A stretch of DNA of 62,357 nucleotides, the filler included, from an uncultured Methanosarcinales archaeon (lineage in GTDB: Archaea > Nanobdellota > Nanobdellia > Woesearchaeales > CAYZNE01), in assembly GCA_964405295.1 (NCBI GenBank). It is 4 parts of 4 records of this genome, joined end to end, with 100 filler letters (N's around TTAATTAATTAA, not from the genome) between each part and the next. Parts side by side here need not be neighbours in the genome. Positions count along the whole stretch, not along the records: positions 37,417 to 52,034 come from CAYONI010000013.1; 3 more parts are not named here. The stretch is one strand, 5' to 3'. How positions within the stretch are numbered: position 1 is the first letter of the stretch; each line of letters opens with the position of its first letter. The notes beneath the pieces were generated by a model that searched no databases, was not told the DNA's origin, and saw nothing but the letters and a program-made list of their open reading frames with translations. Below, piece after piece: positions 1 to 62,357 of this stretch. The translations under genes were made by a program, and so were the position numbers.

Positions 1-53
1 AATACAAAAATTAATTATTGCATTTATAAACATTATTATTTACATAGAGCATA

Positions 54-488
54 TTATAGAGAATGAGCATCTATTTGTTTACTTTCTAGAACTTTCATTA
101 ATGCAGAAATATCTTTTTCTGAGATTATATCTTTGATTTCTTCACAAATATATATGAAATCATACTTTAATTTGTATTTCTTTAAAAGCATAATATTTTG
201 TTTTATTCTCTGAATTAAAAGCCCTGGATTTTTAGAATTAAGTAATTCGTTTAGATCAAAAAATATCTTTTTATCTTTTTCTTTTGCAAATTTACAGAAA
301 ACTTCATCTATTGCAGAATTTTTTTGTTTCATAAAATCTTGTAAATTTTCAATATGTATAATTAAGTTCTGTTTATTTCTAGAATTAGCATTATTCCTAT
401 TTGCTTCATATAATTTAATTTCTTTAGAATAATCTAATTTATTCTTTTTGCAAAATTCTTCTATTTCTTTAGCTTTAGCTATAATCAT
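54..488 (-). CDS. Short RNase P subunit p30 (Rpp30)-like protein
   Basis: IDEVFCKFAKEKDKKIFFDLNELL...IKQNIMLLKKYK resembles the C-terminal half of archaeal Rpp30; at 144 aa it is shorter than typical. Confidence 0.45.
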   Translation of the reverse strand: MIIAKAKEIEEFCKKNKLDYSKEIKLYEANRNNANSRNKQNLIIHIENLQDFMKQKNSAIDEVFCKFAKEKDKKIFFDLNELLNSKNPGLLIQRIKQNIMLLKKYKLKYDFIYICEEIKDIISEKDISALMKVLESKQIDAHSL

Positions 489-535
489 ATATTTTGATAG
501 TTGAATCTAATTTATAAAACTTATTCAGATGTTAA

Positions 536-696
536 TTACTTACAATGTAAGTAAAACTATATTAAATCAAAAAAACACAAATACCACCAAATATACTTAC
601 ATTGTAAGTATTTATTTATTATAATTAATGTATAATTAGTACGATTAATAAATCATAAATAATCAATATAAAGTTAAAATACTTATTATGTAAGTA
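536..696. promoter_or_regulatory. Three palindromic operator-like sites, TACTTACAWTGTAAGTA
   Basis: Copies at 536-554 (ttacttacaatgtaagtaa), 593-611 (atacttacattgtaagtat) and 680-696 (tacttattatgtaagta). Confidence 0.7.
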
Positions 697-802
697 AAAT
701 TACATTAAAACTTAGAAAAGAAGATATAAGAACCTATAATTTTAAAATAATCATCAATTTCAATTAACTTTAGATTAATCATTTAAAAAAATAAAATAAG
801 AA

Positions 803-1597
803 TTATTTCATACTTTTCCAAACAAGTTCAAACATTGAGTTCATAGCTTGGGCAAACATTTCAGTATTAACCCAAATTCCAACATCATAACTTGCATGAA
901 CAGCTTCATCATCAAGTAACATAAACATTAAATTATTTTGATCAACAACCATAAATCTTGCTTTGAAATTCTTAGCATGCTTTATTTCAGCAATACCTTT
1001 AAATTCTTTAGCAATATGTTTGTTAACTTTAGTAAGTGGTGCTAGAATCTTAATCTTTACACCTCTCTTTGCAGCTTTAGAAAGAGATTTCTTGAAAAAA
1101 TCATGTTTTCTTATAATACCTTGTTCTGTAGTACATAATATAATTTCTTTTTCTGCACTTCTAATCATCAAGTCAATATGATCATAAAGATTATCTCTTC
1201 CCTTAAATCGTCCTGTGATCTCAGTAGAATCAACCATCTCAATTCCATTGTTATGTAATAAAGATAATTCTTCTAATACATCAGATCCTTTAAGTTCATC
1301 AATAGAACCTAATTTTAATTTTGAATCTTCTCTTATTTTTTTCTTAACTCTCTCCAATACTTCAGATGGAGGTAGAGCAAGATATTTTATTGGTTTACCA
1401 ATTTTAGAAATTATAAACCCTTTTTTTTCAAGTGATTCTAAAACATCATATGTTCTAGATCTAGGAACATTAGCAATATCAGATAATTCACCAGCAGTTG
1501 AAACACCTCTTGAAAGAAGTGCAGTCCAAAGCTTTGCTTCGTAACTATTTAATCCAAAATCTTTAATCTTTTTTATGAATTCTTGTGTAACAATCAT
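803..1597 (-). CDS. trmB: TrmB family transcriptional regulator
   Basis: N-terminal wHTH GLNSYEAKLWTALL...AGELSDIANVPRSRTYDVLESLEKKG, followed by a PLD-like effector-binding domain. Confidence 0.9.
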   Translation of the reverse strand: MIVTQEFIKKIKDFGLNSYEAKLWTALLSRGVSTAGELSDIANVPRSRTYDVLESLEKKGFIISKIGKPIKYLALPPSEVLERVKKKIREDSKLKLGSIDELKGSDVLEELSLLHNNGIEMVDSTEITGRFKGRDNLYDHIDLMIRSAEKEIILCTTEQGIIRKHDFFKKSLSKAAKRGVKIKILAPLTKVNKHIAKEFKGIAEIKHAKNFKARFMVVDQNNLMFMLLDDEAVHASYDVGIWVNTEMFAQAMNSMFELVWKSMK

Positions 1598-1814
1598 TTT
1601 GTAATCACCTTGTCATTATTTATCAATAATATTAATATAACCCTAACCCCTTTTGTCTTAATAGAAAGGAAGACTCGAGACTTTATAAACATTTCTATTT
1701 TGAAACTATTGTATAGTAGTAAAAACTCGAAAATTTTCCTTAATACTCTGACACCTTGATTTCTACTAGAACTCTAATTTTGTCTGTGACTATTGAATTT
1801 TGCATTTTCAGCGC

Positions 1815-2242
1815 TTCATATGGAAAATTTACTTTTTGTTTTTTTCTCAAACTTTCTTAAAAAAAGTTTTCTTATTAATAAATGTTCATATATAAATATA
1901 TAATAATAATATAATAATATAATATAATATAATAATGGAAAAGAAAGAAAAAAAGAAAGAAGAAAAATGAATCAAAATAAAATAAAAAAATGTAAATAAT
2001 TTGAAAATAAAAGAAAAATTGAGAGTAAATGTAAAAGAATTTTAGAGTAGAAATCAAGGTGTTAGACTTAAAATAATGATATTTGAACTATAATAGTAGG
2101 GTATAAGTTTTTTATTTTGATTCATTATCTCCATATGAAATCATGGTGTGAGAGTGTAATACCTAAAATGCCACTACATAGCTTGTACAAGATATATTCT
2201 ATAGTATTAAGATATTTATAAACCTATGTTTCATATGGAAAA
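1815..2242. other. Probable replication origin (oriC): ORB-like boxes flanking an AT-rich unwinding element
   Basis: TCCATATGAA(A) core at 1815-1827 (-), 2130-2140 (+) and 2228-2242 (-); very AT-rich tract at about 1875-1990; lies directly upstream of cdc6. Confidence 0.7.
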
Positions 2243-2296
2243 CTATTTAAATAAGTTGTATTTTGAATATAATATAATAATTGTGAGTTGATACAT

Positions 2297-3502
2297 ATGG
2301 CAAAAGACTTAACTGGACTGTTTGAAAAGTTTCTTGATAAAAAATCTCTATTTCAAAATAAAGAAGCATTACAATCTAAATATACTCCAGATGATATAAT
2401 GCACAGAGATGAACAAATAAATTATATTGCACAAATTCTTGCTCCTGCACTTAGAATGGAAAAACCATCTAATCTATTTGTTTATGGTAAAACAGGAACA
2501 GGAAAAACTTTGAGTATAAGATTTACAACAAATCAAATGCTTGATATGGCTAAAAAGAAAAATATTCCTTTAGACATTCTTTATGTTAACTGTAAACTAA
2601 AAAAAGTTGTAGATACAGAATATAGATTAATAGCAGAACTTGCAAGACATTTTGGAAAAGATATACCTGCAACAGGATTACCAACAGATGAAGTATATAA
2701 TATATTTTACAAAGCAATAGATTCTAAAAAAAGATTGTTTATTATTATTCTTGATGAGATTGATCAACTTGTAAAAAAAGTTGGTGATGAAATAATATAT
2801 AATCTTACTAGAATAAATGGTGAATTAGAAAATGCACAATTATCTTTAATAGGAATTTCTAATGATTTAATATTTGCAGATAATCTTGATCCAAGAGTAA
2901 AAAGTTCATTAAGTGAAGAAGAACTTGTCTTTCCACCTTATAATGCATTACAAATACGAGATATTCTAAGAAAAAGATCAGAAGTTGCATTCAAAAAAGG
3001 GGTTGTTGAATCAGGAGTAATAGAAAAGTGTTCAGCCTATGCTGCAAGAGAACATGGTGATGCAAGAAGAGCATTGGAATTGTTAAGAGTTGCAGGTGAA
3101 ATTTCTGAAAGAACTGATTTAACTACTATTAATTTAAATTGTTTAGATACTGCTGAAGAAAAAATTGAGAAAGATAGGGTGTTTGATATAATTAAAACAC
3201 AACCAAAACAATTCCAAGCAGTTATTTATAGTATTTTTGCAATGAAAGAGGGTGGTAATAAAAGTATTTTTACAGGTGAAATCTATGAATACTATAAAGA
3301 TCTCTGTATAAAGATAAATTTAAGACCACTTACACAAAGAAGAGTGAGTGATGTTATAGCAGAACTTGATATGCTAGGAATAGTGAATGCAAAGGTTATT
3401 AGTAAAGGTAGATATGGTAGAACAAGAGAAATAACTTTAACTATACCTAAATTGGTTAAACCAAAAATAATTGAGATGCTTATTGATGAATTGAATATCT
3501 AA
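2297..3502 (+). CDS. cdc6: Orc1/Cdc6 replication initiator
   Basis: Walker A YGKTGTGKT, Walker B ILDEID, GDARRALELLR, C-terminal wHTH SKGRYGRTR; ATG at 2297 preferred to TTG at 2288. Confidence 0.97.
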   Translation: MAKDLTGLFEKFLDKKSLFQNKEALQSKYTPDDIMHRDEQINYIAQILAPALRMEKPSNLFVYGKTGTGKTLSIRFTTNQMLDMAKKKNIPLDILYVNCKLKKVVDTEYRLIAELARHFGKDIPATGLPTDEVYNIFYKAIDSKKRLFIIILDEIDQLVKKVGDEIIYNLTRINGELENAQLSLIGISNDLIFADNLDPRVKSSLSEEELVFPPYNALQIRDILRKRSEVAFKKGVVESGVIEKCSAYAAREHGDARRALELLRVAGEISERTDLTTINLNCLDTAEEKIEKDRVFDIIKTQPKQFQAVIYSIFAMKEGGNKSIFTGEIYEYYKDLCIKINLRPLTQRRVSDVIAELDMLGIVNAKVISKGRYGRTREITLTIPKLVKPKIIEMLIDELNI

Positions 3503-3519
3503 TTTATAATTCTCATAAA

Positions 3520-4935
3520 ATGCTGTCAGAAAAAGAAATACTTGAAAATTTAGAAAAAGGTGTTTTTATTAATCCTGATACTGATGAGGTTATTATTAAT
3601 AAATTACAAGTAAATGATGATCAAGAAGATCTATTAACTGAATTTGGAGTGGAGTTTTTAAAAAAATATCAAGATGTATTTAAAAAAAGAAACTATACTG
3701 ATTTTTTTAAACATTTTTTAATAAGATATAGAAATACAGAATCTTTATTAAAAACAAGACAAGAATTAAGAAATCTTACTTCTATTTCTAGATTAGAAAA
3801 TAAAATGGAAAAAGATAATATTTCTGTTATAGCAATGGTTAAAGAAAAATCAGAAACTAAAAAAGGGAATATTATACTAACTGTTGAAGATCCAACTGGT
3901 GAAATAAAAGTTTTAGTAACTCCAAGAAATAAAAAATTATACAATTTTGCAAAAGATATAGTTTTAGATGAGGTTCTTGGAATTAGTGGAGTTATGGGTA
4001 CAAATATTATTTTTTCTAATTCAATTATTTGCCCTGATATTCCTATTACACATGAATTAAAAAAGCATCCTGAAGAAATATATGCTGCATTTATTGGCGA
4101 TCTTCATTTCGGTTCAAGAGTTTTTTTAGAAGAAGAATTTACAAAAATGTTATCTTGGATAAGGGGAGAATTAGGTTCAGATAAACAAAGAGAAATGGCA
4201 AAAAAAATTAAATATATTTTTATGACTGGAGATTTAGTTGAAGGAATGGGTATTTATCCAGGCCAAGAAAAAGATATTGATGAAAAATACCATAACATAA
4301 AAAAACAGTATGAAGTCGTTGCTTCTTGGCTTAAAAAAATACCAAAAGATAAAATAGTTATTGTTTGTCCTGGAAACCATGATTATGGTAGAATGGCAGA
4401 GCCACAACTTCCATTAACAAATGAGTATTCTGCACCCTTATCAAAATTAAAGAATGTTGTTCAAGTTTCAAATCCTTCTTTTATTAATTTTGCAAAAACT
4501 GAAAGTTTTCCTGGTTTTAATTTAATTTTATATCATGGAGGATCACTAATTTATTATAGTGAAAATGTTCCTTCTATTAGACAAGCAGGTGGACAAAAAG
4601 TAGTAAATCAAACAATGAAATTTTTATTACAAAGAAGACATCTTGCACCAACACATGGTTCAACATTGTATATCCCTGATCCTGAGAAGGATTTTCTTTT
4701 TATAGATACTATACCTGATTTTTTTATTACAGGTCATATTCACAGAGCAAATGTTGATTCGTATAGAAATATAACAACAATAAATGCTTCTTGTTGGACA
4801 GGTAAAACAGAAAATCAAGTAAAAAGAGGACTTGAAAATCAACCAGCAAAACTTCCTATAGTAAATCTTCACACAAGACAAGTAAAGATAATCAATTTTT
4901 TATCTGAAGAGCATAAGGGGGTTATGAAAAAATAA
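3520..4935 (+). CDS. polB: DNA polymerase D small subunit DP1 (proofreading exonuclease)
   Basis: OB fold (VEDPTGEIKV) plus calcineurin-like motifs GDLHFGS, GDLVEG, PGNHD, YHG, HLAPTHG, GHIH. Confidence 0.95.
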   Translation: MLSEKEILENLEKGVFINPDTDEVIINKLQVNDDQEDLLTEFGVEFLKKYQDVFKKRNYTDFFKHFLIRYRNTESLLKTRQELRNLTSISRLENKMEKDNISVIAMVKEKSETKKGNIILTVEDPTGEIKVLVTPRNKKLYNFAKDIVLDEVLGISGVMGTNIIFSNSIICPDIPITHELKKHPEEIYAAFIGDLHFGSRVFLEEEFTKMLSWIRGELGSDKQREMAKKIKYIFMTGDLVEGMGIYPGQEKDIDEKYHNIKKQYEVVASWLKKIPKDKIVIVCPGNHDYGRMAEPQLPLTNEYSAPLSKLKNVVQVSNPSFINFAKTESFPGFNLILYHGGSLIYYSENVPSIRQAGGQKVVNQTMKFLLQRRHLAPTHGSTLYIPDPEKDFLFIDTIPDFFITGHIHRANVDSYRNITTINASCWTGKTENQVKRGLENQPAKLPIVNLHTRQVKIINFLSEEHKGVMKK

Positions 4936-4936
4936 A

Positions 4937-7900
4937 ATGACACTCACTTGCTCAAAACAAATGCAGAAATATTTTGATTCTTTAGTTAAATATACAAATA
5001 ATGCATATAAGTTAGCACAAGAGTGTAGAAAACAGGGTTATGATCCAAAAGATTATGTTGAAATTTCACTTGCAAAAAATGCTGCAGAAAGAGTTGTTGG
5101 ATTAATAAGTATTATTGCACCACAAATAAAAAATTCTAGTGTTTCAAAAAGGATAGTTGAATTAGAAAAAAAATATGGTGTTTCTGATTGGAGAGTTGCT
5201 TTTATAGTTGCGCATGAAATTGCACAGCAAAAACATTGTAAGTTTAAAGATGAATTAGAAGCAATTGGAATTGGTATTAGAACAGGTTTTGCTTATGTAA
5301 CTCAAGGAATTGTTTCAAGTCCACTTGAAGGATTAAGTAAAATAGAACTAGTTGATAGGCAAGATGGTCAAGGAAAATATTTTAGATTGAGTTATGCCGG
5401 ACCAATAAGGAGTGCTGGTGGAACAATGGGTGCAGTTTCTGCTCTTATAGCTGATTATGTCAGAAAAAAAATGGGTTACGCTGCATACGATCCAACTGAA
5501 AAAGAAGCTAATAGAATTTTTGCTGAATGGGAAGATTATAATAGCTATGTTACTAACCTTCAATATTTTCCTTCTAAAGAAGAAGCTATATTTTTAGGTA
5601 AAAATATTCCTGTTCAGTTAATTGGTGAACCCTCGGAAAGGTATGAATTAAGTAGTGCATTACTTAAGGATTTACCAAGAGTTCCAACAAATGTTTTAAG
5701 TTCTGGTTTTTCTTTAATAACTGCTGAATGTATTTCTTTAAAAGCGCCAAAACTTTGGAAACAATTATCTAAATGGGGTAAAGAATTTGGTATGGAGCAA
5801 TGGGATTTTTTAGAGGAATTTATTAAAATACAAAAAAAATCTAAGGCCCAAGGTCAAAAAGCTGAGTTGTATAGTTCTGAAAAAATAACACCTGACTTTA
5901 CTTATGTAAAAGACATTGTTGCAGGAAGACCTGTTCTTGGTTATCCTATGAAACCAGGTGCATTTAGATTAAGATATGGTCGTGCAAGAGTTTCTGGGTA
6001 TTCTGCACAATGTGTTAGTCCTGCATCCATGCAAGTTTTAAATGGGTTTGTTGCATTAGGAACTCAACTTAAAGTTGAAAGACCAGGTAAGGGAACTGCG
6101 GTTATGTCAACAGATTACATTGATGGTCCTATTGTAAAATTAAAAGATGGTTCTGTTTTATTTTTAGAAACTGAAGAACAGGCAAAAGAAGCAAATAAAG
6201 ATGTTGAAGAAATTTTATTTAATGGGGATATTTTAATTAATTATGGTGATTTCTTAGATAGGGCCCATATACTTCCACCTGCAGGTTATTGTCAGGAATT
6301 TTGGATATTAGAGTTTGAAAAAAAAGCAATAGAATTATTTGGTTCTGTAGATTTTGATAAACTTTCTGATTTATTAGATATTCCTGCAAAGTCTTTAAAA
6401 AAATTATTTACTAATCCAATTAAAACAAAGATAAGTGCAAGAGCATCATTTAAAATTTCTAGGATTTTAGGAATACCTTTACATCCAAGATATGATTTTT
6501 ATTGGTCGACAATTTCAAAAGATGATTTAATAAATCTTTTTAGTTTAATACAAAAGTTGAGAATTGAAGAAGATGATTCTAAGGAAATAAAATCTGTTAT
6601 TTTCTCTTTAGTTGATAAATCTTTTATGAAAGGTAAAAGAACTTTAGAAATATTGGGTGTTCCCCATTTATTTATCAATAATGAATATGTTGTATTGGAT
6701 AAACATTATGGTTATACTTTATTAGAGATTCTAAATATTTCTTCAAAAGAAGATTATGTGCTTTTGTTAAAGCAACTTGCTAAAGAGCCAGATGAAGGTT
6801 TTTCTCCTTTAAAATTTATTAATAAAATTTCTAATGTTTTTTTGAGAGATAAAGCAGGAATTTTTATTGGTTCAAGAATGGGAAGGCCTGAAAAAGCAAA
6901 AATGAGAAAATTAAAGGGGACTCCACATGGACTTTTCCCAATTGGTAAAGAAGGAGGAAAACTTAGAAGTTTTCAGGCTGCAGTAAAAAATAAAAAAGTA
7001 ACTGCAGAATTCCATATTTTTTGGTGTGATACATGTAAAAGAGAAACTATTTTTGGTGTTTGTGAAAAATGTGGTAAGAAATGTAAAACTTTTGATTTAG
7101 ACGCTAAAGATGAAGAAAAGAAAAAATTTCCTGAAACATTTAAGCCTGTTAAAAAATCACAAATACCTATAGGTGAATATATTGAGGCATTCAGAAAAAA
7201 AATAGGTTTCAGAGTGATACCTGATTTAATAAAAGGTGTAAGAGGAACTTTTCACAATGATCATTATTGTGAGCATATTACTAAAGCATTATTGAGAGCC
7301 AAGCACAAAATTTATGTTAATAAAGATGGAACAACAAGATATGATTGTTCTGAAATGTCATTAACACATTTTAAGTCAAAAGAAATTATGGTTTCTGTAG
7401 AAAAATTAATTGAGTTAGGTTATGAAAAAGATATTTATGGTAAGCCCTTAGTTGATAATGAACAAATATTAGAATTAAAAGCTCAAGATATTGTAATACC
7501 TGCATGTCCCGACTCTCCTGAAGATGAGAGTAATAAGGTTTTGTTTAAGGTTGCAAATTTTATTGATGAATTAATGAAAAAATTATACAATGTCAAACCT
7601 TTTTACAATTTAAAAGATATGGATGATTTAGTTGGTCACTTAATTGTTGGTTTAGCACCACATACTTCTGCAGGAATTGTTGGAAGAATAATTGGTTTTA
7701 GTAAAACTCAAACTTTCTTAGCACATCCACTTTATCATGCTGCAATGAGAAGGGATTGTGATGGCGATGAATCTTGTTTTTTATTATTAATGGATGCATT
7801 ACTTAATTTTTCTGTAAAGTATCTCCCAACTTCAAGGGGATCAACACAAGATGCTCCTTTGGTTTTGACTACTTTATTGGATCCATCTGAAGTTGATGAT

Positions 7901-8506
7901 ATGGCATTTAATGTTGATAGGGTATCAAAATATCCTCTTGAATTTTATATGGCCACATTAGAATATAAATATCCCTGGGATGTAAAGATAGAAACAATAA
8001 ATGACGTTTTAGGAACACCACAACAATTTGAGGGAATGATGTTTACCCATGATTCCACTAATATTAATGATGGCGTTTTGTGTTCTTCATATAAAATTTT
8101 ACCAACAATGCAAGAAAAATTAAATGAACAGCTTAATCTTGCAAAAAAAATCAGAGCTGTTGATGAAATGCTTGTTGCGAAACTCGTTATTGAAAAACAT
8201 TTTATTAGAGACACAAAAGGTAATCTAAGAAAGTTTTCTATGCAAATGTTTAGATGTGCAAATTGTAATGCTAAGTTTAGAAGGCCACCATTGAGGTTTA
8301 AGTGCCCTGTTTGTAAAACAGGTAAGATAATATTTACCATAAGTGAAGGTTCTGTAATAAAGTATCTTGGCTCTTCTTTGAGACTTGCTGAAGAATATAA
8401 TGTTCCACTTTACCTAAAAGAAACCTTAAATCTTTTGCAACTCCGAGTTGAAGATGTATTTGGAAAAGAAAAGGAGAAGCAGACTGGTTTGGCTGATTTT
8501 GAGTAG
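4937..8506 (+). CDS. polC: DNA polymerase D large subunit DP2
   Basis: YAGPIRSAGGT, FRLRYGRAR, RMGRPEKAK, catalytic RRDCDGDE, C-terminal Zn finger and PIP-like QTGLADF. Confidence 0.97.
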   Translation: MTLTCSKQMQKYFDSLVKYTNNAYKLAQECRKQGYDPKDYVEISLAKNAAERVVGLISIIAPQIKNSSVSKRIVELEKKYGVSDWRVAFIVAHEIAQQKHCKFKDELEAIGIGIRTGFAYVTQGIVSSPLEGLSKIELVDRQDGQGKYFRLSYAGPIRSAGGTMGAVSALIADYVRKKMGYAAYDPTEKEANRIFAEWEDYNSYVTNLQYFPSKEEAIFLGKNIPVQLIGEPSERYELSSALLKDLPRVPTNVLSSGFSLITAECISLKAPKLWKQLSKWGKEFGMEQWDFLEEFIKIQKKSKAQGQKAELYSSEKITPDFTYVKDIVAGRPVLGYPMKPGAFRLRYGRARVSGYSAQCVSPASMQVLNGFVALGTQLKVERPGKGTAVMSTDYIDGPIVKLKDGSVLFLETEEQAKEANKDVEEILFNGDILINYGDFLDRAHILPPAGYCQEFWILEFEKKAIELFGSVDFDKLSDLLDIPAKSLKKLFTNPIKTKISARASFKISRILGIPLHPRYDFYWSTISKDDLINLFSLIQKLRIEEDDSKEIKSVIFSLVDKSFMKGKRTLEILGVPHLFINNEYVVLDKHYGYTLLEILNISSKEDYVLLLKQLAKEPDEGFSPLKFINKISNVFLRDKAGIFIGSRMGRPEKAKMRKLKGTPHGLFPIGKEGGKLRSFQAAVKNKKVTAEFHIFWCDTCKRETIFGVCEKCGKKCKTFDLDAKDEEKKKFPETFKPVKKSQIPIGEYIEAFRKKIGFRVIPDLIKGVRGTFHNDHYCEHITKALLRAKHKIYVNKDGTTRYDCSEMSLTHFKSKEIMVSVEKLIELGYEKDIYGKPLVDNEQILELKAQDIVIPACPDSPEDESNKVLFKVANFIDELMKKLYNVKPFYNLKDMDDLVGHLIVGLAPHTSAGIVGRIIGFSKTQTFLAHPLYHAAMRRDCDGDESCFLLLMDALLNFSVKYLPTSRGSTQDAPLVLTTLLDPSEVDDMAFNVDRVSKYPLEFYMATLEYKYPWDVKIETINDVLGTPQQFEGMMFTHDSTNINDGVLCSSYKILPTMQEKLNEQLNLAKKIRAVDEMLVAKLVIEKHFIRDTKGNLRKFSMQMFRCANCNAKFRRPPLRFKCPVCKTGKIIFTISEGSVIKYLGSSLRLAEEYNVPLYLKETLNLLQLRVEDVFGKEKEKQTGLADFE

Positions 8507-8576
8507 TATCTTTTTGCAAGCTCAGAAATCTTTTGATTTTTGTTGTATTTGGAAAAGAAAAGGAAAAGCAGACTGG
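8455..8576 (+). repeat. Direct repeat of the polC 3' end
   Basis: tgtatttggaaaagaaaagga(g/a)aagcagactgg at 8455-8487 and 8544-8576, 32 of 33 identical. Confidence 0.9.
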
Positions 8577-8614
8577 ATTAAATGAGTTTTATACTTAGAT
8601 TTCTTTAATAAAAA

Positions 8615-9043
8615 TTAAATCCTATATTGTATAGTATATTTAGCACCGCATGCCTGGCATGTTAAGAAAGTAAGGTTATTCTCTTTAATGAGTTTTGTTT
8701 CAGGCTTGCCACATTCTTTACATGTAACAAATGTATCTGCATATTTTTGAATTTTTTCATTAATTTTTGCTGATGATAACTTATTGTTAAATAATACAGA
8801 AGTATTTTTTACATCTGCTTTTGTAGCTAATTCTTTAAGTAAAAACTTTAATACATGATCTTCATTTCTATCTAATACTTTGACAATTTGGAAGAAATTT
8901 GAAATGATTGTTTTAGTTCCTTGTAAATGCCCCTTTACTTTAGGTATTTCTAATCTTTCTGTAACACTAATTTCTTCTGGTATTAATGATTTCGCTCTAT
9001 CTAATAAAGAATCATAGTCATTTGTTTTATTTTTTTTAACCAT
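8615..9043 (-). CDS. eif2b: Translation initiation factor aIF-2 beta subunit
   Basis: YDSLLDRA, RLEIP, HVLKFLLKELAT, Zn ribbon CKECGKPET...CQACGA. Confidence 0.95.
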   Translation of the reverse strand: MVKKNKTNDYDSLLDRAKSLIPEEISVTERLEIPKVKGHLQGTKTIISNFFQIVKVLDRNEDHVLKFLLKELATKADVKNTSVLFNNKLSSAKINEKIQKYADTFVTCKECGKPETKLIKENNLTFLTCQACGAKYTIQYRI

Positions 9044-9220
9044 GACTTATCAAAAAATCAAATACTTTATAAAGTTTTTTTAGAAAAAAGCACTTTTTAC
9101 TTAGTTATAGTAAATTTTCTCCTCTAATACTCGACTAAAAAATCAAAACATTTAAGAATGGAATATACAATAATTAGGATTAACTCGTATTTTATCTCGA
9201 GAAACCGAGGGGTTTAGATA

Positions 9221-9843
9221 ATGGCAAAAAAAGTAAAGAAGGTAGGCGTTAAAAAAGTAAAAGGATACCTATACTTCGTAGATAAAAAAGGTAATGTAGC
9301 TAGGGCAACAATGGCTCGTGGTGGTAAGGTAAAAGGAAAAAAGAAAATTGAAGTTGTGGCAAAAGTAAGTGTTAAAAAAGAAAAAGGATACCTATACTTC
9401 ATAGACAAACAAGGCGACATTTCTTGTGCTAAAATGGCACGTGGCGGTCATAAGAAAAAGAAAAAGAAAGTAGTTAAGAAAAAGGCTGTTAAAAAGAAGA
9501 AAAAAGTAGTTAAGAGAAAAGCTACTAAAAAGAAAGTAGTTAAGAAAAAGAAAAAAGTTGTAAAGAAGAAAGCTACTAAAAAGAAGAAAAAAGTAGTTAA
9601 GAGAAAAGCTACTAAAAAGAAAGTAGTTAAGNNNNNNNNNNNNNNNNNNNNNNNNNNNNNNNNNNNNNNNNNNNNNNNNNNNNNNNNNNNNNNNNNNNNN
9701 NNNNNNNNNNNNNNNNNNNNNNNNNNNNNNNTAAAAAGAAGAAAAAAGTAGTTAAGAGAAAAGCTACTAAAAAGAAAGTAGTTAAGAAAAAGAAAAAAGT
9801 TGTAAAGAAAAAAGCTACTAAAAAGAAAAAGAAAAGAAGATAA
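9221..9843 (+). CDS. Highly basic protein: duplicated N-terminal module plus histone H1-like Lys-rich tail (spans an assembly gap)
   Basis: Two copies of K(V/E)KGYLYF(V/I)DKxG...A(T/K)MARGG, then KKKVVKRKATKKK repeats; after the gap the repeat frame runs from 9733 to TAA at 9841-9843. Confidence 0.75.
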
Positions 9844-9974
9844 TTAACTATTTTTTTATTTGCTTTAGCGGTGCCAATAACACTTGTTATTGTGCATTTT
9901 ATTTTTTTATACTAATTCTTATCACTGGACAATCTTAAATAACTTATATAAATGAATTAGAAGGTTCTATCTGT

Positions 9975-12176
9975 ATGAACATAAAGCTAAAAAATTTCAA
10001 ACCAAGAGAGTATCAGGATTCAATATTTAAAACAACTACTTCTGGAAATACTTTAGTAGTTTTGCCAACAGGTTTAGGTAAAACTGCAATTGCAGTAATG
10101 CTTGTAATTCATAGACTTAAACTCTATCCAAAATCTAAAATAGTATTTTTTGCACCTACTAAACCCCTTGTTGATCAACATATTAATACTTTCAAAGCCT
10201 TGATCGATTTGCCTGAAGAAGATTTTGCAATGTTTACTGGAACAGTTAGGCCTGAAAAAAGATTGGAACTTTGGAAAAAGGCAAAGGTTATATTTAGTAC
10301 ACCTCAAGGATTTGAAAATGATATAATTTCAAATAAATTAAGTTTTAAGGATGTTTCACTGGTTGTTTTTGATGAATGTCATAGAGCTGTGAAAGATTAC
10401 AGTTATGTTTATCTTGCATCAGAATATTATAAGCAGGCAGATAATCAAAAAATTTTGGCTTTAACAGCTAGTCCTGGCAGTGATAATGAAACTGTAATGG
10501 GGGTTTTAGAAAATTTGTTTATTGATAAGATTGAATTTAGGGAAACAAATTCTCCTGATGTTAAACCATACATTAAAGAAACAGTCGTTGAACAGATTAA
10601 ACTTGAACTTCCAATAGAATTAAGAAAATTAAGAACAACACTCCAAGATTGTTTTAAATCAAAATTGATTGCAGTAAAACAATTCGGATACTTAAGTGGT
10701 AATCCTTCTTCTTATAACAAATCTTCTTTGCTTAAATTACAAGCAGCATTATATGCGAAGATGAAAGAAGATAAAAGTTTTGAAATAATGAAAGCTGTTT
10801 CTCTTCTTGCAGAAGCAGGAAAAATTCAACATGCTGTTGAGCTTGTTGAAACTCAGAGTCTCTTTTCAGTTAATACTTATTTGAAAAAGTTAGAGCAAGA
10901 GTCCCTAACTGCAAAAACAAAGGCTGTTAAAAATTTAGTTAAAGACCCAAATTTTAGACTTGCTAAAATATTATCAGAGAAGTTGTTAAATATGGGAATT
11001 GAACATCCTAAGCTTGGAAAGCTGCAATCATTGATGTGGCTTTACACAGAAGCAAATAAAGAATCAAAAATAATTATTTTTACTCAGTTTAGAGATTCTG
11101 CAATTCGGATTAAAGAATTTTTAGAGAAAGTAAATGTTTGTTCTGAATTATTTTTTGGTCAAGCAAAAAAGAATGGTATTGGTCATTCACAAAAAAAGCA
11201 GAAACAAATTATTGAGGATTTTAAAAATAATAAATTTCCTGTTCTAATTGCAACTAGTGTTGCAGAAGAAGGTCTTGATATTCCTAGTGTTAATTTGGTG
11301 ATTTTTTATGAAGCAATACCTTCTGCAATAAGAACTGTTCAGAGAAGAGGAAGAACAGGAAGGCATGATCGAGGAAGAATTATAACTTTAATAACAAAAA
11401 ATACTCGGGATGAAGCGTTTAAGTGGGTTTCTTATCATAAAGAAAAAAGAATGTATAGAATAATTGAAGATGTAAAAAAAAAGTTTACATTGAAAGTTAA
11501 ACCTAAAAAAACTTTACTTTCATTCTCAAAAGAGTTATCTGGTTTGAAAATTTATGTTGATTATAGAGAAAAGGGTAGTAAGGTTTTGAAAGAATTATCT
11601 AACAAGGGTGTTTTAATAAATTTAGATACTTTAAATGTTGGTGATTTTCTACTTTCTGATAGAACCGTTGTTGAATTTAAGTTGGTTGAAGATTTTGTTT
11701 CATCAATTATTGACAAGAGACTTTTTGAGCAAGCAACAAAATTAAAGAGACTGTATGAAAATAAAATAATTATTATTCAGGGTGATAAAGATCTTTATGC
11801 TGTAAGAAGGATTCATCCAAATGCAATAAGGGGCGCATTGGCATCATTATTGCTTAATTTTGGAATATCTGTTATTTATTCTAAAGATGCCGAAGAAACT
11901 GCGGAATTATTAATTGCACTTGCTAAAAGGGAGCAAAATGACAATTCAAGAAAATTTATCATGCATTCTTCAAAGCCATTAACAATTAAACAACAGCAAG
12001 AATTTGTTGTTTCTAGTTTTCCAGGAATCGGAAGCACTTTAAATTTACCATTACTTAAATATTTTAATTCTTTGAAAGAAATTGTGAATGCTGATGAAAA
12101 AGAATTAATGAAAATTGATCTTGTTGGCAAAATAAAAGCAAAAAGACTTTTTGAATTGTTCAATACAAAGTATTGA
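9975..12176 (+). CDS. hef: Hef/FANCM-like SF2 helicase with ERCC4 (XPF) nuclease domain
   Basis: PTGLGKT, DECH, LTASPG, EEGLDIP, QRRGRTGR; C-terminal VDYRE...GDF...VEFK and an HhH motif. Confidence 0.93.
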   Translation: MNIKLKNFKPREYQDSIFKTTTSGNTLVVLPTGLGKTAIAVMLVIHRLKLYPKSKIVFFAPTKPLVDQHINTFKALIDLPEEDFAMFTGTVRPEKRLELWKKAKVIFSTPQGFENDIISNKLSFKDVSLVVFDECHRAVKDYSYVYLASEYYKQADNQKILALTASPGSDNETVMGVLENLFIDKIEFRETNSPDVKPYIKETVVEQIKLELPIELRKLRTTLQDCFKSKLIAVKQFGYLSGNPSSYNKSSLLKLQAALYAKMKEDKSFEIMKAVSLLAEAGKIQHAVELVETQSLFSVNTYLKKLEQESLTAKTKAVKNLVKDPNFRLAKILSEKLLNMGIEHPKLGKLQSLMWLYTEANKESKIIIFTQFRDSAIRIKEFLEKVNVCSELFFGQAKKNGIGHSQKKQKQIIEDFKNNKFPVLIATSVAEEGLDIPSVNLVIFYEAIPSAIRTVQRRGRTGRHDRGRIITLITKNTRDEAFKWVSYHKEKRMYRIIEDVKKKFTLKVKPKKTLLSFSKELSGLKIYVDYREKGSKVLKELSNKGVLINLDTLNVGDFLLSDRTVVEFKLVEDFVSSIIDKRLFEQATKLKRLYENKIIIIQGDKDLYAVRRIHPNAIRGALASLLLNFGISVIYSKDAEETAELLIALAKREQNDNSRKFIMHSSKPLTIKQQQEFVVSSFPGIGSTLNLPLLKYFNSLKEIVNADEKELMKIDLVGKIKAKRLFELFNTKY

Positions 12177-12330
12177 ATGACTAATAGTTTGCTATTGTAT
12201 TTATTTAATAATAAATATAGCTAAAATAATAGATAACACTGTTATCCTCTTAAATCATACATAAACTATATAAATACCTCTAATTTCTGTGAATAAATAA
12301 TAATAATAAGTATATATTTGGAGGGTTATT

Positions 12331-13650
12331 ATGGAAGATAAAGAAGATAAAGAACTAAAAGATCATATTGTACATAAAGAGCATAAATCTGTGCATCATG
12401 ATCATGATGCTAGATCTCACAAATCTCACGAGATAAAGCACAGAATTACCAAAAGATTAAGAAGAGCAAAAAATGAGAGAATAGTATTTATTTCATTAAT
12501 TGTTATTTTGGTAGTATTGTGTATTGTTGCTTGGGCAGCAAAAGCAAATTATTCAAATTTAGACAATAATATTGATTCTTTAAATAAACTCTATGTAAAC
12601 ACTGATTCAACTGAAGCTAAAGCTGCAATAAATCAGGCTATAGCTAGTTTAGAATCTGCAAAAGTATTGTTAGGTGAAGTAACTACAACTACAGGAACAA
12701 CTACAAATTTACCAACTGGTGGTTTACAAGCTATTATTTTAAATGATATTAGGTGTAAGCAATGTGATGTTACTGGTCTTAAAACAAGTTTACAACAAGT
12801 TTTCCCAACTATTGGATTTAGAGAGTTAGACTATGCAGATGATGAGGCTAAGCAAATAATGCAAGATACAGGAATAGCATTATTACCTGCGTTATTATTT
12901 ACTAGCGATATTAAAGATGAAGTAGGTTATGATCAAATTGCTAATTATATTACTGAAGTAGGCGATTACCTTGATTTAATGATAGGTTCAAGTTTTGATC
13001 CTATTGCAGAAATTTGTGATAACTCTGTTGATGATACTGGTAATGGTTTAGCTGATTGTGATGATCCAACTTGTTCAGAAACACTTGCATGTAGAGAACT
13101 AAAAGAAAATTATCTTTCAGTTTTTATAATGAGTGATTGTCCATATGGTAAAGAAGCAGTTAAAGCTCTGGCTCCAGTTATTGAAGCAATGCCTGATTTA
13201 GATTATGAAATAAATTATATTGTAACTGATAATGGTGATGGAACTTTCCGAAGTCTTCATGGAGATTATGAAGTAGAAGAAAATATCAGACAGTTGTGTG
13301 CATTAGAAGAAGGTCAAGATAAATTCTTTGCTTACGCGCTTTGTAGAAGCGAAAACGGTGTAAGGGATGTTGATTGGAATTCTTGTGCAGATGAAGCGGA
13401 TCTTGATAAAGATGCTTTAGAGACTTGTACAACTGGTGCAAGGGGAATTGAATTGTTACAAGAAAATGCTAAGATTGCCGTTGCTTTAGGAGTAACTGGA
13501 AGCCCAACTTGGTTAGCTAACAACAGATATAAATTCTCTGGTATTACTGCAGATGTTGTTCAAAACAATGTATGTACTTATAATCCTGATTTAACAGGTT
13601 GTGAGAATATTGTTACAAGCACAGCTTCAGTTCCAGCTGGTCAGTGTTAG
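12331..13650 (+). CDS. Membrane-anchored thioredoxin-fold (DsbA/GILT-like) protein
   Basis: His-rich N-terminus, one TM helix, CKQC and CPYG motifs, GVTGSPT cis-Pro loop, Asp/Cys-rich ICDNSVDDTGNGLADCDDPTC segment. Confidence 0.7.
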   Translation: MEDKEDKELKDHIVHKEHKSVHHDHDARSHKSHEIKHRITKRLRRAKNERIVFISLIVILVVLCIVAWAAKANYSNLDNNIDSLNKLYVNTDSTEAKAAINQAIASLESAKVLLGEVTTTTGTTTNLPTGGLQAIILNDIRCKQCDVTGLKTSLQQVFPTIGFRELDYADDEAKQIMQDTGIALLPALLFTSDIKDEVGYDQIANYITEVGDYLDLMIGSSFDPIAEICDNSVDDTGNGLADCDDPTCSETLACRELKENYLSVFIMSDCPYGKEAVKALAPVIEAMPDLDYEINYIVTDNGDGTFRSLHGDYEVEENIRQLCALEEGQDKFFAYALCRSENGVRDVDWNSCADEADLDKDALETCTTGARGIELLQENAKIAVALGVTGSPTWLANNRYKFSGITADVVQNNVCTYNPDLTGCENIVTSTASVPAGQC

Positions 13651-13822
13651 TTTTTCTTTTTTTTCTTTTTTTATATTAATGAATTAGCCTTTCTCTGTGC
13701 ATTTCAAGTGATTTTAGCCTTATTTGATTCATTCTTGCTAAGTTTAGCTTTAACTATTGCACACCCAATACTGAAATCATAAGATTTATAAACAATAAAC
13801 CCCTCCTATATCTTGCTACAAA

Positions 13823-13896
13823 GCCCGACACGAGAGTAACCTTGTGGAGTTTACGGCATTAGCCAAGCAATGATGCTGGGAGTTAGTGACTCGGGC
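13823..13896 (+). ncRNA. Candidate structured ncRNA or leader upstream of dnaG (family unknown)
   Basis: GC-rich island; helices GCCCGA/UCGGGC, CACGAG/CUUGUG and CGGCAUUA/UGAUGCUG; TATA box tttataaa at 13785-13792. Confidence 0.5.
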
Positions 13897-14230
13897 AATT
13901 TATTATCATAATATCAATCGACCTTAAGAACAGGTTATTATCACATTCATTATTCACTTATTATTAAAAAACATATTAGAAAAATTTAAACTTGTTCTAA
14001 AAAGGTTAGTTAGGGTTAGTAATAACTCAAGTAGCATTCAGAATTATAAATGAATGCTTAGAAATAGTATATTATTATCATTTATTCACTTATTATTGAG
14101 TGATTCATGTATGGGGTTATGGTGGATTATAATATAATTATTATATTGTAATTGTAAACTATTTTCCGAAACTATTTCTAAGTATTATTATAATTAATAT
14201 TAAATTAAATATATATGGTGGGAGAAAAAA

Positions 14231-15505
14231 ATGGCAAAAATAGCACAAATATCTGCAAAATATATAATTCATGCAGAAACAAGTATTGAAGGAGTTGTAG
14301 ACAAACCAGATGTAATTGGCGCAGTATTTGGTCAAACAGAAGGTTTGCTTGGTTCAGATCTTGAATTGAGAGAATTACAAAAATCCGGTAGAATAGGAAG
14401 AATAGAAGTAAATTCTGAAACTGCAAATGGTAAAACAAAAGGTTCAATAATAATACCTTCATCTTTAGATAAGGCTGAAACTGCAATTGTTGCTGCTTCA
14501 TTAGAAATTATTCAAAGAATTGGCCCTTGTAACTCAGTTATTAAAGTTGTTAAAATTGAGGATATAAGAATTTCGAAAAGAAAATTTTTGATTGATAGAG
14601 CAAAACAATTACTTTCAACATTAATGAATGATGTATTGCCTGATTCACAAGAACTTAGTGATGAAGTTACTTCAAGTGTAAGAGTTATGGAAATAACTGA
14701 ATATGGAAAAGACAGATTACCTGCTGGACCAACAGTTGAAGAAAGTGACGAAGTTATTCTTGTTGAAGGAAGAGCTGATGTTCTTAATATGTTAAAACAT
14801 GGTTTTAAAAATGTTATAGCAATGAATGGCTCAAAGGTTCCACAAACAATAATTGATCTTTCAAAACATAAAACTATAATTGCATTTGTTGATGGGGACA
14901 GAGGTGGAGACTTAAATGTTTTAGAATTAACTCAAGTATCTGAAATTGATTTTGTAACAAAAGCACCTGATGGAAAAGAAGTTGAAGAATTAACTAAAAA
15001 AGAAATTCACAAAGCTCTTAGAAGTAAGATTAGTGCTGAACAGGCAAAGTTAGAATTGTCAGAGAAAAGAGATAAGAATTTGAGAACTGTAAAGTTTTCT
15101 CCTAGAAGTCAAAGAGATGCAAGACCTCAACAAAGAGATACAAGATCTAATCAATCAAGATTTCAACAAAGAGACTCTAGATCTGCACCTATTAAACCAA
15201 AAAAGAGTATTTCAGATGATGAAAAGAAAAAGTTCAGCAAAATGCTTGAAGACTTACTTGGAACAAGGGGCGCATACATTTTGGATGCAAAACTTAATGT
15301 TCTTGGAAAAGTTCCTTATACTGAACTAGGTTCAACAATGAAAAGTTTAACTTCTGGAGTATACGCAGTTGTATTTGACGGTGCAATAGATAAATTAATT
15401 TTGCAAGCTGCAGAAAGAATTAATCTTACCCATTTAATTGGAATGAGTTCAAAGGTTGGAACTATAAGGTCAAGAGTTAATGTTTTGACTATTGATGCTT
15501 TATAG
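14231..15505 (+). CDS. dnaG: Archaeal DnaG (TOPRIM; exosome-associated)
   Basis: GVVDKPDVIGAVFGQTEGLLG, LRELQKSGRIGRI, VEGRADV, FVDGDRGG. Confidence 0.96.
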   Translation: MAKIAQISAKYIIHAETSIEGVVDKPDVIGAVFGQTEGLLGSDLELRELQKSGRIGRIEVNSETANGKTKGSIIIPSSLDKAETAIVAASLEIIQRIGPCNSVIKVVKIEDIRISKRKFLIDRAKQLLSTLMNDVLPDSQELSDEVTSSVRVMEITEYGKDRLPAGPTVEESDEVILVEGRADVLNMLKHGFKNVIAMNGSKVPQTIIDLSKHKTIIAFVDGDRGGDLNVLELTQVSEIDFVTKAPDGKEVEELTKKEIHKALRSKISAEQAKLELSEKRDKNLRTVKFSPRSQRDARPQQRDTRSNQSRFQQRDSRSAPIKPKKSISDDEKKKFSKMLEDLLGTRGAYILDAKLNVLGKVPYTELGSTMKSLTSGVYAVVFDGAIDKLILQAAERINLTHLIGMSSKVGTIRSRVNVLTIDAL

Positions 15506-15716
15506 TAGTTTTATTTTTTATTTTTCTTTATTTTTTTATATTATTGAATGTTCTGTTTATCCTAAATGTTTATAAAGTAGTCTGCGTTCTCTTATTTTAG
15601 AACATTTATTGTCTGTAATTGGTATTATTTGTTTTTTGTTTATACAAGAATTTAATCTATTATTTGTCAGACTTAAAATATGTTCAATATTTTTTAATTA
15701 GTAGAGGTACAATAGA

Positions 15717-15920
15717 ATGAAATATATTAATAATTTAGTTGGTAGTTTAAGTTTAATAAGATATCATAAAAACCCAAATAAAGTGGATGTTGCTGAAAAT
15801 TATTCTTTAAAGGATATTGATATGCCTTTAAAAATATTAAATGGTGCAGATGAAGAAGTGAAAGATATTATTACAAATAAGGCTATTGCAAATAAGAAGG
15901 CTGTAAATTATTCTGCTTAA
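15717..15920 (+). CDS. Small hypothetical protein
   Basis: 67-aa ORF with a GAGGT RBS-like motif upstream; overlaps the 3' end of the convergent gene. Confidence 0.35.
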   Translation: MKYINNLVGSLSLIRYHKNPNKVDVAENYSLKDIDMPLKILNGADEEVKDIITNKAIANKKAVNYSA

Positions 15921-16428
15921 TTTTTATTATATCTTTTTTGGTAAAATTTGATTTTGTGATGATAATAGTTTTATTTTGATAAGGTTTTAAAATTTCAAGC
16001 GTTTCTTTAAATTTTGTTTTATAATATATTTTTGTAAATTTTAATAATTTAGTAAATTCTTTTAGTGTTTCTTTCTTTTTAGAATGCTCGATTCCTAATT
16101 TTCTTTTAATAAAACGTTTTGTAATTCTAAAAATTAAAGTGAAGGTACTTGGTTTCAAAACAACAATTAAATCTGCTTTTTTAAAACTAGGTTTTGTAAA
16201 TGATATAAATATTCCTTCGATTATCCATTTTTTCTTGTTTATTATATTTAATAATTTTTTATTTCGTTTAGCAGGGTTTCTTTCAATACCCATTGTTCTT
16301 TGTTTATTATCCCAAAATACATCATCTAAATCAAAATAAGGTATATTTAATTTTTTTGAAAGTTTTTTAGAAATATAACTTTTTCCGCTTCCACAGCCAC
16401 CGATTATATGTATTTTTTTAGGGTTCAT
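15883..16428 (-). CDS. FlaR / adenylate kinase-like P-loop protein
   Basis: KIHIIGGCGSGKS, DLDDVFW, WIIEG. Confidence 0.85.
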   Translation of the reverse strand: MNPKKIHIIGGCGSGKSYISKKLSKKLNIPYFDLDDVFWDNKQRTMGIERNPAKRNKKLLNIINKKKWIIEGIFISFTKPSFKKADLIVVLKPSTFTLIFRITKRFIKRKLGIEHSKKKETLKEFTKLLKFTKIYYKTKFKETLEILKPYQNKTIIITKSNFTKKDIIKIKQNNLQPSYLQ

Positions 16429-16595
16429 TAGTTATTAAAATAAAATAAGGTATATAAATGTTTAGAAATTACAGATAATGGGCGTTCAATCCGTTCTTAT
16501 TATAGGTAATATGCATTAAGGACGTATTGTTGTGCTCAACAATTTTCTGTAAGAATTCTTGGCACACAGAATGTAGGTTATTGTTATTTTCTGCA

Positions 16596-18272
16596 TTACA
16601 AATAATATGCATTCAAAACATACTGTTGTACCATTCTGTGCGTGTTAAAGAATGAGCCATTGATTGCAATGCAGTGTTGCATTATCTCAACCCAATCATC
16701 TCTTTCATTATAGAACTTAGGGAGTATAACATATTCTAATTTTGTGTACATGTCTTCAGTGTCTTCTTGGTGACTACTTTCTTTTAGATCATTTGGGTGG
16801 CTACCTATCCCCCATCCAGTTACATTCTCAATTAAACCTTCAAGCCACCAGCCGTCCAGTGTTGATAGTTGTGGAATCCCGTTGTGTGCAGCTTTCATTC
16901 CAGAGGTTCCTGAAGCTTCCATTGGTCTCTGTGGAGTATTTAGCCAGAGGTCAACACCTGCAACCAGAAGTTTTGCTTTTTCAATATCATAGTCTTCCAT
17001 GTAACAAACTTTTATTTTATTTTTAATTTGATTCATCTTAGAAATTATTTTTTTAATTATTTCTTTGCCTTTCATGTCATTAGGATGTGCTTTACCACCA
17101 TAGATTATTTGTAAGCCATTTGATTTTTCTGCAATTCGAATTAATCTTTCTGTATCTTCAAAAAGCATATCTCCTCTTTTGTATGTTGCAGATCTTCTTG
17201 CAAATCCAATTGTGAAAATATCAGGTGACATTTCTACATTATATTTTTTGTTTATGGTATCAATCAAATCTTTTTTTGATTTTAGGTGTGCATCCCAGAT
17301 TTTTTCTTTGGGAATTGCTAAAATATAACGAAGACTAAAAGGATCTGTTTGCCATGAAGGAAGATAATGATTAAATAAATCTCTAAAATGATGATTAACC
17401 CAGAAAGCAGAATGAACACCATTTGTTATTGATTCAATATGATAACCAGGAAACATTGTTCTGGAAACTTCACCATGTTTTTTTGCAACACCGTTAATGA
17501 ATTTACTAAATCTTAGCCCAAGGTAAGTCATGTTTAGGTGATTATCAATAAAAACTTCTTTTTTCATTTCTTCAGTTAGAAAATTTCCCAATAACTGTTC
17601 AGCGAGAGCTATACCAAATTGGTCGTGGCCTGCAGGGACGGGTGTGTGAGTTGTGAAAACACATTTTTTTCTTATTTCTTCAATATGATTCTCTTTATTT
17701 TGTAATCTATTCCAAAGTTCTAGTGTTAGGAGTGCAGAGTGTCCTTCGTTCATGTGATATTTTTCTAGATTATTGCATTTTATTGCGTCAAGCATTCTTA
17801 CTCCACCAATCCCTAGAATTATTTCTTGTGATAACCTATATTTTTGATCCATACCATATAGGTGATCAGTAATTTTTTTGTCCTCATCTGAATTTTCAGG
17901 AAGATCTGTGTCTAAGAATATAATTGGATTTTTATTACCTGTAACACCTTCAAGTTCATAGAGCCAGGCTTTTACTTTAACTTCTCTACCTTCTATTTTT
18001 ACAGTTATAATTTTATCTAGTGGTTTTAGTAAATTTTCTGGATGCCATTTAACATCTTCTTCAGTTTGATTTCCTTCAGAATCAATTTTTTGATGAAAGT
18101 AACCTTTTCTATAAATAAGGGTTATTCCAATAACTGGAACTTCAAGATCAGCCATACTTCTCAAAGTATCTCCTGCTAAAACACCAAGTCCTCCAGAATA
18201 AGTTGGAATATTCTCATTTATTCCAATTTCCATACTAAAGTATGCAACATGTAAATCTTCGAAGCTCACCAT
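16596..18272 (-). CDS. glgP: Alpha-glucan (glycogen/maltodextrin) phosphorylase
   Basis: AYFSMEIG, YSGGLGVLAGD, HMNEGH, FTTHTP, ITNGVH, PLP-binding EASGTSGMK. Confidence 0.95.
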   Translation of the reverse strand: MVSFEDLHVAYFSMEIGINENIPTYSGGLGVLAGDTLRSMADLEVPVIGITLIYRKGYFHQKIDSEGNQTEEDVKWHPENLLKPLDKIITVKIEGREVKVKAWLYELEGVTGNKNPIIFLDTDLPENSDEDKKITDHLYGMDQKYRLSQEIILGIGGVRMLDAIKCNNLEKYHMNEGHSALLTLELWNRLQNKENHIEEIRKKCVFTTHTPVPAGHDQFGIALAEQLLGNFLTEEMKKEVFIDNHLNMTYLGLRFSKFINGVAKKHGEVSRTMFPGYHIESITNGVHSAFWVNHHFRDLFNHYLPSWQTDPFSLRYILAIPKEKIWDAHLKSKKDLIDTINKKYNVEMSPDIFTIGFARRSATYKRGDMLFEDTERLIRIAEKSNGLQIIYGGKAHPNDMKGKEIIKKIISKMNQIKNKIKVCYMEDYDIEKAKLLVAGVDLWLNTPQRPMEASGTSGMKAAHNGIPQLSTLDGWWLEGLIENVTGWGIGSHPNDLKESSHQEDTEDMYTKLEYVILPKFYNERDDWVEIMQHCIAINGSFFNTHRMVQQYVLNAYYL

Positions 18273-18450
18273 CTTTTATGTTTCTTCAAGTTTTTTCTCT
18301 TTAAAAAATTTTGTATATAATTATGATTCTTGACAATATCATATGTATAATCTTAATATAGCTTATTCTTAAGAATAAGATATGCTCAATATGATTTATT
18401 AAATAAGAATATTGACAAAATTGATAAATTTGCTTCACTTTCTATATTAT

Positions 18451-19137
18451 ATGTTAATGAAAAGAAGATATTCAAGGTTGTACAATAAACGAATTCTTAT
18501 AATGATCAATGGATGGGGTTGTCCAACTTGGTTGTTTAGATTCATTAAGAACATTCTTCCAAAGAATTGTGGTTATATAGAGTATCATTATGATAAAAAA
18601 GAAATTTGTTCAGAACCAGAATTTTTACATAATAAAGTTGCGAGGATTGTTAGTAGAATAAAAAAAGATGTTAAAGTTCTTGACAATTTTAAGGAAAGAG
18701 AATTTTTTATGTACACTTTGAGTCTTGGTAGTATTATAGGAATGGCTGTGGCAGATTGTGTTAAAATAAAGAAGGCTGCAATGATAATACCTGTTCATGA
18801 TTTAGCTGAGGTTTTTTGGAGTCTTAAAAGGGATGACACAGAAAAGGTCAGGCAGTATTTTTTTAATAATAAATTTGATTTAGTGAAGCTTAAGAAATTA
18901 TGGTCGCAATTTTCATTTAATAACTGGTTTCAGAATAATTCTTTAAAAACAAAGTTCTTATTTAGGTTGGCTAAGAAAGATGATGTTTTAAAACCAGATT
19001 TTAAGAAAAAGTTCTTTTCACTTATGAAAAAAAGAAAAGTTAACTTTGTAGTCCAGGAGAAAGAGACTACACACAGATGGTTTGGTTTCTTTAATATTGT
19101 TTTCCCTAGTAAGACTATTAAGTTCTTGTTGGGTTAG
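18451..19137 (+). CDS. Putative alpha/beta hydrolase
   Basis: INGWG oxyanion-like loop, TLSLGS nucleophile elbow, AKKDD acid residue and C-terminal His; start position uncertain. Confidence 0.55.
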   Translation: MLMKRRYSRLYNKRILIMINGWGCPTWLFRFIKNILPKNCGYIEYHYDKKEICSEPEFLHNKVARIVSRIKKDVKVLDNFKEREFFMYTLSLGSIIGMAVADCVKIKKAAMIIPVHDLAEVFWSLKRDDTEKVRQYFFNNKFDLVKLKKLWSQFSFNNWFQNNSLKTKFLFRLAKKDDVLKPDFKKKFFSLMKKRKVNFVVQEKETTHRWFGFFNIVFPSKTIKFLLG

Positions 19138-19141
19138 TTAG

Positions 19142-19585
19142 TTATTCTTCTATCTCCTTTAGAAATTGAACAATATAACTTGCAGTTTCTTTAATTGTTT
19201 TCTGATCTCTTACTAGTGAATTAGGAATTCTTAATGTTAAATAACCTTTTTTAAAAGAATGATATGTTCTTTTCAGATCTGCCAAAGCCTGTTTTTTTGA
19301 AAAATTGTGATGTGCACCATCAACTTCTATATTTACTCCCTTTTTTACTACGGCTATATCAATATGTTTAAATCCATCCCATTGTTCCCAGGTTATTGGT
19401 GTGCCTAATTTAATTAGCTCCTCTCCTAATGCTTTTGCTTCAGGTGTGATTTTCTTATTTTTCTTATTTAAACTACTTATTGAAACTTGATGAGATCTAC
19501 ACAAAGCCATTTTAAATTTTTTCATAGAAAAATCATACTCTTCTTTTGTGATTGTGTTTTTACATTTAATACAATAATATCTCAT
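19142..19585 (-). CDS. DUF559/Vsr-like endonuclease with N-terminal Zn finger
   Basis: CxxC...CxxH finger; HIDIAV...NIEVDGAHH...KGYLTLRIPN. Confidence 0.8.
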   Translation of the reverse strand: MRYYCIKCKNTITKEEYDFSMKKFKMALCRSHQVSISSLNKKNKKITPEAKALGEELIKLGTPITWEQWDGFKHIDIAVVKKGVNIEVDGAHHNFSKKQALADLKRTYHSFKKGYLTLRIPNSLVRDQKTIKETASYIVQFLKEIEE

Positions 19586-19680
19586 ACAGTTTTTTGGGAT
19601 TTGTTATTTTATCAATTTTTTGATTTAGTTTTAATATTCTTTTCACAACTTTAATAAACACTACACTCTTCTAGTGTTTT

Positions 19681-20382
19681 ATGGCAGTTAATCGTTCGAG
19701 GGAAGAATGGAAAACCTATGCAAATGTATTTGATAAATTTACAATAAATTTGCTTAGAAAACTTTCTGCTCAAGGATACTTTGAAGAACTTGAGAGTTCT
19801 ATTGCAATGGGTAAAGAAGCAAATGTGTTTACTGCGTCAACAAAAGATGATAAAAAGGTAATTGTTAAGATTTATAGACTTGAGAATTGTAATTTTAATA
19901 AGATGCTTACTTATTTAAAGCAAGATCCAAGATATATTAATATGAGAAAAAACAGAAGAGATATAATCTTTAACTGGGTGCAGAGAGAATATCGAAATTT
20001 GCTTTTAGCAAGAGAGGTGATAAAAGTGCCAACCCCCATAGCTTTCAAGAATAATATTATTGTAATGGAATTGATTGGCGATCCAATTGCGCCTGAGTTA
20101 AGAAAAGCCATTCCTGAAAATCCGCAAGCTTTTTTAGATCAAACTCTTAAAAATATTAAGTTGTTATGGGATAAAGGGCTTGTTCATGGTGATCTAAGTG
20201 CTTTTAATATACTTAATGATTCTGAATACCCTGTTTTTATAGATTTTAGTCAAGGTACAACAACACAAAGTTATGACTCTAAAGAATTATTGGCAAGGGA
20301 CCTAAAAAACCTAAATTCATTTTTCTCAAAAGTTGACTGTTCTTTTGACGTTAAGAAAGAATATGAAAAGGTTCTAAAATAG
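19681..20382 (+). CDS. rio1: RIO1 family Ser/Thr kinase
   Basis: GKEANVF, VKIYR, REYRNL, LVHGDLSAFNIL, FIDFSQ. Confidence 0.93.
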   Translation: MAVNRSREEWKTYANVFDKFTINLLRKLSAQGYFEELESSIAMGKEANVFTASTKDDKKVIVKIYRLENCNFNKMLTYLKQDPRYINMRKNRRDIIFNWVQREYRNLLLAREVIKVPTPIAFKNNIIVMELIGDPIAPELRKAIPENPQAFLDQTLKNIKLLWDKGLVHGDLSAFNILNDSEYPVFIDFSQGTTTQSYDSKELLARDLKNLNSFFSKVDCSFDVKKEYEKVLK

Positions 20383-20514
20383 TTCTAAAAACCAAAATCT
20401 ATATAAATGGCTAAGGCTAAAGTGATTTATAAATAGATATGAGGTATTGTTTATGAATTATTTATTAGCGAAAAGAGGGTTATTATTAATTGTCATTTCA
20501 TTATTTTTAGTTTT

Positions 20515-20613
20515 NNNNNNNNNNNNNNNNNNNNNNNNNNNNNNNNNNNNNNNNNNNNTTAATTAATTAANNNNNNNNNNNNNNNNNNNNNNNNNNNNNN
20601 NNNNNNNNNNNNN
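20515..20613. other. Artificial contig linker
   Basis: N-run, TTAATTAATTAA (stops in all six frames) at 20559-20570, N-run. Confidence 0.97.
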
Positions 20614-21032
20614 NGCCACAAATCTCTAATATCAAATATTACTTTTTTATTAAAACATTTTGAAATATAGAAAAGAGGTATTGCTGAAAATAATGGTGGT
20701 GATGAGATAAAAACAATATCAGCCTTAGCAATAATTGGGAATGAAAATAATGATGAAAAAGTAAAAGAAAGGTAATTAATTAACCTTTTAATAATTCCTT
20801 CATTCTTCATTGGTATTTCTGCAAATCTATATACTTGAACACCATTTATCTTTTCTTTTTTCCAGAACCAATTGTAACCTTTTACTAATTTTCCAGTTGG
20901 ATAATTAGGCTGGCCTGTAATTACATTTACATCCCAATTTTTCTTTACAAAATACTCTGCAAAAGCAGACAATCTTTTTGCAGGAGGATTATTCAACGGC
21001 TTATAATACTGGTTTACAAATGTAATTCTCAT
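20614..21032 (-). CDS. Glycosyltransferase family 4, N-terminal part (truncated by contig end)
   Basis: NQYYKP, VITGQPNYP, RLINYLSF, SSPPLF, FDIRDLW. Confidence 0.88.
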
Positions 21033-22105
21033 TTTATTATCTTCTTTATTCTTTCAACAATCTTTTTACAAGCATCCCCATTTCCAAAGTAACTATTTTG
21101 TTCAGAACAAGGATTAAATGATTTTATTGAACTAAGTATCTTTTCTCTATCAGTATGAACTAAAACATTCCATCCATCTTCAATAGTTTCAACCCACTCA
21201 GATGTATCTCTTAGGGTTATACAGGGAACTTTAAAGAAATAAGCTTCTTTTTGTATTCCACCCGAATCAGTCAATATTTTATGAGCATTCTTCTCAAGTA
21301 TCAACATATCTAAATATCCAACTGGTTTAATAAAATTAACATTCTTATCTTGATACTTATCCCATAAATTAAACTCCTCAAGCTTCTTTCTAGTTCTTGG
21401 ATGAATAGGTAAAACAATGAGTTCATTAGATTCAATAAAAGCATCAAAAATAAGTTCTAAATTCTCTTTTGAATCTGTATTTGAAGCTCTATGAACTGTT
21501 GCTAAAAAATATTCCTTAACTCCCAATCCTAACTTCATAAGAATTTTAGATTTTTTTTCAGCAATCTCAACAAATTTGAGAACTGCATCGAACATGACAT
21601 CTCCAACATTATAAACATTTTCTACAATTCCCTCTTTGGAAAGTAAACTAACACCATTCTGAGTTGAGCAAAATAAAATCGAAGAAACATGATCAGTACA
21701 GATTCGGTTTATTTCTTCTGGCATCTCTTTATCAAAGCTTCTACAACCTGCTTCAACATGAATAATGGGAATGTGCAGCTTTGAACCTACCAATGCGCCT
21801 GCGAGTGTTGAGTTAGTGTCACCATAAACAATTATACAATCAGGCTTTTCATCAATTATTATATTTTCTAGTTCAATAAGCATATTTCCTGTTTGAGTGG
21901 CATGATTTCCTTGATTTATATCAAGATTATATTTTGCTAAAGGAATATCTAATTCATCAAAAAATAGTTTAGACATTTCAAAATCATAATGCTGGCCAGT
22001 ATGAATCAAAACCTCTTCTACATCTTTATGATTCTTAATTTCACTACTTAAAATAGCTGCTTTAACAAATTGTGGCCTTGCCCCTATAATTGTAATTATT
22101 TTCAT
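21029..22105 (-). CDS. wecB: UDP-N-acetylglucosamine 2-epimerase
   Basis: GARPQFVK, HTGQHYD, YGDTNST, HVEAG, PEEINR, TDSGGIQKEA. Confidence 0.96.
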   Translation of the reverse strand: MKIITIIGARPQFVKAAILSSEIKNHKDVEEVLIHTGQHYDFEMSKLFFDELDIPLAKYNLDINQGNHATQTGNMLIELENIIIDEKPDCIIVYGDTNSTLAGALVGSKLHIPIIHVEAGCRSFDKEMPEEINRICTDHVSSILFCSTQNGVSLLSKEGIVENVYNVGDVMFDAVLKFVEIAEKKSKILMKLGLGVKEYFLATVHRASNTDSKENLELIFDAFIESNELIVLPIHPRTRKKLEEFNLWDKYQDKNVNFIKPVGYLDMLILEKNAHKILTDSGGIQKEAYFFKVPCITLRDTSEWVETIEDGWNVLVHTDREKILSSIKSFNPCSEQNSYFGNGDACKKIVERIKKIIK

Positions 22106-22265
22106 AATAAATCACTCAATCAATAATCTAAACAAACTCCCAAGTATTTATAACTATTGTGAATTCTAAGACTAGAACATTTATAAATAAAAATCATAAA
22201 AATAAACAATATCCATTCTCGAGTGATTACTAACATTTAAATACTAATATTGCAAGTTTAGGTTT

Positions 22266-22724
22266 ATGGTAGAGGGTACTATAAAAACAGGTGTTGACAA
22301 CTTAATTGAGCTATTAAAGAACACAGACAAAATAACACTAAATGACGCAGCTAAAAAATTAAAAATTAAGACTAAAATTCTACAAAAATGGGTTGATTTT
22401 CTGGTTGAAGAGAAAATAATTAGCGTGGAATACAAGTTTACAGTTCCTTATATCTACTTAAATAGAACAAGACAAGAAGAGAAGAATATTGTCTCAAAAA
22501 AATCGTTAGAGGAAATGAAAACTGCTTTTACAGAAAAAGCTGAAAGGAAGAATATTCCTGAAGAGCATATATCTGCATTATGGGGTAAGAAACTTGAAAG
22601 AGAAATTGAAAATCAAAAAGAATATTTTTTTAGATATGCGAGATTAAAAAAAATTGCAGATATTGAAAAAGCATGGGCTGAATATTGCATCAAAGTAAAA
22701 GGAATTGTAAAAAAAACTAATTAA
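22266..22724 (+). CDS. Hypothetical protein with N-terminal winged-HTH-like domain
   Basis: TGVDNLIELLK...ITLNDAAKKL...WVDFLVEEKII; first gene of the pilus-type operon. Confidence 0.65.
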   Translation: MVEGTIKTGVDNLIELLKNTDKITLNDAAKKLKIKTKILQKWVDFLVEEKIISVEYKFTVPYIYLNRTRQEEKNIVSKKSLEEMKTAFTEKAERKNIPEEHISALWGKKLEREIENQKEYFFRYARLKKIADIEKAWAEYCIKVKGIVKKTN

Positions 22725-22725
22725 A

Positions 22726-24165
22726 ATGGAATTACCTCAATTTTTAAGATCAAAAGCAACTGAATTTATTGATTATAAAATTTCATTAAAACAAAATTCT
22801 AATTATAATATTAGGTCTGAAGAAGTTGGATTATTTCATCAAAACACAGACTATGAGTCAAAAATTAAAGGTTACATGACTCAAGGAAAAGTTAGTGATG
22901 CAAAAAAGTTATACAAAGAACTTCTAGATAAATTTAGTTCTGATTTAGACAGAGGAGTTGCAATAAAATTGGTTACTATGCTAGAAAAAATAACTAGTAT
23001 TATCAAGAATCAACTTCAAGGATATGATCAAGAAGTATTGTTAAAAACAGAGTTTGAAAGATTTGATGAAATTATAGAAGAAAGAAGATTAACACCAGGT
23101 AAAATTACTGGTAACGAGTCTGGGATTAACTTTTTTCAAAATGATAAAAATGAGGAAAAAGCTGTTCAACCAACTAAAAAAATGTTGCCAAAAATCAATC
23201 CAGCTGAATTACCTACTAGAAAAATAATTAAGAAAAAAAATAGAATTATTGCTATAAGACCAAAAATAATCAAGAAAAAACCAATAGAACAACAATTAAT
23301 AGATCAAGCGTTAAAAAAACCATTACAACATCAAGAAACAGAAGAGCATATAAAAATACCACCACACTATCAAAAAATACAATTTATCGATGAAGAAACA
23401 AATGATTTGCTTAATAATATAAATATTGCAAAAGAAAATATTGAAATAGCAATAAGAAATCAAGATATTAATAATGCTGTTGAGACATATAAAATATTAA
23501 GAGAACTATTTTACATGATACCTGATGAAGCTAAAGATGTTAAATCAGAATTATTTTCAGATATGCTTTCTATAAATTTAAGAGTTCATATACTTGCTAA
23601 AGAAATAAATCGTGTTAGAACAAATTTAATAGATAAAGAAAAATATAAAAGAACTATAGAAAAACTTCTTAGCCTTAAAAAAGAAAAAACCCTGCTTGAA
23701 GAAGGACTATACAAACATGAAAGGACTGAACAAATCCAAAATGAGACACAAACAAATGTTTATGAAACTCAACTTCCAGAACTTAGCATAGAAAATTACC
23801 AAGAAGAATACCCGGATTCAATAATAAAAGGTGAAAGTGAAGTTGAAAAACTAAGGAGATTAGCAAAAATCAATAGGTTACAACATGATAAAAATTTAGA
23901 ACAAGAATTTCCTAAAGTAGGCAAAAAGTCCAAAACATTTTTAAGCATAAAACCTAAATTGGATGATAGAAAAACAAACAACATAATATTAAAGCCTCAA
24001 GTTAATAAAATTGACAAACAAATGTTGATTAAAGACTTGTATGCAAAAGGGATAAGAAATATTTTTGAAAAAGATAAAGAGAAGGCAAAAACATATTTTC
24101 AAAGAATACTTCAGATTAATCCCAACTATAAACCTGCACTTATCAGGTTAGAACAAATTTCATAA
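22726..24165 (+). CDS. Hypothetical helical protein with C-terminal TPR-like motif
   Basis: 479-aa ORF ending AKTYFQRILQINPNYKPA. Confidence 0.65.
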   Translation: MELPQFLRSKATEFIDYKISLKQNSNYNIRSEEVGLFHQNTDYESKIKGYMTQGKVSDAKKLYKELLDKFSSDLDRGVAIKLVTMLEKITSIIKNQLQGYDQEVLLKTEFERFDEIIEERRLTPGKITGNESGINFFQNDKNEEKAVQPTKKMLPKINPAELPTRKIIKKKNRIIAIRPKIIKKKPIEQQLIDQALKKPLQHQETEEHIKIPPHYQKIQFIDEETNDLLNNINIAKENIEIAIRNQDINNAVETYKILRELFYMIPDEAKDVKSELFSDMLSINLRVHILAKEINRVRTNLIDKEKYKRTIEKLLSLKKEKTLLEEGLYKHERTEQIQNETQTNVYETQLPELSIENYQEEYPDSIIKGESEVEKLRRLAKINRLQHDKNLEQEFPKVGKKSKTFLSIKPKLDDRKTNNIILKPQVNKIDKQMLIKDLYAKGIRNIFEKDKEKAKTYFQRILQINPNYKPALIRLEQIS

Positions 24166-24184
24166 GGTTATAAAGAGGTGTAGA

Positions 24185-25681
24185 ATGACAGAATTTGGAA
24201 TAGATTCTAAAAGTGAATTAGATAAAAGAGATTTTAAAAAATCAAACGTTCTAGAAACATATTCTCTTAATGTTAATAATATCATAGTTGAAGTAAATAT
24301 TGTTAGTAATGAAGCAAAGGCAGTACCACAATACATTATTTCTATATCAAATATCAGTGAAACAACAAAACTAATCTTGGAAAAAATTAGAGAAAGGTTT
24401 ATTTCAAAAATGTCAATAAAGAGTCTTGAAAAAATAGAAGACTCTAATGTGAATATTAAAGAACGATTTAAGTCAGAAATTCAAAATTTGGTTACAGAAA
24501 ACTTTCCAGATATAAATGTGAAGACAGTAAATATGCTTACAAATTATCTTATTGAAGAAAACCTTGGGCTTGGAAAGATAGAAATTATGTTAAGAGATAA
24601 TGCACTTGAAGAAATTGTTGTTAATGATCATAAAACTCCTGTATGGGTTTATCATAAAAGACATGGCTGGCTAGAAACAAATGTTAGAATTTATACTGAA
24701 GCAAAAATTAGACATTATGCAACCATGATCGGTAGAAATATTGGAAAAGAAATAACAAACCTTAATCCTCTAATGGACGCACACCTTTTAACAGGTGACA
24801 GAGTTAATGCAACACTAAATCCAATTTCTTCTGAAGGAAATACAATAACAATAAGAAAGTTTTCAAGTGACCCATGGACAATTACCAAATTTATTAAAAT
24901 GAATGTTCTCAGTGTTGAAGCGGCAGCATTAATATGGCTTGTTGTTGAAAATGAGCTGTCTATGCTAATTGCTGGGGGAACAGGTTCTGGGAAAACATCC
25001 ATGCTTAATGTTATCTCAAATTTTTTCCCACCAAATCAAAGAATTATTTCTATTGAAGATACAAGAGAGTTAGTTCTACCAGAATCTTTACACTGGGTGC
25101 CAATGGAAACAAGACTTCCAAATCCTGAAGGAAAGGGTGGAGTTACCATGCTTGATTTAGTTGTTAATAGTCTTAGAATGAGGCCTGATAGAATTATAAT
25201 GGGAGAAATCAGAAGAAAGCAAGAAGCAGAAGTTCTTATGGAAGCAATGCATACAGGGCACAGTGTATATGGGACTATTCACGCAAATAACGCCAAAGAA
25301 ACAATTGCAAGATTAACAAACCCTCCAATTGATATTCCAAAAGAAATGATTCCTGCAGTTTCAGTTATTTTAGTTCAAAACAGAAATAGAAGAACAGGAA
25401 CAAGAAGAACTTTACAGATTGCAGAAATACTTCCAAACGGGGAGTCAAGTATTTTAATGCAATTAAATGTTAAAAAAGATGTTATTGAAAAAATAAATTC
25501 ATCAGAAGTATTATTTGATAGACTAAAACTTTATACAGGATTAAGTGGAGATTCACTTGATAAAGATCTAAAGAGAAAGGTTAAAGTTCTTAAGTGGATG
25601 GTTAAGAATAATATTGAAAACGTAAACGATGTTGGAGCGATTATATCTAAATATTATCGTGGAAAACTTAAAATAGAATGA
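24185..25681 (+). CDS. Type IV pilus/Tad assembly ATPase (CpaF/VirB11/FlaI family)
   Basis: LEEIVVN, GDRVNAT, ITIRKF, GGTGSGKT, SIEDTREL, LRMRPDRIIMGEIR, MHTGH. Confidence 0.95.
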   Translation: MTEFGIDSKSELDKRDFKKSNVLETYSLNVNNIIVEVNIVSNEAKAVPQYIISISNISETTKLILEKIRERFISKMSIKSLEKIEDSNVNIKERFKSEIQNLVTENFPDINVKTVNMLTNYLIEENLGLGKIEIMLRDNALEEIVVNDHKTPVWVYHKRHGWLETNVRIYTEAKIRHYATMIGRNIGKEITNLNPLMDAHLLTGDRVNATLNPISSEGNTITIRKFSSDPWTITKFIKMNVLSVEAAALIWLVVENELSMLIAGGTGSGKTSMLNVISNFFPPNQRIISIEDTRELVLPESLHWVPMETRLPNPEGKGGVTMLDLVVNSLRMRPDRIIMGEIRRKQEAEVLMEAMHTGHSVYGTIHANNAKETIARLTNPPIDIPKEMIPAVSVILVQNRNRRTGTRRTLQIAEILPNGESSILMQLNVKKDVIEKINSSEVLFDRLKLYTGLSGDSLDKDLKRKVKVLKWMVKNNIENVNDVGAIISKYYRGKLKIE

Positions 25682-25780
25682 TATCCAATTAAAAGGATAT
25701 CCAACAAAAACAAGTTTTTGAGCATTCAACAAGTTGAATAGTCACAAAAAGCTTAAGCTTTTTTGAGAATAAATAATAAA

Positions 25781-26611
25781 ATGTTACCACAATTTACAAA
25801 AATAATTAAAAGGTTGGCTGATAAACATCCTGAACTAAGGCAAAAACTATTAACAGCAAAGATTGATAAAACGCCTGAAAAATATATGGAGACTGTTGTC
25901 AAAACAGCACTAATGGGTGTTACAGCAATTCTAATATTAGTATTCCTTTTCTTTAGCAAAAACCACAACTTTGCACTTATATTTTTTGGCTCACTATTTG
26001 TATCTGGAATCTTACTTTATCAAATAAACTTCAAAGTCGTTGATATAGCAATAATAAAGAGAGGTAAAGATATTGATAGAGAAGTTTTATTTGCAGGAAG
26101 ATTTCTATTAATAAAGCTTAATAGTGGTCAACCACTTATTAATGCAATAGTTGACGCATCAAAATCGTTCGGTGTAGCAAATAAATATTTCAAAGAGATA
26201 GTAAGAGATATCGATTTGGGAACACCACTTGAAGTAGCAATTGAGAATGCAGCTAATTATAGTGCATCAACTAGATTTAAAAAAATTTTATTTAATATAA
26301 ATAACGCTATAAAAATAGGTATTGATGCCAGAAAATCTTTAAGTTCAATACTTGATGAAATTGCAAATGAACAACTTATTGAAATTCAACGTTACGGTAA
26401 AAAATTAAATAGTTTAACTATGTTTTATATGCTTATGGCCATAATACTACCTTCTCTTGGAATGACTATGGCCGTAGTAATAGCAAGCATGCTTCCAAAT
26501 TTAGGATCAATGACAGGGATATTATTCTGGTTATTTGGTGCAGGAATAGTAATAATTAATATAATATTCATAAACCTGTTTAGAGGCGCTAGGCCTAATG
26601 TAAACATATAG
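25781..26611 (+). CDS. TadB/TadC (T2SSF domain) membrane platform protein
   Basis: TM pairs at both ends, FKEIVRDIDLGTPLE; follows the ATPase; start position uncertain. Confidence 0.88.
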   Translation: MLPQFTKIIKRLADKHPELRQKLLTAKIDKTPEKYMETVVKTALMGVTAILILVFLFFSKNHNFALIFFGSLFVSGILLYQINFKVVDIAIIKRGKDIDREVLFAGRFLLIKLNSGQPLINAIVDASKSFGVANKYFKEIVRDIDLGTPLEVAIENAANYSASTRFKKILFNINNAIKIGIDARKSLSSILDEIANEQLIEIQRYGKKLNSLTMFYMLMAIILPSLGMTMAVVIASMLPNLGSMTGILFWLFGAGIVIINIIFINLFRGARPNVNI

Positions 26612-26621
26612 AGGAAAAAAT

Positions 26622-27644
26622 ATGCGTGATATAAGAATATTTTCAGCGTTTGGTAAAGCATTTATACCTAAAAGAATAGCCCCAAATATAAAAGGGCAAT
26701 TTCTAAAGATAGGTTATAATGAGGTCCCTTATACCTTATTTGGAATGCTATTTTTTGTAACATTTATCGTTACCTATATTATTTATTTTTACCAAATCTT
26801 TAACACTATTAAAACGCTTAATCCTTTAATATTTTTACTTTATACTTTCATAACTTGGACAGTTATACCTTTAGTACTTTCTATTTTAACAATGCTAGGC
26901 ATATATTTTTATTTAGATTTAAAGATATTTAAAAGAGCTAGAGATATGGAAGACAAATTAGCAGATTATCTTACATATGTTTCTACAAACCTAAAAGGCG
27001 GAATGTCATTTGAAAGCTCACTTTGGAGTGCAATAAAACCTGAATTTGGATTATTAGCTACAGAAATGGGTCTTGTTTCAAAAAAAGTTATGACTGGCAG
27101 TGAACTTGTTGATTCACTTGAAGAGTTTTCCGAAAAGTATCCTTCACCAATTATAAGAAGGGCGATGAACTTAATTATAAGTGAAATTCAAAGTGGTGGA
27201 AAAATAAGTAAATTAATGGATAAAGTTATTGAAGATTTAAAGAAAACAAAGCTTTTGAAGCAAGAAATGGCTGCATCAACTCTAACATATGTTATATTCA
27301 TTAGTGCAATTATTATTGTTATTGCACCAGTATTATTTGCTTTATCATATCAATTATTAGATATCATGTTAAAATTTATGGGAAGGTTTGCAGGACTAGA
27401 AATTGCAAATATGCCCATGTCTTTTAGTTCAGAAACAGTAATTGATCCACTGAATTTCAAAAGATTTTCTTTTTTCGCTATATCTATGATTTCTATATTT
27501 GCATCAGTAATCCTATCAATAATCCAAAAAGGGGATTTTAGAAGCGGGATAAAATATATTCCTATTTTCTTAGCATCATCCATATTCATGTATATTCTTG
27601 CCTCAGGAATTTTAAGTAGTCTGTTTTCAGGAATAGTTGTTTAA
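26622..27644 (+). CDS. TadC (T2SSF domain) membrane platform protein
   Basis: NLKGGMSFESSL, EFGLLATEM, SGGKIS, multiple TM helices. Confidence 0.88.
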   Translation: MRDIRIFSAFGKAFIPKRIAPNIKGQFLKIGYNEVPYTLFGMLFFVTFIVTYIIYFYQIFNTIKTLNPLIFLLYTFITWTVIPLVLSILTMLGIYFYLDLKIFKRARDMEDKLADYLTYVSTNLKGGMSFESSLWSAIKPEFGLLATEMGLVSKKVMTGSELVDSLEEFSEKYPSPIIRRAMNLIISEIQSGGKISKLMDKVIEDLKKTKLLKQEMAASTLTYVIFISAIIIVIAPVLFALSYQLLDIMLKFMGRFAGLEIANMPMSFSSETVIDPLNFKRFSFFAISMISIFASVILSIIQKGDFRSGIKYIPIFLASSIFMYILASGILSSLFSGIVV

Positions 27645-28115
27645 TCAATCATATAAAACTTTTAATCTTCTTGTTTTAGGTAAAAAATTATAAAGTTTAT
27701 TCTTTCTTATTAAACCACACCCAAGAAAATCGTCTTTATACTTGAGAAGATAATAGCCATCAGAATCAACTGAGATATCAAAATCAAACCCCTTAAGCCA
27801 ATTCTCAGCTTGGGAATGATCTAACTCAAGAATATTTTTTGTTGCATATTTACCAATGAATTGGGACCCTTCTAAACTCAATCTTAGAGTTTCATCTTTA
27901 TTGATTGTCGCAAAATAAACTCCTACTTTTTCCAATCTAGGTATGTGAAATTTATCCTTTTTTTCTGTTCTTGTGGTAATAAATACCTTTTTCTTATTAT
28001 TTTTCACAAATATATATTTAGAAAACAATTTAGTATCTTCTAAACCGAACTGAGATTGTAACCTCTTAAGTAATATCTTAACTTTTTGTGGGTTTAGAAT
28101 GGTTAAAGACAGCAT
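27645..28115 (-). CDS. NIP7 / RsmF C-terminal PUA-like RNA-binding protein
   Basis: GVYFA...LRLSLEGSQ...WLKG...DFLGCG...NFLPKTRR pattern. Confidence 0.7.
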   Translation of the reverse strand: MLSLTILNPQKVKILLKRLQSQFGLEDTKLFSKYIFVKNNKKKVFITTRTEKKDKFHIPRLEKVGVYFATINKDETLRLSLEGSQFIGKYATKNILELDHSQAENWLKGFDFDISVDSDGYYLLKYKDDFLGCGLIRKNKLYNFLPKTRRLKVLYD

Positions 28116-28793
28116 TTAATCTACCTTTTCTGCTCTTCCTTTTTTTATTAAAACACTTGCAATAAGTTCTGGTAATTCAGAAATTTGTCCTTTTTCATAG
28201 GGCCCAAGAATTTCTTTTTTAGGATCATAAAAATTTGGCATTGAAGACAAGAATTTAATCTTGACCTTACCCAAATTAGGTGAGGGAACTTCAACAGGAG
28301 TCTCAACAGGGATTACTACCTCTTTAGGTTTTTCAGTAATAATTGATTCAGAAATACTATTATCTTCTTGCGAATCGCAAACAACTTTATTAGGTTTAGA
28401 ATCAGATTTCCAAAGATCTTCTTTAAAACATCTAAACAAAGTAACTGTATTTTCAAATAAATCTTTTTCTTCACTAGCAAAAACTTCATAATTAACTATT
28501 GTGCTTGGAATTCTCGCCCTAGAAAGTGCAAGCAGAATTATTTTCTTTTGTCTCCTATCAATAACTTCATTTAATATCTTTCGCATATTCCTACACTCAA
28601 GTTTTTCTTTTTCCAAAGGAAGATTTTCAACCAAAGAATGCTGAGATTCTTTAATCTTTATTGATTCTTGTTTATTGTCTAGAAATGAAACTAAACCTAC
28701 ATAAAAATCCTTAGAAATCTCTTGTAAGTCTTCTCTTGTTTTTTCTCTTCTTAAAAGATCAAATAGCTGCTCATAGCTGATTTCTTCTTCCAT
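28116..28793 (-). CDS. GINS complex subunit (Gins51/Gins15 type)
   Basis: Helical A domain (YEQLFDLLRREK...DFY...RRQKKII), linker, then B domain (LGPYEKGQISELPELIASVLIKKGRAE). Confidence 0.85.
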   Translation of the reverse strand: MEEEISYEQLFDLLRREKTREDLQEISKDFYVGLVSFLDNKQESIKIKESQHSLVENLPLEKEKLECRNMRKILNEVIDRRQKKIILLALSRARIPSTIVNYEVFASEEKDLFENTVTLFRCFKEDLWKSDSKPNKVVCDSQEDNSISESIITEKPKEVVIPVETPVEVPSPNLGKVKIKFLSSMPNFYDPKKEILGPYEKGQISELPELIASVLIKKGRAEKVD

Positions 28794-28867
28794 AAGACTT
28801 ATTAATCTTAAAGCGTTTTTAAACCTTTTGAAAAGCAATTATGGAGTTTAAAAATAGACAAACGCCT

Positions 28868-31273
28868 TTATTCAACAGATAGGAACTTGGGCAACAGCAA
28901 AGATCGATATTTAATCGTATATTCACCTTTTTTATCAAGTTCTTCTAATGAATCTAAGCAAGAAATCTCATTTGGTTCAGGATAAGAAAATAAGCTTAAT
29001 TTAAGCTCAGTGGTATTATCATAAATATCAATAGGTCTAAAATAAACAGGTCTTGATGCATTAAAATCAAGTCCACCCCATGGTGCAGGAATTAAATCTA
29101 TTTGGTCAGGAGGATAGTATTTACAGTGTTTAACTGTGCAAGTTTCATACCATGCACACTTTTCACAAGCCCTATCACAATCTTCAGGTATTGAAACGCC
29201 CCTTTTATCTAAATAAGTTATATCTATTGCATATCTTCCAGGTATTAACTCAACCTCTTCTGTTTCATTACCTGTAATTTTAATAAAAACCTTATAATCA
29301 GGATTTATCTCATCATTAAGCAGCTCAAACTGGATTATTGCAGATTCATTCATAGTTAAATTAATTGATTCATTAGATATATCTGTTCCTTTAATTTTTA
29401 ATTTGCTTTTAACAACATCAAAGCACTCGCCTGAAAACAATAATAAATAATTTAAGCCGGGTATATAACATCTAGTGGGTATTCCAATATCATTATCAAT
29501 TTTATATAAATATTCAATCTCAAATTTCTGCAAAGAAACATTCTTTTTTACTTTTTTATATAATGCAACATTACCCAAATTAGTAATAGTATCTTGACGT
29601 GTAGTTAATTCAATCCTTTTTGTCTCGTAACCATCCTTCTCAAATAAAACATAACCATTATTGCAAATTGGCATTTTTGAACTAAGATAACCAGAACCAT
29701 ACTTTAATTCAGTCATTCCAATAAAGCACTCTGCATAAGTTCCACAACCATAACTAACTTCAACATTTTCTAATGCTTCACCAGTATTTCGATCACTAAC
29801 CATCATAGAAATATTACCGCTATTCATCTGAGATTCTTTACAAAAAATATTTCTTGAAGCTTGTTCACCAGGAATTAATGTTGAGTCTGCAGGTGGCGCA
29901 GAAGTGTCTGTGTTAATTATTTCTAGGTTAATTAAATTGTTATTCCAATTAACCGGGCCCATATCTAAAAGAAGTTCATTAATAACATAATTCTTTCTTA
30001 AATTTATTTCCATAGCAAAAACAAATTCTAATTCATTATTTTTATTTTCTCCATCATAATTTTTTAGTTCAACTGTAAGAGGATAACTTAAGTCATAAAA
30101 AAACTTGTATTGATTTTTGTACTCATTAGATAAAAGAAAATTGAGCTTACTAGCATCAAAAATAGATTGTCTAGGAAAAATTTTATCATCTGAACTTGGG
30201 AAAACATTAACATAGATTGGTTGATTAAAATATATAAAATTTGCTGAAACATCTGAATTATAATCTGAATTAGCATCAAATACAGGTAATATCCCTTGAA
30301 AATAAATTGTTTGCTCTAATAGTTCATTTTCAGGCATTTTATCTATAAAAGAATCATCAAAATTCTTTGTCCCTAAAACTTGAAGTACTCTAGAATAAGA
30401 ATAAATCAAACTTTGAATTTTTTGTTTAACTATACTTTTAGACCAACGCATTTGAAATCTTTCATTATCAGTGTAAAAAAATGGAGGAAGTAAATTCATA
30501 TTAGGGCCAGAATGCTGAGCAATTAAATGTTTAGAAAAAGAAGCCAAATGATTTGTTAAAGATTCATAAATAGTAATATTATAAGCTACATCATATAATT
30601 TTTTTAAAGGTAATTCTGAATCAACATAATAATCATTTATTCTTTGTTGAGCTCCATCTTTGGTTGCCTCAAGCTCATAAGTTAACAAAAAAGTCTGACC
30701 TTCATCATTAATTACTGTATCTACAGAAGGAGAACTCAGAATAGAAACTTCAAACCCAGTTTTTTCTAATTCACTAAATCCCTCTAAACATTTGCCTAAA
30801 TTATTCTCAACATACATAGAAAGTTGTAACTCCATGAATGAAACAGTAGGAATCCAACTACCAACACCACAAGTTTCGCATTCATTTGGGCCACTAAGAT
30901 AATACCAATAAGGAATTTTTACATTACTAGGAGGCGCTCCGAAATCAATTATATCAGATTCTGTAGGATTCATAGGATCATATTCAAAATCAAAATAAGA
31001 ATAGCTAGAATTTAATGGATCAATATATCCTCCATGAAGAGCTAATTCTCGTATTCCTTTTTCAGCAACTTGTTTCATACAAGATTCAACAAAGCCCCTT
31101 ATTGGTTTGAATTCTTCAGGCACAGATTCTAGATCTGCAGCACTAGGTCCTGTAACACCAGGAGTTATTTGAGAATTTATGTAAAAAAATATTCCTACTG
31201 CAATCAGAAGTACTAATCCAATTATTACAAAAATAGTAATTTGGCCTTTTTTGTTAATTCTGTTCCTCACCAT
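28868..31273 (-). CDS. Large secreted protein with class III (prepilin-like) signal peptide
   Basis: NKKG/QITIFVIIGLVLL N-terminus; Cys-rich, acidic extracellular body. Confidence 0.75.
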   Translation of the reverse strand: MVRNRINKKGQITIFVIIGLVLLIAVGIFFYINSQITPGVTGPSAADLESVPEEFKPIRGFVESCMKQVAEKGIRELALHGGYIDPLNSSYSYFDFEYDPMNPTESDIIDFGAPPSNVKIPYWYYLSGPNECETCGVGSWIPTVSFMELQLSMYVENNLGKCLEGFSELEKTGFEVSILSSPSVDTVINDEGQTFLLTYELEATKDGAQQRINDYYVDSELPLKKLYDVAYNITIYESLTNHLASFSKHLIAQHSGPNMNLLPPFFYTDNERFQMRWSKSIVKQKIQSLIYSYSRVLQVLGTKNFDDSFIDKMPENELLEQTIYFQGILPVFDANSDYNSDVSANFIYFNQPIYVNVFPSSDDKIFPRQSIFDASKLNFLLSNEYKNQYKFFYDLSYPLTVELKNYDGENKNNELEFVFAMEINLRKNYVINELLLDMGPVNWNNNLINLEIINTDTSAPPADSTLIPGEQASRNIFCKESQMNSGNISMMVSDRNTGEALENVEVSYGCGTYAECFIGMTELKYGSGYLSSKMPICNNGYVLFEKDGYETKRIELTTRQDTITNLGNVALYKKVKKNVSLQKFEIEYLYKIDNDIGIPTRCYIPGLNYLLLFSGECFDVVKSKLKIKGTDISNESINLTMNESAIIQFELLNDEINPDYKVFIKITGNETEEVELIPGRYAIDITYLDKRGVSIPEDCDRACEKCAWYETCTVKHCKYYPPDQIDLIPAPWGGLDFNASRPVYFRPIDIYDNTTELKLSLFSYPEPNEISCLDSLEELDKKGEYTIKYRSLLLPKFLSVE

Positions 31274-31281
31274 CTTTACTC

Positions 31282-32118
31282 TTATTGTTTTTTTAAATGT
31301 AAATGTTTTGCTAAAACCCTTGTTGAAATAAATAAATATCGTCTTAGAAAAACAAAAAGTAACACTGCAAAAATTATTTCTATAAAACCTAGTAAATAAT
31401 TAAACACGCTTAAGATAATTAAACTATTAATGTATGCTAAAACTCCTAGTATTATTAATCCGATAATTACAAACAACTTGACAAAAGGCATAAAATAAAT
31501 TGATTTCCTCATCAAGCCATAAAATTCTTTCCATGTTTTCTTAAAACCTCTATTTCTTAATGAACACAATCTCAATATTGGCATAAGCGCCCAATAAATT
31601 AGGAATAGAACAAGTAATATTATACCTATTGCTAAAGTTATGCCGAAAAACATTACTAGCAAAAAGTTTATTACTAAAAAACCAAGAAACAAAGGTAAAG
31701 TATTTCTTAAAGTTAATAAAACAGCCTGTAAATAATCTTTAAATCCCATATAATAAGATTTATCTAGCATTCTATACTGAATGGTTTTAATAAATGTTCC
31801 AAAGACATAAGATAATAAAAACATTCCAATTACTGAAATTATTACAACTGCAATTAAAACTTGTATACTATCAAGATAATTTTCTGCAATCTGAAGTTTA
31901 AAAGAATCCTCAAATGATCCGTCTTGTAATATTGTTGAATAATCTTGTTCATAAGTTTGGACTGATAACGCGAAATATTGGAAAGATGCTACAACTATTA
32001 ATAACATAAAAAAGAACATAAAGAAAGATAATAAATCTAATAAACCTGATTTAAGTATATATTTATTGAAAACAAATGTTTTCTTCAACATCTTTTTTTG
32101 AATCTCAAAATATCCCAT
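31282..32118 (-). CDS. Multi-pass membrane protein
   Basis: About six hydrophobic helices. Confidence 0.7.
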   Translation of the reverse strand: MGYFEIQKKMLKKTFVFNKYILKSGLLDLLSFFMFFFMLLIVVASFQYFALSVQTYEQDYSTILQDGSFEDSFKLQIAENYLDSIQVLIAVVIISVIGMFLLSYVFGTFIKTIQYRMLDKSYYMGFKDYLQAVLLTLRNTLPLFLGFLVINFLLVMFFGITLAIGIILLVLFLIYWALMPILRLCSLRNRGFKKTWKEFYGLMRKSIYFMPFVKLFVIIGLIILGVLAYINSLIILSVFNYLLGFIEIIFAVLLFVFLRRYLFISTRVLAKHLHLKKQ

Positions 32119-32765
32119 TATGGATTACCCTCATAAATTACACTTAAATCTTTATCTTTACCATCTAAACCTACACCTTGTATATCAAAAACATAAGTCT
32201 GTGAATCAATAATAAGCGCAACTTCATTATATTCCTCATCTGTATAATTCGTATAAAACCCTGATGTGCCTGTTAACACAGTAAATTCTAATTCTTCGTC
32301 ACCACCATTATTTAGAGGAATGGTATCACTGTCTGCTCTAATCTTATATTTGATAGTATCTTCTGTTTCCCCACCTTGAGGTATTCCTTGTATATACCAG
32401 CCAATTGTTAATAAATACTCCCTGTCCCCATTGATGTTAGTATATTGTGTTTCTCTTGCTTCTGGATTTAAAGCAATTGTTAAATCATAAATTCTATCAT
32501 CCAGAACTAAAGCACCCATAGTAATCTCATTTTCAAACTCAGTAGAAAAATCTTTGCTACAAATTTCTGTTTCCCAAGGTTCAACAGAGTACCAATCTAG
32601 TACACCTGGGTTCATATAACTTTCTATACCATCATCAAATACATTACCAAATAAATTTAATGCATTCTCATTTTGCCACCAACTTACAGCGTTAGCAGAA
32701 GAAGAAATTAGTAAAATAACTACTACAAACAAATACAGTTTTTTCACAATAATATTTTTTTTCAT
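32118..32765 (-). CDS. Secreted acidic hypothetical protein
   Basis: Sec signal peptide (KKLYLFVVVILLISSSANA); GGTGA RBS before the ATG at 32765. Confidence 0.7.
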   Translation of the reverse strand: MKKNIIVKKLYLFVVVILLISSSANAVSWWQNENALNLFGNVFDDGIESYMNPGVLDWYSVEPWETEICSKDFSTEFENEITMGALVLDDRIYDLTIALNPEARETQYTNINGDREYLLTIGWYIQGIPQGGETEDTIKYKIRADSDTIPLNNGGDEELEFTVLTGTSGFYTNYTDEEYNEVALIIDSQTYVFDIQGVGLDGKDKDLSVIYEGNP

Positions 32766-32766
32766 A

Positions 32767-35700
32767 TTAATCACCAAGGTCTATTCCTTCACAGGCATTA
32801 CCTAATTTTGCATTCATAGTGCCAAAATATTCTCCATCATAAAGACTTTGCTGTAAAGAAATAATTTCTTGTGCTTGTAAAGGAATTACCAAAGCTGCAC
32901 AAATCCATTGTCGCCACTTCTGTCCAACATAAGGAATTGGTATTAATGAATTATAATATTGACCGCAAGCACCTTGAAATGCAAATGAAACCCCTGTTCC
33001 TAAAAGTGCAGCTGCTGATGCTTTAATAAATTGGTCTCCCAATCCATGACCTTCATCAAAAGCATTTAAACGAACCTGGGCACTTTCAAGATACAAACAA
33101 TCCCTAAAACTATACAATTCCTCACAATATGAAGAATCAAGACCATTATTCTTAGAAATTTCTAAACATTTTATATGCATACATTTTAATTCTTTTTCTT
33201 TCTTTAAATTATAATAGGTAGCACCCAGACATAAACCATCATATTTAGTGCTTTTATAAGGATTTATTATCCACGTATCAAAATTAAACTTATCTGCTTT
33301 CATCACGTCTCTATTAGATTCTGATTCCATTGCAGGATCAAAATAATCATCCTTAAAAAAAGAATAATCACTTTTTAATATTTCTAAATCCCTGTTTGAT
33401 TGTAATGCAATCTCCAATCCTTCTAAATAATCATCAGCTACGCTTTCATGAAAAGCTGCTAATTCTAAATGATGATCTTTTACTAAACTATCCGGCCCCA
33501 AAATATTAACTGCTTCATCAGCAATTAGAATATTTGAAAGAGATAAATCTCTATTCTCAGCCCAAAGTTCAGTTAAACGATCAATTTCTTCCTCACTATA
33601 AACTGATTCTTCTAAAGAAACAATTCCAGTTTCATATTCCTTAATTTGTGCTTCAAATTCAGCCAGTTCAAGCTGAGAATTCACAAAAGTATTATCTCCA
33701 AACATTTTATCCTCAAGATATGCATCCCAATTTTTTTGTTCAGCAATAAAATTTGTTAGTTCTTGTGCATCATAAAATTTGCAATTGTAAATAAAACAGG
33801 CTGTCTTAACACCCATTCCTGTTGTAGGAGGGCTAATCCCTCTTATAATTGCAAGAATATTAGAATACATATTTCCTGCAGGCCAAAACCATTTTTCAAC
33901 GGAATCTAAAGTTTTTAGCCCTACAAAATTATGAAAACTTGCACTTGCTGGCTCAGTTAATGGAAAAATTGTAGCTAAAAGTTTTAATAAAATATCTACA
34001 CTTTGAATTACAGTATTAACAATTGCCATTGTTTTTCCAACATCACAAAGTGCGGACATTATACCATTCAAACTTTCTCTCCACTTAAGATCCTTATTCA
34101 AATCTTTTATATCATCTTTAAGTGTATCAATATTTGTATCTATTGTTTCATCAGGACCTGCAATATTTAAACCAAAAAAATCCATTGGTGCAGTAAAATT
34201 TACATATTGTTTTTTTAAGAAATAAGTATTTCCTATTCTTCCCTCAAATGCCATTGTGCAAACTAAATCTTTACTGTCTGTAACAATATCTTTTCCACCA
34301 ATCAGAACAGAAGCAGTTGCAAAATTACCATCTTTACTCAATAAAGACCAAGAATCACTATCACCATAAACATAATCATCACCAAGATCTTCATCATAGG
34401 CTTCACAATTAGTTATTTCATAATCAATTATTCCAACTTTGTTTGAAGTAGTAACAAATTCTAAAGGAATATAATGTTTCCAATGCTTAAATGAAGCAAC
34501 CCTCTTATCAATTTGAGAATTATAACCATCTCCAATATCAATACGACGAATTAATGTTGGAACTAACTCCATATCCATAGCACAAGTATCAATTAAGAAA
34601 GTATAGTTAGCATAATTGCCTGCTAAATCTTCAACACGAACATCAACTTCTTTATCTATTTCTTCTGTAGACAAAAAATTGCTTATATCAACTTCACAAT
34701 CAAATGCTCCACCATTTTTAACACAATCATTTCTATGAATTTGATCTATGGTTAAATTAGATGTTGCAGAAATTTTAAGTTCAGTGCTTAAATCATCTGA
34801 TGCACGCAATTTAACAGTTAAAGTGTCTTCTGAAGTTAAACAATAATCTTGCACTTCATCACCATTAACTAAAAGAATTTCAGAACCTTCAGCGATTATT
34901 GGTTCTTGCATATCAACAACAACTAAAGATTTATCTAAACCATTTAAACCTTTACCATAATCATCTGATGCACTATGATCAATATATAAGTATTTAGACG
35001 TTCCCGCATTTGCATCATCTACTTGCACAGTATATATGCATCTCCAATCTCCTAGTTCATTATCACAAGTAAATGGATTAGCAACATTATAGGCTGAAGT
35101 TAACTGAGATATTTTTATTGGAACATTCATTTGTTTAAAACTTGTATCTGCAGAACCTGCAATTATAGTGTACAAAATAGCATTTTTTCCAATAAAACAT
35201 TTCCCTTCCTCATCACAGTTTCTCTCTAGGTCAGGACCAATATGGGTAACATCATTTTCAGCATTAACAATTTCATATTCTCTTTCTATTGTTTCAACAG
35301 CAATATTATTTTGAGCATCTACTGCAGTTACTGTAAGAGAAATTAATTCATCTCCAGGATGAAGGTTTATACCTCTGAACATGCACCTGTAAAGATTTAT
35401 TTCAACATCAAATACACAATTTGCAAGCTTATTTTCATAACCCATATTTTGTATTGGAACATTATTAAAATCACTTAAGTCACCTATAACTTGCACAAGA
35501 TTTTCTTCATTGATTAGAATAACGACATCCACTATTGGAACTTGTGGATTATTAAGTGCAATCTTATCTAAAGAAATATCTCCCTGCATAATATCAAATG
35601 ATCCTAAAATTACCGGAGGATATGCATCCATTGTTAATTCTTCATCAGCAGGAACTTCTCTATTATTACCTACTTCATCTTGTGCTAAGATTGAAACTGC

Positions 35701-36276
35701 TACAACAGGTTCTGGACTTATAGGAAACATTAATGTGCCCATAGCAACACAATTGCCTGTGCCTGAATTAACAATTTCTGTGTGTTGTAAATAATTATTT
35801 ACAAATATCTTAAAATTATCAACCCCACTGCATTCAACCTCAGAACTTCCAGAAGAGTCTGTAACAATATACCCTATTGTTAATTGATTTCCATCTAAAG
35901 ACTGAGTAAAGGTTACATTAGGCGCATTTGAGTCTAAACCATATGTTAATGGAGGAGGTGTTACAAAAGATCCTCCTTGTTCTATTGCAATATCAACTGT
36001 TTTTTGTCCTGCTTCATATTGAGGTCCAAAGTAGCAATAACAAGAAGTGTTACCTTCATTGCATTCACAGGGGTATAGTTCTCCAGAAGAATTTACATAA
36101 ACCACCCCACCAGGTTGACTTATTTCTGCAGTAAACTCTTCACCTGCACCTACAAAATTATGAACATTTTCAGAACCATAAATAGAATAAGTATGTGCAA
36201 AAACAGGTGTTAAAGATACCATAAGAAATATCATAAATAATGCTAGAAACTTCTTATAAAATATTAACACACCCAT
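32767..36276 (-). CDS. Large secreted Cys-rich multidomain protein
   Basis: Signal peptide, repeated Ig-like motifs (A/V-x-D-x-x-G/N-N), paired Cys, C-terminal coiled coils and hydrophobic segments. Confidence 0.75.
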   Translation of the reverse strand: MGVLIFYKKFLALFMIFLMVSLTPVFAHTYSIYGSENVHNFVGAGEEFTAEISQPGGVVYVNSSGELYPCECNEGNTSCYCYFGPQYEAGQKTVDIAIEQGGSFVTPPPLTYGLDSNAPNVTFTQSLDGNQLTIGYIVTDSSGSSEVECSGVDNFKIFVNNYLQHTEIVNSGTGNCVAMGTLMFPISPEPVVAVSILAQDEVGNNREVPADEELTMDAYPPVILGSFDIMQGDISLDKIALNNPQVPIVDVVILINEENLVQVIGDLSDFNNVPIQNMGYENKLANCVFDVEINLYRCMFRGINLHPGDELISLTVTAVDAQNNIAVETIEREYEIVNAENDVTHIGPDLERNCDEEGKCFIGKNAILYTIIAGSADTSFKQMNVPIKISQLTSAYNVANPFTCDNELGDWRCIYTVQVDDANAGTSKYLYIDHSASDDYGKGLNGLDKSLVVVDMQEPIIAEGSEILLVNGDEVQDYCLTSEDTLTVKLRASDDLSTELKISATSNLTIDQIHRNDCVKNGGAFDCEVDISNFLSTEEIDKEVDVRVEDLAGNYANYTFLIDTCAMDMELVPTLIRRIDIGDGYNSQIDKRVASFKHWKHYIPLEFVTTSNKVGIIDYEITNCEAYDEDLGDDYVYGDSDSWSLLSKDGNFATASVLIGGKDIVTDSKDLVCTMAFEGRIGNTYFLKKQYVNFTAPMDFFGLNIAGPDETIDTNIDTLKDDIKDLNKDLKWRESLNGIMSALCDVGKTMAIVNTVIQSVDILLKLLATIFPLTEPASASFHNFVGLKTLDSVEKWFWPAGNMYSNILAIIRGISPPTTGMGVKTACFIYNCKFYDAQELTNFIAEQKNWDAYLEDKMFGDNTFVNSQLELAEFEAQIKEYETGIVSLEESVYSEEEIDRLTELWAENRDLSLSNILIADEAVNILGPDSLVKDHHLELAAFHESVADDYLEGLEIALQSNRDLEILKSDYSFFKDDYFDPAMESESNRDVMKADKFNFDTWIINPYKSTKYDGLCLGATYYNLKKEKELKCMHIKCLEISKNNGLDSSYCEELYSFRDCLYLESAQVRLNAFDEGHGLGDQFIKASAAALLGTGVSFAFQGACGQYYNSLIPIPYVGQKWRQWICAALVIPLQAQEIISLQQSLYDGEYFGTMNAKLGNACEGIDLGD

Positions 36277-36340
36277 AACTATTAATTATAGAAGACGCAT
36301 TTTTAAAGGTTATTATAATAATTAAGTAAAATAAGAACTA

Positions 36341-36455
36341 ATTACAGTCCTAAGACGAGCCGATAAGAATTCATGTCGAGTGCGTTATTAGGTGTTGCCC
36401 CATCCGGAGGAATAGCACGAAAAGAAACCACATTTATTCGGCGAGAGACTGTAAT
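36341..36455. ncRNA. Candidate structured RNA or hairpin element
   Basis: GC-rich intergenic island with nested pairings ATTACAGTC/GACTGTAAT, GCCGA/TCGGC, ATGT/ACAT, GTGC/GCAC, TATT/AATA. Confidence 0.45.
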
Positions 36456-36476
36456 AAGAAATATATTGAGAATAAA

Positions 36477-37049
36477 CTACTCTAAATTAGACCTTTTTTG
36501 TTTTTCCAACCACTTATAGACAGAAGCGTGCATACTGCCCATCAAAAGACTTTCAACAGCTTTTTTTGCAATTGGAACATTAATTATTGAACCAATAATT
36601 CCAACAGTTTTTCCATATACAGAAATATAACAGCCAGTTATTTCCTCAATTGTTGAACGAGATTTACCGCTTCGTCCAATAACTCTACCCTTCAACCTAT
36701 GTTGATGAGTTTTATGATCATTAAATTCATTAAGACTAATAAGTTCAAGAGAATAATCTTGTCTTAACAAAAGTTTTGCTACTTCTGGATTAAAACCTCT
36801 TGCAATAGCCCTAATTACTTCTTTTAGTGCAAAAAGAGCTATACTATCTTTACCAATTACTTTAACCTCACCCTCTTTACTATCAATAAATATTTCTGAC
36901 TTAGTATCTTCTTCAAGACTTTTCTTTATTTCACCGCTTTTTCCTATTAGAACAGCAACTCTGTCTTTTGGAATCTTTAGATCATAAGTATACTGTTCAG
37001 TACTTTCATTAAGTGGATTATCTGTTTTATCAATATCTTCTTCGGTCAT
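36477..37049 (-). CDS. KH-domain rRNA-processing protein (Dim2/Pno1 family)
   Basis: IPKDRVAVLIGKSG, AIARGFNPE, RLKGRVIGRSG, SVYGKTV, HASVY. Confidence 0.93.
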   Translation of the reverse strand: MTEEDIDKTDNPLNESTEQYTYDLKIPKDRVAVLIGKSGEIKKSLEEDTKSEIFIDSKEGEVKVIGKDSIALFALKEVIRAIARGFNPEVAKLLLRQDYSLELISLNEFNDHKTHQHRLKGRVIGRSGKSRSTIEEITGCYISVYGKTVGIIGSIINVPIAKKAVESLLMGSMHASVYKWLEKQKRSNLE

Positions 37050-37316
37050 AAATTTTCAGAATCAAATTCTGTTTTTAAAGGTTCCCATAGAGAACTTTGC
37101 AAAATCCATTGTTAAGTGAATTTTACAAATGTTAGTGCAGTAAAAACGCTTAAGAAGAAGGTTTAACAGTGTTACCTTCCGAGAACGCTTGAAAAAATAT
37201 AGTGTTTCAAAGTTCTCTATATATAGACTAAGTAATATAGAAATAGAAAAAAATATAAGAAAAAACTAAAAATAATGAAATGACAATTAATAATAACCCT
37301 CTTTTCGCTAATAAAT

Positions 37317-37416
37317 NNNNNNNNNNNNNNNNNNNNNNNNNNNNNNNNNNNNNNNNNNNNTTAATTAATTAANNNNNNNNNNNNNNNNNNNNNNNNNNNN
37401 NNNNNNNNNNNNNNNN
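37317..37416. other. Artificial contig linker
   Basis: N-run, TTAATTAATTAA at 37361-37372, N-run. Confidence 0.97.
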
Positions 37417-40400
37417 TTATTAAGAATATTAAAATTATCCAGAAATTTTATTGGAAGATTCATTTTAATATCTCCATATCCTTCATAAGTATCTTCTTCA
37501 AACCAGGTAAGCTGTCTTTTTATTCTGTCTTTAATAGATTGTTTTGAAAATCTACCAATCAAGTTAGCACCCTTTATATCTCCCCTTCCAATCTCTTTAC
37601 CAAGAATCTTAGCTCCCTCTTCATAGTTAATTTCTTCTTGAGTTTTCATAACCTTAGGAAACCAGCCACGATAGTACTTCATTGCTTTATCAGGTGACTT
37701 ATCTGTATTCTCTAGATCAAGCCAGGTAAAATCTTTACCTTGCATCTCTGTAGCTTTCTCGTTTAGATATCCATCTTTCACAAACCATTGTTCCATCATA
37801 TCATTAAAGTAAGTAACAAAAGCTCGTTCATCTTTAGCAAGAGCCTTAAACTCTACATCATCTTCAATTAAAATTCTTTCCCGGGACCGGCCACCTATTT
37901 CAACTTCCTTAAAAAATTTACTGAAAAGCTCTGGATAGTTCACCATAGATACTCTATCAACACCTCCTCGTCTAATTCGAATCTTTCCCTTCATGTAACG
38001 ATCATAAATAGGTTTTAATAAAATTTCAAATTGTTTCAATTCACCCTCATGTCTCTGTGTATATTGATTCCATCTATTATTCCTTATCTTCACCCAGGTC
38101 TGGAACATATCCATGTTAACATCACTATAGTTACCAAGCCATCCGGTGAATACTCCTATCTCCTGTGCTTCAAATACATCTACCTGCAGGCTTGGATCTG
38201 CTCTCATAAGTGCAATATCTTCATAGAGTTTAGCAACCTTACGTTTAGTTTTTTCATCAAGTTCATCAATCCGTATCTTTCTTGACTCTTTAAATCGACT
38301 AAGAATAATAGTTAGTTCAGCTACTTTCCTACGATACATTTCTTCCGGATTAACATCTGAATCAATTAATTCTTTCTCAATTGTATCACTTGTTTTATAG
38401 GTATACTCAATAACATCAAATATTTTAGGACTCCTTTTAAGAATCTCTTTCATAATATTAGGATCGATACCGGCTTCAGTAAGAGCTTTCTTATCAGTAA
38501 GAAACTGATGAATCATATTAAGGTATGATCTAATCTCAACATGACGAGCTGGATCTTGTCTCTCGGCCAGCCATTGATCAGGCACCCAAAGGACCATTAG
38601 ATCACGAAACTTGATATCAGGATTATTAAGCTTAGTGATAAAGGCATAAAGCATTAACTGAAGTTTTGCTCTCTCTCTTTGATTATCAGTAATATAAACT
38701 TCTTGCTCACCATATTTCATAGCATCACTTGACATTCTTTTACCAAAATTAAGACCTGTTTTATAATCGATAAAGGTCCAGGTATTATCTGCATGTCCAA
38801 TAGCTGCATCAATAGTACCACCAAAACCAAGCAATTCACTCCATACAGATATCTCTGGTAGATATTCTACATCCCTGAGTATCTCCGGCACATCATCATT
38901 GAGAATCGATATCCCTGCATTGTTAAAGATTTTTTGTAGTGTACCTTCGCTTTCTATCCAGGCAAAGTTTTCAGGATCTACCTCTCCATTGGAGTTACTA
39001 GCAAGATCATTAATCTTTTTATCTATCTCAGCATTGGTTAAACCAAGATCAAATTTCCTGTTTGCAACCTTCATAAATAAAAGGTGCATAATCTTACCTT
39101 TAATCTCTCCATACTTCATTTGAGCATCCATACGTTCCCGGAATTGATCATATGTTTCCATATTACCCTCATCAGTTTCCAACTCATGATCATGAGGAAG
39201 CTCTTTCCACCATGTATCAGCCATATGTTGACCAAAGGAAATATTAGGATCAATCTTTTTATTACCAAAGAATGCTATAAATCCACCTATCCTGTCTGTG
39301 ATCCTACGGATTTTATCAGCTGTCTTTTTTATGATGTAGTAGTTCGCTTCAGTACCATCTTCATTCTCTCCTACAACAATCTCTTTTGATCTGGCTTTCA
39401 TACTTTCAGCCATAGCTTTAACGGCTTTACGAAGATCACTCTCAACAGGAGCTTCTGTTTCTTCTACTTCTTCTTCAATAGTATCAGTTTCTTCAAGTGC
39501 TTCTCCTTTTTGAGTCCAAATAGTACCACTACTATCCATGTATGTATTCTTACCAGTACGTACAAAATTGGAAGTATAACCAAGGTCCTTAATAAGATTA
39601 ATAAAATATTGTTGTACATCAACACGATCTTTGATACCAAAGTATTCTAGGATCCTATCAATAATTCTTCTCAGTAAACTCTTTTCAGATACTTCACTTA
39701 CAAAATCATCAATGGCTTCTGCAAAAGTGCCATTAGCAAGTATCTCAGAAAGAAATTCCTTTTCATTTTTAAGTCCGTAGATATCATCAATTTTAATAGG
39801 ATATCCTTTTTCTGCCATGATACGCTCAAGAGCTTCCGCATGTTGAAGACTCTTAGGCCTCAGGCTTCCATCAGTGAACTTATCAAAGTATTCATGTATG
39901 ATATTGTCAACTGAAGATCTAAACTCAGGATTTGTCTCATAAGCAATTACTGTGATACCATGACTTAACTCATGCATTACAGCACGATCTACAGCTTCAA
40001 CTGACTCCAATCCTTTCTCTCTAATAATTTTTGCAAGATCAACTTCAATAGTACCATCCAAATGATATAAACCATAATCTCTTCCTGATAGGGTATTATA
40101 TTGAAGTTTCAGCTTTTGTTTAACGATCTTAGCTTTTAACTCACGTATTGAATTTCTTGTCTTTGAACTCTTTGTCCGGGATAAAATAGAATTAAGTGTT
40201 GACTCAACATTCTTTTCCCTGGTATAAAGCTCAGTTACATCAGAAGTAAATGTGCCATTTTCAACTGCTTGCTTAGTTTCTTTTTCGGTAAGTTTAGAAG
40301 CAGATATTTTTTTCACCTGAGCCGGTGTCATATTAGATACAAGCACATCTGATCCAACTATCTCTTTAATTTTCCTATAAGATTTATCTATTCTTGTGAT

Positions 40401-43400
40401 GTCATGATAATAGGTGTAGCTAATAATATCTCCTACCTTAAGATCAGTACCATTATATGTAAAGGAGGGCCTTTTCATATCAGAAACCATTACATTATAT
40501 ATTGGCTTACTGAATGTCTTATCGATACCAAAATAATCTTCCATTGAATAACCCTCATTCTTAACCTGGTCAGAAAAGTTGTAGAAAGCAAAAGGTGATA
40601 CATTTTGTATCCTCTGGTAATGAACCTCTGGAGCATTAGACTCATTCATTCTCACAAATACTGTTTTCCTTTTCTCAAACTTAGTCATAAGGAACCGTGG
40701 AAACTCTCTACTCTCCTCTGTATTGGCATATGCTCTGTCATAGAAATATGATTCTGTCATACCGCCATAGAAGTTTCTTTTCTGATTATTCTGATCAAAA
40801 TATTCTCCTTTGGACTCTGGATTTTTATATTTTCTAAAGGCCTCTTCAAGGATATAACCGTAGTTTACTACAAACTGAAGCGAGAAATCATCTTCAATAA
40901 AATCCCAAAATGAATTTGAATCTGCAGATATGAACGGATCCATTGTCTTATTAAAAGCATTATCTACTTCCTGATACATATCATTAGGAAGTATAGAGCT
41001 ATAATTTGTTGCCCCAAACTTCAATCCCCAATTCATTATACCAAAGCTGACAAACTCTTTTTGAAAATCTGTATAGTCATTATCCTCCCTGGGAATGTCA
41101 TTGTATTTAACCGTGATAGCACTGGTCTTATCGTTCCTGGTTACGTCATACTTATTCAGATCATAAAATGCAGTCTTAAAGGTTAGATAATCCTCAGCAT
41201 CAAGGTTGGTTCCTCCATCGAAACGAAGCTGCCATGATCTTGAGATAGGACTAAAGATAGCATTCAAGTGGTTAATAAACTTATTCTCAATTTGATTACC
41301 ATCACTATCCTCTTGCTGATTGATGAATTCTTTAACCTTCCGGATCTTATTTATGAAGATCTGATTAACAGCCTTCGGACCGGTAAGGGTTCTCATTTCT
41401 CCCTCTTTATCAATATAGGTATGAGTAACAGCTTTATCTACTGCATAGGTTCCGGAATAAATCTCATTAGCCAATAGATAAGTAATAATTTCATTCTGGA
41501 TAATCTTTTTTCCTTCATCACTCAATAGATTTATACTACCCATCATAGAATATACCTTATCTACATGGTGCATAAACCTTGGATTATGTTTCTTGAAGTT
41601 AGTTTCAATATATCCCTGTAAATTTATAAGTTGCTTGTGTATCTCAAGGATATGTACATTATTCTTAAAGAAATTTTGAACATCGAAAAGATAACTGGAT
41701 GCATCAAAAGTTGTGAGCTCACCATCAGCTTGCATATCTCCAAAAATAGTCTTCGCTGTTGATATAGCATTATCTATTTCAAATTTGTTGTAAGGTATAG
41801 CTCTTACAATCTTCAGCCACTTAGCTAACTTGGCTATTTCCTCTCCAATATCTGTTGCCTTCTGAAAATGCTCAATAACTTTTAGTTGATAAAGCAGGTC
41901 ATTGTATTCCTTACGCTTGATGTTTCCTTTCTCATCATAGGCATCAGGCATCTCAGATATACTACGAACTGTTTTACCCATGTTCGTTTTAAGATTATTC
42001 TCAGTAATTTTTATCTCAGCAATATCTATGTCAGAGATATTAAGCTTCTGGAAAATACTCTTCCTTACAGAGCTTATAACTGAAGTCAATTGCCTGTCAA
42101 AGTGATTTGATATATCAAGAATAGCAGGCTGTTGCATTATATTATTGGTAACACCAAGAGGGACCCCTATAGCCCTAAAACCATTAAAAGAACTAATAGT
42201 ATTTTGTGTAATGTTAAGAACATGAAGAGCCATTACCCGTATATTATCAATAGCAACATTAATAAATCCATCATTTGAGGTAAAAAGATTTACACCTTCT
42301 CTATCATATAAACTAATACCATCATATAACTCATCTCCTATCCGTATCATCCTGGCTTCATCACGTATCTTAGGAGCTTTATTGCCTTCCCCGGAATTGA
42401 TCAAATATGCCAGGCCTTTACCATTGTTACCAAAGATTCCGGTAGCAGCATCAGCACCAAATATAATATCATGTGCTCTTACCTTATCATTTGCATTGGA
42501 AAGATCCAGTGCTTGCGTTTGGTGAGTAAGCTTTGCTACTCTATTTTTCTCTTCCTTAATATCATTCATAGGAATAGGAGAAATCATCTCAGGTACATTC
42601 TTTGGTGCAGAAAGAACATTGATAAGATCTTCAAATACACCATTTTTAAGATATTCGATTTGCTTTTGTGTATTCTCAAATTCCCAACCAGGTCGATAAG
42701 TCCATTGTTTTTTAACCTTCTTATAACCAAGAGGAATACCTCCAGCTTCTTTATCAACATATCGTTTGATAATAAATAGGGAGTCAACATCAAAGTCAGA
42801 ACCATGTAAGGCAACTAATAAATCCGGAGCAATAATAACATTGGTATCTTCTGTTGAATAGAATCCAACAACCTTTACTACAACACCACTATGGATGTCT
42901 GAGGATGGTATACGAAACCCAAGAAGATCTGGTGTAGAGTAATAATCATATGCATCTTTTTCTTTGGCGATAGCATCCTCAATCTCTGCTTCATATTCTT
43001 TAGGTAGTATACCTCTTGGAAGAATCATCTCTGCAACAAGACGATTTTTTTCATCACGGAAGTATTTGAGTTTATAATTTCTTCCGGTACCTATTTCCTT
43101 ACCATATTTTCTTACACCAGCTTCTGTCTGAAGAACAAGCTTAGTACCACTAAAAGGTATCTTAGCAATTCTACTATTTAATGAACTGGCAATCTGTATT
43201 ATAATCTTGTCTGATATACTTGGAAAGTTATGACTGATTCCCTGGCTAATAGCATCATAAGCCATCTCTGACCCCTTACCTGTAAGCATACCAAGAATGG
43301 TACTCTTAAAAGATCTATCAAGCTTATTCATTAAATCATTACCACCAAGACGGGCAATCTCTGCTAATTTTTTATAAGCTTGTGACGCTTTCTCTTGATT

Positions 43401-46400
43401 TTGTTCAAGAACATTGATCAAGTATATAAGCTGTGAGGGTTGAGATACTGTACTCTCGATCTCACTCTTTGGATCCAGCTGTATACGATAGTCTTTATTC
43501 CAAACCTCAAAGCCCATGTTATCTTCAATAGTCATACCCGGACGGGCAATATCAGGATAGGATGCGGTAGCTTCTGGCATGCCTATCTTAACAGCACTGG
43601 CAAATACAGCTTCATCATAGCCATTGTTTCTTAAATTCTCTCTCAGGTATCCCAGGCTTGGGAATTCCTTGACTAATTCATTTGTAAGAACAATCGATGA
43701 AAGCTTTACTCCACGAACAACATTGTCATCTGATACACTATATATTACCGGCTTCAATACTTTATGGATAGAATAGTCTGCAGTATAACCACCATACTTA
43801 AGGTCCTCAAACCTCTCAGGAGTCATGAATCCTTGAGCATCTGTAGAGGCAAAATTATCTTTGAATTTATCCTTCAATGCTGGAAGCTTGGCTTTCTCCT
43901 CCGGTGTAATAAGAAGCTCATTAAGACTTTCCTCAATATCATCAAGGGTCTTATTACTATCACCCATGATAAGGATCTTTGTCTTAGGCTTTATTCCAAT
44001 AGTATTATGAACTACTCCACGACTACCAGGACCAGAAGCAAGGGAATACCTACGAAGGATATCCTCTTCATTTAAGTACTGATTCATATCAGAAAGAACC
44101 AGTTGATTCAGGAAAAAGGAATTTACATAATCATTTTTGACATATAGATTCACAAGAGGAAGGATCATCTCTTTTGTAATAGCATATTCTCCTTTTATTT
44201 TACTTGCAAGAACACCTTTATTTTTACGAGTAGAGTTATTGATTTCATTTAGATCATACCCTTTAAATTCATAGAGATATTTATTCATACCCTTGATGCT
44301 GCTTAAATTAGTATCAATGGTTACTTGGTTATCAATAATAAGATCAGCATACTTATCAGCTTCACGATCAAGCAATGAAAGAACAACCTTACTATATTTA
44401 TTAATCTCAGAAGAGCTTAGTGCCTTCTCCCAAATAGAATTAGAACGGCCTTTGAGTGCTTCCTCAACAAGTCTTAGATTGATAAACTTATTTGAATTAA
44501 TATTACCTTTCTTTTGCTTCTTAGCAAGATCATTGAGTTGAGTAATAGCACTTACAACACCTGATTCAATCTGTGCTGGATTAAGTAATGATACTTCAGC
44601 AGCTATAGCCTGAGCCCTCTCGTTTGGATAGAACCACTGGAAATACTTCTTCTGTGTTTCATTACCATACTTTAGCCGGTCAATAAATCCTGCACCAAAT
44701 ACACGCATTAAGAGATCTTGTTTCTTCTCATTCTTATACGGTATATATTGTACCGTATCATCATTCTTTATCTTTCTGAGACCATCATTGGCTATAATTC
44801 TATGAATCTTATTCTTACTATCAAGGAAAATGTTATGTTTATAATAGTCTGACTGCAGGTATTTTGGTAATTCATTCTGCAGTTTCTTAGTAGTCCTGTT
44901 TTCCTGTATCAGATAATTTAATACATCACTCATAAAAGAAGAAGGTGACCAAAGGTATCTCTTCTTACCATCCATAGTCTTAACATTGGTAGCACGTACA
45001 AACTGATCTCCACTGGCAACTATCTTACCAAGAAAACTAATCATAGATTTATCATTGGAGACAAAGTATGCCATATCTTTTTTAATAGTCTCATTATCAA
45101 TTGTAGTCTCTTGTCCCCAATCTCTTAATGCTCTCTCAAAGAAACCCGGGATATCATTATATAGTTTTTCAATTCCAATATCAGGTAATGATGAAGCCTC
45201 AGACTTAAGACCAAGCTCCATAAGAAACTGTTGTACAAAGGTGTAATTTGAATTTCTGTTTGCCCTATATATAGGTGTAAGGATATCATCAACAAATCGT
45301 TTTAGATCCTTTTTAGTTTGAAATTTATCTCTTATCCTATCCTGGATCTCAGAAACTATAGATGTATGAATACCATATGATGATCCCGGAATATATGTGA
45401 TCTTATAAGCACCAGCTGAATCCCACTTGCTTTCAGCGATAAAGAAGTTCTTCTCCTGCTGGTTGTTAAGAAGATTTAAGATAGCTTTAAACTGATTCTT
45501 ATTCTGTAGGTATGTAAATTGTCCGATAAGCTGGTCTAACTTAATATCTGTAGCATTTGAAATCCTGTTAAGATAAGCTGCAGTATTCTCATTCTTATTT
45601 CTTGTTATCACATCAAAACCAAGCACCTTGGCTTTGTTAGGTCCATTAATCTCCTCATTCATATCAATCTTGCCATGAACAAATACATCCTCGTTGGTAA
45701 ACTTCATCTTTCGGGAAAGCTTACGAGAATTCTTATCAAGTGGTGAAGTGGCCTTATTGTATAATGATTTAAACTCATTAGCAATAACCTTTATCCGTGG
45801 ATGTCCACCAAGCTGTTCTACTTTCTGATCTATCTGATGATCAAATTTTGACTGATCAATCCTAAGTCCTTCAAGTAGCTGAAGCATTCTTACATATGCT
45901 TCTCTCCATGGCATGTATGCTTGTTTACCAATTTTTACATTAGAAAGAAAGTCCTTTACAAGACCACTAAGTTTACTTTCCTGGTTCCATTGGTCTGACT
46001 CAAGAATATTCTTTGCAAGATTCTCAGATGTCATCTCCTGTAGCTCCTTCATCTGATCCTCAACAGAGAGTTCTTCTTTCACTACAATATCCTGAGCTTT
46101 ATTCATCTGCCAGTTCTCATAGATATTATTCCAGATACCACTATAATTATTTGTTGTAGCATCTAAATATCTAAGATCATTCTTATAAAGGAAGTAATCA
46201 CTTTCACTAAGCTCCTCTTCTTTTGAATCGTGCTTCGCTAATATGTTCTTGGTAAGACTTCTTTCATCTTCAATATCATTTAATACTGCACTGTATATTT
46301 CTCTACGTGTCATTGGATACTTAATATTATCCTGGTATCCTTCGATTGTTTTACCATTGGTGATAATATCATTTACCTTTTCAAGTATGATATCCTTACC

Positions 46401-49400
46401 TGCAGTATATAGATCAAGAGCAACATGGAATGATTCGGTGCCAAACATACTCATGATGGCATTCATTGGTTTACTGATACCATGTACACTATTTCTATTC
46501 TTACGATAGTATCCACTCTCTATAGTACCAAAGAATCGCTCTATGTTATTGGTATTAAGATTACCAAAATACTTCATGATCCTGGAAAGAAAGTTGTAGA
46601 AATTCATCAAGATTTTATTTAATCCCTTGATTGGCTTCTGTTCATTACGGTGCCAGGATATAGCCATCAGCTCTTCGATCTCTTCCGGAGACTTATTCTT
46701 ATGTTCCGGATTCTGCTTTCTAAAAGCATTATCAACATTAACTCTTTCCTTTTCACTGAGTCCCTCCCAAAAGATCTTATGAAAAGCTTCGTGTCTGATT
46801 GGATTCTCAAAGGTCTGACCATCCTCACTCATCACATAGATAGCTTCATCTCTGTATACTCCAAAGGAAGATTCTCCAGCGATACTATCAACTGTAGCTT
46901 TTCTAACAAAACGTATAACATCCTCATTCTCTGTAGTTGTTAAAGGAATATACTTCTGTGCAATCTTTAAAGCCTCTTCGTTTGTTATTGGACGACCAAG
47001 TTCTTGTGGATGTGGTGACATCCTACGATTACGCTTATTGGCTCTTCTTTTTGCCTGATCTGCAAGCAACCTTTCTGCCTCCGTCTTCCCTTTCTTAACA
47101 ACTGTACCTACTTTTTTTATCAGTTTAGTTTTAGGAGCTGCAGGAATCTTCTCCTGATATGCTTCATTGATATCTACCTGTATTCTGGTTCTGTTTATAC
47201 TCTCAAGCTTGGTACCTAAGACAGCTTCCAGTTCATCTATATGAGAATCAATATCCTCACCACGATTGTTTATAAAGTCAATCTTCAGTGGGAGATAGTA
47301 ATTATTATTATTCCCGGCATTATCGAAGTTTAATATTTCATCAAGCTGTTCGATAGTAATAGGTTTCTTCTCAAACTCATCCCTTAATTCTTTGAACTTG
47401 TTAGCACTTATACCCTCAACATCTGCTCCTATGCTTTTAAATTCAAGAAGCTTCTGCTCCAGGGCCTCGATGTTCTCTTCGGAAGCAATGGACTTATCAG
47501 ATACCTTCCATGTGCTTGCTTTGATATCAGTATTTTCAAATCCTAATCTCTTAGCCTCTGCCATTACCTGATCATGTAGATTAATCAAGTGTTCATAATA
47601 CTGACCGAAGGTAGTCTCACTGGCAAGTAAAGACTTAGATGTGGTAAGATAATTATTGGATCTCTTGTTATCAGCAAAGATGGTATTGGCTGTACGTATA
47701 GCAAATGAAGCCTTCGTGTTGGCTTTGCTAAGTATATTCATTGCAATCTGTGCATCACCCTTACCGGCTACAAGATCTGGCTTGGTAATATATGATGCCT
47801 TATCAGGATTACGGGTACTCCTACCAAGGATAGTCCCCATCTCTGAATTCTTACTTTTCTTAAACTCATAGGTAACTGACGGATCTACCTTCTGTGCTTT
47901 GGAGAGATATTCATTCATTCCTTTCTCTCCCTCAACTTCAATAGGTGTTTCTCCTACTCCATAAAATCCCGGAATAAGAACCTTTGCCTGTTCTTCGAGT
48001 ATATCAAATTGCTCTTGTGTTAATTTAGGAAGACCAAAGGAAGGATTCTCTTCAGTATGTTCTTTAAATGTATATCCTTTCTCGGCTCTTGGCTCAACAC
48101 TTTCATCAACAACAGTATAGTTACGTTTGAATCTCTTGATTAAAGTATTTACACCAGGATCTCCTATACTTCCAATTCCATTTACTCTTAATTCATTAGC
48201 TGCATTTCTCCAAGGAGCTATCAGTGCCGGGAATTTATCGTTCTTCTTTATTGATCTTCCAGTAAGACTTACAAACTGGTCTTCACCTTTTCTGTGGATA
48301 AGAAGATAAGGTACACCGGCTCTGAGAGCATTATCCCTGTGGGTATATATCTTAATCGAGAACTTCAGGTCTTCACCTTTGAATACTCTGCTGATCTCAT
48401 TCTGTAGTTGTGTTATAAATCCACTACCTTTTTTTACAATATTATCTTTATTATAAACATATGATAATGGCTGTGATTTACGAACAGTACCTTCTGAAAG
48501 TATCGTTGGTCCCTCTGCAAGAAGTAATTCACCCTCATTCACCCGGGAAAGTCCATTGTATAACTTAGGATCTACCTCACTAAAGGCGTTGTTAAGCCTT
48601 CTACCGAACTTTGTTAGCAGAAGCTCATCTTGTGTCATGATGCCAATAATAGCCCACTGTGGCGTAGCTAATGAGCTACCATTGTCATTTGTGAGCTCTC
48701 CCACTACCTGAATCTGATCCTGCTGGCTATCTTTATTGTATGCCTTAATGAATTTAACAGCAGATCCTTTCTTAACAATAGGGCCTCCCTCTCGTTTACC
48801 TGGCTTTATAGGGTGATATGATGCAGCTTGTAACTCCACGGTATTAGCTGGTGAAAGATCCTCTTCGTTTGCCCAGGTACCGCCATCTGAAGGTACATTC
48901 TCTGAACTTAATGGATCTCTTTCTCCCGGGGTTCTATTTGTCTGTTCTTCAGCAATCTCTTTCTCCTCCTCTGTAGTAATCTGAAATATTTGTGGAGCAT
49001 CAAAGTCTACATTTTCCATCTCATCACCCAAGACTTCAGCTTCAAATGATAAACGATCTGCATAGGTAGCGGCTATTTCCAGGTTACGTTTTTCAAAATC
49101 TTCAACTACTATCTCGTCTACACTATAATCCCACACTCCCTCTTCCTTATATGAACGTACCATTAAGTATTGTATACCACGGGAAAGAGAAGTATACATA
49201 GCACTATTAAATCTCCTTGTATTTGTAAAGTCATTAGGATCCAGATCAACATAAACTTCATCATACTCAAGGCCGGCAACATCATAATATTGCATAGTCT
49301 CCACAACTTCGATATCTACATTCATATCTTGAAGTGCTTTCTCATATACCCGTACTTGTGCCTTATTACTTACTACAATAACACGACTTCTTTCATTAGC

Positions 49401-52034
49401 TTTCTCATGTACCTTAAGCTGTTGTATGATATCATCAATACGTTTTGTCACATGAACACCTTCAGCTGGCTTACCAATCTTGTCTGTAGCAATTCCCTGC
49501 ATAGCTTTAATCTCTCCCGGGAAGTCCTGAAAGATATTCTGTGTACGATTGATCGATGCATTACCAGAACGGAATACACTGGTCAATGGACTAATCTCTT
49601 TGATAGCAGGAATACTCCCTACCAGTGAGTTTATAGCAGCATCCTCTTCATCTTTGGATGTAACCTGTGTTGGATCACCAAGAGCAAATAGACGAAGAAC
49701 TTCCCTGGTTGTTTTATTATCCTTATTTGATTTCTTGATTATCTTATTCGCTTCTACGATTTTATCAGCCAATACATCCAATTCTTCCTTAGACATACGA
49801 GCAACCTCATCAAGGATAACTATCTGATTCTCTTCTCTTAAAAGATGTTCAAGAGTAATGTCATTTGCAAGACCTGTGTTCTTGACTCCTTTTAAACTTG
49901 CCTGAAGAATCCCCAATGCTTTTTTATGAGTACTAAGTGCTGTAACATTATCTGGAGTAAGGCCCAGCAACTCAGGAAGGTGAGAACTAATCAATCTTGT
50001 TTTACCGGTACCGGCTAATCCCTTGATATAATACCAAAGGGAATATCGTTGATCTTCATTCTTAGTCTTACGCTTCACATTGAAAAGCAATTCACGTAAT
50101 GCTATTAACTGCTGGCTACTTGGAGCATGGCGATCCTTACTCCTAAGTAGATGACTCTCCCTACCTATAATACTTGTAATATCTTCTTGGCTCTCTACCC
50201 TATCACGCAGATTGATATTTGCCAGTACATCGATATGTGCTTTCAGAAGTCCGTCAAGAGCTTCAGTAGTAATACCTTTATACTTTAGATCAACACCCTT
50301 TTGAGTAGCATCATATAATGCATACACATCTTTATCACGAAGGAACTTATCAATAACATTACTCTCCTGGATACCAGATTCAAATCTATTGACAAGATCT
50401 TTAATAAGCTGGTCAAATGTCTTAAATGGATTAACAGCATATGAAGCCAAAATAATATAGTACCCCTTATTTTTATCTTCTTTTACCGAAGGAAGATCTT
50501 CATATACTCTTTCAAACTCCTCGACTAATCCTTTTCTTTCGTCTTCAACACGGGCAAGTAATCTGGCTCTACCTTCCTTAGTCTTCTTTACTTCATGAAG
50601 GATCCTCTCAACAAAAATACCATCAAAGGTATAGTCCACTCCCTCTCTACGTGCTTTGCTAGCTTTCTTGAGAATGTCATTAAGGAAATCTTTACCAACA
50701 GCATCTTCTATAATATTGTATATAGATTCATTGACTATCTTAAAGGAATTATCCTGGATATCTACCTTCAAACCAATAGATGTAAACAAGCTCTTACTAT
50801 AATTTACCATGCTCTTACGATCAGCACTCTTTCTGTCAGCTGCATTCTTCTCAACATCTTTCTGTATAGCCTTTAGATCCTTGATAGCTTCATCAACACT
50901 ATCGATATATCCCTTAAACTCATTTGTTCTGAGCATCATCTTTCTCCCGGGAGTACCATATACTGTCTTCCTATTCTGTAATGCAGAGATAAGCTCTTGC
51001 ACAAATGTATCATCATCATATGCCTTAGGGTTGGTGTTATATACATCAATCGTATTCCTGGCCGTTACAATTGGTTGGTCAGCAAACTCCCTCTGAAACT
51101 TACGATATGACTTCTTATAATTACTTGGAAGAGAACGATCTGTTTTCTTTGATAGCTCATTAAGATTCTTAATCTCCTCGAGAGCTTTATTAAGGTCAGA
51201 TGTTCTTGCATTGTAGTTCTCCAGCCATGCCTGGTCCCTGTAATATTTCTTCTGATCAAAGTTTTCATTAGGAACTTCTGTTGGAGTAGGCATACCCATC
51301 TTATCCTCTATAAATTCCGTAGTAGTTGGAGTGTTAGTATTCATATCCTCTTCCCGGGATTCTTTTTCACGCTCAAGGCCGGAGAGACTTTTCTCCCTGG
51401 CATCGATCATGTTCTGGATCCTGTTAACTTCACCTTCAGTTACAATACCACCATCGCTTATTGCCGATAGTGCAGTTTCAATAACACCACTAATAGGAGT
51501 CTTTCCTTTACGAGCATCTGCAATACCTTTATTGATCGCAGCTTTCTTGGAGAACTGTTTCCCAATATTTAAGAAGTGGCTATACCTGGTACCAAATTCA
51601 TTTGCCATTGCTGACGGTCCGAACCCGGATTGATTGGCTACATTACCCTCAAGATATTCAAATAAGAATCGTGTGGAGAATGGATTTTGTGTGCCATTAA
51701 GAGCTTTAAATTCCTGAACATCATACATTGCTCTCAGGTAATCATCTCTCTTTTTAATGGTCTCATCTTTATTGACCTGATCCATTTTCTTCAAAGCATC
51801 ATTGTATGTATCAATCTCCTGATTGAATTCATTATAAAGCCTCTCCCGGGTAGATTTATTTTTGATCTGCTTTTCAGTATTCAAACTATCCTTAATCAGA
51901 TTATCAATATTCTCTTTCTCCTGATCACTAATATTATCATTAGACTTCAGCTTCTCCAGAAGACCACGCTTAATCTTTTCGAGATATAAAGTTTTCCCAA
52001 GAACAATCTTAAATAATTTACTCTTATCATCTTC
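37417..52034 (-). CDS. Giant phage polyprotein (partial at both ends): SF1 helicase, zincin, crAss-like virion RNA polymerase, zincin, RecB-like nuclease
   Basis: Frame open across the whole contig, including upstream of the track start at 51884. Motifs: GLAGTGKT, ILDE, GDPTQ, YTSLSRG; HEAFH; TDAQG, SAVKIG, RIPSS, GSDFDVD; HELSH; GTID...IDYKTG...QLMLY. Confidence 0.85.
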
Positions 52035-52134
52035 NNNNNNNNNNNNNNNNNNNNNNNNNNNNNNNNNNNNNNNNNNNNTTAATTAATTAANNNNNNNNNN
52101 NNNNNNNNNNNNNNNNNNNNNNNNNNNNNNNNNN
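52035..52134. other. Artificial contig linker
   Basis: N-run, TTAATTAATTAA at 52079-52090, N-run. Confidence 0.97.
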
Positions 52135-52150
52135 ATTTGATATGCAATCC

Positions 52151-52187
52151 ATAATAATTTACAATTAAAAATGTTACAACGAGTGAA
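52151..52187 (+). repeat. Dispersed element, left half only (copy F)
   Basis: ataataatttacaattaaaaatgttacaacgagtgaa matches 61141-61177 ataacaagttacagttaaaagtgttacaccgagtgaa. Confidence 0.7.
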
Positions 52188-52190
52188 TTC

Positions 52191-52547
52191 ATGAAAGAAG
52201 TTGCGATCCAAGAGGCTAAAAGAAATATCGGGAAAAGTTTTAGTGTTATGATTGATCGTCCTTTTGGATCATCTCACCCTAAACATCCGAATATAATCTA
52301 TCCAATCAATTATGGATACATACCTGGGCTTATTGGTGGTGATCAAGAAGAACAAGATGTATACGTTATTGATTCTCAAGAGCAATCTAAAGTATTAAAT
52401 GTAACAATTATTGCTGTGATCTATCGTCAAGATGATGTTGAGACAAAATGGGTTGGTGTTGTTGATCATACAAAACATTATACAAATCAGGAGATAATGG
52501 ATATTGTTCATTTTCAAGAACAGTATTATACTTCGCAAATAATTTGA
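52191..52547 (+). CDS. Short family I inorganic pyrophosphatase-like protein
   Basis: IDRPFGSSHP, YPINYGYIPG, GDQEEQDVY, DDVETKWV. Confidence 0.85.
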   Translation: MKEVAIQEAKRNIGKSFSVMIDRPFGSSHPKHPNIIYPINYGYIPGLIGGDQEEQDVYVIDSQEQSKVLNVTIIAVIYRQDDVETKWVGVVDHTKHYTNQEIMDIVHFQEQYYTSQII

Positions 52548-52643
52548 AAACACCATATTGAACAATAATAGGACTTCAATAATTATTGCTTAAAAAATTA
52601 TTTATAAAAAAAATTATTAGCTTCGATTTTTAAGGATTAATTG

Positions 52644-52735
52644 ATATACAATAGGTAACGTTTTATCAACTATAAGTGTTATAACGAGGCGTACCATAAA
52701 TAGTTGGAACTAATGATACGCATCGCAAAACAAAG
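52644..52735 (+). repeat. Dispersed element, full copy A
   Basis: tcaactataagtgttataacgag...cataaatagttggaactaatgata...aacaaag. Confidence 0.75.
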
Positions 52736-52781
52736 CCTTTATTAGCTTACATTTTAGTACCTTTTGGTATAATTCAATAAA

Positions 52782-52976
52782 CTATGACTTGTAGATAAAG
52801 ACTTCCGCTATTTCTGTATCTAAGATTTCTGCAATTTTAAATGCTAAAACCAAACTTGGAGAATATTTGTTTTTTTCAATTGCATTAATAGTTTGTCTTG
52901 TGCAATCTGTTAAGTTTGCCAACTCTTCCTGAGTCATTTCTTTACGTGCCCTTAAGTATTTGATATTATTTTTCAT
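52782..52976 (-). CDS. Small XRE/Cro HTH regulator
   Basis: MKNNIKYLR...MTQEELA...TRQTINAIEKNKYSPSLVLAFKIA; probable start 52976. Confidence 0.92.
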   Translation of the reverse strand: MKNNIKYLRARKEMTQEELANLTDCTRQTINAIEKNKYSPSLVLAFKIAEILDTEIAEVFIYKS

Positions 52977-52977
52977 A

Positions 52978-53403
52978 TTAATTCTCACGCTTGTAGAAAT
53001 ACACATGAATTGAAGCGGTAATGAAATAACCAAATGAAAATGTAGAGTATGCAATAAACCAAGCCCAAGATACGTTCATCGAACCTTCATCTCTATAAAT
53101 ATTAAACAATATAATTGAAAGTAGAAATACGTAAATCAACGAAATGACCAAACCTATGGTAGATGATTTTTTTTGTATAAGATAGTCTCTCTCATCAATC
53201 ACATTGCTTTTTTTATTTGTAAGTAGCAGCATTAAAGCAAAAGAAAGCATTGCAGTAAAAATAACGACTGCATTGATAACAATAAATATTTTTTTCGTTA
53301 AAAAATCTTCTGGACCGATAAATGCAAAGAAAATGACTAAAAAAGCAAATAGAATTCCAAATATAATACTTGTAGCAAAAGATCTAGCGTATGAAACATT
53401 CAT
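52978..53403 (-). CDS. DUF2178-like membrane protein
   Basis: Four TM helices, IDERDYLI motif, GAGGTGG RBS; paired with the XRE gene. Confidence 0.75.
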   Translation of the reverse strand: MNVSYARSFATSIIFGILFAFLVIFFAFIGPEDFLTKKIFIVINAVVIFTAMLSFALMLLLTNKKSNVIDERDYLIQKKSSTIGLVISLIYVFLLSIILFNIYRDEGSMNVSWAWFIAYSTFSFGYFITASIHVYFYKREN

Positions 53404-53444
53404 ATAACCACCTCTAATATTAATATATACCATTTTATATAGAA

Positions 53445-53462
53445 TGTAAAATATATTTTACA
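53445..53462. promoter_or_regulatory. Palindromic operator, probably for XRE autoregulation
   Basis: Perfect 18-bp palindrome TGTAAAATATATTTTACA upstream of the DUF2178-XRE operon. Confidence 0.6.
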
Positions 53463-53676
53463 AAATGTAAAAAAAACCAGATAAATTTTACCTTTTTTGG
53501 CTTGTTATAGTTTGCAATGCTACTAATGAACTTTAAAGTAAAGTAAGTTAAAAGTCATTATTTTTATAAATTTACCGATTAAAAGATCTAGATAATTTGG
53601 ATTAGAATAGTTTAGATTATGCATAAAATAGTATGAACTAAGTCTTTATATTAAGAAGAAAGAAAGATGATTATGC

Positions 53677-53766
53677 TATAAATATAATAAGAAGTTACAA
53701 CTAAAAATGTTATAATGAAACGTATCACAAATAGTTGCAACTAATGATATGAAATGTATAACAAAG
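53677..53766 (+). repeat. Dispersed element, full copy B
   Basis: aagttacaactaaaaatgttata...atcacaaatagttgcaactaatgata...tataacaaag. Confidence 0.8.
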
Positions 53767-53845
53767 CTATTTGCTATCTGGTAGAATATGATATGCTATG
53801 AATTATTTTATACTGAAAAAGTAACAATGTGGAAGGAGTGTTTGT

Positions 53846-54127
53846 ATGAAATATTTAATTATTTACCTTTTGTTTATTAACATTGTATCTTTTTTTATCT
53901 ATGGTCTTGATAAAAATAAAGCCAAAAAAGGGAAATGGAGAATCAAAGAAAGTACTTTGCTTTTTTTCTCATTATTAGGTGGTGGGTTAGGATCGTTTTT
54001 AGGAATGCAAATATACAGACATAAAACACAAAAAATGAAATTTAAATTTGGCGTTCCATTTTTAACGATTGTATTTTTAGTGATTTTGTACCTTGTAAAT
54101 CACTATACAACTTTAATAAACCTATAA
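53846..54127 (+). CDS. DUF1294 family membrane protein
   Basis: YGLDKNKAKKGKWRIKESTL...GGGLG...RHKTQK. Confidence 0.92.
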   Translation: MKYLIIYLLFINIVSFFIYGLDKNKAKKGKWRIKESTLLFFSLLGGGLGSFLGMQIYRHKTQKMKFKFGVPFLTIVFLVILYLVNHYTTLINL

Positions 54128-54150
54128 AAAAAACAATCTTTCGATTGTTT

Positions 54151-54609
54151 TTATTTTGTGAATATTTCTGAAACTTTGTTTCTGACCTTTTCACTTGTTA
54201 ATAGAATAAGCATTAATGGTAGCAAAATAAATTCAAATATCATCCCTATTCCAGGAACAATATTTGCTCCTAAGAAAGAATCACCTAAGTCAGTTATATA
54301 GACTATTAAGACAACTGCAAAATACACTAATAATGCGGCGTAAATCAGTCTAGACATGTATTTTTTAGTAAAAAATACTGATGCAAGATAAATACTGACG
54401 AATACAATTGCAATAACAAAATAAGTGTTACCGTCTTCAGTGTCAAGGAACTTGATACCCCCATCTCCAATAAAGGTTTTTAGAATATAAACAGGCATTA
54501 AATAAGTAACTAAGTATAAAACAGCCAAAGCGGTTTGTAGCATACTTGTAACAAAGTATCCGATTTCTCCTTTTAGCAAGATTTTCCCATTAAATTTAAA
54601 ATTTTCCAT
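54151..54609 (-). CDS. Membrane protein
   Basis: Four TM helices, AGGAGG RBS. Confidence 0.75.
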   Translation of the reverse strand: MENFKFNGKILLKGEIGYFVTSMLQTALAVLYLVTYLMPVYILKTFIGDGGIKFLDTEDGNTYFVIAIVFVSIYLASVFFTKKYMSRLIYAALLVYFAVVLIVYITDLGDSFLGANIVPGIGMIFEFILLPLMLILLTSEKVRNKVSEIFTK

Positions 54610-54795
54610 ATTTTTCTCCTCCTTGTTTTTTGCTCCTTAATTATATACTTTAAGGGATGAAAAAACAAATAATAAAAGATTATTCTTATTTCATATTCAT
54701 TCATTTGTTGAATCAAACTCTAAATAAAGAATAAATCAAGTTCTATGGGTCCATATTAAGTGCAATTACAGCTTTTAATACAGCTATAACTTAAT

Positions 54796-55216
54796 TTAGT
54801 ATCTGTTGTTTTTCAAGATTTCAAACTATTCTCAACTACTATAAATGATAATGTAACTAGTGGCGAAAGAGAAAATGACGAAAAAACCCTTGAATCTTTA
54901 GCTCAAGCTAGATTGAAGGCACGAATAGAAAAATTAGAAAACGGTATTGATACTTATCTTTATTCAAATTTTGGTGAACAAGGTGGAGAAGTTCAAAAAT
55001 TACTATAGCAAGAGCGTTATATAAAGACACTCCTTTAGTTATTCTTGACGACTCAAACATCTTAACAGAGTGTCATCATGTAGATTTTGTGACGGTATAA
55101 TTGTATTTGGTAAAGGTGAAATAACTCAGTCAGGGAAACATTATGAATTATTATGCAGCACTAATGGTTTATATTATAATATGTGGTCTGCGCAAGCTAA
55201 ATATTATAATACATAA
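54796..55216 (+). pseudogene. Degraded 3' part of an ABC exporter ATPase domain
   Basis: SVVFQDFKLFSTTINDNV...LENGIDTYL...GGEVQK, then a frameshift to IARALYKDTPLVILD, then RFCDGIIVFGKGEITQSGKHYELL...GLYYNMWSAQAKYY; no 5' part. Confidence 0.8.
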
Positions 55217-55406
55217 AACACAGATAGAAGAAATCACCAAGAACCATAATTTAAGGTGGCTATTAATTATACGAATAATCGATTAAATATTTTATAATGA
55301 TATTTCTTGAATATAAATATGTTATAATAAGTATGAAATAATTTAGCAAAATAGATTTCAAAACTCAACAAGTATTTACATATATTTCTAGAAGGAGGTT
55401 GTTCAT

Positions 55407-55577
55407 ATGTCGGGAGATACAAAAAGAATTTTATTAGCCATTCTTAGTTTATTTGTCCCAATTATCGGAATCATCTTATTTTTCTTATATACGCCAAAAA
55501 AAGATGCAAGATTATTTGGTTTGCTTGGATTAATAAGTATTATTTTTTGGGGATTTGGTGGACTTAATTTATTCTAA
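55407..55577 (+). CDS. Small two-TM membrane protein (56 aa, not in the ORF track)
   Basis: AAGGAGGT RBS; MSGDTKRILLAILSLFVPIIGIILFFLY...; followed by a terminator-like hairpin. Confidence 0.75.
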   Translation: MSGDTKRILLAILSLFVPIIGIILFFLYTPKKDARLFGLLGLISIIFWGFGGLNLF

Positions 55578-55593
55578 ATAAGTGTATTAAGAC

Positions 55594-55630
55594 AAAAGGC
55601 CATACTATTCCGAAAATAGTGCGGTTTTTT
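55594..55630 (+). terminator. Intrinsic terminator
   Basis: Imperfect hairpin gcc-atactatt-ccgaa-aatagtg-cggt followed by a T-run. Confidence 0.55.
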
Positions 55631-55664
55631 AATTTTTGATTCTGGACTGGTATGAAAATTTGTT

Positions 55665-55683
55665 CAGAAATAGTTGAAACTAA
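55665..55683 (+). repeat. Dispersed element, right half only (copy G)
   Basis: cagaaatagttgaaactaa matches 62157-62175 cacaaatagttgaaactaa. Confidence 0.55.
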
Positions 55684-55874
55684 AGGATCATTTTTTACAT
55701 ATTATTTTGAGATTTCAAGATACGATGAAGCAGTAGTTAATATTTATAAGAAGTATATGAGTTTTTGAGATGCATATGAAATTGATATTTTTTGATAAGG
55801 GCTATGAACTTATTTACTTATTTAGTGTCATTGTAATTAATCAAGTATTAGACGAACAAAACAACAAACATTAA

Positions 55875-55908
55875 AAAAATCACTCTCAGAAATTTGAGAG
55901 TGATTTTT
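55875..55908. terminator. Bidirectional intrinsic terminator
   Basis: aaaaatcactctca-gaaatt-tgagagtgattttt. Confidence 0.8.
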
Positions 55909-55930
55909 ATTTATGTATTATTTTATTGAA

Positions 55931-56368
55931 TTACTGTACCACTGAAGTTTTAAATATGTCAACAAGTCGAATATCTTGTTCATATATTTTAGTTCCATCA
56001 ACATTATAAATGAAGTCATCATTTACAATAATAGTATTTCTACTTGCTATATATTTATTAAATTCAGGTAAGAATTGAATCATATCATATTCAAGAGGAA
56101 TTACAACTGTTAAGTCCGTTGTCATTACCCCTGTATTACCATTAATAGTAACGATATAATGATTTGTTTCTTCTAAGTAATTAATGCTGTCAAATAACAA
56201 ATCATTTTTAACATCCATAAATGCATATTTAACAATTCCATGATAACTATCCCAATCAAATCCACCTAATACTTCAAATTCGTTTGTATCTACTAATTTG
56301 TAAGGGCCACCAACGGTGTTACTAACTAATAGGAAGTCTCCTTTGAAATCAGCAATATCACCAATATA
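55931..56368 (-). pseudogene. 5'-truncated beta-repeat (WG-like) protein fragment
   Basis: Frame stays open upstream of the 56218 start until an in-frame TAA near 56370; GVMTTDLTVVIPLEYD motif. Confidence 0.45.
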
Positions 56369-56540
56369 TTATTTTTTGATTTTCATTTCATTTAAAAAAA
56401 ATAGGTAATTATTGATATTTCTATATTAAGATTGAGGAATCAAATATATTAATGAAAAAAAATAAAATAAAATTTATCCAATAAAAATACAAAATCCTAC
56501 GTATAATATATGAACCATAAAAATAAGGAGGGCTTATATT

Positions 56541-57395
56541 ATGAAAAAATTATTATTAGGAATATTTGCAATAACTATGGCTATAGGCGTTGTAGCTTGT
56601 GGGAATATAAATGAAATGGAATCTGCAGGAGTTTACGTAGCTGTAGATATTAATCCATCAATTGAATTCATAGTTGATGAAGACGACAATGTTGAATCAT
56701 TTAATTTCACAAATGAAGATGCATTAATTTTATGTGGTGACATTGATTTTATCGGTATGAATATCGAGGAAGCGGTTGAATTATTTGTAGAACTTGCCAC
56801 AGAAGCTGGATTCATCGATGTTGATGGTGAAGATAATGCAGTACTTATTACAGTACTTGGTGATGAAGACGACGAGTTAGTTGAAGGAATCAAAGAAAGA
56901 GTTAGAACGCGTATTATACGCTACATGGCTATGCATTATATTAATGGACAAGTATTAATAGAAGAGTTTACTCAAGCGGATTTAGTAGCTCAAGCAAATG
57001 AACTTGGCGTAACTCCAGGAAAACTTAAATTAGCTTTGCTAGCACAAACAGTTGATGAAGAATTAGCGCTTGACGATGCAATTGAAATGACGGTAAAAGA
57101 CTTATTTGCATCAGTTAAAACACAACATCAAGCAAATATAGCAGAATTAACTGAAGAAGAACTTACATTAAGATTAGCTCAAAAAGAAGTTTTAATGACA
57201 CTATTTAGAGCTAAATTAACCGAACGTGTTCAAAATAAACCAGTACTTGCTGAAGTGCAAATTCAAGCAAGAGTTGAAGTAATTAGATCTCAAATTTCAA
57301 CTCAAACAAGACAATCTTGGGAAGAAAGATTAGTCGAGTGGAGAGTGGCTCTAGAACAAAGGCAACTCGAAGCGACACAATCGCAAGATAACTAA
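56541..57395 (+). CDS. Lipoprotein with RsgI-like (anti-sigma-I extracellular) domain
   Basis: Lipobox VVAC; YVAVDINPSIEF...N.DA; GVTPGKL. Confidence 0.8.
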   Translation: MKKLLLGIFAITMAIGVVACGNINEMESAGVYVAVDINPSIEFIVDEDDNVESFNFTNEDALILCGDIDFIGMNIEEAVELFVELATEAGFIDVDGEDNAVLITVLGDEDDELVEGIKERVRTRIIRYMAMHYINGQVLIEEFTQADLVAQANELGVTPGKLKLALLAQTVDEELALDDAIEMTVKDLFASVKTQHQANIAELTEEELTLRLAQKEVLMTLFRAKLTERVQNKPVLAEVQIQARVEVIRSQISTQTRQSWEERLVEWRVALEQRQLEATQSQDN

Positions 57396-57414
57396 ACACT
57401 TTTTCACTATTCTT

Positions 57415-57441
57415 GTTAGGCGGGTTCTTTTCCTGCCTAAC
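57415..57441 (+). terminator. Intrinsic terminator
   Basis: gttaggcggg-ttctttt-cctgcctaac followed by T-rich sequence. Confidence 0.7.
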
Positions 57442-57691
57442 TATACTTTTTGTTTTTACTAAACTTATTTCTCGTGTTGAAATTGTTTTGAAAGGTCATT
57501 GATTAGCAGAAGACATTATGCAAGATACTTATTTAAAAGCATTAAGCAAGATTCTCACATACAAACGACAAGCTTATTCTAAATCACGGCTTGTTATGAT
57601 TGGAAAAAACTTGACAATCATGAATAAAACAATTTGAATTATTTTTAGAAAATATGCTACTGATTTTATATATATGTAGAGGAGTGAAAAT

Positions 57692-58273
57692 ATGTATAAT
57701 GAAGAAATAGAACTTAGTATCAATACACAACTTGAATTAATAGGAACTGCCAGAGATATGCATGAGGCAATTGGCGAACATAGTATGAGGGTTAGTAATT
57801 TAGCGGTAAAGTTAGGACATGAATTAGACTTAAATAACGAAGAAATGACTACATTAAGAATTGGATCATATTTTCATGATGTTGGAAAAATGTATGTTTC
57901 GAAAGATATACTAAATTCAACTAACAAACTTACAAAAATAGAACGAAAAAAAATACAAAATCATCCACTTGTCGGAGCTAGGTGTTTTTCAAAAAATGAT
58001 GATTTTTTGAAGATATCAGAAATTATTTCGCTTCACCATGAAAGAATTGATGGAGAAGGATATCCATACGGATTACATGGCAGCCTAATTCCAAAACTTG
58101 TAAAAATAGTAAGTATTTGTGATTCATATGATGCCATGATTGATAAACGCTCATATCGACAACAACCACTTAGTGAAGAAGAGGCTTTATGTGAATTAAT
58201 AAGACATAGTGGAACTCAGTTTGACGCGGTATTAGTTGAAATTTTTGTAGAAATGATTAGAAACAAAAATTAG
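57692..58273 (+). CDS. Stand-alone HD-GYP phosphodiesterase
   Basis: HSMRV, HDVGK, HHERIDGEGYPYGL, CDSYDAM, SGTQFD. Confidence 0.93.
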   Translation: MYNEEIELSINTQLELIGTARDMHEAIGEHSMRVSNLAVKLGHELDLNNEEMTTLRIGSYFHDVGKMYVSKDILNSTNKLTKIERKKIQNHPLVGARCFSKNDDFLKISEIISLHHERIDGEGYPYGLHGSLIPKLVKIVSICDSYDAMIDKRSYRQQPLSEEEALCELIRHSGTQFDAVLVEIFVEMIRNKN

Positions 58274-58507
58274 ATATTTTACTTAGAACTTTAAGTATGC
58301 CAACGTGTAAGATTAACTCATTAACACATCAATGGAATGCAGTATACTATAATGATACTTGATATCACTTGGATATTACATAGGATGTTTCTGTCACGAG
58401 CGACGGATCAAACATACTTACTCACGACTATTTCTTACTTACTAGTTCTCAGTTAGCAACACTTGATACTTCAAAATCTCATACATATTATACGAGGAGG
58501 AAAATAG

Positions 58508-58900
58508 ATGAAACGGAATTTATTAATGGTAATGTTAGTAACACTTGTCATATTTTTGACTGGTTGTGTCTCAGTAAATCAAATTAAAGATAATTTTGCT
58601 GATGCAGGATACGTTTATTCGGAGACTGCGAGCAGTTATATAAGCAACTTATTGGAAGGCTTTGATGAAGAAGAAGTCTCTGTCGATGCATACGTATTTA
58701 GTAATGGTATTCGTGTTGCTGTTGTGCTTGAATTTAATAGTACAAAGGAAATGAATGATGAATTGGAAAGTAATGAGGATCTTCAAGCTTTAATTGGTGA
58801 TTTGACAGAAAAAGAATTAATCCGTGGCAATATGCTTTTGATTCCAATTGGAATTACAACTGATGCCAAAGATGAAATGATTTCAATTTTTAATGATTGA
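58508..58900 (+). CDS. Lipoprotein
   Basis: Lipobox LTGC, GAGGAGG RBS. Confidence 0.8.
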   Translation: MKRNLLMVMLVTLVIFLTGCVSVNQIKDNFADAGYVYSETASSYISNLLEGFDEEEVSVDAYVFSNGIRVAVVLEFNSTKEMNDELESNEDLQALIGDLTEKELIRGNMLLIPIGITTDAKDEMISIFND

Positions 58901-58930
58901 AATAAAATATAAAACAAGGAGGAAATTATT

Positions 58931-59281
58931 ATGCTATTATCAATTGCACATATATTGGTTGCATTATTAGTATTAGTTATGTTGTACTTTGCTTTTTTTA
59001 AAACTAGTAAGTTGGGTGCGTTATCTGCCTTTACTGTACTTGCATCAATTATGTTAGTTATGTTTTTAAATGGATTTGCCAGTTTAATTAGCAATGTAGG
59101 TTTTTTAGATTTTTTGGTAAAAATATTTAATGGAGTTTCTGGACTTATTGTGTTTGCGGAACTTATTATATTAGTAATTTTGACATTTTTTAGTAAATTC
59201 AAAACAAAAGATGCTTTTTTGAAATGGTCGATTGTTGCGTATGTAGTACTTGTATTGCTTATTGAATTTGGTATTTTTTAA
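58931..59281 (+). CDS. Membrane protein
   Basis: Four TM helices, AGGAGG RBS. Confidence 0.75.
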   Translation: MLLSIAHILVALLVLVMLYFAFFKTSKLGALSAFTVLASIMLVMFLNGFASLISNVGFLDFLVKIFNGVSGLIVFAELIILVILTFFSKFKTKDAFLKWSIVAYVVLVLLIEFGIF

Positions 59282-59330
59282 GAATACTGGTTTTGCAAAA
59301 AATTAAATTATACTTAGTACAATTTCAAAG

Positions 59331-59455
59331 TATAATATGTATACAATAATAAGTTCCAATTAAAACTGATACGTAGAGTTATATCATAAATATTTGGAAC
59401 TAATGTTATAAACCGTATAACAAAGAGAAATAGCACATATTTCTCTTTGTTTTTT
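59331..59455 (+). repeat. Dispersed element, full copy C, with -10 box and terminator
   Basis: TATAAT at 59331; AGTTCCAA/TTGGAACT, TGATA/TATCA and TGTTATA/TATAACA stems; aacaaagagaaat/atttctctttgtt hairpin plus T-run. Confidence 0.8.
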
Positions 59456-59794
59456 GCGGAATATTCTTAGTTGCGTTTTTTCAGATAATTAGATGGGTTA
59501 TTATGGTTTGTCCATCTTTGTATTAATAAAGTATTATACAGATAATCAAAAACTCTACTAATCTGATAAAGCTGTTTTTATTTGTTAAAATAACTATAAA
59601 ATATAATAAATATAATGCTATAATAATTAGCGAAGATACCATTGTTTTTTATAGAGCTGACCAAAAAACATTATGTAATGAATTAAAAGTAGTAAAATAA
59701 CATCTAAGTCCTATTGAGCGTAGACTAAAATGAACTTCATGTTCCTTTAAATCTATACCATTTAATAGTAGAATTTAAGCAAGAGGTGATAAAA

Positions 59795-60994
59795 TTGAAA
59801 CTGAATGAAATTGGCGACTTCCTAAAATCGTTAAGGAAATCAAAAGGTTACACACAAGCGAATTTAGCAGAGATGTTAAATGTTTCAAATAAATCAGTTA
59901 GTAAATGGGAAACTGGATCAGGTCTTCCAGAGATGCAAACACTGTTGGAACTAGCTAAAATATATGAGGTTACTGTTGATGAAATTTTGAGAGGTACACG
60001 GAATCAACAGAAAAGCGATGTTAATTTAAAAGAAAGAAAAGAATATTTGATTAAAAATAGAGTGCAATCTTTCTATACTATGACATTAGTTTATTCACTT
60101 GTAACCATGATTGGATTTGTTTTATTATTAATCATTGGAAGTTTCTATGAAAATACAATTATTCTAGCTGCCTTTTTAGCACTTTTTTATTTGACAGCTA
60201 TTGTTATTCAAATAATTAGTATAAAAAACATTTTATTTCAAATTAAAGATAATTCAATGATTGAAAATAATGAATTCTTAATCTATAAAATATGGAATGC
60301 TTGTTTTTGGTTTTTTTCTTTAGTAATCTGCCTAATATGTCTGACATTTACTTATCAAATTAATCCTGATGGACACGTTGACTTCAATGCCTACTTAAAT
60401 AGATTAGTATTTGTTATCAGTGCTCTTTTTGTCTTTATCATTGAAGCATATATCATATTTAGATTAGTTATGAATCACTTTAAATATTATAAGAAACTTT
60501 CACTATTTAAATACTTGGTTTTTGGTATCTTACTCGTTTCTTCAGTTTCCCCATTTATATACCAATCGATAAATCCGCTTTCAGATCCACGAACGGTATA
60601 TATGAGTTTTGAAAAAAGTATTCAACCTGATGGATATGAGAGATTAAGAATTATTGGGATTGTGAGAAATGATCACGAAAATGAGATTTACGAATCAGAT
60701 CAGTATACACTGGTCTTAGAGACTGGAGATTTAGAATATATTGATTCAAATGGCAATACAGAAGTAATGTCTTCAGAAACATATGAATTGATGAATAATA
60801 TTTATTACATTAAAGATATTGAATTCAATGATAACATTGCTAAGACTGCATGGCGTACATCAAATGACTTAATTGAGCTAGACTATTATTTAGAATTATT
60901 TGCTTATAGTTTAATGTTAAGTGTTGTTTTACTTTCAAGTGGATTTGGTATATATTCTGTAATTAAGAAAAATAAAATGTCTAACCATAAATAG
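59795..60994 (+). CDS. XRE HTH regulator fused to a multi-TM sensor domain
   Basis: LRKSKGYTQANLAEMLNVSNKSVSKWETG, then several TM helices; GAGGTG RBS before TTG at 59795. Confidence 0.88.
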   Translation: MKLNEIGDFLKSLRKSKGYTQANLAEMLNVSNKSVSKWETGSGLPEMQTLLELAKIYEVTVDEILRGTRNQQKSDVNLKERKEYLIKNRVQSFYTMTLVYSLVTMIGFVLLLIIGSFYENTIILAAFLALFYLTAIVIQIISIKNILFQIKDNSMIENNEFLIYKIWNACFWFFSLVICLICLTFTYQINPDGHVDFNAYLNRLVFVISALFVFIIEAYIIFRLVMNHFKYYKKLSLFKYLVFGILLVSSVSPFIYQSINPLSDPRTVYMSFEKSIQPDGYERLRIIGIVRNDHENEIYESDQYTLVLETGDLEYIDSNGNTEVMSSETYELMNNIYYIKDIEFNDNIAKTAWRTSNDLIELDYYLELFAYSLMLSVVLLSSGFGIYSVIKKNKMSNHK

Positions 60995-61125
60995 TTTTAA
61001 TGCTGGAAATTCCTACTTAAAGAAAGCAACAATTAGCATTCATCAAGACATATCTATTACTCATAAAGTTTAAAATTTGTTGTCATTATGATGGGTTGGT
61101 TTGAAAGTAGAGTAGAGGGCGTTTG

Positions 61126-61231
61126 TATAATATACATACAATAACAAGTTACAGTTAAAAGTGTTACACCGAGTGAACTGATAAGATGTTAGTAGACACA
61201 AAGGAAAACATGTGTTTATTAACATTTTTTT
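61126..61231 (+). repeat. Dispersed element, left-half copy D, with -10 box and terminator
   Basis: TATAAT at 61126; left half runs to gagtgaa; 15-bp stem atgttagtagacaca/tgtgtttattaacat plus T-run. Confidence 0.75.
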
Positions 61232-61364
61232 GTATAATTAAAAGAAGGAATTAGATAAATGAGTGTTTAATAAAACTTTCTAATATCTATTGTGTTGTGC
61301 ACACTACTGTGTTATGATTAGTACGAAGACTAATTTTAAAAAAAATGAAAAGAGAATAGATAAT

Positions 61365-61946
61365 ATGAGTGATGCTAAAGGGAAAATTATTATTATAAAC
61401 GGTGTTTCAAGTTCAGGTAAAACAACTTTATCTAAAGGATTACAACAAAAAATGGAAGAGCATTATTTTTGGGTAGCCAATGATACTTTTTGTGATATGT
61501 GTTCTAGTAAGCATTGGAATGAAGATTGGGTTACCAGAATTAATCAAGCTTTGACTGCAATGATTTATTCAGTAAAATCATTTTCTGATTTAGGATTTAA
61601 TGTAATTGTAGATCAAGTGTTCTTAAATAATGCATCACAAGGTAAAATACTTGAGAAATGTATAGAAGTATTACATGATTACCCAGTTCTTTTTGTTCGA
61701 ACTGATTGTTCATTAGAGGAACTAAAAAAAAGAGAAAAAGAGCGAGGAAACAGGAGAATTGGACAAGCTGAATCTCAACTAAAAATTGTTCATAATCATA
61801 ACACTTACGATATTGCAATTGATACTACTAAAAACGACACAGATGAAAATATAAATAAAATAATATTAAAACTAGAGAATATAGAAGATAGAAGAGCATT
61901 TTCAATTTTATACGATAAATTATCTACAACTGGGAAGATTTATTAG
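61365..61946 (+). CDS. Chloramphenicol phosphotransferase (CPT)-like P-loop kinase
   Basis: IIIINGVSSSGKTT, GFNVIVD, LEELKKREKERGNRRIGQAESQ, YDIAIDT. Confidence 0.87.
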   Translation: MSDAKGKIIIINGVSSSGKTTLSKGLQQKMEEHYFWVANDTFCDMCSSKHWNEDWVTRINQALTAMIYSVKSFSDLGFNVIVDQVFLNNASQGKILEKCIEVLHDYPVLFVRTDCSLEELKKREKERGNRRIGQAESQLKIVHNHNTYDIAIDTTKNDTDENINKIILKLENIEDRRAFSILYDKLSTTGKIY

Positions 61947-62106
61947 AATATTGAGTCTGAATAGTTATAATTCTACGTTGAAAAGATGTGGATAGTAATA
62001 TCTTTCAACACGCAATTATTTATATTTAAAATTAGAATTGTTTGATAAAAAATATATGTTCATGTTGGATTGGTATGGAATTTGAACAGTTGGTAGTTAA
62101 ACAGTC

Positions 62107-62196
62107 ATATACATACAGTAACAAGTTGCAACCAACAATATTACACCGAGTTGAATCACAAATAGTTGAAACTAACGATATACATAGAGTAACAAG
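62107..62196 (+). repeat. Dispersed element, full copy E
   Basis: atatacatacagtaacaagttgcaacc...ttacaccgag...atcacaaatagttgaaactaacgata...taacaag. Confidence 0.8.
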
Positions 62197-62311
62197 GACA
62201 TTTTATTTATTTGAATATAGTTTATCTATGTAAAAACTTATAACATTTTCATTACTGCGTTCATATAAGCATTTATATATGGTAATATACTTATTAGTAT
62301 GGAGGATATAT

Positions 62312-62357
62312 ATGCGTATTTGCTTGGTTGATGATGATTCTACACAACTTGATTACT
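62312..62357 (+). CDS. Response regulator receiver domain, N-terminus only (cut by window end)
   Basis: GGAGG RBS; MRICLVDDDSTQLDY. Confidence 0.7.
   Translation, partial: MRICLVDDDSTQLDY

Follow-up and report, generated by a model that had tools for sequence, protein, structure and literature searches.

A crAss-like virion RNA polymerase block fused into one giant chain with a predicted helicase-type motor, two zincins and a nuclease

Described polymerase blocks and the fused chain

The closest described system is the g067-g066-g065 block of phage phi14:2 (Steigviridae; GenBank gp078-gp077-gp076; 1,797, 2,180 and 1,421 aa), in which gp66 is the protein of PDB entry 6VR4. Published work on gp66 describes a preference for single-stranded or denatured DNA and a self-inhibitory domain that blocks the cleft. 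In crAss001 the counterparts gp47, gp50 and gp49 each have a gene of their own, two of these genes being inverted, and Bayfield 2023 (PMC10172136) identifies these proteins as virion cargo by mass spectrometry. Triple fusion, PDDEXK domains in the large proteins and fusions of RNA polymerase (RNAP) and helicase are also already known: Drobysheva et al. state that the three RNAP-block proteins are fused in one polyprotein and cite Yutin et al. 2018 for 'single huge polyprotein' phages with three fused proteins, a zincin and a proposed cleavage; Yutin 2021 states that a PDDEXK domain occurs in such large proteins; and the RefSeq Suoliviridae cr118_1 (YP_010110531, 4,946 aa) and cr50_1 (YP_010110216, 4,774 aa) hold a zincin (HEAFH), RNAP and SF1 helicase in one chain. 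The N4 virion RNAP and polyvalent proteins (Iyer 2017, PMC5512222; PMC13434306) offer a parallel, since there too a giant RNAP chain is ejected that carries other enzymes and an HExxH domain of zincin type, but the N4 polymerase is of T7 type and unrelated to the two-barrel enzyme described here, so that the analogy is one of design and not of membership.

The present contig, positions 37417-52034 of the window (the whole stretch of DNA analysed, 62,357 nucleotides), is 14,618 bp long and bounded by N spacers; it is one gene only, with no structural block, and shows part of an architecture that recurs elsewhere. Its domains lie on one chain in the order given in Table 1. Region profiles match phi14:2 gp67 (5e-78, with the N0 profile of the chain start), gp66 (3e-60) and gp65 (3e-24 and 6e-24), and by these matches the chain is the gp67-gp66-gp65 trio fused, plus a predicted SF1B motor, second zincin and nuclease. 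In the giant ORFs of three related genomes, gp67 and gp65 are matched in 3/3, gp66 in 2/3 and crAss001 gp50 in 3/3.

Common to this locus and the phi14:2 block are the order, the RNAP fold, a DFDxD motif with Val or Ile in fourth place, the gp67 N-terminus, the gp65 zincin and C-terminus, and the place after the muzzle and cargo-position genes. Unlike the trio, it forms one chain, and its SF1B motor, its PD-(D/E)XK domain and the zincin ahead of its RNAP have no detected counterpart in phi14:2. Of the crAss001 proteins, gp47 is homologous to the chain start together with zincin 1, gp50 to the core and gp49 to the C-terminal region, but no motor or nuclease was detected there. In the Suoliviridae giants the helicase is longer and C-terminal to the RNAP, and the next cargo gene is separate, whereas the motor here is compact and N-terminal; these differences in position and size suggest that it was probably acquired independently of the Suoliviridae helicase.

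Table 1. Features of the contig, in window coordinates; residues are those of the contig frame
Feature	Residues	Position	Strand	Remarks
Single open frame		37419..52034	-	4,872 codons; encodes a 558 kDa fragment; neither end closed
gp67-like module, part	1-620	50175..52034	-	function not assigned
Compact SF1B helicase-type motor (predicted)	~628-975	49110..50153	-	motifs and fold match Dda
Region X	~1060-1620	47175..48857	-	conserved mixed alpha/beta, confidently modelled
Zincin 1 (predicted)		46455..47027	-	HEAFH 1748-1752 (46779-46793) and E1788; junction of gp67-like and RNAP modules
Two-barrel virion RNA polymerase core	2400-3450	41685..44837	-	profile and fold match
Zincin 2 (predicted)		39645..40112	-	HELSH 4021-4025 (39960-39974) and E4093; start of gp65-like module
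PD-(D/E)XK nuclease, RecB/Cas4 type		38595..39137	-	predicted; conserved motifs
gp65/gp49-like C-terminal region, start	4560-4872	37419..38357	-	profile match

Full fusions make up 32 of the 189 homologs retrieved. The first-pass annotation did not say whether this exact architecture had been reported. None of 15 described phages that were compared has the exact order, metagenomes contain it commonly, and the triple fusion had already been published. A motor ahead of the polymerase is likewise absent from those 15 phages, the helicase region has no tblastn match in described phages, and the literature searched, in which key crAss-like papers were only partly covered, gives a weak negative for any description of a helicase ahead of a crAss RNAP.

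On a quick tree of the RNAP core, from which references lacking a G/A-x-DFDxD match or having a split motif were left out, 46 environmental rows, recruited by similarity to the query, stand apart from 11 described phages (SH-aLRT 100; midpoint root); cr116_1, a reference CDS cut by the end of its locus, was excluded from comparisons. In this tree fused and split proteins are intermingled (L024 fused and L038 split; L049 and L051; L014 and L025), with the doubly split P0055/L045 nested among other loci, and nearly every partial fusion is represented among the described phages. This would suit a functionally neutral fusion, in which three cargo genes that are neighbours in translation join and separate time and again. 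Motor and nuclease would then have nothing to do with transcription and would ride on the cargo as effectors (counter-defence, attack on host DNA) of the sort that polyvalent virion proteins commonly carry. We consider such neutrality rather unlikely: the motor is not sporadic but lies ahead of the core in 106 of the 107 homologs that have more than 2,400 aa there, and a fixed role in the lineage therefore fits better than a swappable effector. A neutral fusion is compatible with the main identification.

One open frame and its origin

The minus frame had been described in the first-pass annotation as free of stops for more than 4,870 codons and as part of a protein longer than the contig, and both points hold. 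Read from 52034 it runs through 4,872 codons with no stop and is open at both ends, and each of the five remaining frames has 179-777 stops. Full-length relatives have ~6,000 aa, from which we estimate that the contig lacks ~600 aa of the start and ~550 aa of the end. The motifs noted at that stage are likewise in place, with TDAQG at residues 2731-2735 (43830-43844), GSDFDVD at 3078-3084 (42783-42803), and LKPV, KLSS, SAVKIG and RIPSS all in the translated frame.

No single contig from two public runs spans the whole of the present contig, as would be the case if a chimeric assembly had joined separate genes. Public contigs from these runs, one of which may be the source sample, nevertheless cover 30/30 bins at a depth of about 6-12; two to three per main run pass the contig ends, and both junction regions are bridged (X1 records 1 and 3; X2 records 10 and 13). 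Third codon positions hold 32 of the 40 strain differences shown, with 177 further differences outside this tally, and 30 of the 37 codons affected by the differences shown remain synonymous. The ten closest homologs are about 33-47% identical over the whole or most of the chain (two are N-terminally partial), and the continuous frame is collinear with single proteins of 5,978-6,385 aa from independent sources. From the coverage, the codon pattern of the differences and the collinear homologs we conclude that the frame is no assembly artefact; the probability of a chimera is negligible. We read it as the central 4,872 codons of a gene that likely encodes ~6,000 residues and belongs to an uncultured crAss-like phage. 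A public-run lookup listed no RNA dataset as containing it.

Terminase, portal and capsid genes, a search for which had been suggested at the outset, are all present in the crAss-type genomes of relatives, where they and the ring and muzzle homologs follow the phi14:2 order. Three relatives have the Crassvirales structural block (TerL-portal-gene77-MCP-gene75/74, ring/muzzle), at core identities of 35%, 31% and 47%, and the giant gene follows the muzzle gene and a pair of cargo-position genes of medium size. The Pfam family Terminase_6N matched 0/5 related virus records, a failure of sensitivity, as the terminase was detected with PHROGs and by comparison with phi14:2. Viral contigs queried with single sequences of the two ends yielded no relatives.

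The contig sits in an archaeal genome bin, with Orc1 and PolD on neighbouring contigs, and might on that account be taken for viral or proviral DNA of the archaeon. Its composition is an outlier, however (GC 0.362 compared with about 0.30; tetranucleotide distance 0.41 compared with 0.09-0.11 for the five largest contigs). It shares no contig ends with the bin and no match of at least 23 nt with the rest of it, no other bin contig matches ORFs of the three related phage genomes, and the capsid proteins of relatives match Bacteroidota phages. An archaeal virus is thus very improbable, and the contig has likely entered the bin by mistake. The bin contains no spacer-like match to it. By analogy with described crAss-like phages, the host is likely to be a Bacteroidota bacterium.

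Polymerase core, motor, zincins and nuclease

The family profile of the RNAP has one strong match, 6VR4 (E 6.8e-57); a single RNAP sequence missed this entry in the library search, so that the profile was needed. An AF2 model of the core (pLDDT 85.8, pTM 0.83) has 6VR4 as its best Foldseek match (E 4e-28, TMq 0.69), followed by QDE-1/RDR2, and its structural alignment with 6VR4 gives Z 20.9 and rmsd 3.8 for 923 residues, spanning gp66 574-2160, with 16% identity. Both double-psi beta-barrels, the connector and the downstream elements lie in one chain, gp66 being closest and QDE-1 next. The sequence DFDVD (3080-3084) fits the gp66-type DFDxD with Ile or Val in fourth place, and the catalytic residues D3080, D3082 and D3084 are invariant in 46/46 aligned sequences. 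As is characteristic of the gp66 type, orthologs of gp67 and gp65 flank the RNAP, here within the chain, the termini being supplied by full-length relatives. All 40 phage matches listed by tblastn (of 65 records) are crAss-like or gut or mouse-tissue phages, and the profile of residues 1860-2400 has no match to gp66. Profile and model together indicate that the central part is a crAss virion RNA polymerase of gp66 type, the identity first proposed for it and the one that a Foldseek-type comparison with phi14:2 gp66 had been suggested to check.

Helicase, nuclease and proteases had been placed in the same chain as the RNAP by the first-pass annotation, and all are predicted there, with conserved catalytic residues. 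A Pfam search with the whole protein brought only the helicase above its cut-off, and whole-protein searches of PHROGs and of PDB sequences returned nothing. The motor comprises two RecA domains with the Q, I, II, III, IV, V and VI motifs of SF1B enzymes such as Dda, RecD2 and Pif1, including Q642, the Walker A sequence GLAGTGKT at 672-679 (49998-50021), the Walker B residues DE 742-743, GDPTQ, R822 and the motif VI residue R952; eight motif residues, one of them T or S, are kept in 31/31. Its model superimposes on Dda with Z 23.0 and rmsd 3.3 for 284 aligned residues (model 2-333, Dda 1-439). Dda has a 1B pin and 2B accessory domains. The motor is about 100 aa shorter and is modelled as a continuous two-RecA core in which no 1B or 2B insertion is visible, and this weakens the case for a duplex-unwinding role. 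Judged by its model it is an SF1-type motor set apart from Dda, and it is highly likely to be an active ATPase. In one relative an intein lies inside the Walker A motif.

At five split loci (L014, L026, L040, L044 and L045) it is the gp67-like gene upstream that keeps the motor, not the RNAP, and the RNAP blocks of phi14:2 and crAss001 contain no motor; from this pattern, the polymerase does not need the motor in cis. The ~600 aa that precede the contig in full-length relatives match phi14:2 gp67 (RefSeq g067) and crAss001 gp47. Region X has no PDB sequence match, no usable Atlas match and no match to gp67, and both fold searches over motor and region X were filled by the motor domain; these missing matches are no evidence of a new fold. 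An equation of gp67 with N0, N1 and region X minus the motor is unsupported.

Both zincins are predicted metalloproteases, each with HExxH and a downstream Glu. Zincin 1, in whose model strands precede the HExxH helix, has a homolog in the zincin at the C-terminus of crAss001 gp47 (prob 96%). Zincin 2, whose HExxH is kept in 9 of 10 rows extending over it, is homologous to the phi14:2 gp65 zincin (prob 98%; profile E 3e-24). Where the gene is naturally split, the breaks come immediately ahead of zincin 1, and immediately ahead of zincin 2 or of the nuclease. Genomes with unfused genes also retain the zincins (phi14:2 gp65, crAss001 gp47, cr4_1 and cr273_1), which therefore do not exist solely for cutting a fusion. 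The nuclease is predicted to be of RecB/Cas4 PD-(D/E)XK type from H4317, E4394, D4409, D4423-Y-K4425 and Q4459xxxY4463, the E, D, D/E-x-K and QxxxY residues each being present in 19-21 of 21 relatives. PF12705 matches 15/21 relatives; the contig's own piece falls short of the E 0.01 standard, its sequence alone giving a weak E of 0.22. In relatives the gp65/gp49-like part continues for ~550 aa beyond the contig and ends in a hydrophobic segment.

Packaging, processing and template supply

Cysteine is absent from all 4,872 aa of the contig frame, and the 32 full fusions contain 47 in 201,397 aa (0.023%), compared with 1.0-1.15% in other ORFs of the three related genomes. From homology, gene position and this absence of cysteine we infer ejection: the chain would be packed in the capsid, pass partly unfolded through the tail, refold in the host and transcribe early phage genes. 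Packaging and ejection are predicted with great confidence, and early transcription by its RNAP is expected just as firmly. Taken as a whole, a fused gp67/gp66/gp65-homolog chain of a crAss-like phage that is packed, ejected and transcribes early genes is the best explanation, and a likely one.

The two zincins that flank the RNAP could sever the chain close to, or exactly at, the two points where genes naturally part, and thereby release or switch on a self-inhibited polymerase, a proposal for and against which we see equal weight. The chain might instead work uncut, tethered to the membrane like the N4 virion RNAP, with zincins that are structural or act on the envelope, and with motor and RNAP pulling the genome in. 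According to PMC5512222 and PMC13434306, the N4 enzyme carries an HExxH domain, is packaged unprocessed and is proposed to be membrane-anchored; here, zincins remain when the proteins are not fused, a hydrophobic segment closes the full-length relatives, and the motor travels with the gp67-like module rather than the RNAP and resembles a bare two-RecA translocase. Such an uncut chain is nevertheless doubtful, as the zincins sit at two junctions that are gene boundaries in other phages, all four ligand and catalytic residues (H, E, H, E) of zincin 1 are kept in 27/27, Drobysheva et al. regard the polyprotein as likely cleaved, and a DNA-uptake role for crAss cargo proteins was not found in the literature examined.

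The motor may track on incoming DNA and help to supply or hold the single-stranded template that this polymerase type favours, although we rate this slightly below an even chance. The nuclease probably acts on DNA, either that of the host or phage ends. A more specific proposal, which we advance tentatively and hold less likely than not, is that a large aquatic crAss-like lineage has placed a stripped-down SF1B motor inside the gp67-like module; that the whole transcription block is often ejected as a ~690-kDa cysteine-free chain cut by two zincins; and that the motor is the missing factor by which an RNAP that favours single strands and resembles RNAi polymerases transcribes duplex DNA, or that it reels the genome in, paralleling QDE-1/QDE-3, a pair of polymerase and helicase.

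The literature names as open questions the activation of the crAss virion RNAP, the opening of the duplex and the roles of gp65 and gp67. This lineage offers handles on them, in two intact zincins at module junctions, a conserved motor, and natural splits from which the limits of constructs can be read. Tail constrictions are described as <50 Å in PMC10172136, and ejecting ~6,000 residues as one chain through such a tail would be extreme.

An unbroken frame encoding a two-barrel RNA polymerase

The contig C13 (14,618 bp; window 37417-52034, between N spacers) is open throughout on the minus strand, where frame 52034-37419 runs for 4,872 codons with 0 stops; the other five frames contain 179-777. 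This confirms the unbroken frame reported by the first-pass annotation, whose RNA polymerase motifs were likewise all found where it had placed them. When the stretch is divided into 30 bins, all of them are covered by contigs from two public runs labelled marine metagenome, one of which may be the source sample; two salt-lake runs reach 28 and 13 bins. Among the 40 strain differences listed, of 217, the third codon position is hit in 32, and in 30 of 37 affected codons the amino acid stays the same, the pattern expected of a real gene in that frame.

Residues 2600-3400 (numbered in this fragment) as query gave 58 homologs of 2,886-7,277 aa (1,259 candidates scored), and an exhaustive search gave 391 clusters at E<=0.001. 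The three catalytic Asp residues are invariant in a 46-row alignment of residues 2400-3450, the profile of which has a single strong match among PDB sequences, the virion RNA polymerase gp66 of phage phi14:2 (6VR4; E 6.8e-57). An AF2 model of this core (pLDDT 85.8, pTM 0.83) finds 6VR4 first in a structure search (E 4.3e-28, TMq 0.69), followed by QDE-1 and RDR2, and its best matches in BFVD are crAss-like proteins. Superposition on to 6VR4 aligns 923 residues (gp66 574-2160; Z 20.9, rmsd 3.8), and the region thus does model as the two-barrel crAss-like polymerase that had been proposed. We conclude that the giant gene is real and correctly identified; the call is solid.

The most plausible reading of C13 is a phage fragment placed in the wrong bin. 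The bin is archaeal, the neighbouring contig C9 encoding Orc1, the small and large PolD subunits, Hef nuclease and archaeal DnaG. GC content is 0.362 in C13 against ~0.30, and its tetranucleotide distance is 0.41 against 0.09-0.11 for the bin's five largest contigs. ORFs of three related phage genomes have no match in any other of the bin's 98 contigs, none of which shares the ends of C13, and the bin holds no spacer-length match to it.

Many small bin contigs (C20, C23, C26, C38, C54, C83, C90 and others) have GC of 0.42-0.52 and tetranucleotide profiles far from the rest, indicating that the bin contains further contaminants besides C13. A neighbouring archaeal contig carries a FlaI/TadA-type ATPase and adjoining genes (window 22266-36276), with several large ORFs lacking NCBIfam hits (801 and 1,169 aa).

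Domain composition of the giant chain

Comparison with the nearest full-length homologs, of 5,978-6,385 aa, shows that ~600 residues are missing from the fragment at the N-terminus and ~550 at the C-terminus; the full-length homolog P0003 has a computed mass of 687 kDa. Region profiles for comparison with phi14:2 and crAss001 were built from the homolog pool. The profile for the absent N-terminal part hits phi14:2 gp67 (E 5e-78; RefSeq name g067 confirmed) and crAss001 gp47, and those of zincin 2, which follows the polymerase, and of the missing C-terminus match gp65 (3e-24 and 6e-24), the latter also matching crAss001 gp49. Together with the gp66 match, these identify the chain as a gp67-gp66-gp65 fusion, to which an SF1B motor, zincin 1 and a PD-(D/E)XK domain are added in comparison with the phi14:2 trio.

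Features of the giant chain and of the neighbouring archaeal contig
Feature	Location	Observation
SF1B motor	residues 628-975	core motifs kept in 31/31 aligned loci at ~25% identity
Region X	window 47175-48857; residues 1060-1620 (~560 aa)	confident model, many blocks pLDDT 80-95
Zincin 1	HEAFH + E1788	kept in 27/27; homologous to crAss001 gp47 zincin
PD-(D/E)XK domain		full set of RecB/Cas4-type residues, each kept in 19-21 of 21 rows
Archaeal replication cluster (Orc1, PolD subunits, Hef, DnaG)	window 2288-15505	contig C9

The motor, modelled as a bare two-RecA core, has Dda, DSH9 and SLFN11 as its best structural matches (Z 21-23) and is ~100 residues shorter than Dda. Region X has the conserved motifs GVPYL and AQxAxNxLAxAN, but gave no hit among PDB sequences and no match to gp67. 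In one relative, an intein of ~283 aa interrupts the motor's Walker A loop (locus L002 ~3990-4840; residues ~1249-1531 of protein P0005); a long insertion is likewise present in the terminase of that genome (L056:14767-18000, 1,078 aa). At locus L015 (6756-7550 and 7538-14497) tandem zincins lie on either side of a gene boundary, one closing a gp67-like gene and the other opening the RNA polymerase gene.

Fusion and splitting among relatives

The architecture recurs widely. From 189 homologs retrieved, a set with many fragments and biased toward kin of the query, 32 have a gp67-like start, the core and a gp65-like end in a single chain, and all 32 contain both motor and nuclease; where >2,400 aa precede the core, the motor is there in 106 of 107. 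Scanning viral contigs from a profile seed yielded 51 loci, at least three of them duplicates. Of the 51, 15 are stop-free from the motor through the C-terminal block, 17 are split solely between the RNA polymerase and the gp65-like gene, and three are split at both junctions; the remainder are split at the first junction, cut by an end, or interrupted by TGA or frameshift. In a quick tree of the polymerase core, fused and split forms alternate, and environmental rows cluster apart from 11 described phages, the rows being recruitment-biased and the root a midpoint.

In-frame TGA codons break the giant gene in L010, L013, L026, L033 and L047. Several in L013 and L026 coincide with Trp columns, suggesting from the alignment that TGA may be recoded as Trp there; those in L033 and L047 fall opposite varied residues. 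At L007:16678-18205 the C-terminal block is spread over three frames, through frameshifts or assembly errors.

Drobysheva et al. state that the three proteins of the polymerase block can be fused into one polyprotein, which they consider likely to be cleaved. Yutin 2021 (PMC7886860) describes very large transcription proteins, a PDDEXK domain occurring in some of them. Partial fusions are common in the transcription blocks of 15 described phages. Only two of these, cr118_1 and cr50_1, have a helicase, which is C-terminal in both, and neither the full domain order nor an N-terminal motor occurs in any of the 15. Among environmental homologs the order is common, and the apparently undescribed element of the giant gene is its compact N-terminal motor.

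Genomic context and proposed mechanism

Terminase, portal, capsid and tail-ring homologs occur in phi14:2 order in three related records taken in full, and the closest record's capsid protein matches that of phi14:2 (37%, E 3e-88). The giant gene occupies 19-22% of these records and, in the two that cover that side, comes after the muzzle gene and a pair of mid-sized genes; in G003 one of this pair matches crAss001 cargo gp45. The C13 fragment has no cysteine in 4,872 aa; Cys amounts to 0.023% in the 32 full fusions, whereas other ORFs have 1.0-1.15%. Comparably low values occur in described cargo proteins. Absence of cysteine is a sign of ejected proteins in N4. A search of one N4 paper (PMC13434306) gave no passage on cysteine lack as such a sign.

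The phi14:2 gp66 polymerase is described as virion-borne, self-inhibited and preferring single-stranded or denatured DNA, entering with the genome to transcribe early genes, and the three RNA polymerase-associated proteins of crAss001 as capsid cargo that must partly unfold for tail passage (Bayfield 2023, PMC10172136). By analogy, we infer that the giant chain would be carried in the virion, enter with the DNA through the tail partly unfolded, and transcribe early genes. The zincins lie at the two junctions that are gene boundaries in other phages, a position that suits self-processing of the chain. We nevertheless regard such cleavage as evenly balanced, because the zincins persist in unfused forms and N4 vRNAP carries HExxH yet stays uncut (Iyer 2017, PMC5512222; PMC13434306).

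The motor is strictly conserved, remains with the gp67-like gene where the block splits at that junction (5 loci), and lacks the accessory domains of Dda. It might supply template to the polymerase, an idea that parallels QDE-1/QDE-3 (Drobysheva et al.) and to which we give slightly less than an even chance, genome reeling or an effector role being the competing explanations. The giant gene would be of greater interest were the motor the polymerase's template opener or a genome translocase.

G001, the closest related phage, encodes UDP-glucose dehydrogenase, a methyltransferase, a radical SAM protein and glycosyltransferases (L056:12314-18536 to L057:158-5217), with a further glycosyltransferase at L055:18097 to L056:475; this suggests glycosylation of DNA or capsid.

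Follow-up and report, generated by a model that had tools for sequence, protein, structure and literature searches.

Two groups of mobile elements, the staphylococcal cassette chromosome (SCC, including the SCCmec that staphylococci carry at the rlmH gene) and the Enterococcus cassette chromosome (ECC), provide the closest described parallels to the locus examined here. In published SCC att sites a GA dinucleotide precedes the TATCATAA core by 6 bp; three half-sites resemble one another and a fourth lies within rlmH (PMC13739063), and there is a ZD motif at positions 16–24 (PMC3783163). ECC att sites at rlmH are about 50 bp long and contain the TATCATAA motif, with a dyad in those sites that derive from the element; multiple att sites occur, with under five att hits in ECC genomes, for the most part close to ccrAB (PMC6222049). 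Large-serine-recombinase islands inserted at rlmH in other Bacillota end in repeats of the rlmH end and sometimes form tandem composites (PMC10061031). A further point of reference is given by IS1397, ISKpn1 and ISPsy8, which PMC1525189 describes as IS3-family elements targeted to REP sequences.

The window (the whole stretch of DNA that was analysed, 62,357 nucleotides) comprises four contigs with N spacers between them. The repeat array considered here is confined to one of these, C16, and occupies all of it (52135–62357, 10.2 kb). The original prediction described a ~90-bp repeat in about seven copies. Four full copies were confirmed at 52646–52741, 53677–53772, 59336–59431 and 62108–62203 (all on the + strand, with central GA dinucleotides at 52686, 53717, 59376 and 62148 and 68–73% identity to the reference), as were two co-oriented left-only copies, predicted at 52151 and 61126, whose GA dinucleotides lie at 52181 and 61171 and whose left arms score 37 and 28 bits with a matrix built only from other genomes' sites. 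Applied to the whole bin (G000), that matrix returned 19 rows, including three opposite-strand shadows, versus none in the reversed genome. The supposed right half at 55665 fared worse: about 21 nt are kept (55662–55682, + strand, 13.1 bits), with no GA, and an equal match arose in 30 of 300 contig shuffles, so that this possible decayed right-arm remnant is not established.

The gene calls of the original prediction were upheld. An inorganic pyrophosphatase-family gene (52191–52547, + strand, ATG at 52191; PF00719, E = 1.8e-7) fills the module between 52181 and 52686, and the module between 52686 and 53717 contains an HTH_3 regulator paired with a DUF2178 membrane gene (52782–53433, − strand; domain matches). 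A third module, of 5.66 kb and without a clear internal site, holds the DUF1294 gene together with membrane genes, gene fragments, an RsgI_M lipoprotein, an HD-domain protein and two small genes (53846–59281); an HTH_3-membrane protein gene (59786–60994, + strand) occupies the module between 59376 and 61171, and a CPT-like kinase gene (61365–61946, + strand; PF07931, E = 1.4e-36) that between 61171 and 62148. The RsgI_M, HD and HTH-membrane genes are additions to the earlier calls. A promoter and terminator scan of C16 gave counts at chance level (75 versus 71 and 4 versus 2.5, respectively).

In each copy of the repeat, a dyad with a GA dinucleotide at its centre precedes a core encoding E-P-Y-H-K-stop, which corresponds to the end of rlmH; a 30-codon rlmH tail with the core at its end is also present on another contig of the bin (C32). 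The core bears a TATCAYAA motif, the central GA lies 6 bp upstream of it between degenerate inverted-repeat half-sites, and the dyad is in register about the GA, with an outer motif at about positions 14–24. The GTT-NN-AAC dyads singled out in the original prediction are outer binding motifs, with the crossover at the GA between them. The arms behave as exchangeable halves, with an rlmH tail (B) or a P arm on the left and P′, Y or Z on the right. Three of the four full copies are P-GA-P′ sites, while that at 52646–52741 combines a degenerate left arm (−7 bits) with an intact core and P′ arm (58 bits). We conclude that the repeat is very probably an att site of the SCC/ECC kind, the anatomy being that of sites for Ccr-type large serine recombinases. 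The original prediction stands in outline: these are sites of site-specific recombination that bound cassette-like modules, with no attC (there is no conserved attC fold and no Rfam family above gathering score) and no recombinase in the window. Three points need correction, namely the position of the crossover, the nature of the shared GAGTGAA break and the standing of the system, which is not uncharacterised in kind but of the rlmH-targeted SCC/ECC type.

Contig C16 looks foreign to its bin in a tetranucleotide test and was probably wrongly binned; it resembles relatives of Ca. Izimaplasma HR2, a wall-less marine bacterium. Because of this foreign appearance, comparisons with relatives of the bin itself are uninformative (short matches of 18–24 nt in only 4 of 40, rlmH in 7 of 40 and PF07508 in 2 of 40). 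Sequence L155 is identical to C16 across 6,993 nt and is probably not independent of it.

Across the Izimaplasma-type family, a match to the site occurs in 46 of 77 genomes. Of 29 rlmH genes that were parsed, 22 continue directly into a P′ arm (30 loci in all, of which one was not parsed, two were cut short and five have other arms). Closed or large assemblies contain 7–29 BLAST matches to the site, at several loci and usually with no Ccr-like gene. Arrays directly downstream of rlmH are seen in relatives, though many there are remote from it, and many are headed by detached rlmH tails of 23–66 nt (15 remote copies in eight genomes, among 25 B-arm sites examined). The window's own array begins at an assembly edge, and its bin has only the rlmH tail. 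A 5.6-kb contig in run X1 reaches about 4 kb past the start of C16. Neighbouring sites no more than 15 kb apart lie on the same strand in 49 of 49 cases, a count from which rows with TC or TT centres had been removed beforehand, and their median spacing is 3.5 kb. The GA is present in 84 of 99 sites, a figure that is partly circular since the matrices themselves contain GA. Two bounded elements illustrate the arrangement: in G112, rlmH B-GA-P′ and P-GA-Z enclose a type I RM system, and in G070, B-GA-IS and P-GA-Y enclose one gene. A DUF6933 cassette common to G041, G042 and G070 shows 75–95% likeness per 40-nt bin up to the GA and 40–68% beyond it. Cargo in relatives includes the defence functions type I RM, HerA-DUF4297, PD-T7-5 and TIR, and a terminator-like hairpin follows P′ in many of them. 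A pattern scan of viral contigs for the site gave no matches.

The break after GAGTGAA shared by the two left-only copies is no cassette breakpoint; what begins there is an IS3-family element, inserted after CGAG and represented by its left end. At the second copy, the P arm and CGAG target (61139–61173, + strand) are followed by an IS left end comprising the terminal inverted repeat, hairpin and start region (61174–61262, + strand), which is 83% identical over the first 89 nt to a complete element in L117 and lacks the transposase genes. The L117 element (1,352 nt) has the imperfect TG...CA terminal repeats, orfA/orfB DDE transposase and short target duplication of the IS3 family, and its orfB passes NF033516; the complete copy in G114 has TG...CA ends and CGAG on both sides, a 4-bp duplication. 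No orfB was found in G000, and the window retains the left end only. Given a complete IS3 element, we rejected the view that what follows GAGTGAA is a second attB or a different kind of cassette arm. The IS explains the copy at 61171 and probably that at 52181, where a segment starting 14–16 nt inside the contig (52149–52189, + strand) holds the left arm P, the GA, a G and then 6 nt (52184–52189) whose assignment to the IS left end is suggested by their match and by analogy with 61171. Of 20 distinct left ends of this IS type, 18 lie behind the core, 12 of them in forward and 6 in reverse orientation, as against none of seven for a sister type.

As originally stated, the window contains no recombinase. 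Searches of G000 with PF07508 and PF00239 gave no match, and neither ccrAB nor ccrC is present in the window or the bin, negatives that are limited by the absence from this bin of most of the host bacterium's genome. Within the order, 6 of 158 genomes contain a CcrB-like recombinase, at eight loci in total; the one at L040:10332–11918 is 529 aa long. This CcrB/C-like enzyme scores ~300 bits on NF047343/NF047347 versus 87–151 for other recombinases tested there, far under the CcrB/C cut-off of 900, and its three best plasmid matches are staphylococcal, one of them a true CcrB (35%). Co-oriented cores lie within 7–29 kb at four of the eight loci, and no core was found in the fetched flanks of the other four. 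The enzyme resides in elements with Y...W arms; we infer that it acts on P arms as well, and no recombinase-encoding element bounded by P′...P was found in the family genomes examined. A recombinase pair in G041, in an element that also carries a Cch-like helicase (DUF927/Cch) and DUF960, was rejected as the cognate enzyme: it scores 109–151 bits on CcrB and the same family lies behind smpB in G081, so it may target another gene.

Taken as a whole, a system of the SCC/ECC kind, in which a large serine recombinase targets rlmH, is an explanation in which we place considerable confidence. Circular modules with P-GA-P′ would insert where rlmH ends, or into a detached copy of its tail, to give B-GA-P′...P-GA-x; repeated insertion would leave co-oriented P-GA-P′ joints such as the four in the window. 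The enzyme would be supplied in trans by the rarer elements that encode a CcrB/C-like recombinase, a step we regard as likely. The IS3-family element would insert at the crossover, duplicating CGAG, and loss of its body would produce the left-only copies.

The sites might be of this type and yet be scars only, a dead stack of large SCC-like element ends later filled by accessory genes, with no traffic of small cassettes. Degenerate arms, the 5.66-kb many-gene gap, IS damage and window genes that are not att-flanked elsewhere all fit such a history, as does the report that distal predicted att sites in staphylococci were not excised (PMC11470126). Modules of one or two genes that are close relatives of each other and have arms at their ends nevertheless recur across genomes with different next arms, G041 and G042 have many P-GA-P′ joints close to consensus, and the median site spacing is 3.5 kb, which makes the scar interpretation rather unlikely. 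An integron-like system of folded single-strand sites and a tyrosine recombinase would account for the co-oriented array, and the TAACAA motifs of the repeat are reminiscent of attC ends; the bin also has 14 PF00589 matches at family level. However, folding is not conserved (z-scores of −0.01 to −3.4, with only the 59336 copy clearly beating shuffles on both strands), an attC-type conserved single-strand hairpin is absent, the arms swap at the central GA, the core is the rlmH end, and the gene and domain calls of C16 include no IntI-type tyrosine recombinase, so that this idea is highly improbable. The proposal of a MITE, a REP-like repeat or a regulator-binding palindrome, for which the ~90-nt length, palindromic core, intergenic position, copy number and hairpin after P′ could be cited, deserves equally little credence: the repeat itself has neither fixed ends nor a target duplication (the one IS end is the tail at 61174), hybrid half combinations are joined at the GA, co-orientation is strict and the rlmH stop codon is overlapped. 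Neither random orientation nor placement between housekeeping genes was observed, and the Rfam check gave no family at gathering score, with two chance-level matches.

The window's array, which lacks a recombinase and has degenerate sites, is probably largely inactive, and we doubt that it is still mobile. It looks old and partly decayed because most of the genes it carries have no flanking att sites in relatives: the HTH_3/DUF2178 (XRE) pair has orthologues in five relatives with no att site within 1.5-kb flanks, and the CPT kinase is carried by five relatives without att sites. Logan contigs of two runs contained no clear excision or circle joint; contig joints 52182>59382 and 53713>61171 link arms near the GA, with sides of 31–32 nt at 85% likeness that could be other copies. 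A flank-switch test is not discriminating: of 104 site pairs, which include 86 rlmH–rlmH pairs, three IS pairs and one pair counted twice, none is homologous on both sides, and of 42 control gap pairs only 2 are. Too few cases came out of a first HSP-end test, in which 1 of 28 ends lay close to a site in both genomes.

Somewhat speculatively, the family as a whole might practise a distributed, integron-like gene capture on SCC chemistry, with detached rlmH tails as portable landing pads that seed live small-cassette arrays at several loci, rare CcrB-like recombinases acting in trans, two or more arm specificities (P/P′ and W/Y) built on a single core, and parasitism by the crossover-homing IS3 element. 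The system extends SCCmec-type rlmH cassettes to free-living wall-less Bacilli, of which we found no description in the literature searched. It offers a non-pathogen model for the pile-up of recombinase-less cassettes and the departure of arrays from their native gene, and through its natural arm variants and CcrB-like enzyme the directionality of Ccr and its recognition of sites become testable.

With SCC/SCCmec, including its composite islands and its tandem cassettes that lack ccr (PMC13739063; PMC11470126), the system shares the rlmH 3′ target, a TATCAYAA core with the GA crossover 6 bp ahead of it, arms that are degenerate inverted repeats and stacked recombinase-less cassettes, along with defence cargo in relatives and a CcrB/C-like enzyme. 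It differs in its host family, the score of that enzyme (~300 versus 900 bits), the lack of mec genes, the att-homing IS3 element, shorter modules (median 3.5 kb, versus 17–26 kb for the RP62a cassettes) and the presence, at several loci remote from rlmH, of arrays with a detached rlmH tail at their head. It works like SCC or pseudo-SCC and is not classed as staphylococcal SCC. The rlmH att sites with the TATCATAA motif, element-derived dyad and several att sites are shared with ECC, whereas the 7–29 matches at several loci, usually without a Ccr-like gene, are not. Islands of other Bacillota share the rlmH-end repeats and, in the G041 element, the DUF927/Cch helicase and DUF960; an Izemoplasma-type host and dispersed rlmH-tail anchors are not mentioned in the consulted part of PMC10061031. 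The co-oriented array of gene modules recalls integrons (IntI/attC), from which it is set apart by a double-stranded GA-centred dyad, serine-recombinase anatomy, multi-gene modules on both strands and the lack of a conserved attC fold. Finally, the IS element resembles IS1397, ISKpn1 and ISPsy8 in belonging to the IS3 family and strongly preferring a palindromic host repeat, but its target is a serine-recombinase att crossover, which it enters in both orientations, duplicating 4 bp; such homing would be a new type of IS3-family target, no report of which was found in the literature searched.

The repeat in the window is a real feature, comprising att sites of the type found in staphylococcal and Enterococcus cassette chromosomes (SCC and ECC), of a serine-recombinase system targeted to rlmH. 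Its middle (GA-GCCG-TATCACAA-ATAG) reads E-P-Y-H-K-stop, and contig C32 of the source bin (G000) carries a 30-codon rlmH tail whose end is the att core. Both arms are in register when read outward from GA, with a TAGTTGCAACT motif at approximately positions 14–24 on each side; an outer motif bound at positions 16–24 is described for serine integrases (PMC3783163). SCC att sites are described as two half-sites about GA, 6 bp 5′ of TATCATAA, with three half-sites alike and the fourth in rlmH (PMC13739063), and ECC sites as the same in build (PMC6222049). The window repeat shares with SCC sites the GA centre, the half-site dyad and the rlmH-end core.

Four full copies (GA at 52686, 53717, 59376 and 62148) and two left-only copies (52181 and 61171), all on one strand, were borne out: they were recovered by matrices trained on sites of other genomes only, and such matrices gave zero matches on the reversed G000 genome. 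The right half proposed at 55665 lies within chance reach (30 of 300 shuffles score as well). An Rfam search of the repeat found no known family, and folding of the copies revealed no conservation across them. The original prediction also treated the shared break of the left-only copies as a recombination breakpoint; it is instead, at 61171 and probably also at 52181, the left end of an IS3-family element at the att site. After GAG, the 61171 copy runs into a conserved arm, present in 30 of 77 Izimaplasma family genomes. In one relative (G114), a complete 1,352-nt IS3-family element (orfA, PF01527; orfB, NF033516 above cut-off) inside an att site has this arm as its left end and CGAG at both flanks. 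Positions 61174–61262 are 83% alike to the first 89 nt of that element, and 6 nt of the IS end are left at the 52181 copy.

The core precedes 12 of 20 distinct IS ends of this homing type in forward and 6 in reversed orientation (2 neither), in a set gathered with a query starting at the att GA, such that att-linked copies may be enriched; a sister IS3-type left end was at the core in 0 of 7 cases (loci L086, L087, L090, L092 and L095). Att homing seems confined to one IS3 subgroup. IS3 elements targeting palindromic repeats are described (PMC1525189), and a literature search found no report of att-targeting by IS3 elements. The remnant at 61174–61262 contains a −10-like hexamer and a ribosome-binding-like stretch 5′ of the CPT kinase, and the 6-nt remnant at 52184–52191 adjoins the PPase start; IS ends may provide expression signals to captured genes.

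An exact-pattern search matched two genomes in GTDB, of which one bears the title Ca. Izimaplasma HR2. Of the 77 genomes in its family, 46 (counting the two seed genomes) matched the att site at E ≤ 0.001, 49 matched rlmH and 17 matched PF07508. From the 30 rlmH loci fetched, 29 could be parsed; the core terminates all of them, followed by the right arm P′ in 22 and by other arms in 5, with 2 cut short. The halves of 135 distinct sites from 34 genomes occur in hybrid combinations (with B, the rlmH tail, and P as left arms): B-P′ 32, P-other 30, other-P′ 25, P-P′ 19, P-IS 11 and smaller classes. Adjacent sites lay on the same strand in 49/49 cases (TC/TT-centred rows removed beforehand), with a median spacing of 3.5 kb. 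A textbook bounded case is found in G112, in which rlmH-GA-P′ and P-GA-Z flank a type I RM system, and defence genes are among the cargo of relatives' arrays; the window's 11 proteins gave only HTH matches in PADLOC. The HR2 draft (G042) had no rlmH match, though 29 BLAST matches to the site were spread over many contigs.

The array itself probably came to this bin by mis-binning. It lies wholly on contig C16 (52135–62357, 28% GC), behind the last of the N spacers (20515–20614, 37317–37416 and 52035–52134) that separate C9, C11, C13 and C16, and the repeat was absent from the searched genomes nearest to the bin. Tetranucleotide likelihood favours Izemoplasma-type loci over the bin's four largest contigs for C16 and nine further small repeat-flagged contigs, and C9 and C11 were not nearer to those loci in the same test. 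One named homologue of the C16 RsgI-like protein belongs to Ca. Izimaplasma HR2. The layout of C16 is real, since a single 7,076-nt contig from one sequencing run (X1) spans 55174–62249 without differences. Twelve further sites of the system lie on small contigs of Izemoplasma-like composition (C12, C32, C36, C40, C51, C57 and C84; weak on C64 and C66), with none on large contigs at a 14-bit threshold. The bin seems to have collected accessory contigs of a bacterium.

Several other features of these contigs were observed. The termini of C9 and C11 share the same 55 nt, inverted (20460–20514 and 37262–37316), and judged from this sequence the two may be genomic neighbours; C9 also contains 103–118-nt tandem and direct repeats (9239–9834). 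C13 (37417–51884, minus strand; 36% GC), with a composition unlike the main bin, is occupied by a single open frame of >4,800 codons, possibly a giant phage protein, for which a profile search gave one marginal match (Viral_helicase1, E 1.7e-4) and PHROG none. Broken gene fragments occupy 54790–55220, and numerous further contigs from X1 and from a second run, X2, align to them with a summed depth reaching 64. Similar stretches are present in G069, G112, G062 and G063.

The prediction that the window lacks a recombinase held, and no enzyme for the sites was found in the window or in the bin. Among 158 genomes of the order, 6 carry a 521–535-aa recombinase (8 loci in total); against the CcrB and CcrC models it scores ~300 bits (cut-off 900), far above the other recombinases tested. 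Its three best plasmid matches are staphylococcal, one a true CcrB (35%). Co-oriented cores lie within 7–29 kb at four of the loci (G042, G111, G119 and G126:C42), and the DNA fetched for the other four, two of them on short contigs, contained no core. Elements with both ends seen carry Y and W arms, not P, and have a B arm on one side of them and a P′ arm on the other. By analogy, the enzyme might move P-armed modules too, a reading supported by excision of adjoining ccr-less cassettes by staphylococcal CcrAB and weakened because distal sites there went unused, both as described in PMC11470126. The Y right and W left arms (G042:C31 ~14985 and 39571; G111:C1 1164356 and 1201482; G000:C36:353) form a second pair, which bounds the recombinase-bearing elements; their outer motif appears to resemble that of the rlmH arm moved ~4 bp outward. 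The third right arm, Z, carries a terminator and perhaps represents the native attB flank. A second element family (Cch-like helicase, DUF960 and a recombinase pair) is found at G041:C1 29–37 kb (L039) and, directly behind smpB, in G081:C5 (L189), which suggests that it targets tmRNA.

As to whether genes switch at the element, a DUF6933 cassette common to three genomes is 75–95% alike before GA and 40–68% beyond it. Among the 10 pairs listed by this test, which compared likeness in 40-nt bins, two more switch likewise, one was alike on the right side only and the rest were out of register. A broader flank test found homology on both sides in 0/104 site pairs, which adds little across species because ordinary gaps were homologous on both sides in only 2/42. 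In relatives, att sites are missing near the CPT kinase (5 loci) and near the XRE/DUF2178 pair (5 loci), which disfavours brisk traffic of the window's own modules.

The window array, which is IS-damaged and without recombinase, behaves like a pseudo-SCC composite island, yet is not a staphylococcal SCC because it lacks ccr. Unlike SCC, several array loci occur per genome, including in single-contig genomes (G111 and G112). The 25 B-arm sites examined comprise 10 rlmH genes and, over 8 genomes, 15 detached 23–66-nt tails, the tails often ~50 nt or less from another gene's stop; such left arms distant from rlmH are found at L039, L057, L058, L060, L062, L064, L069, L072, L073, L109, L113, L114, L204 and G000:C32:97, and two of these loci recur between genomes (G111/G112 and G112/G117). 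What is new relative to SCC and ECC, and sets this system apart, is its host family, its dispersed rlmH-tail anchors and its att-homing IS.
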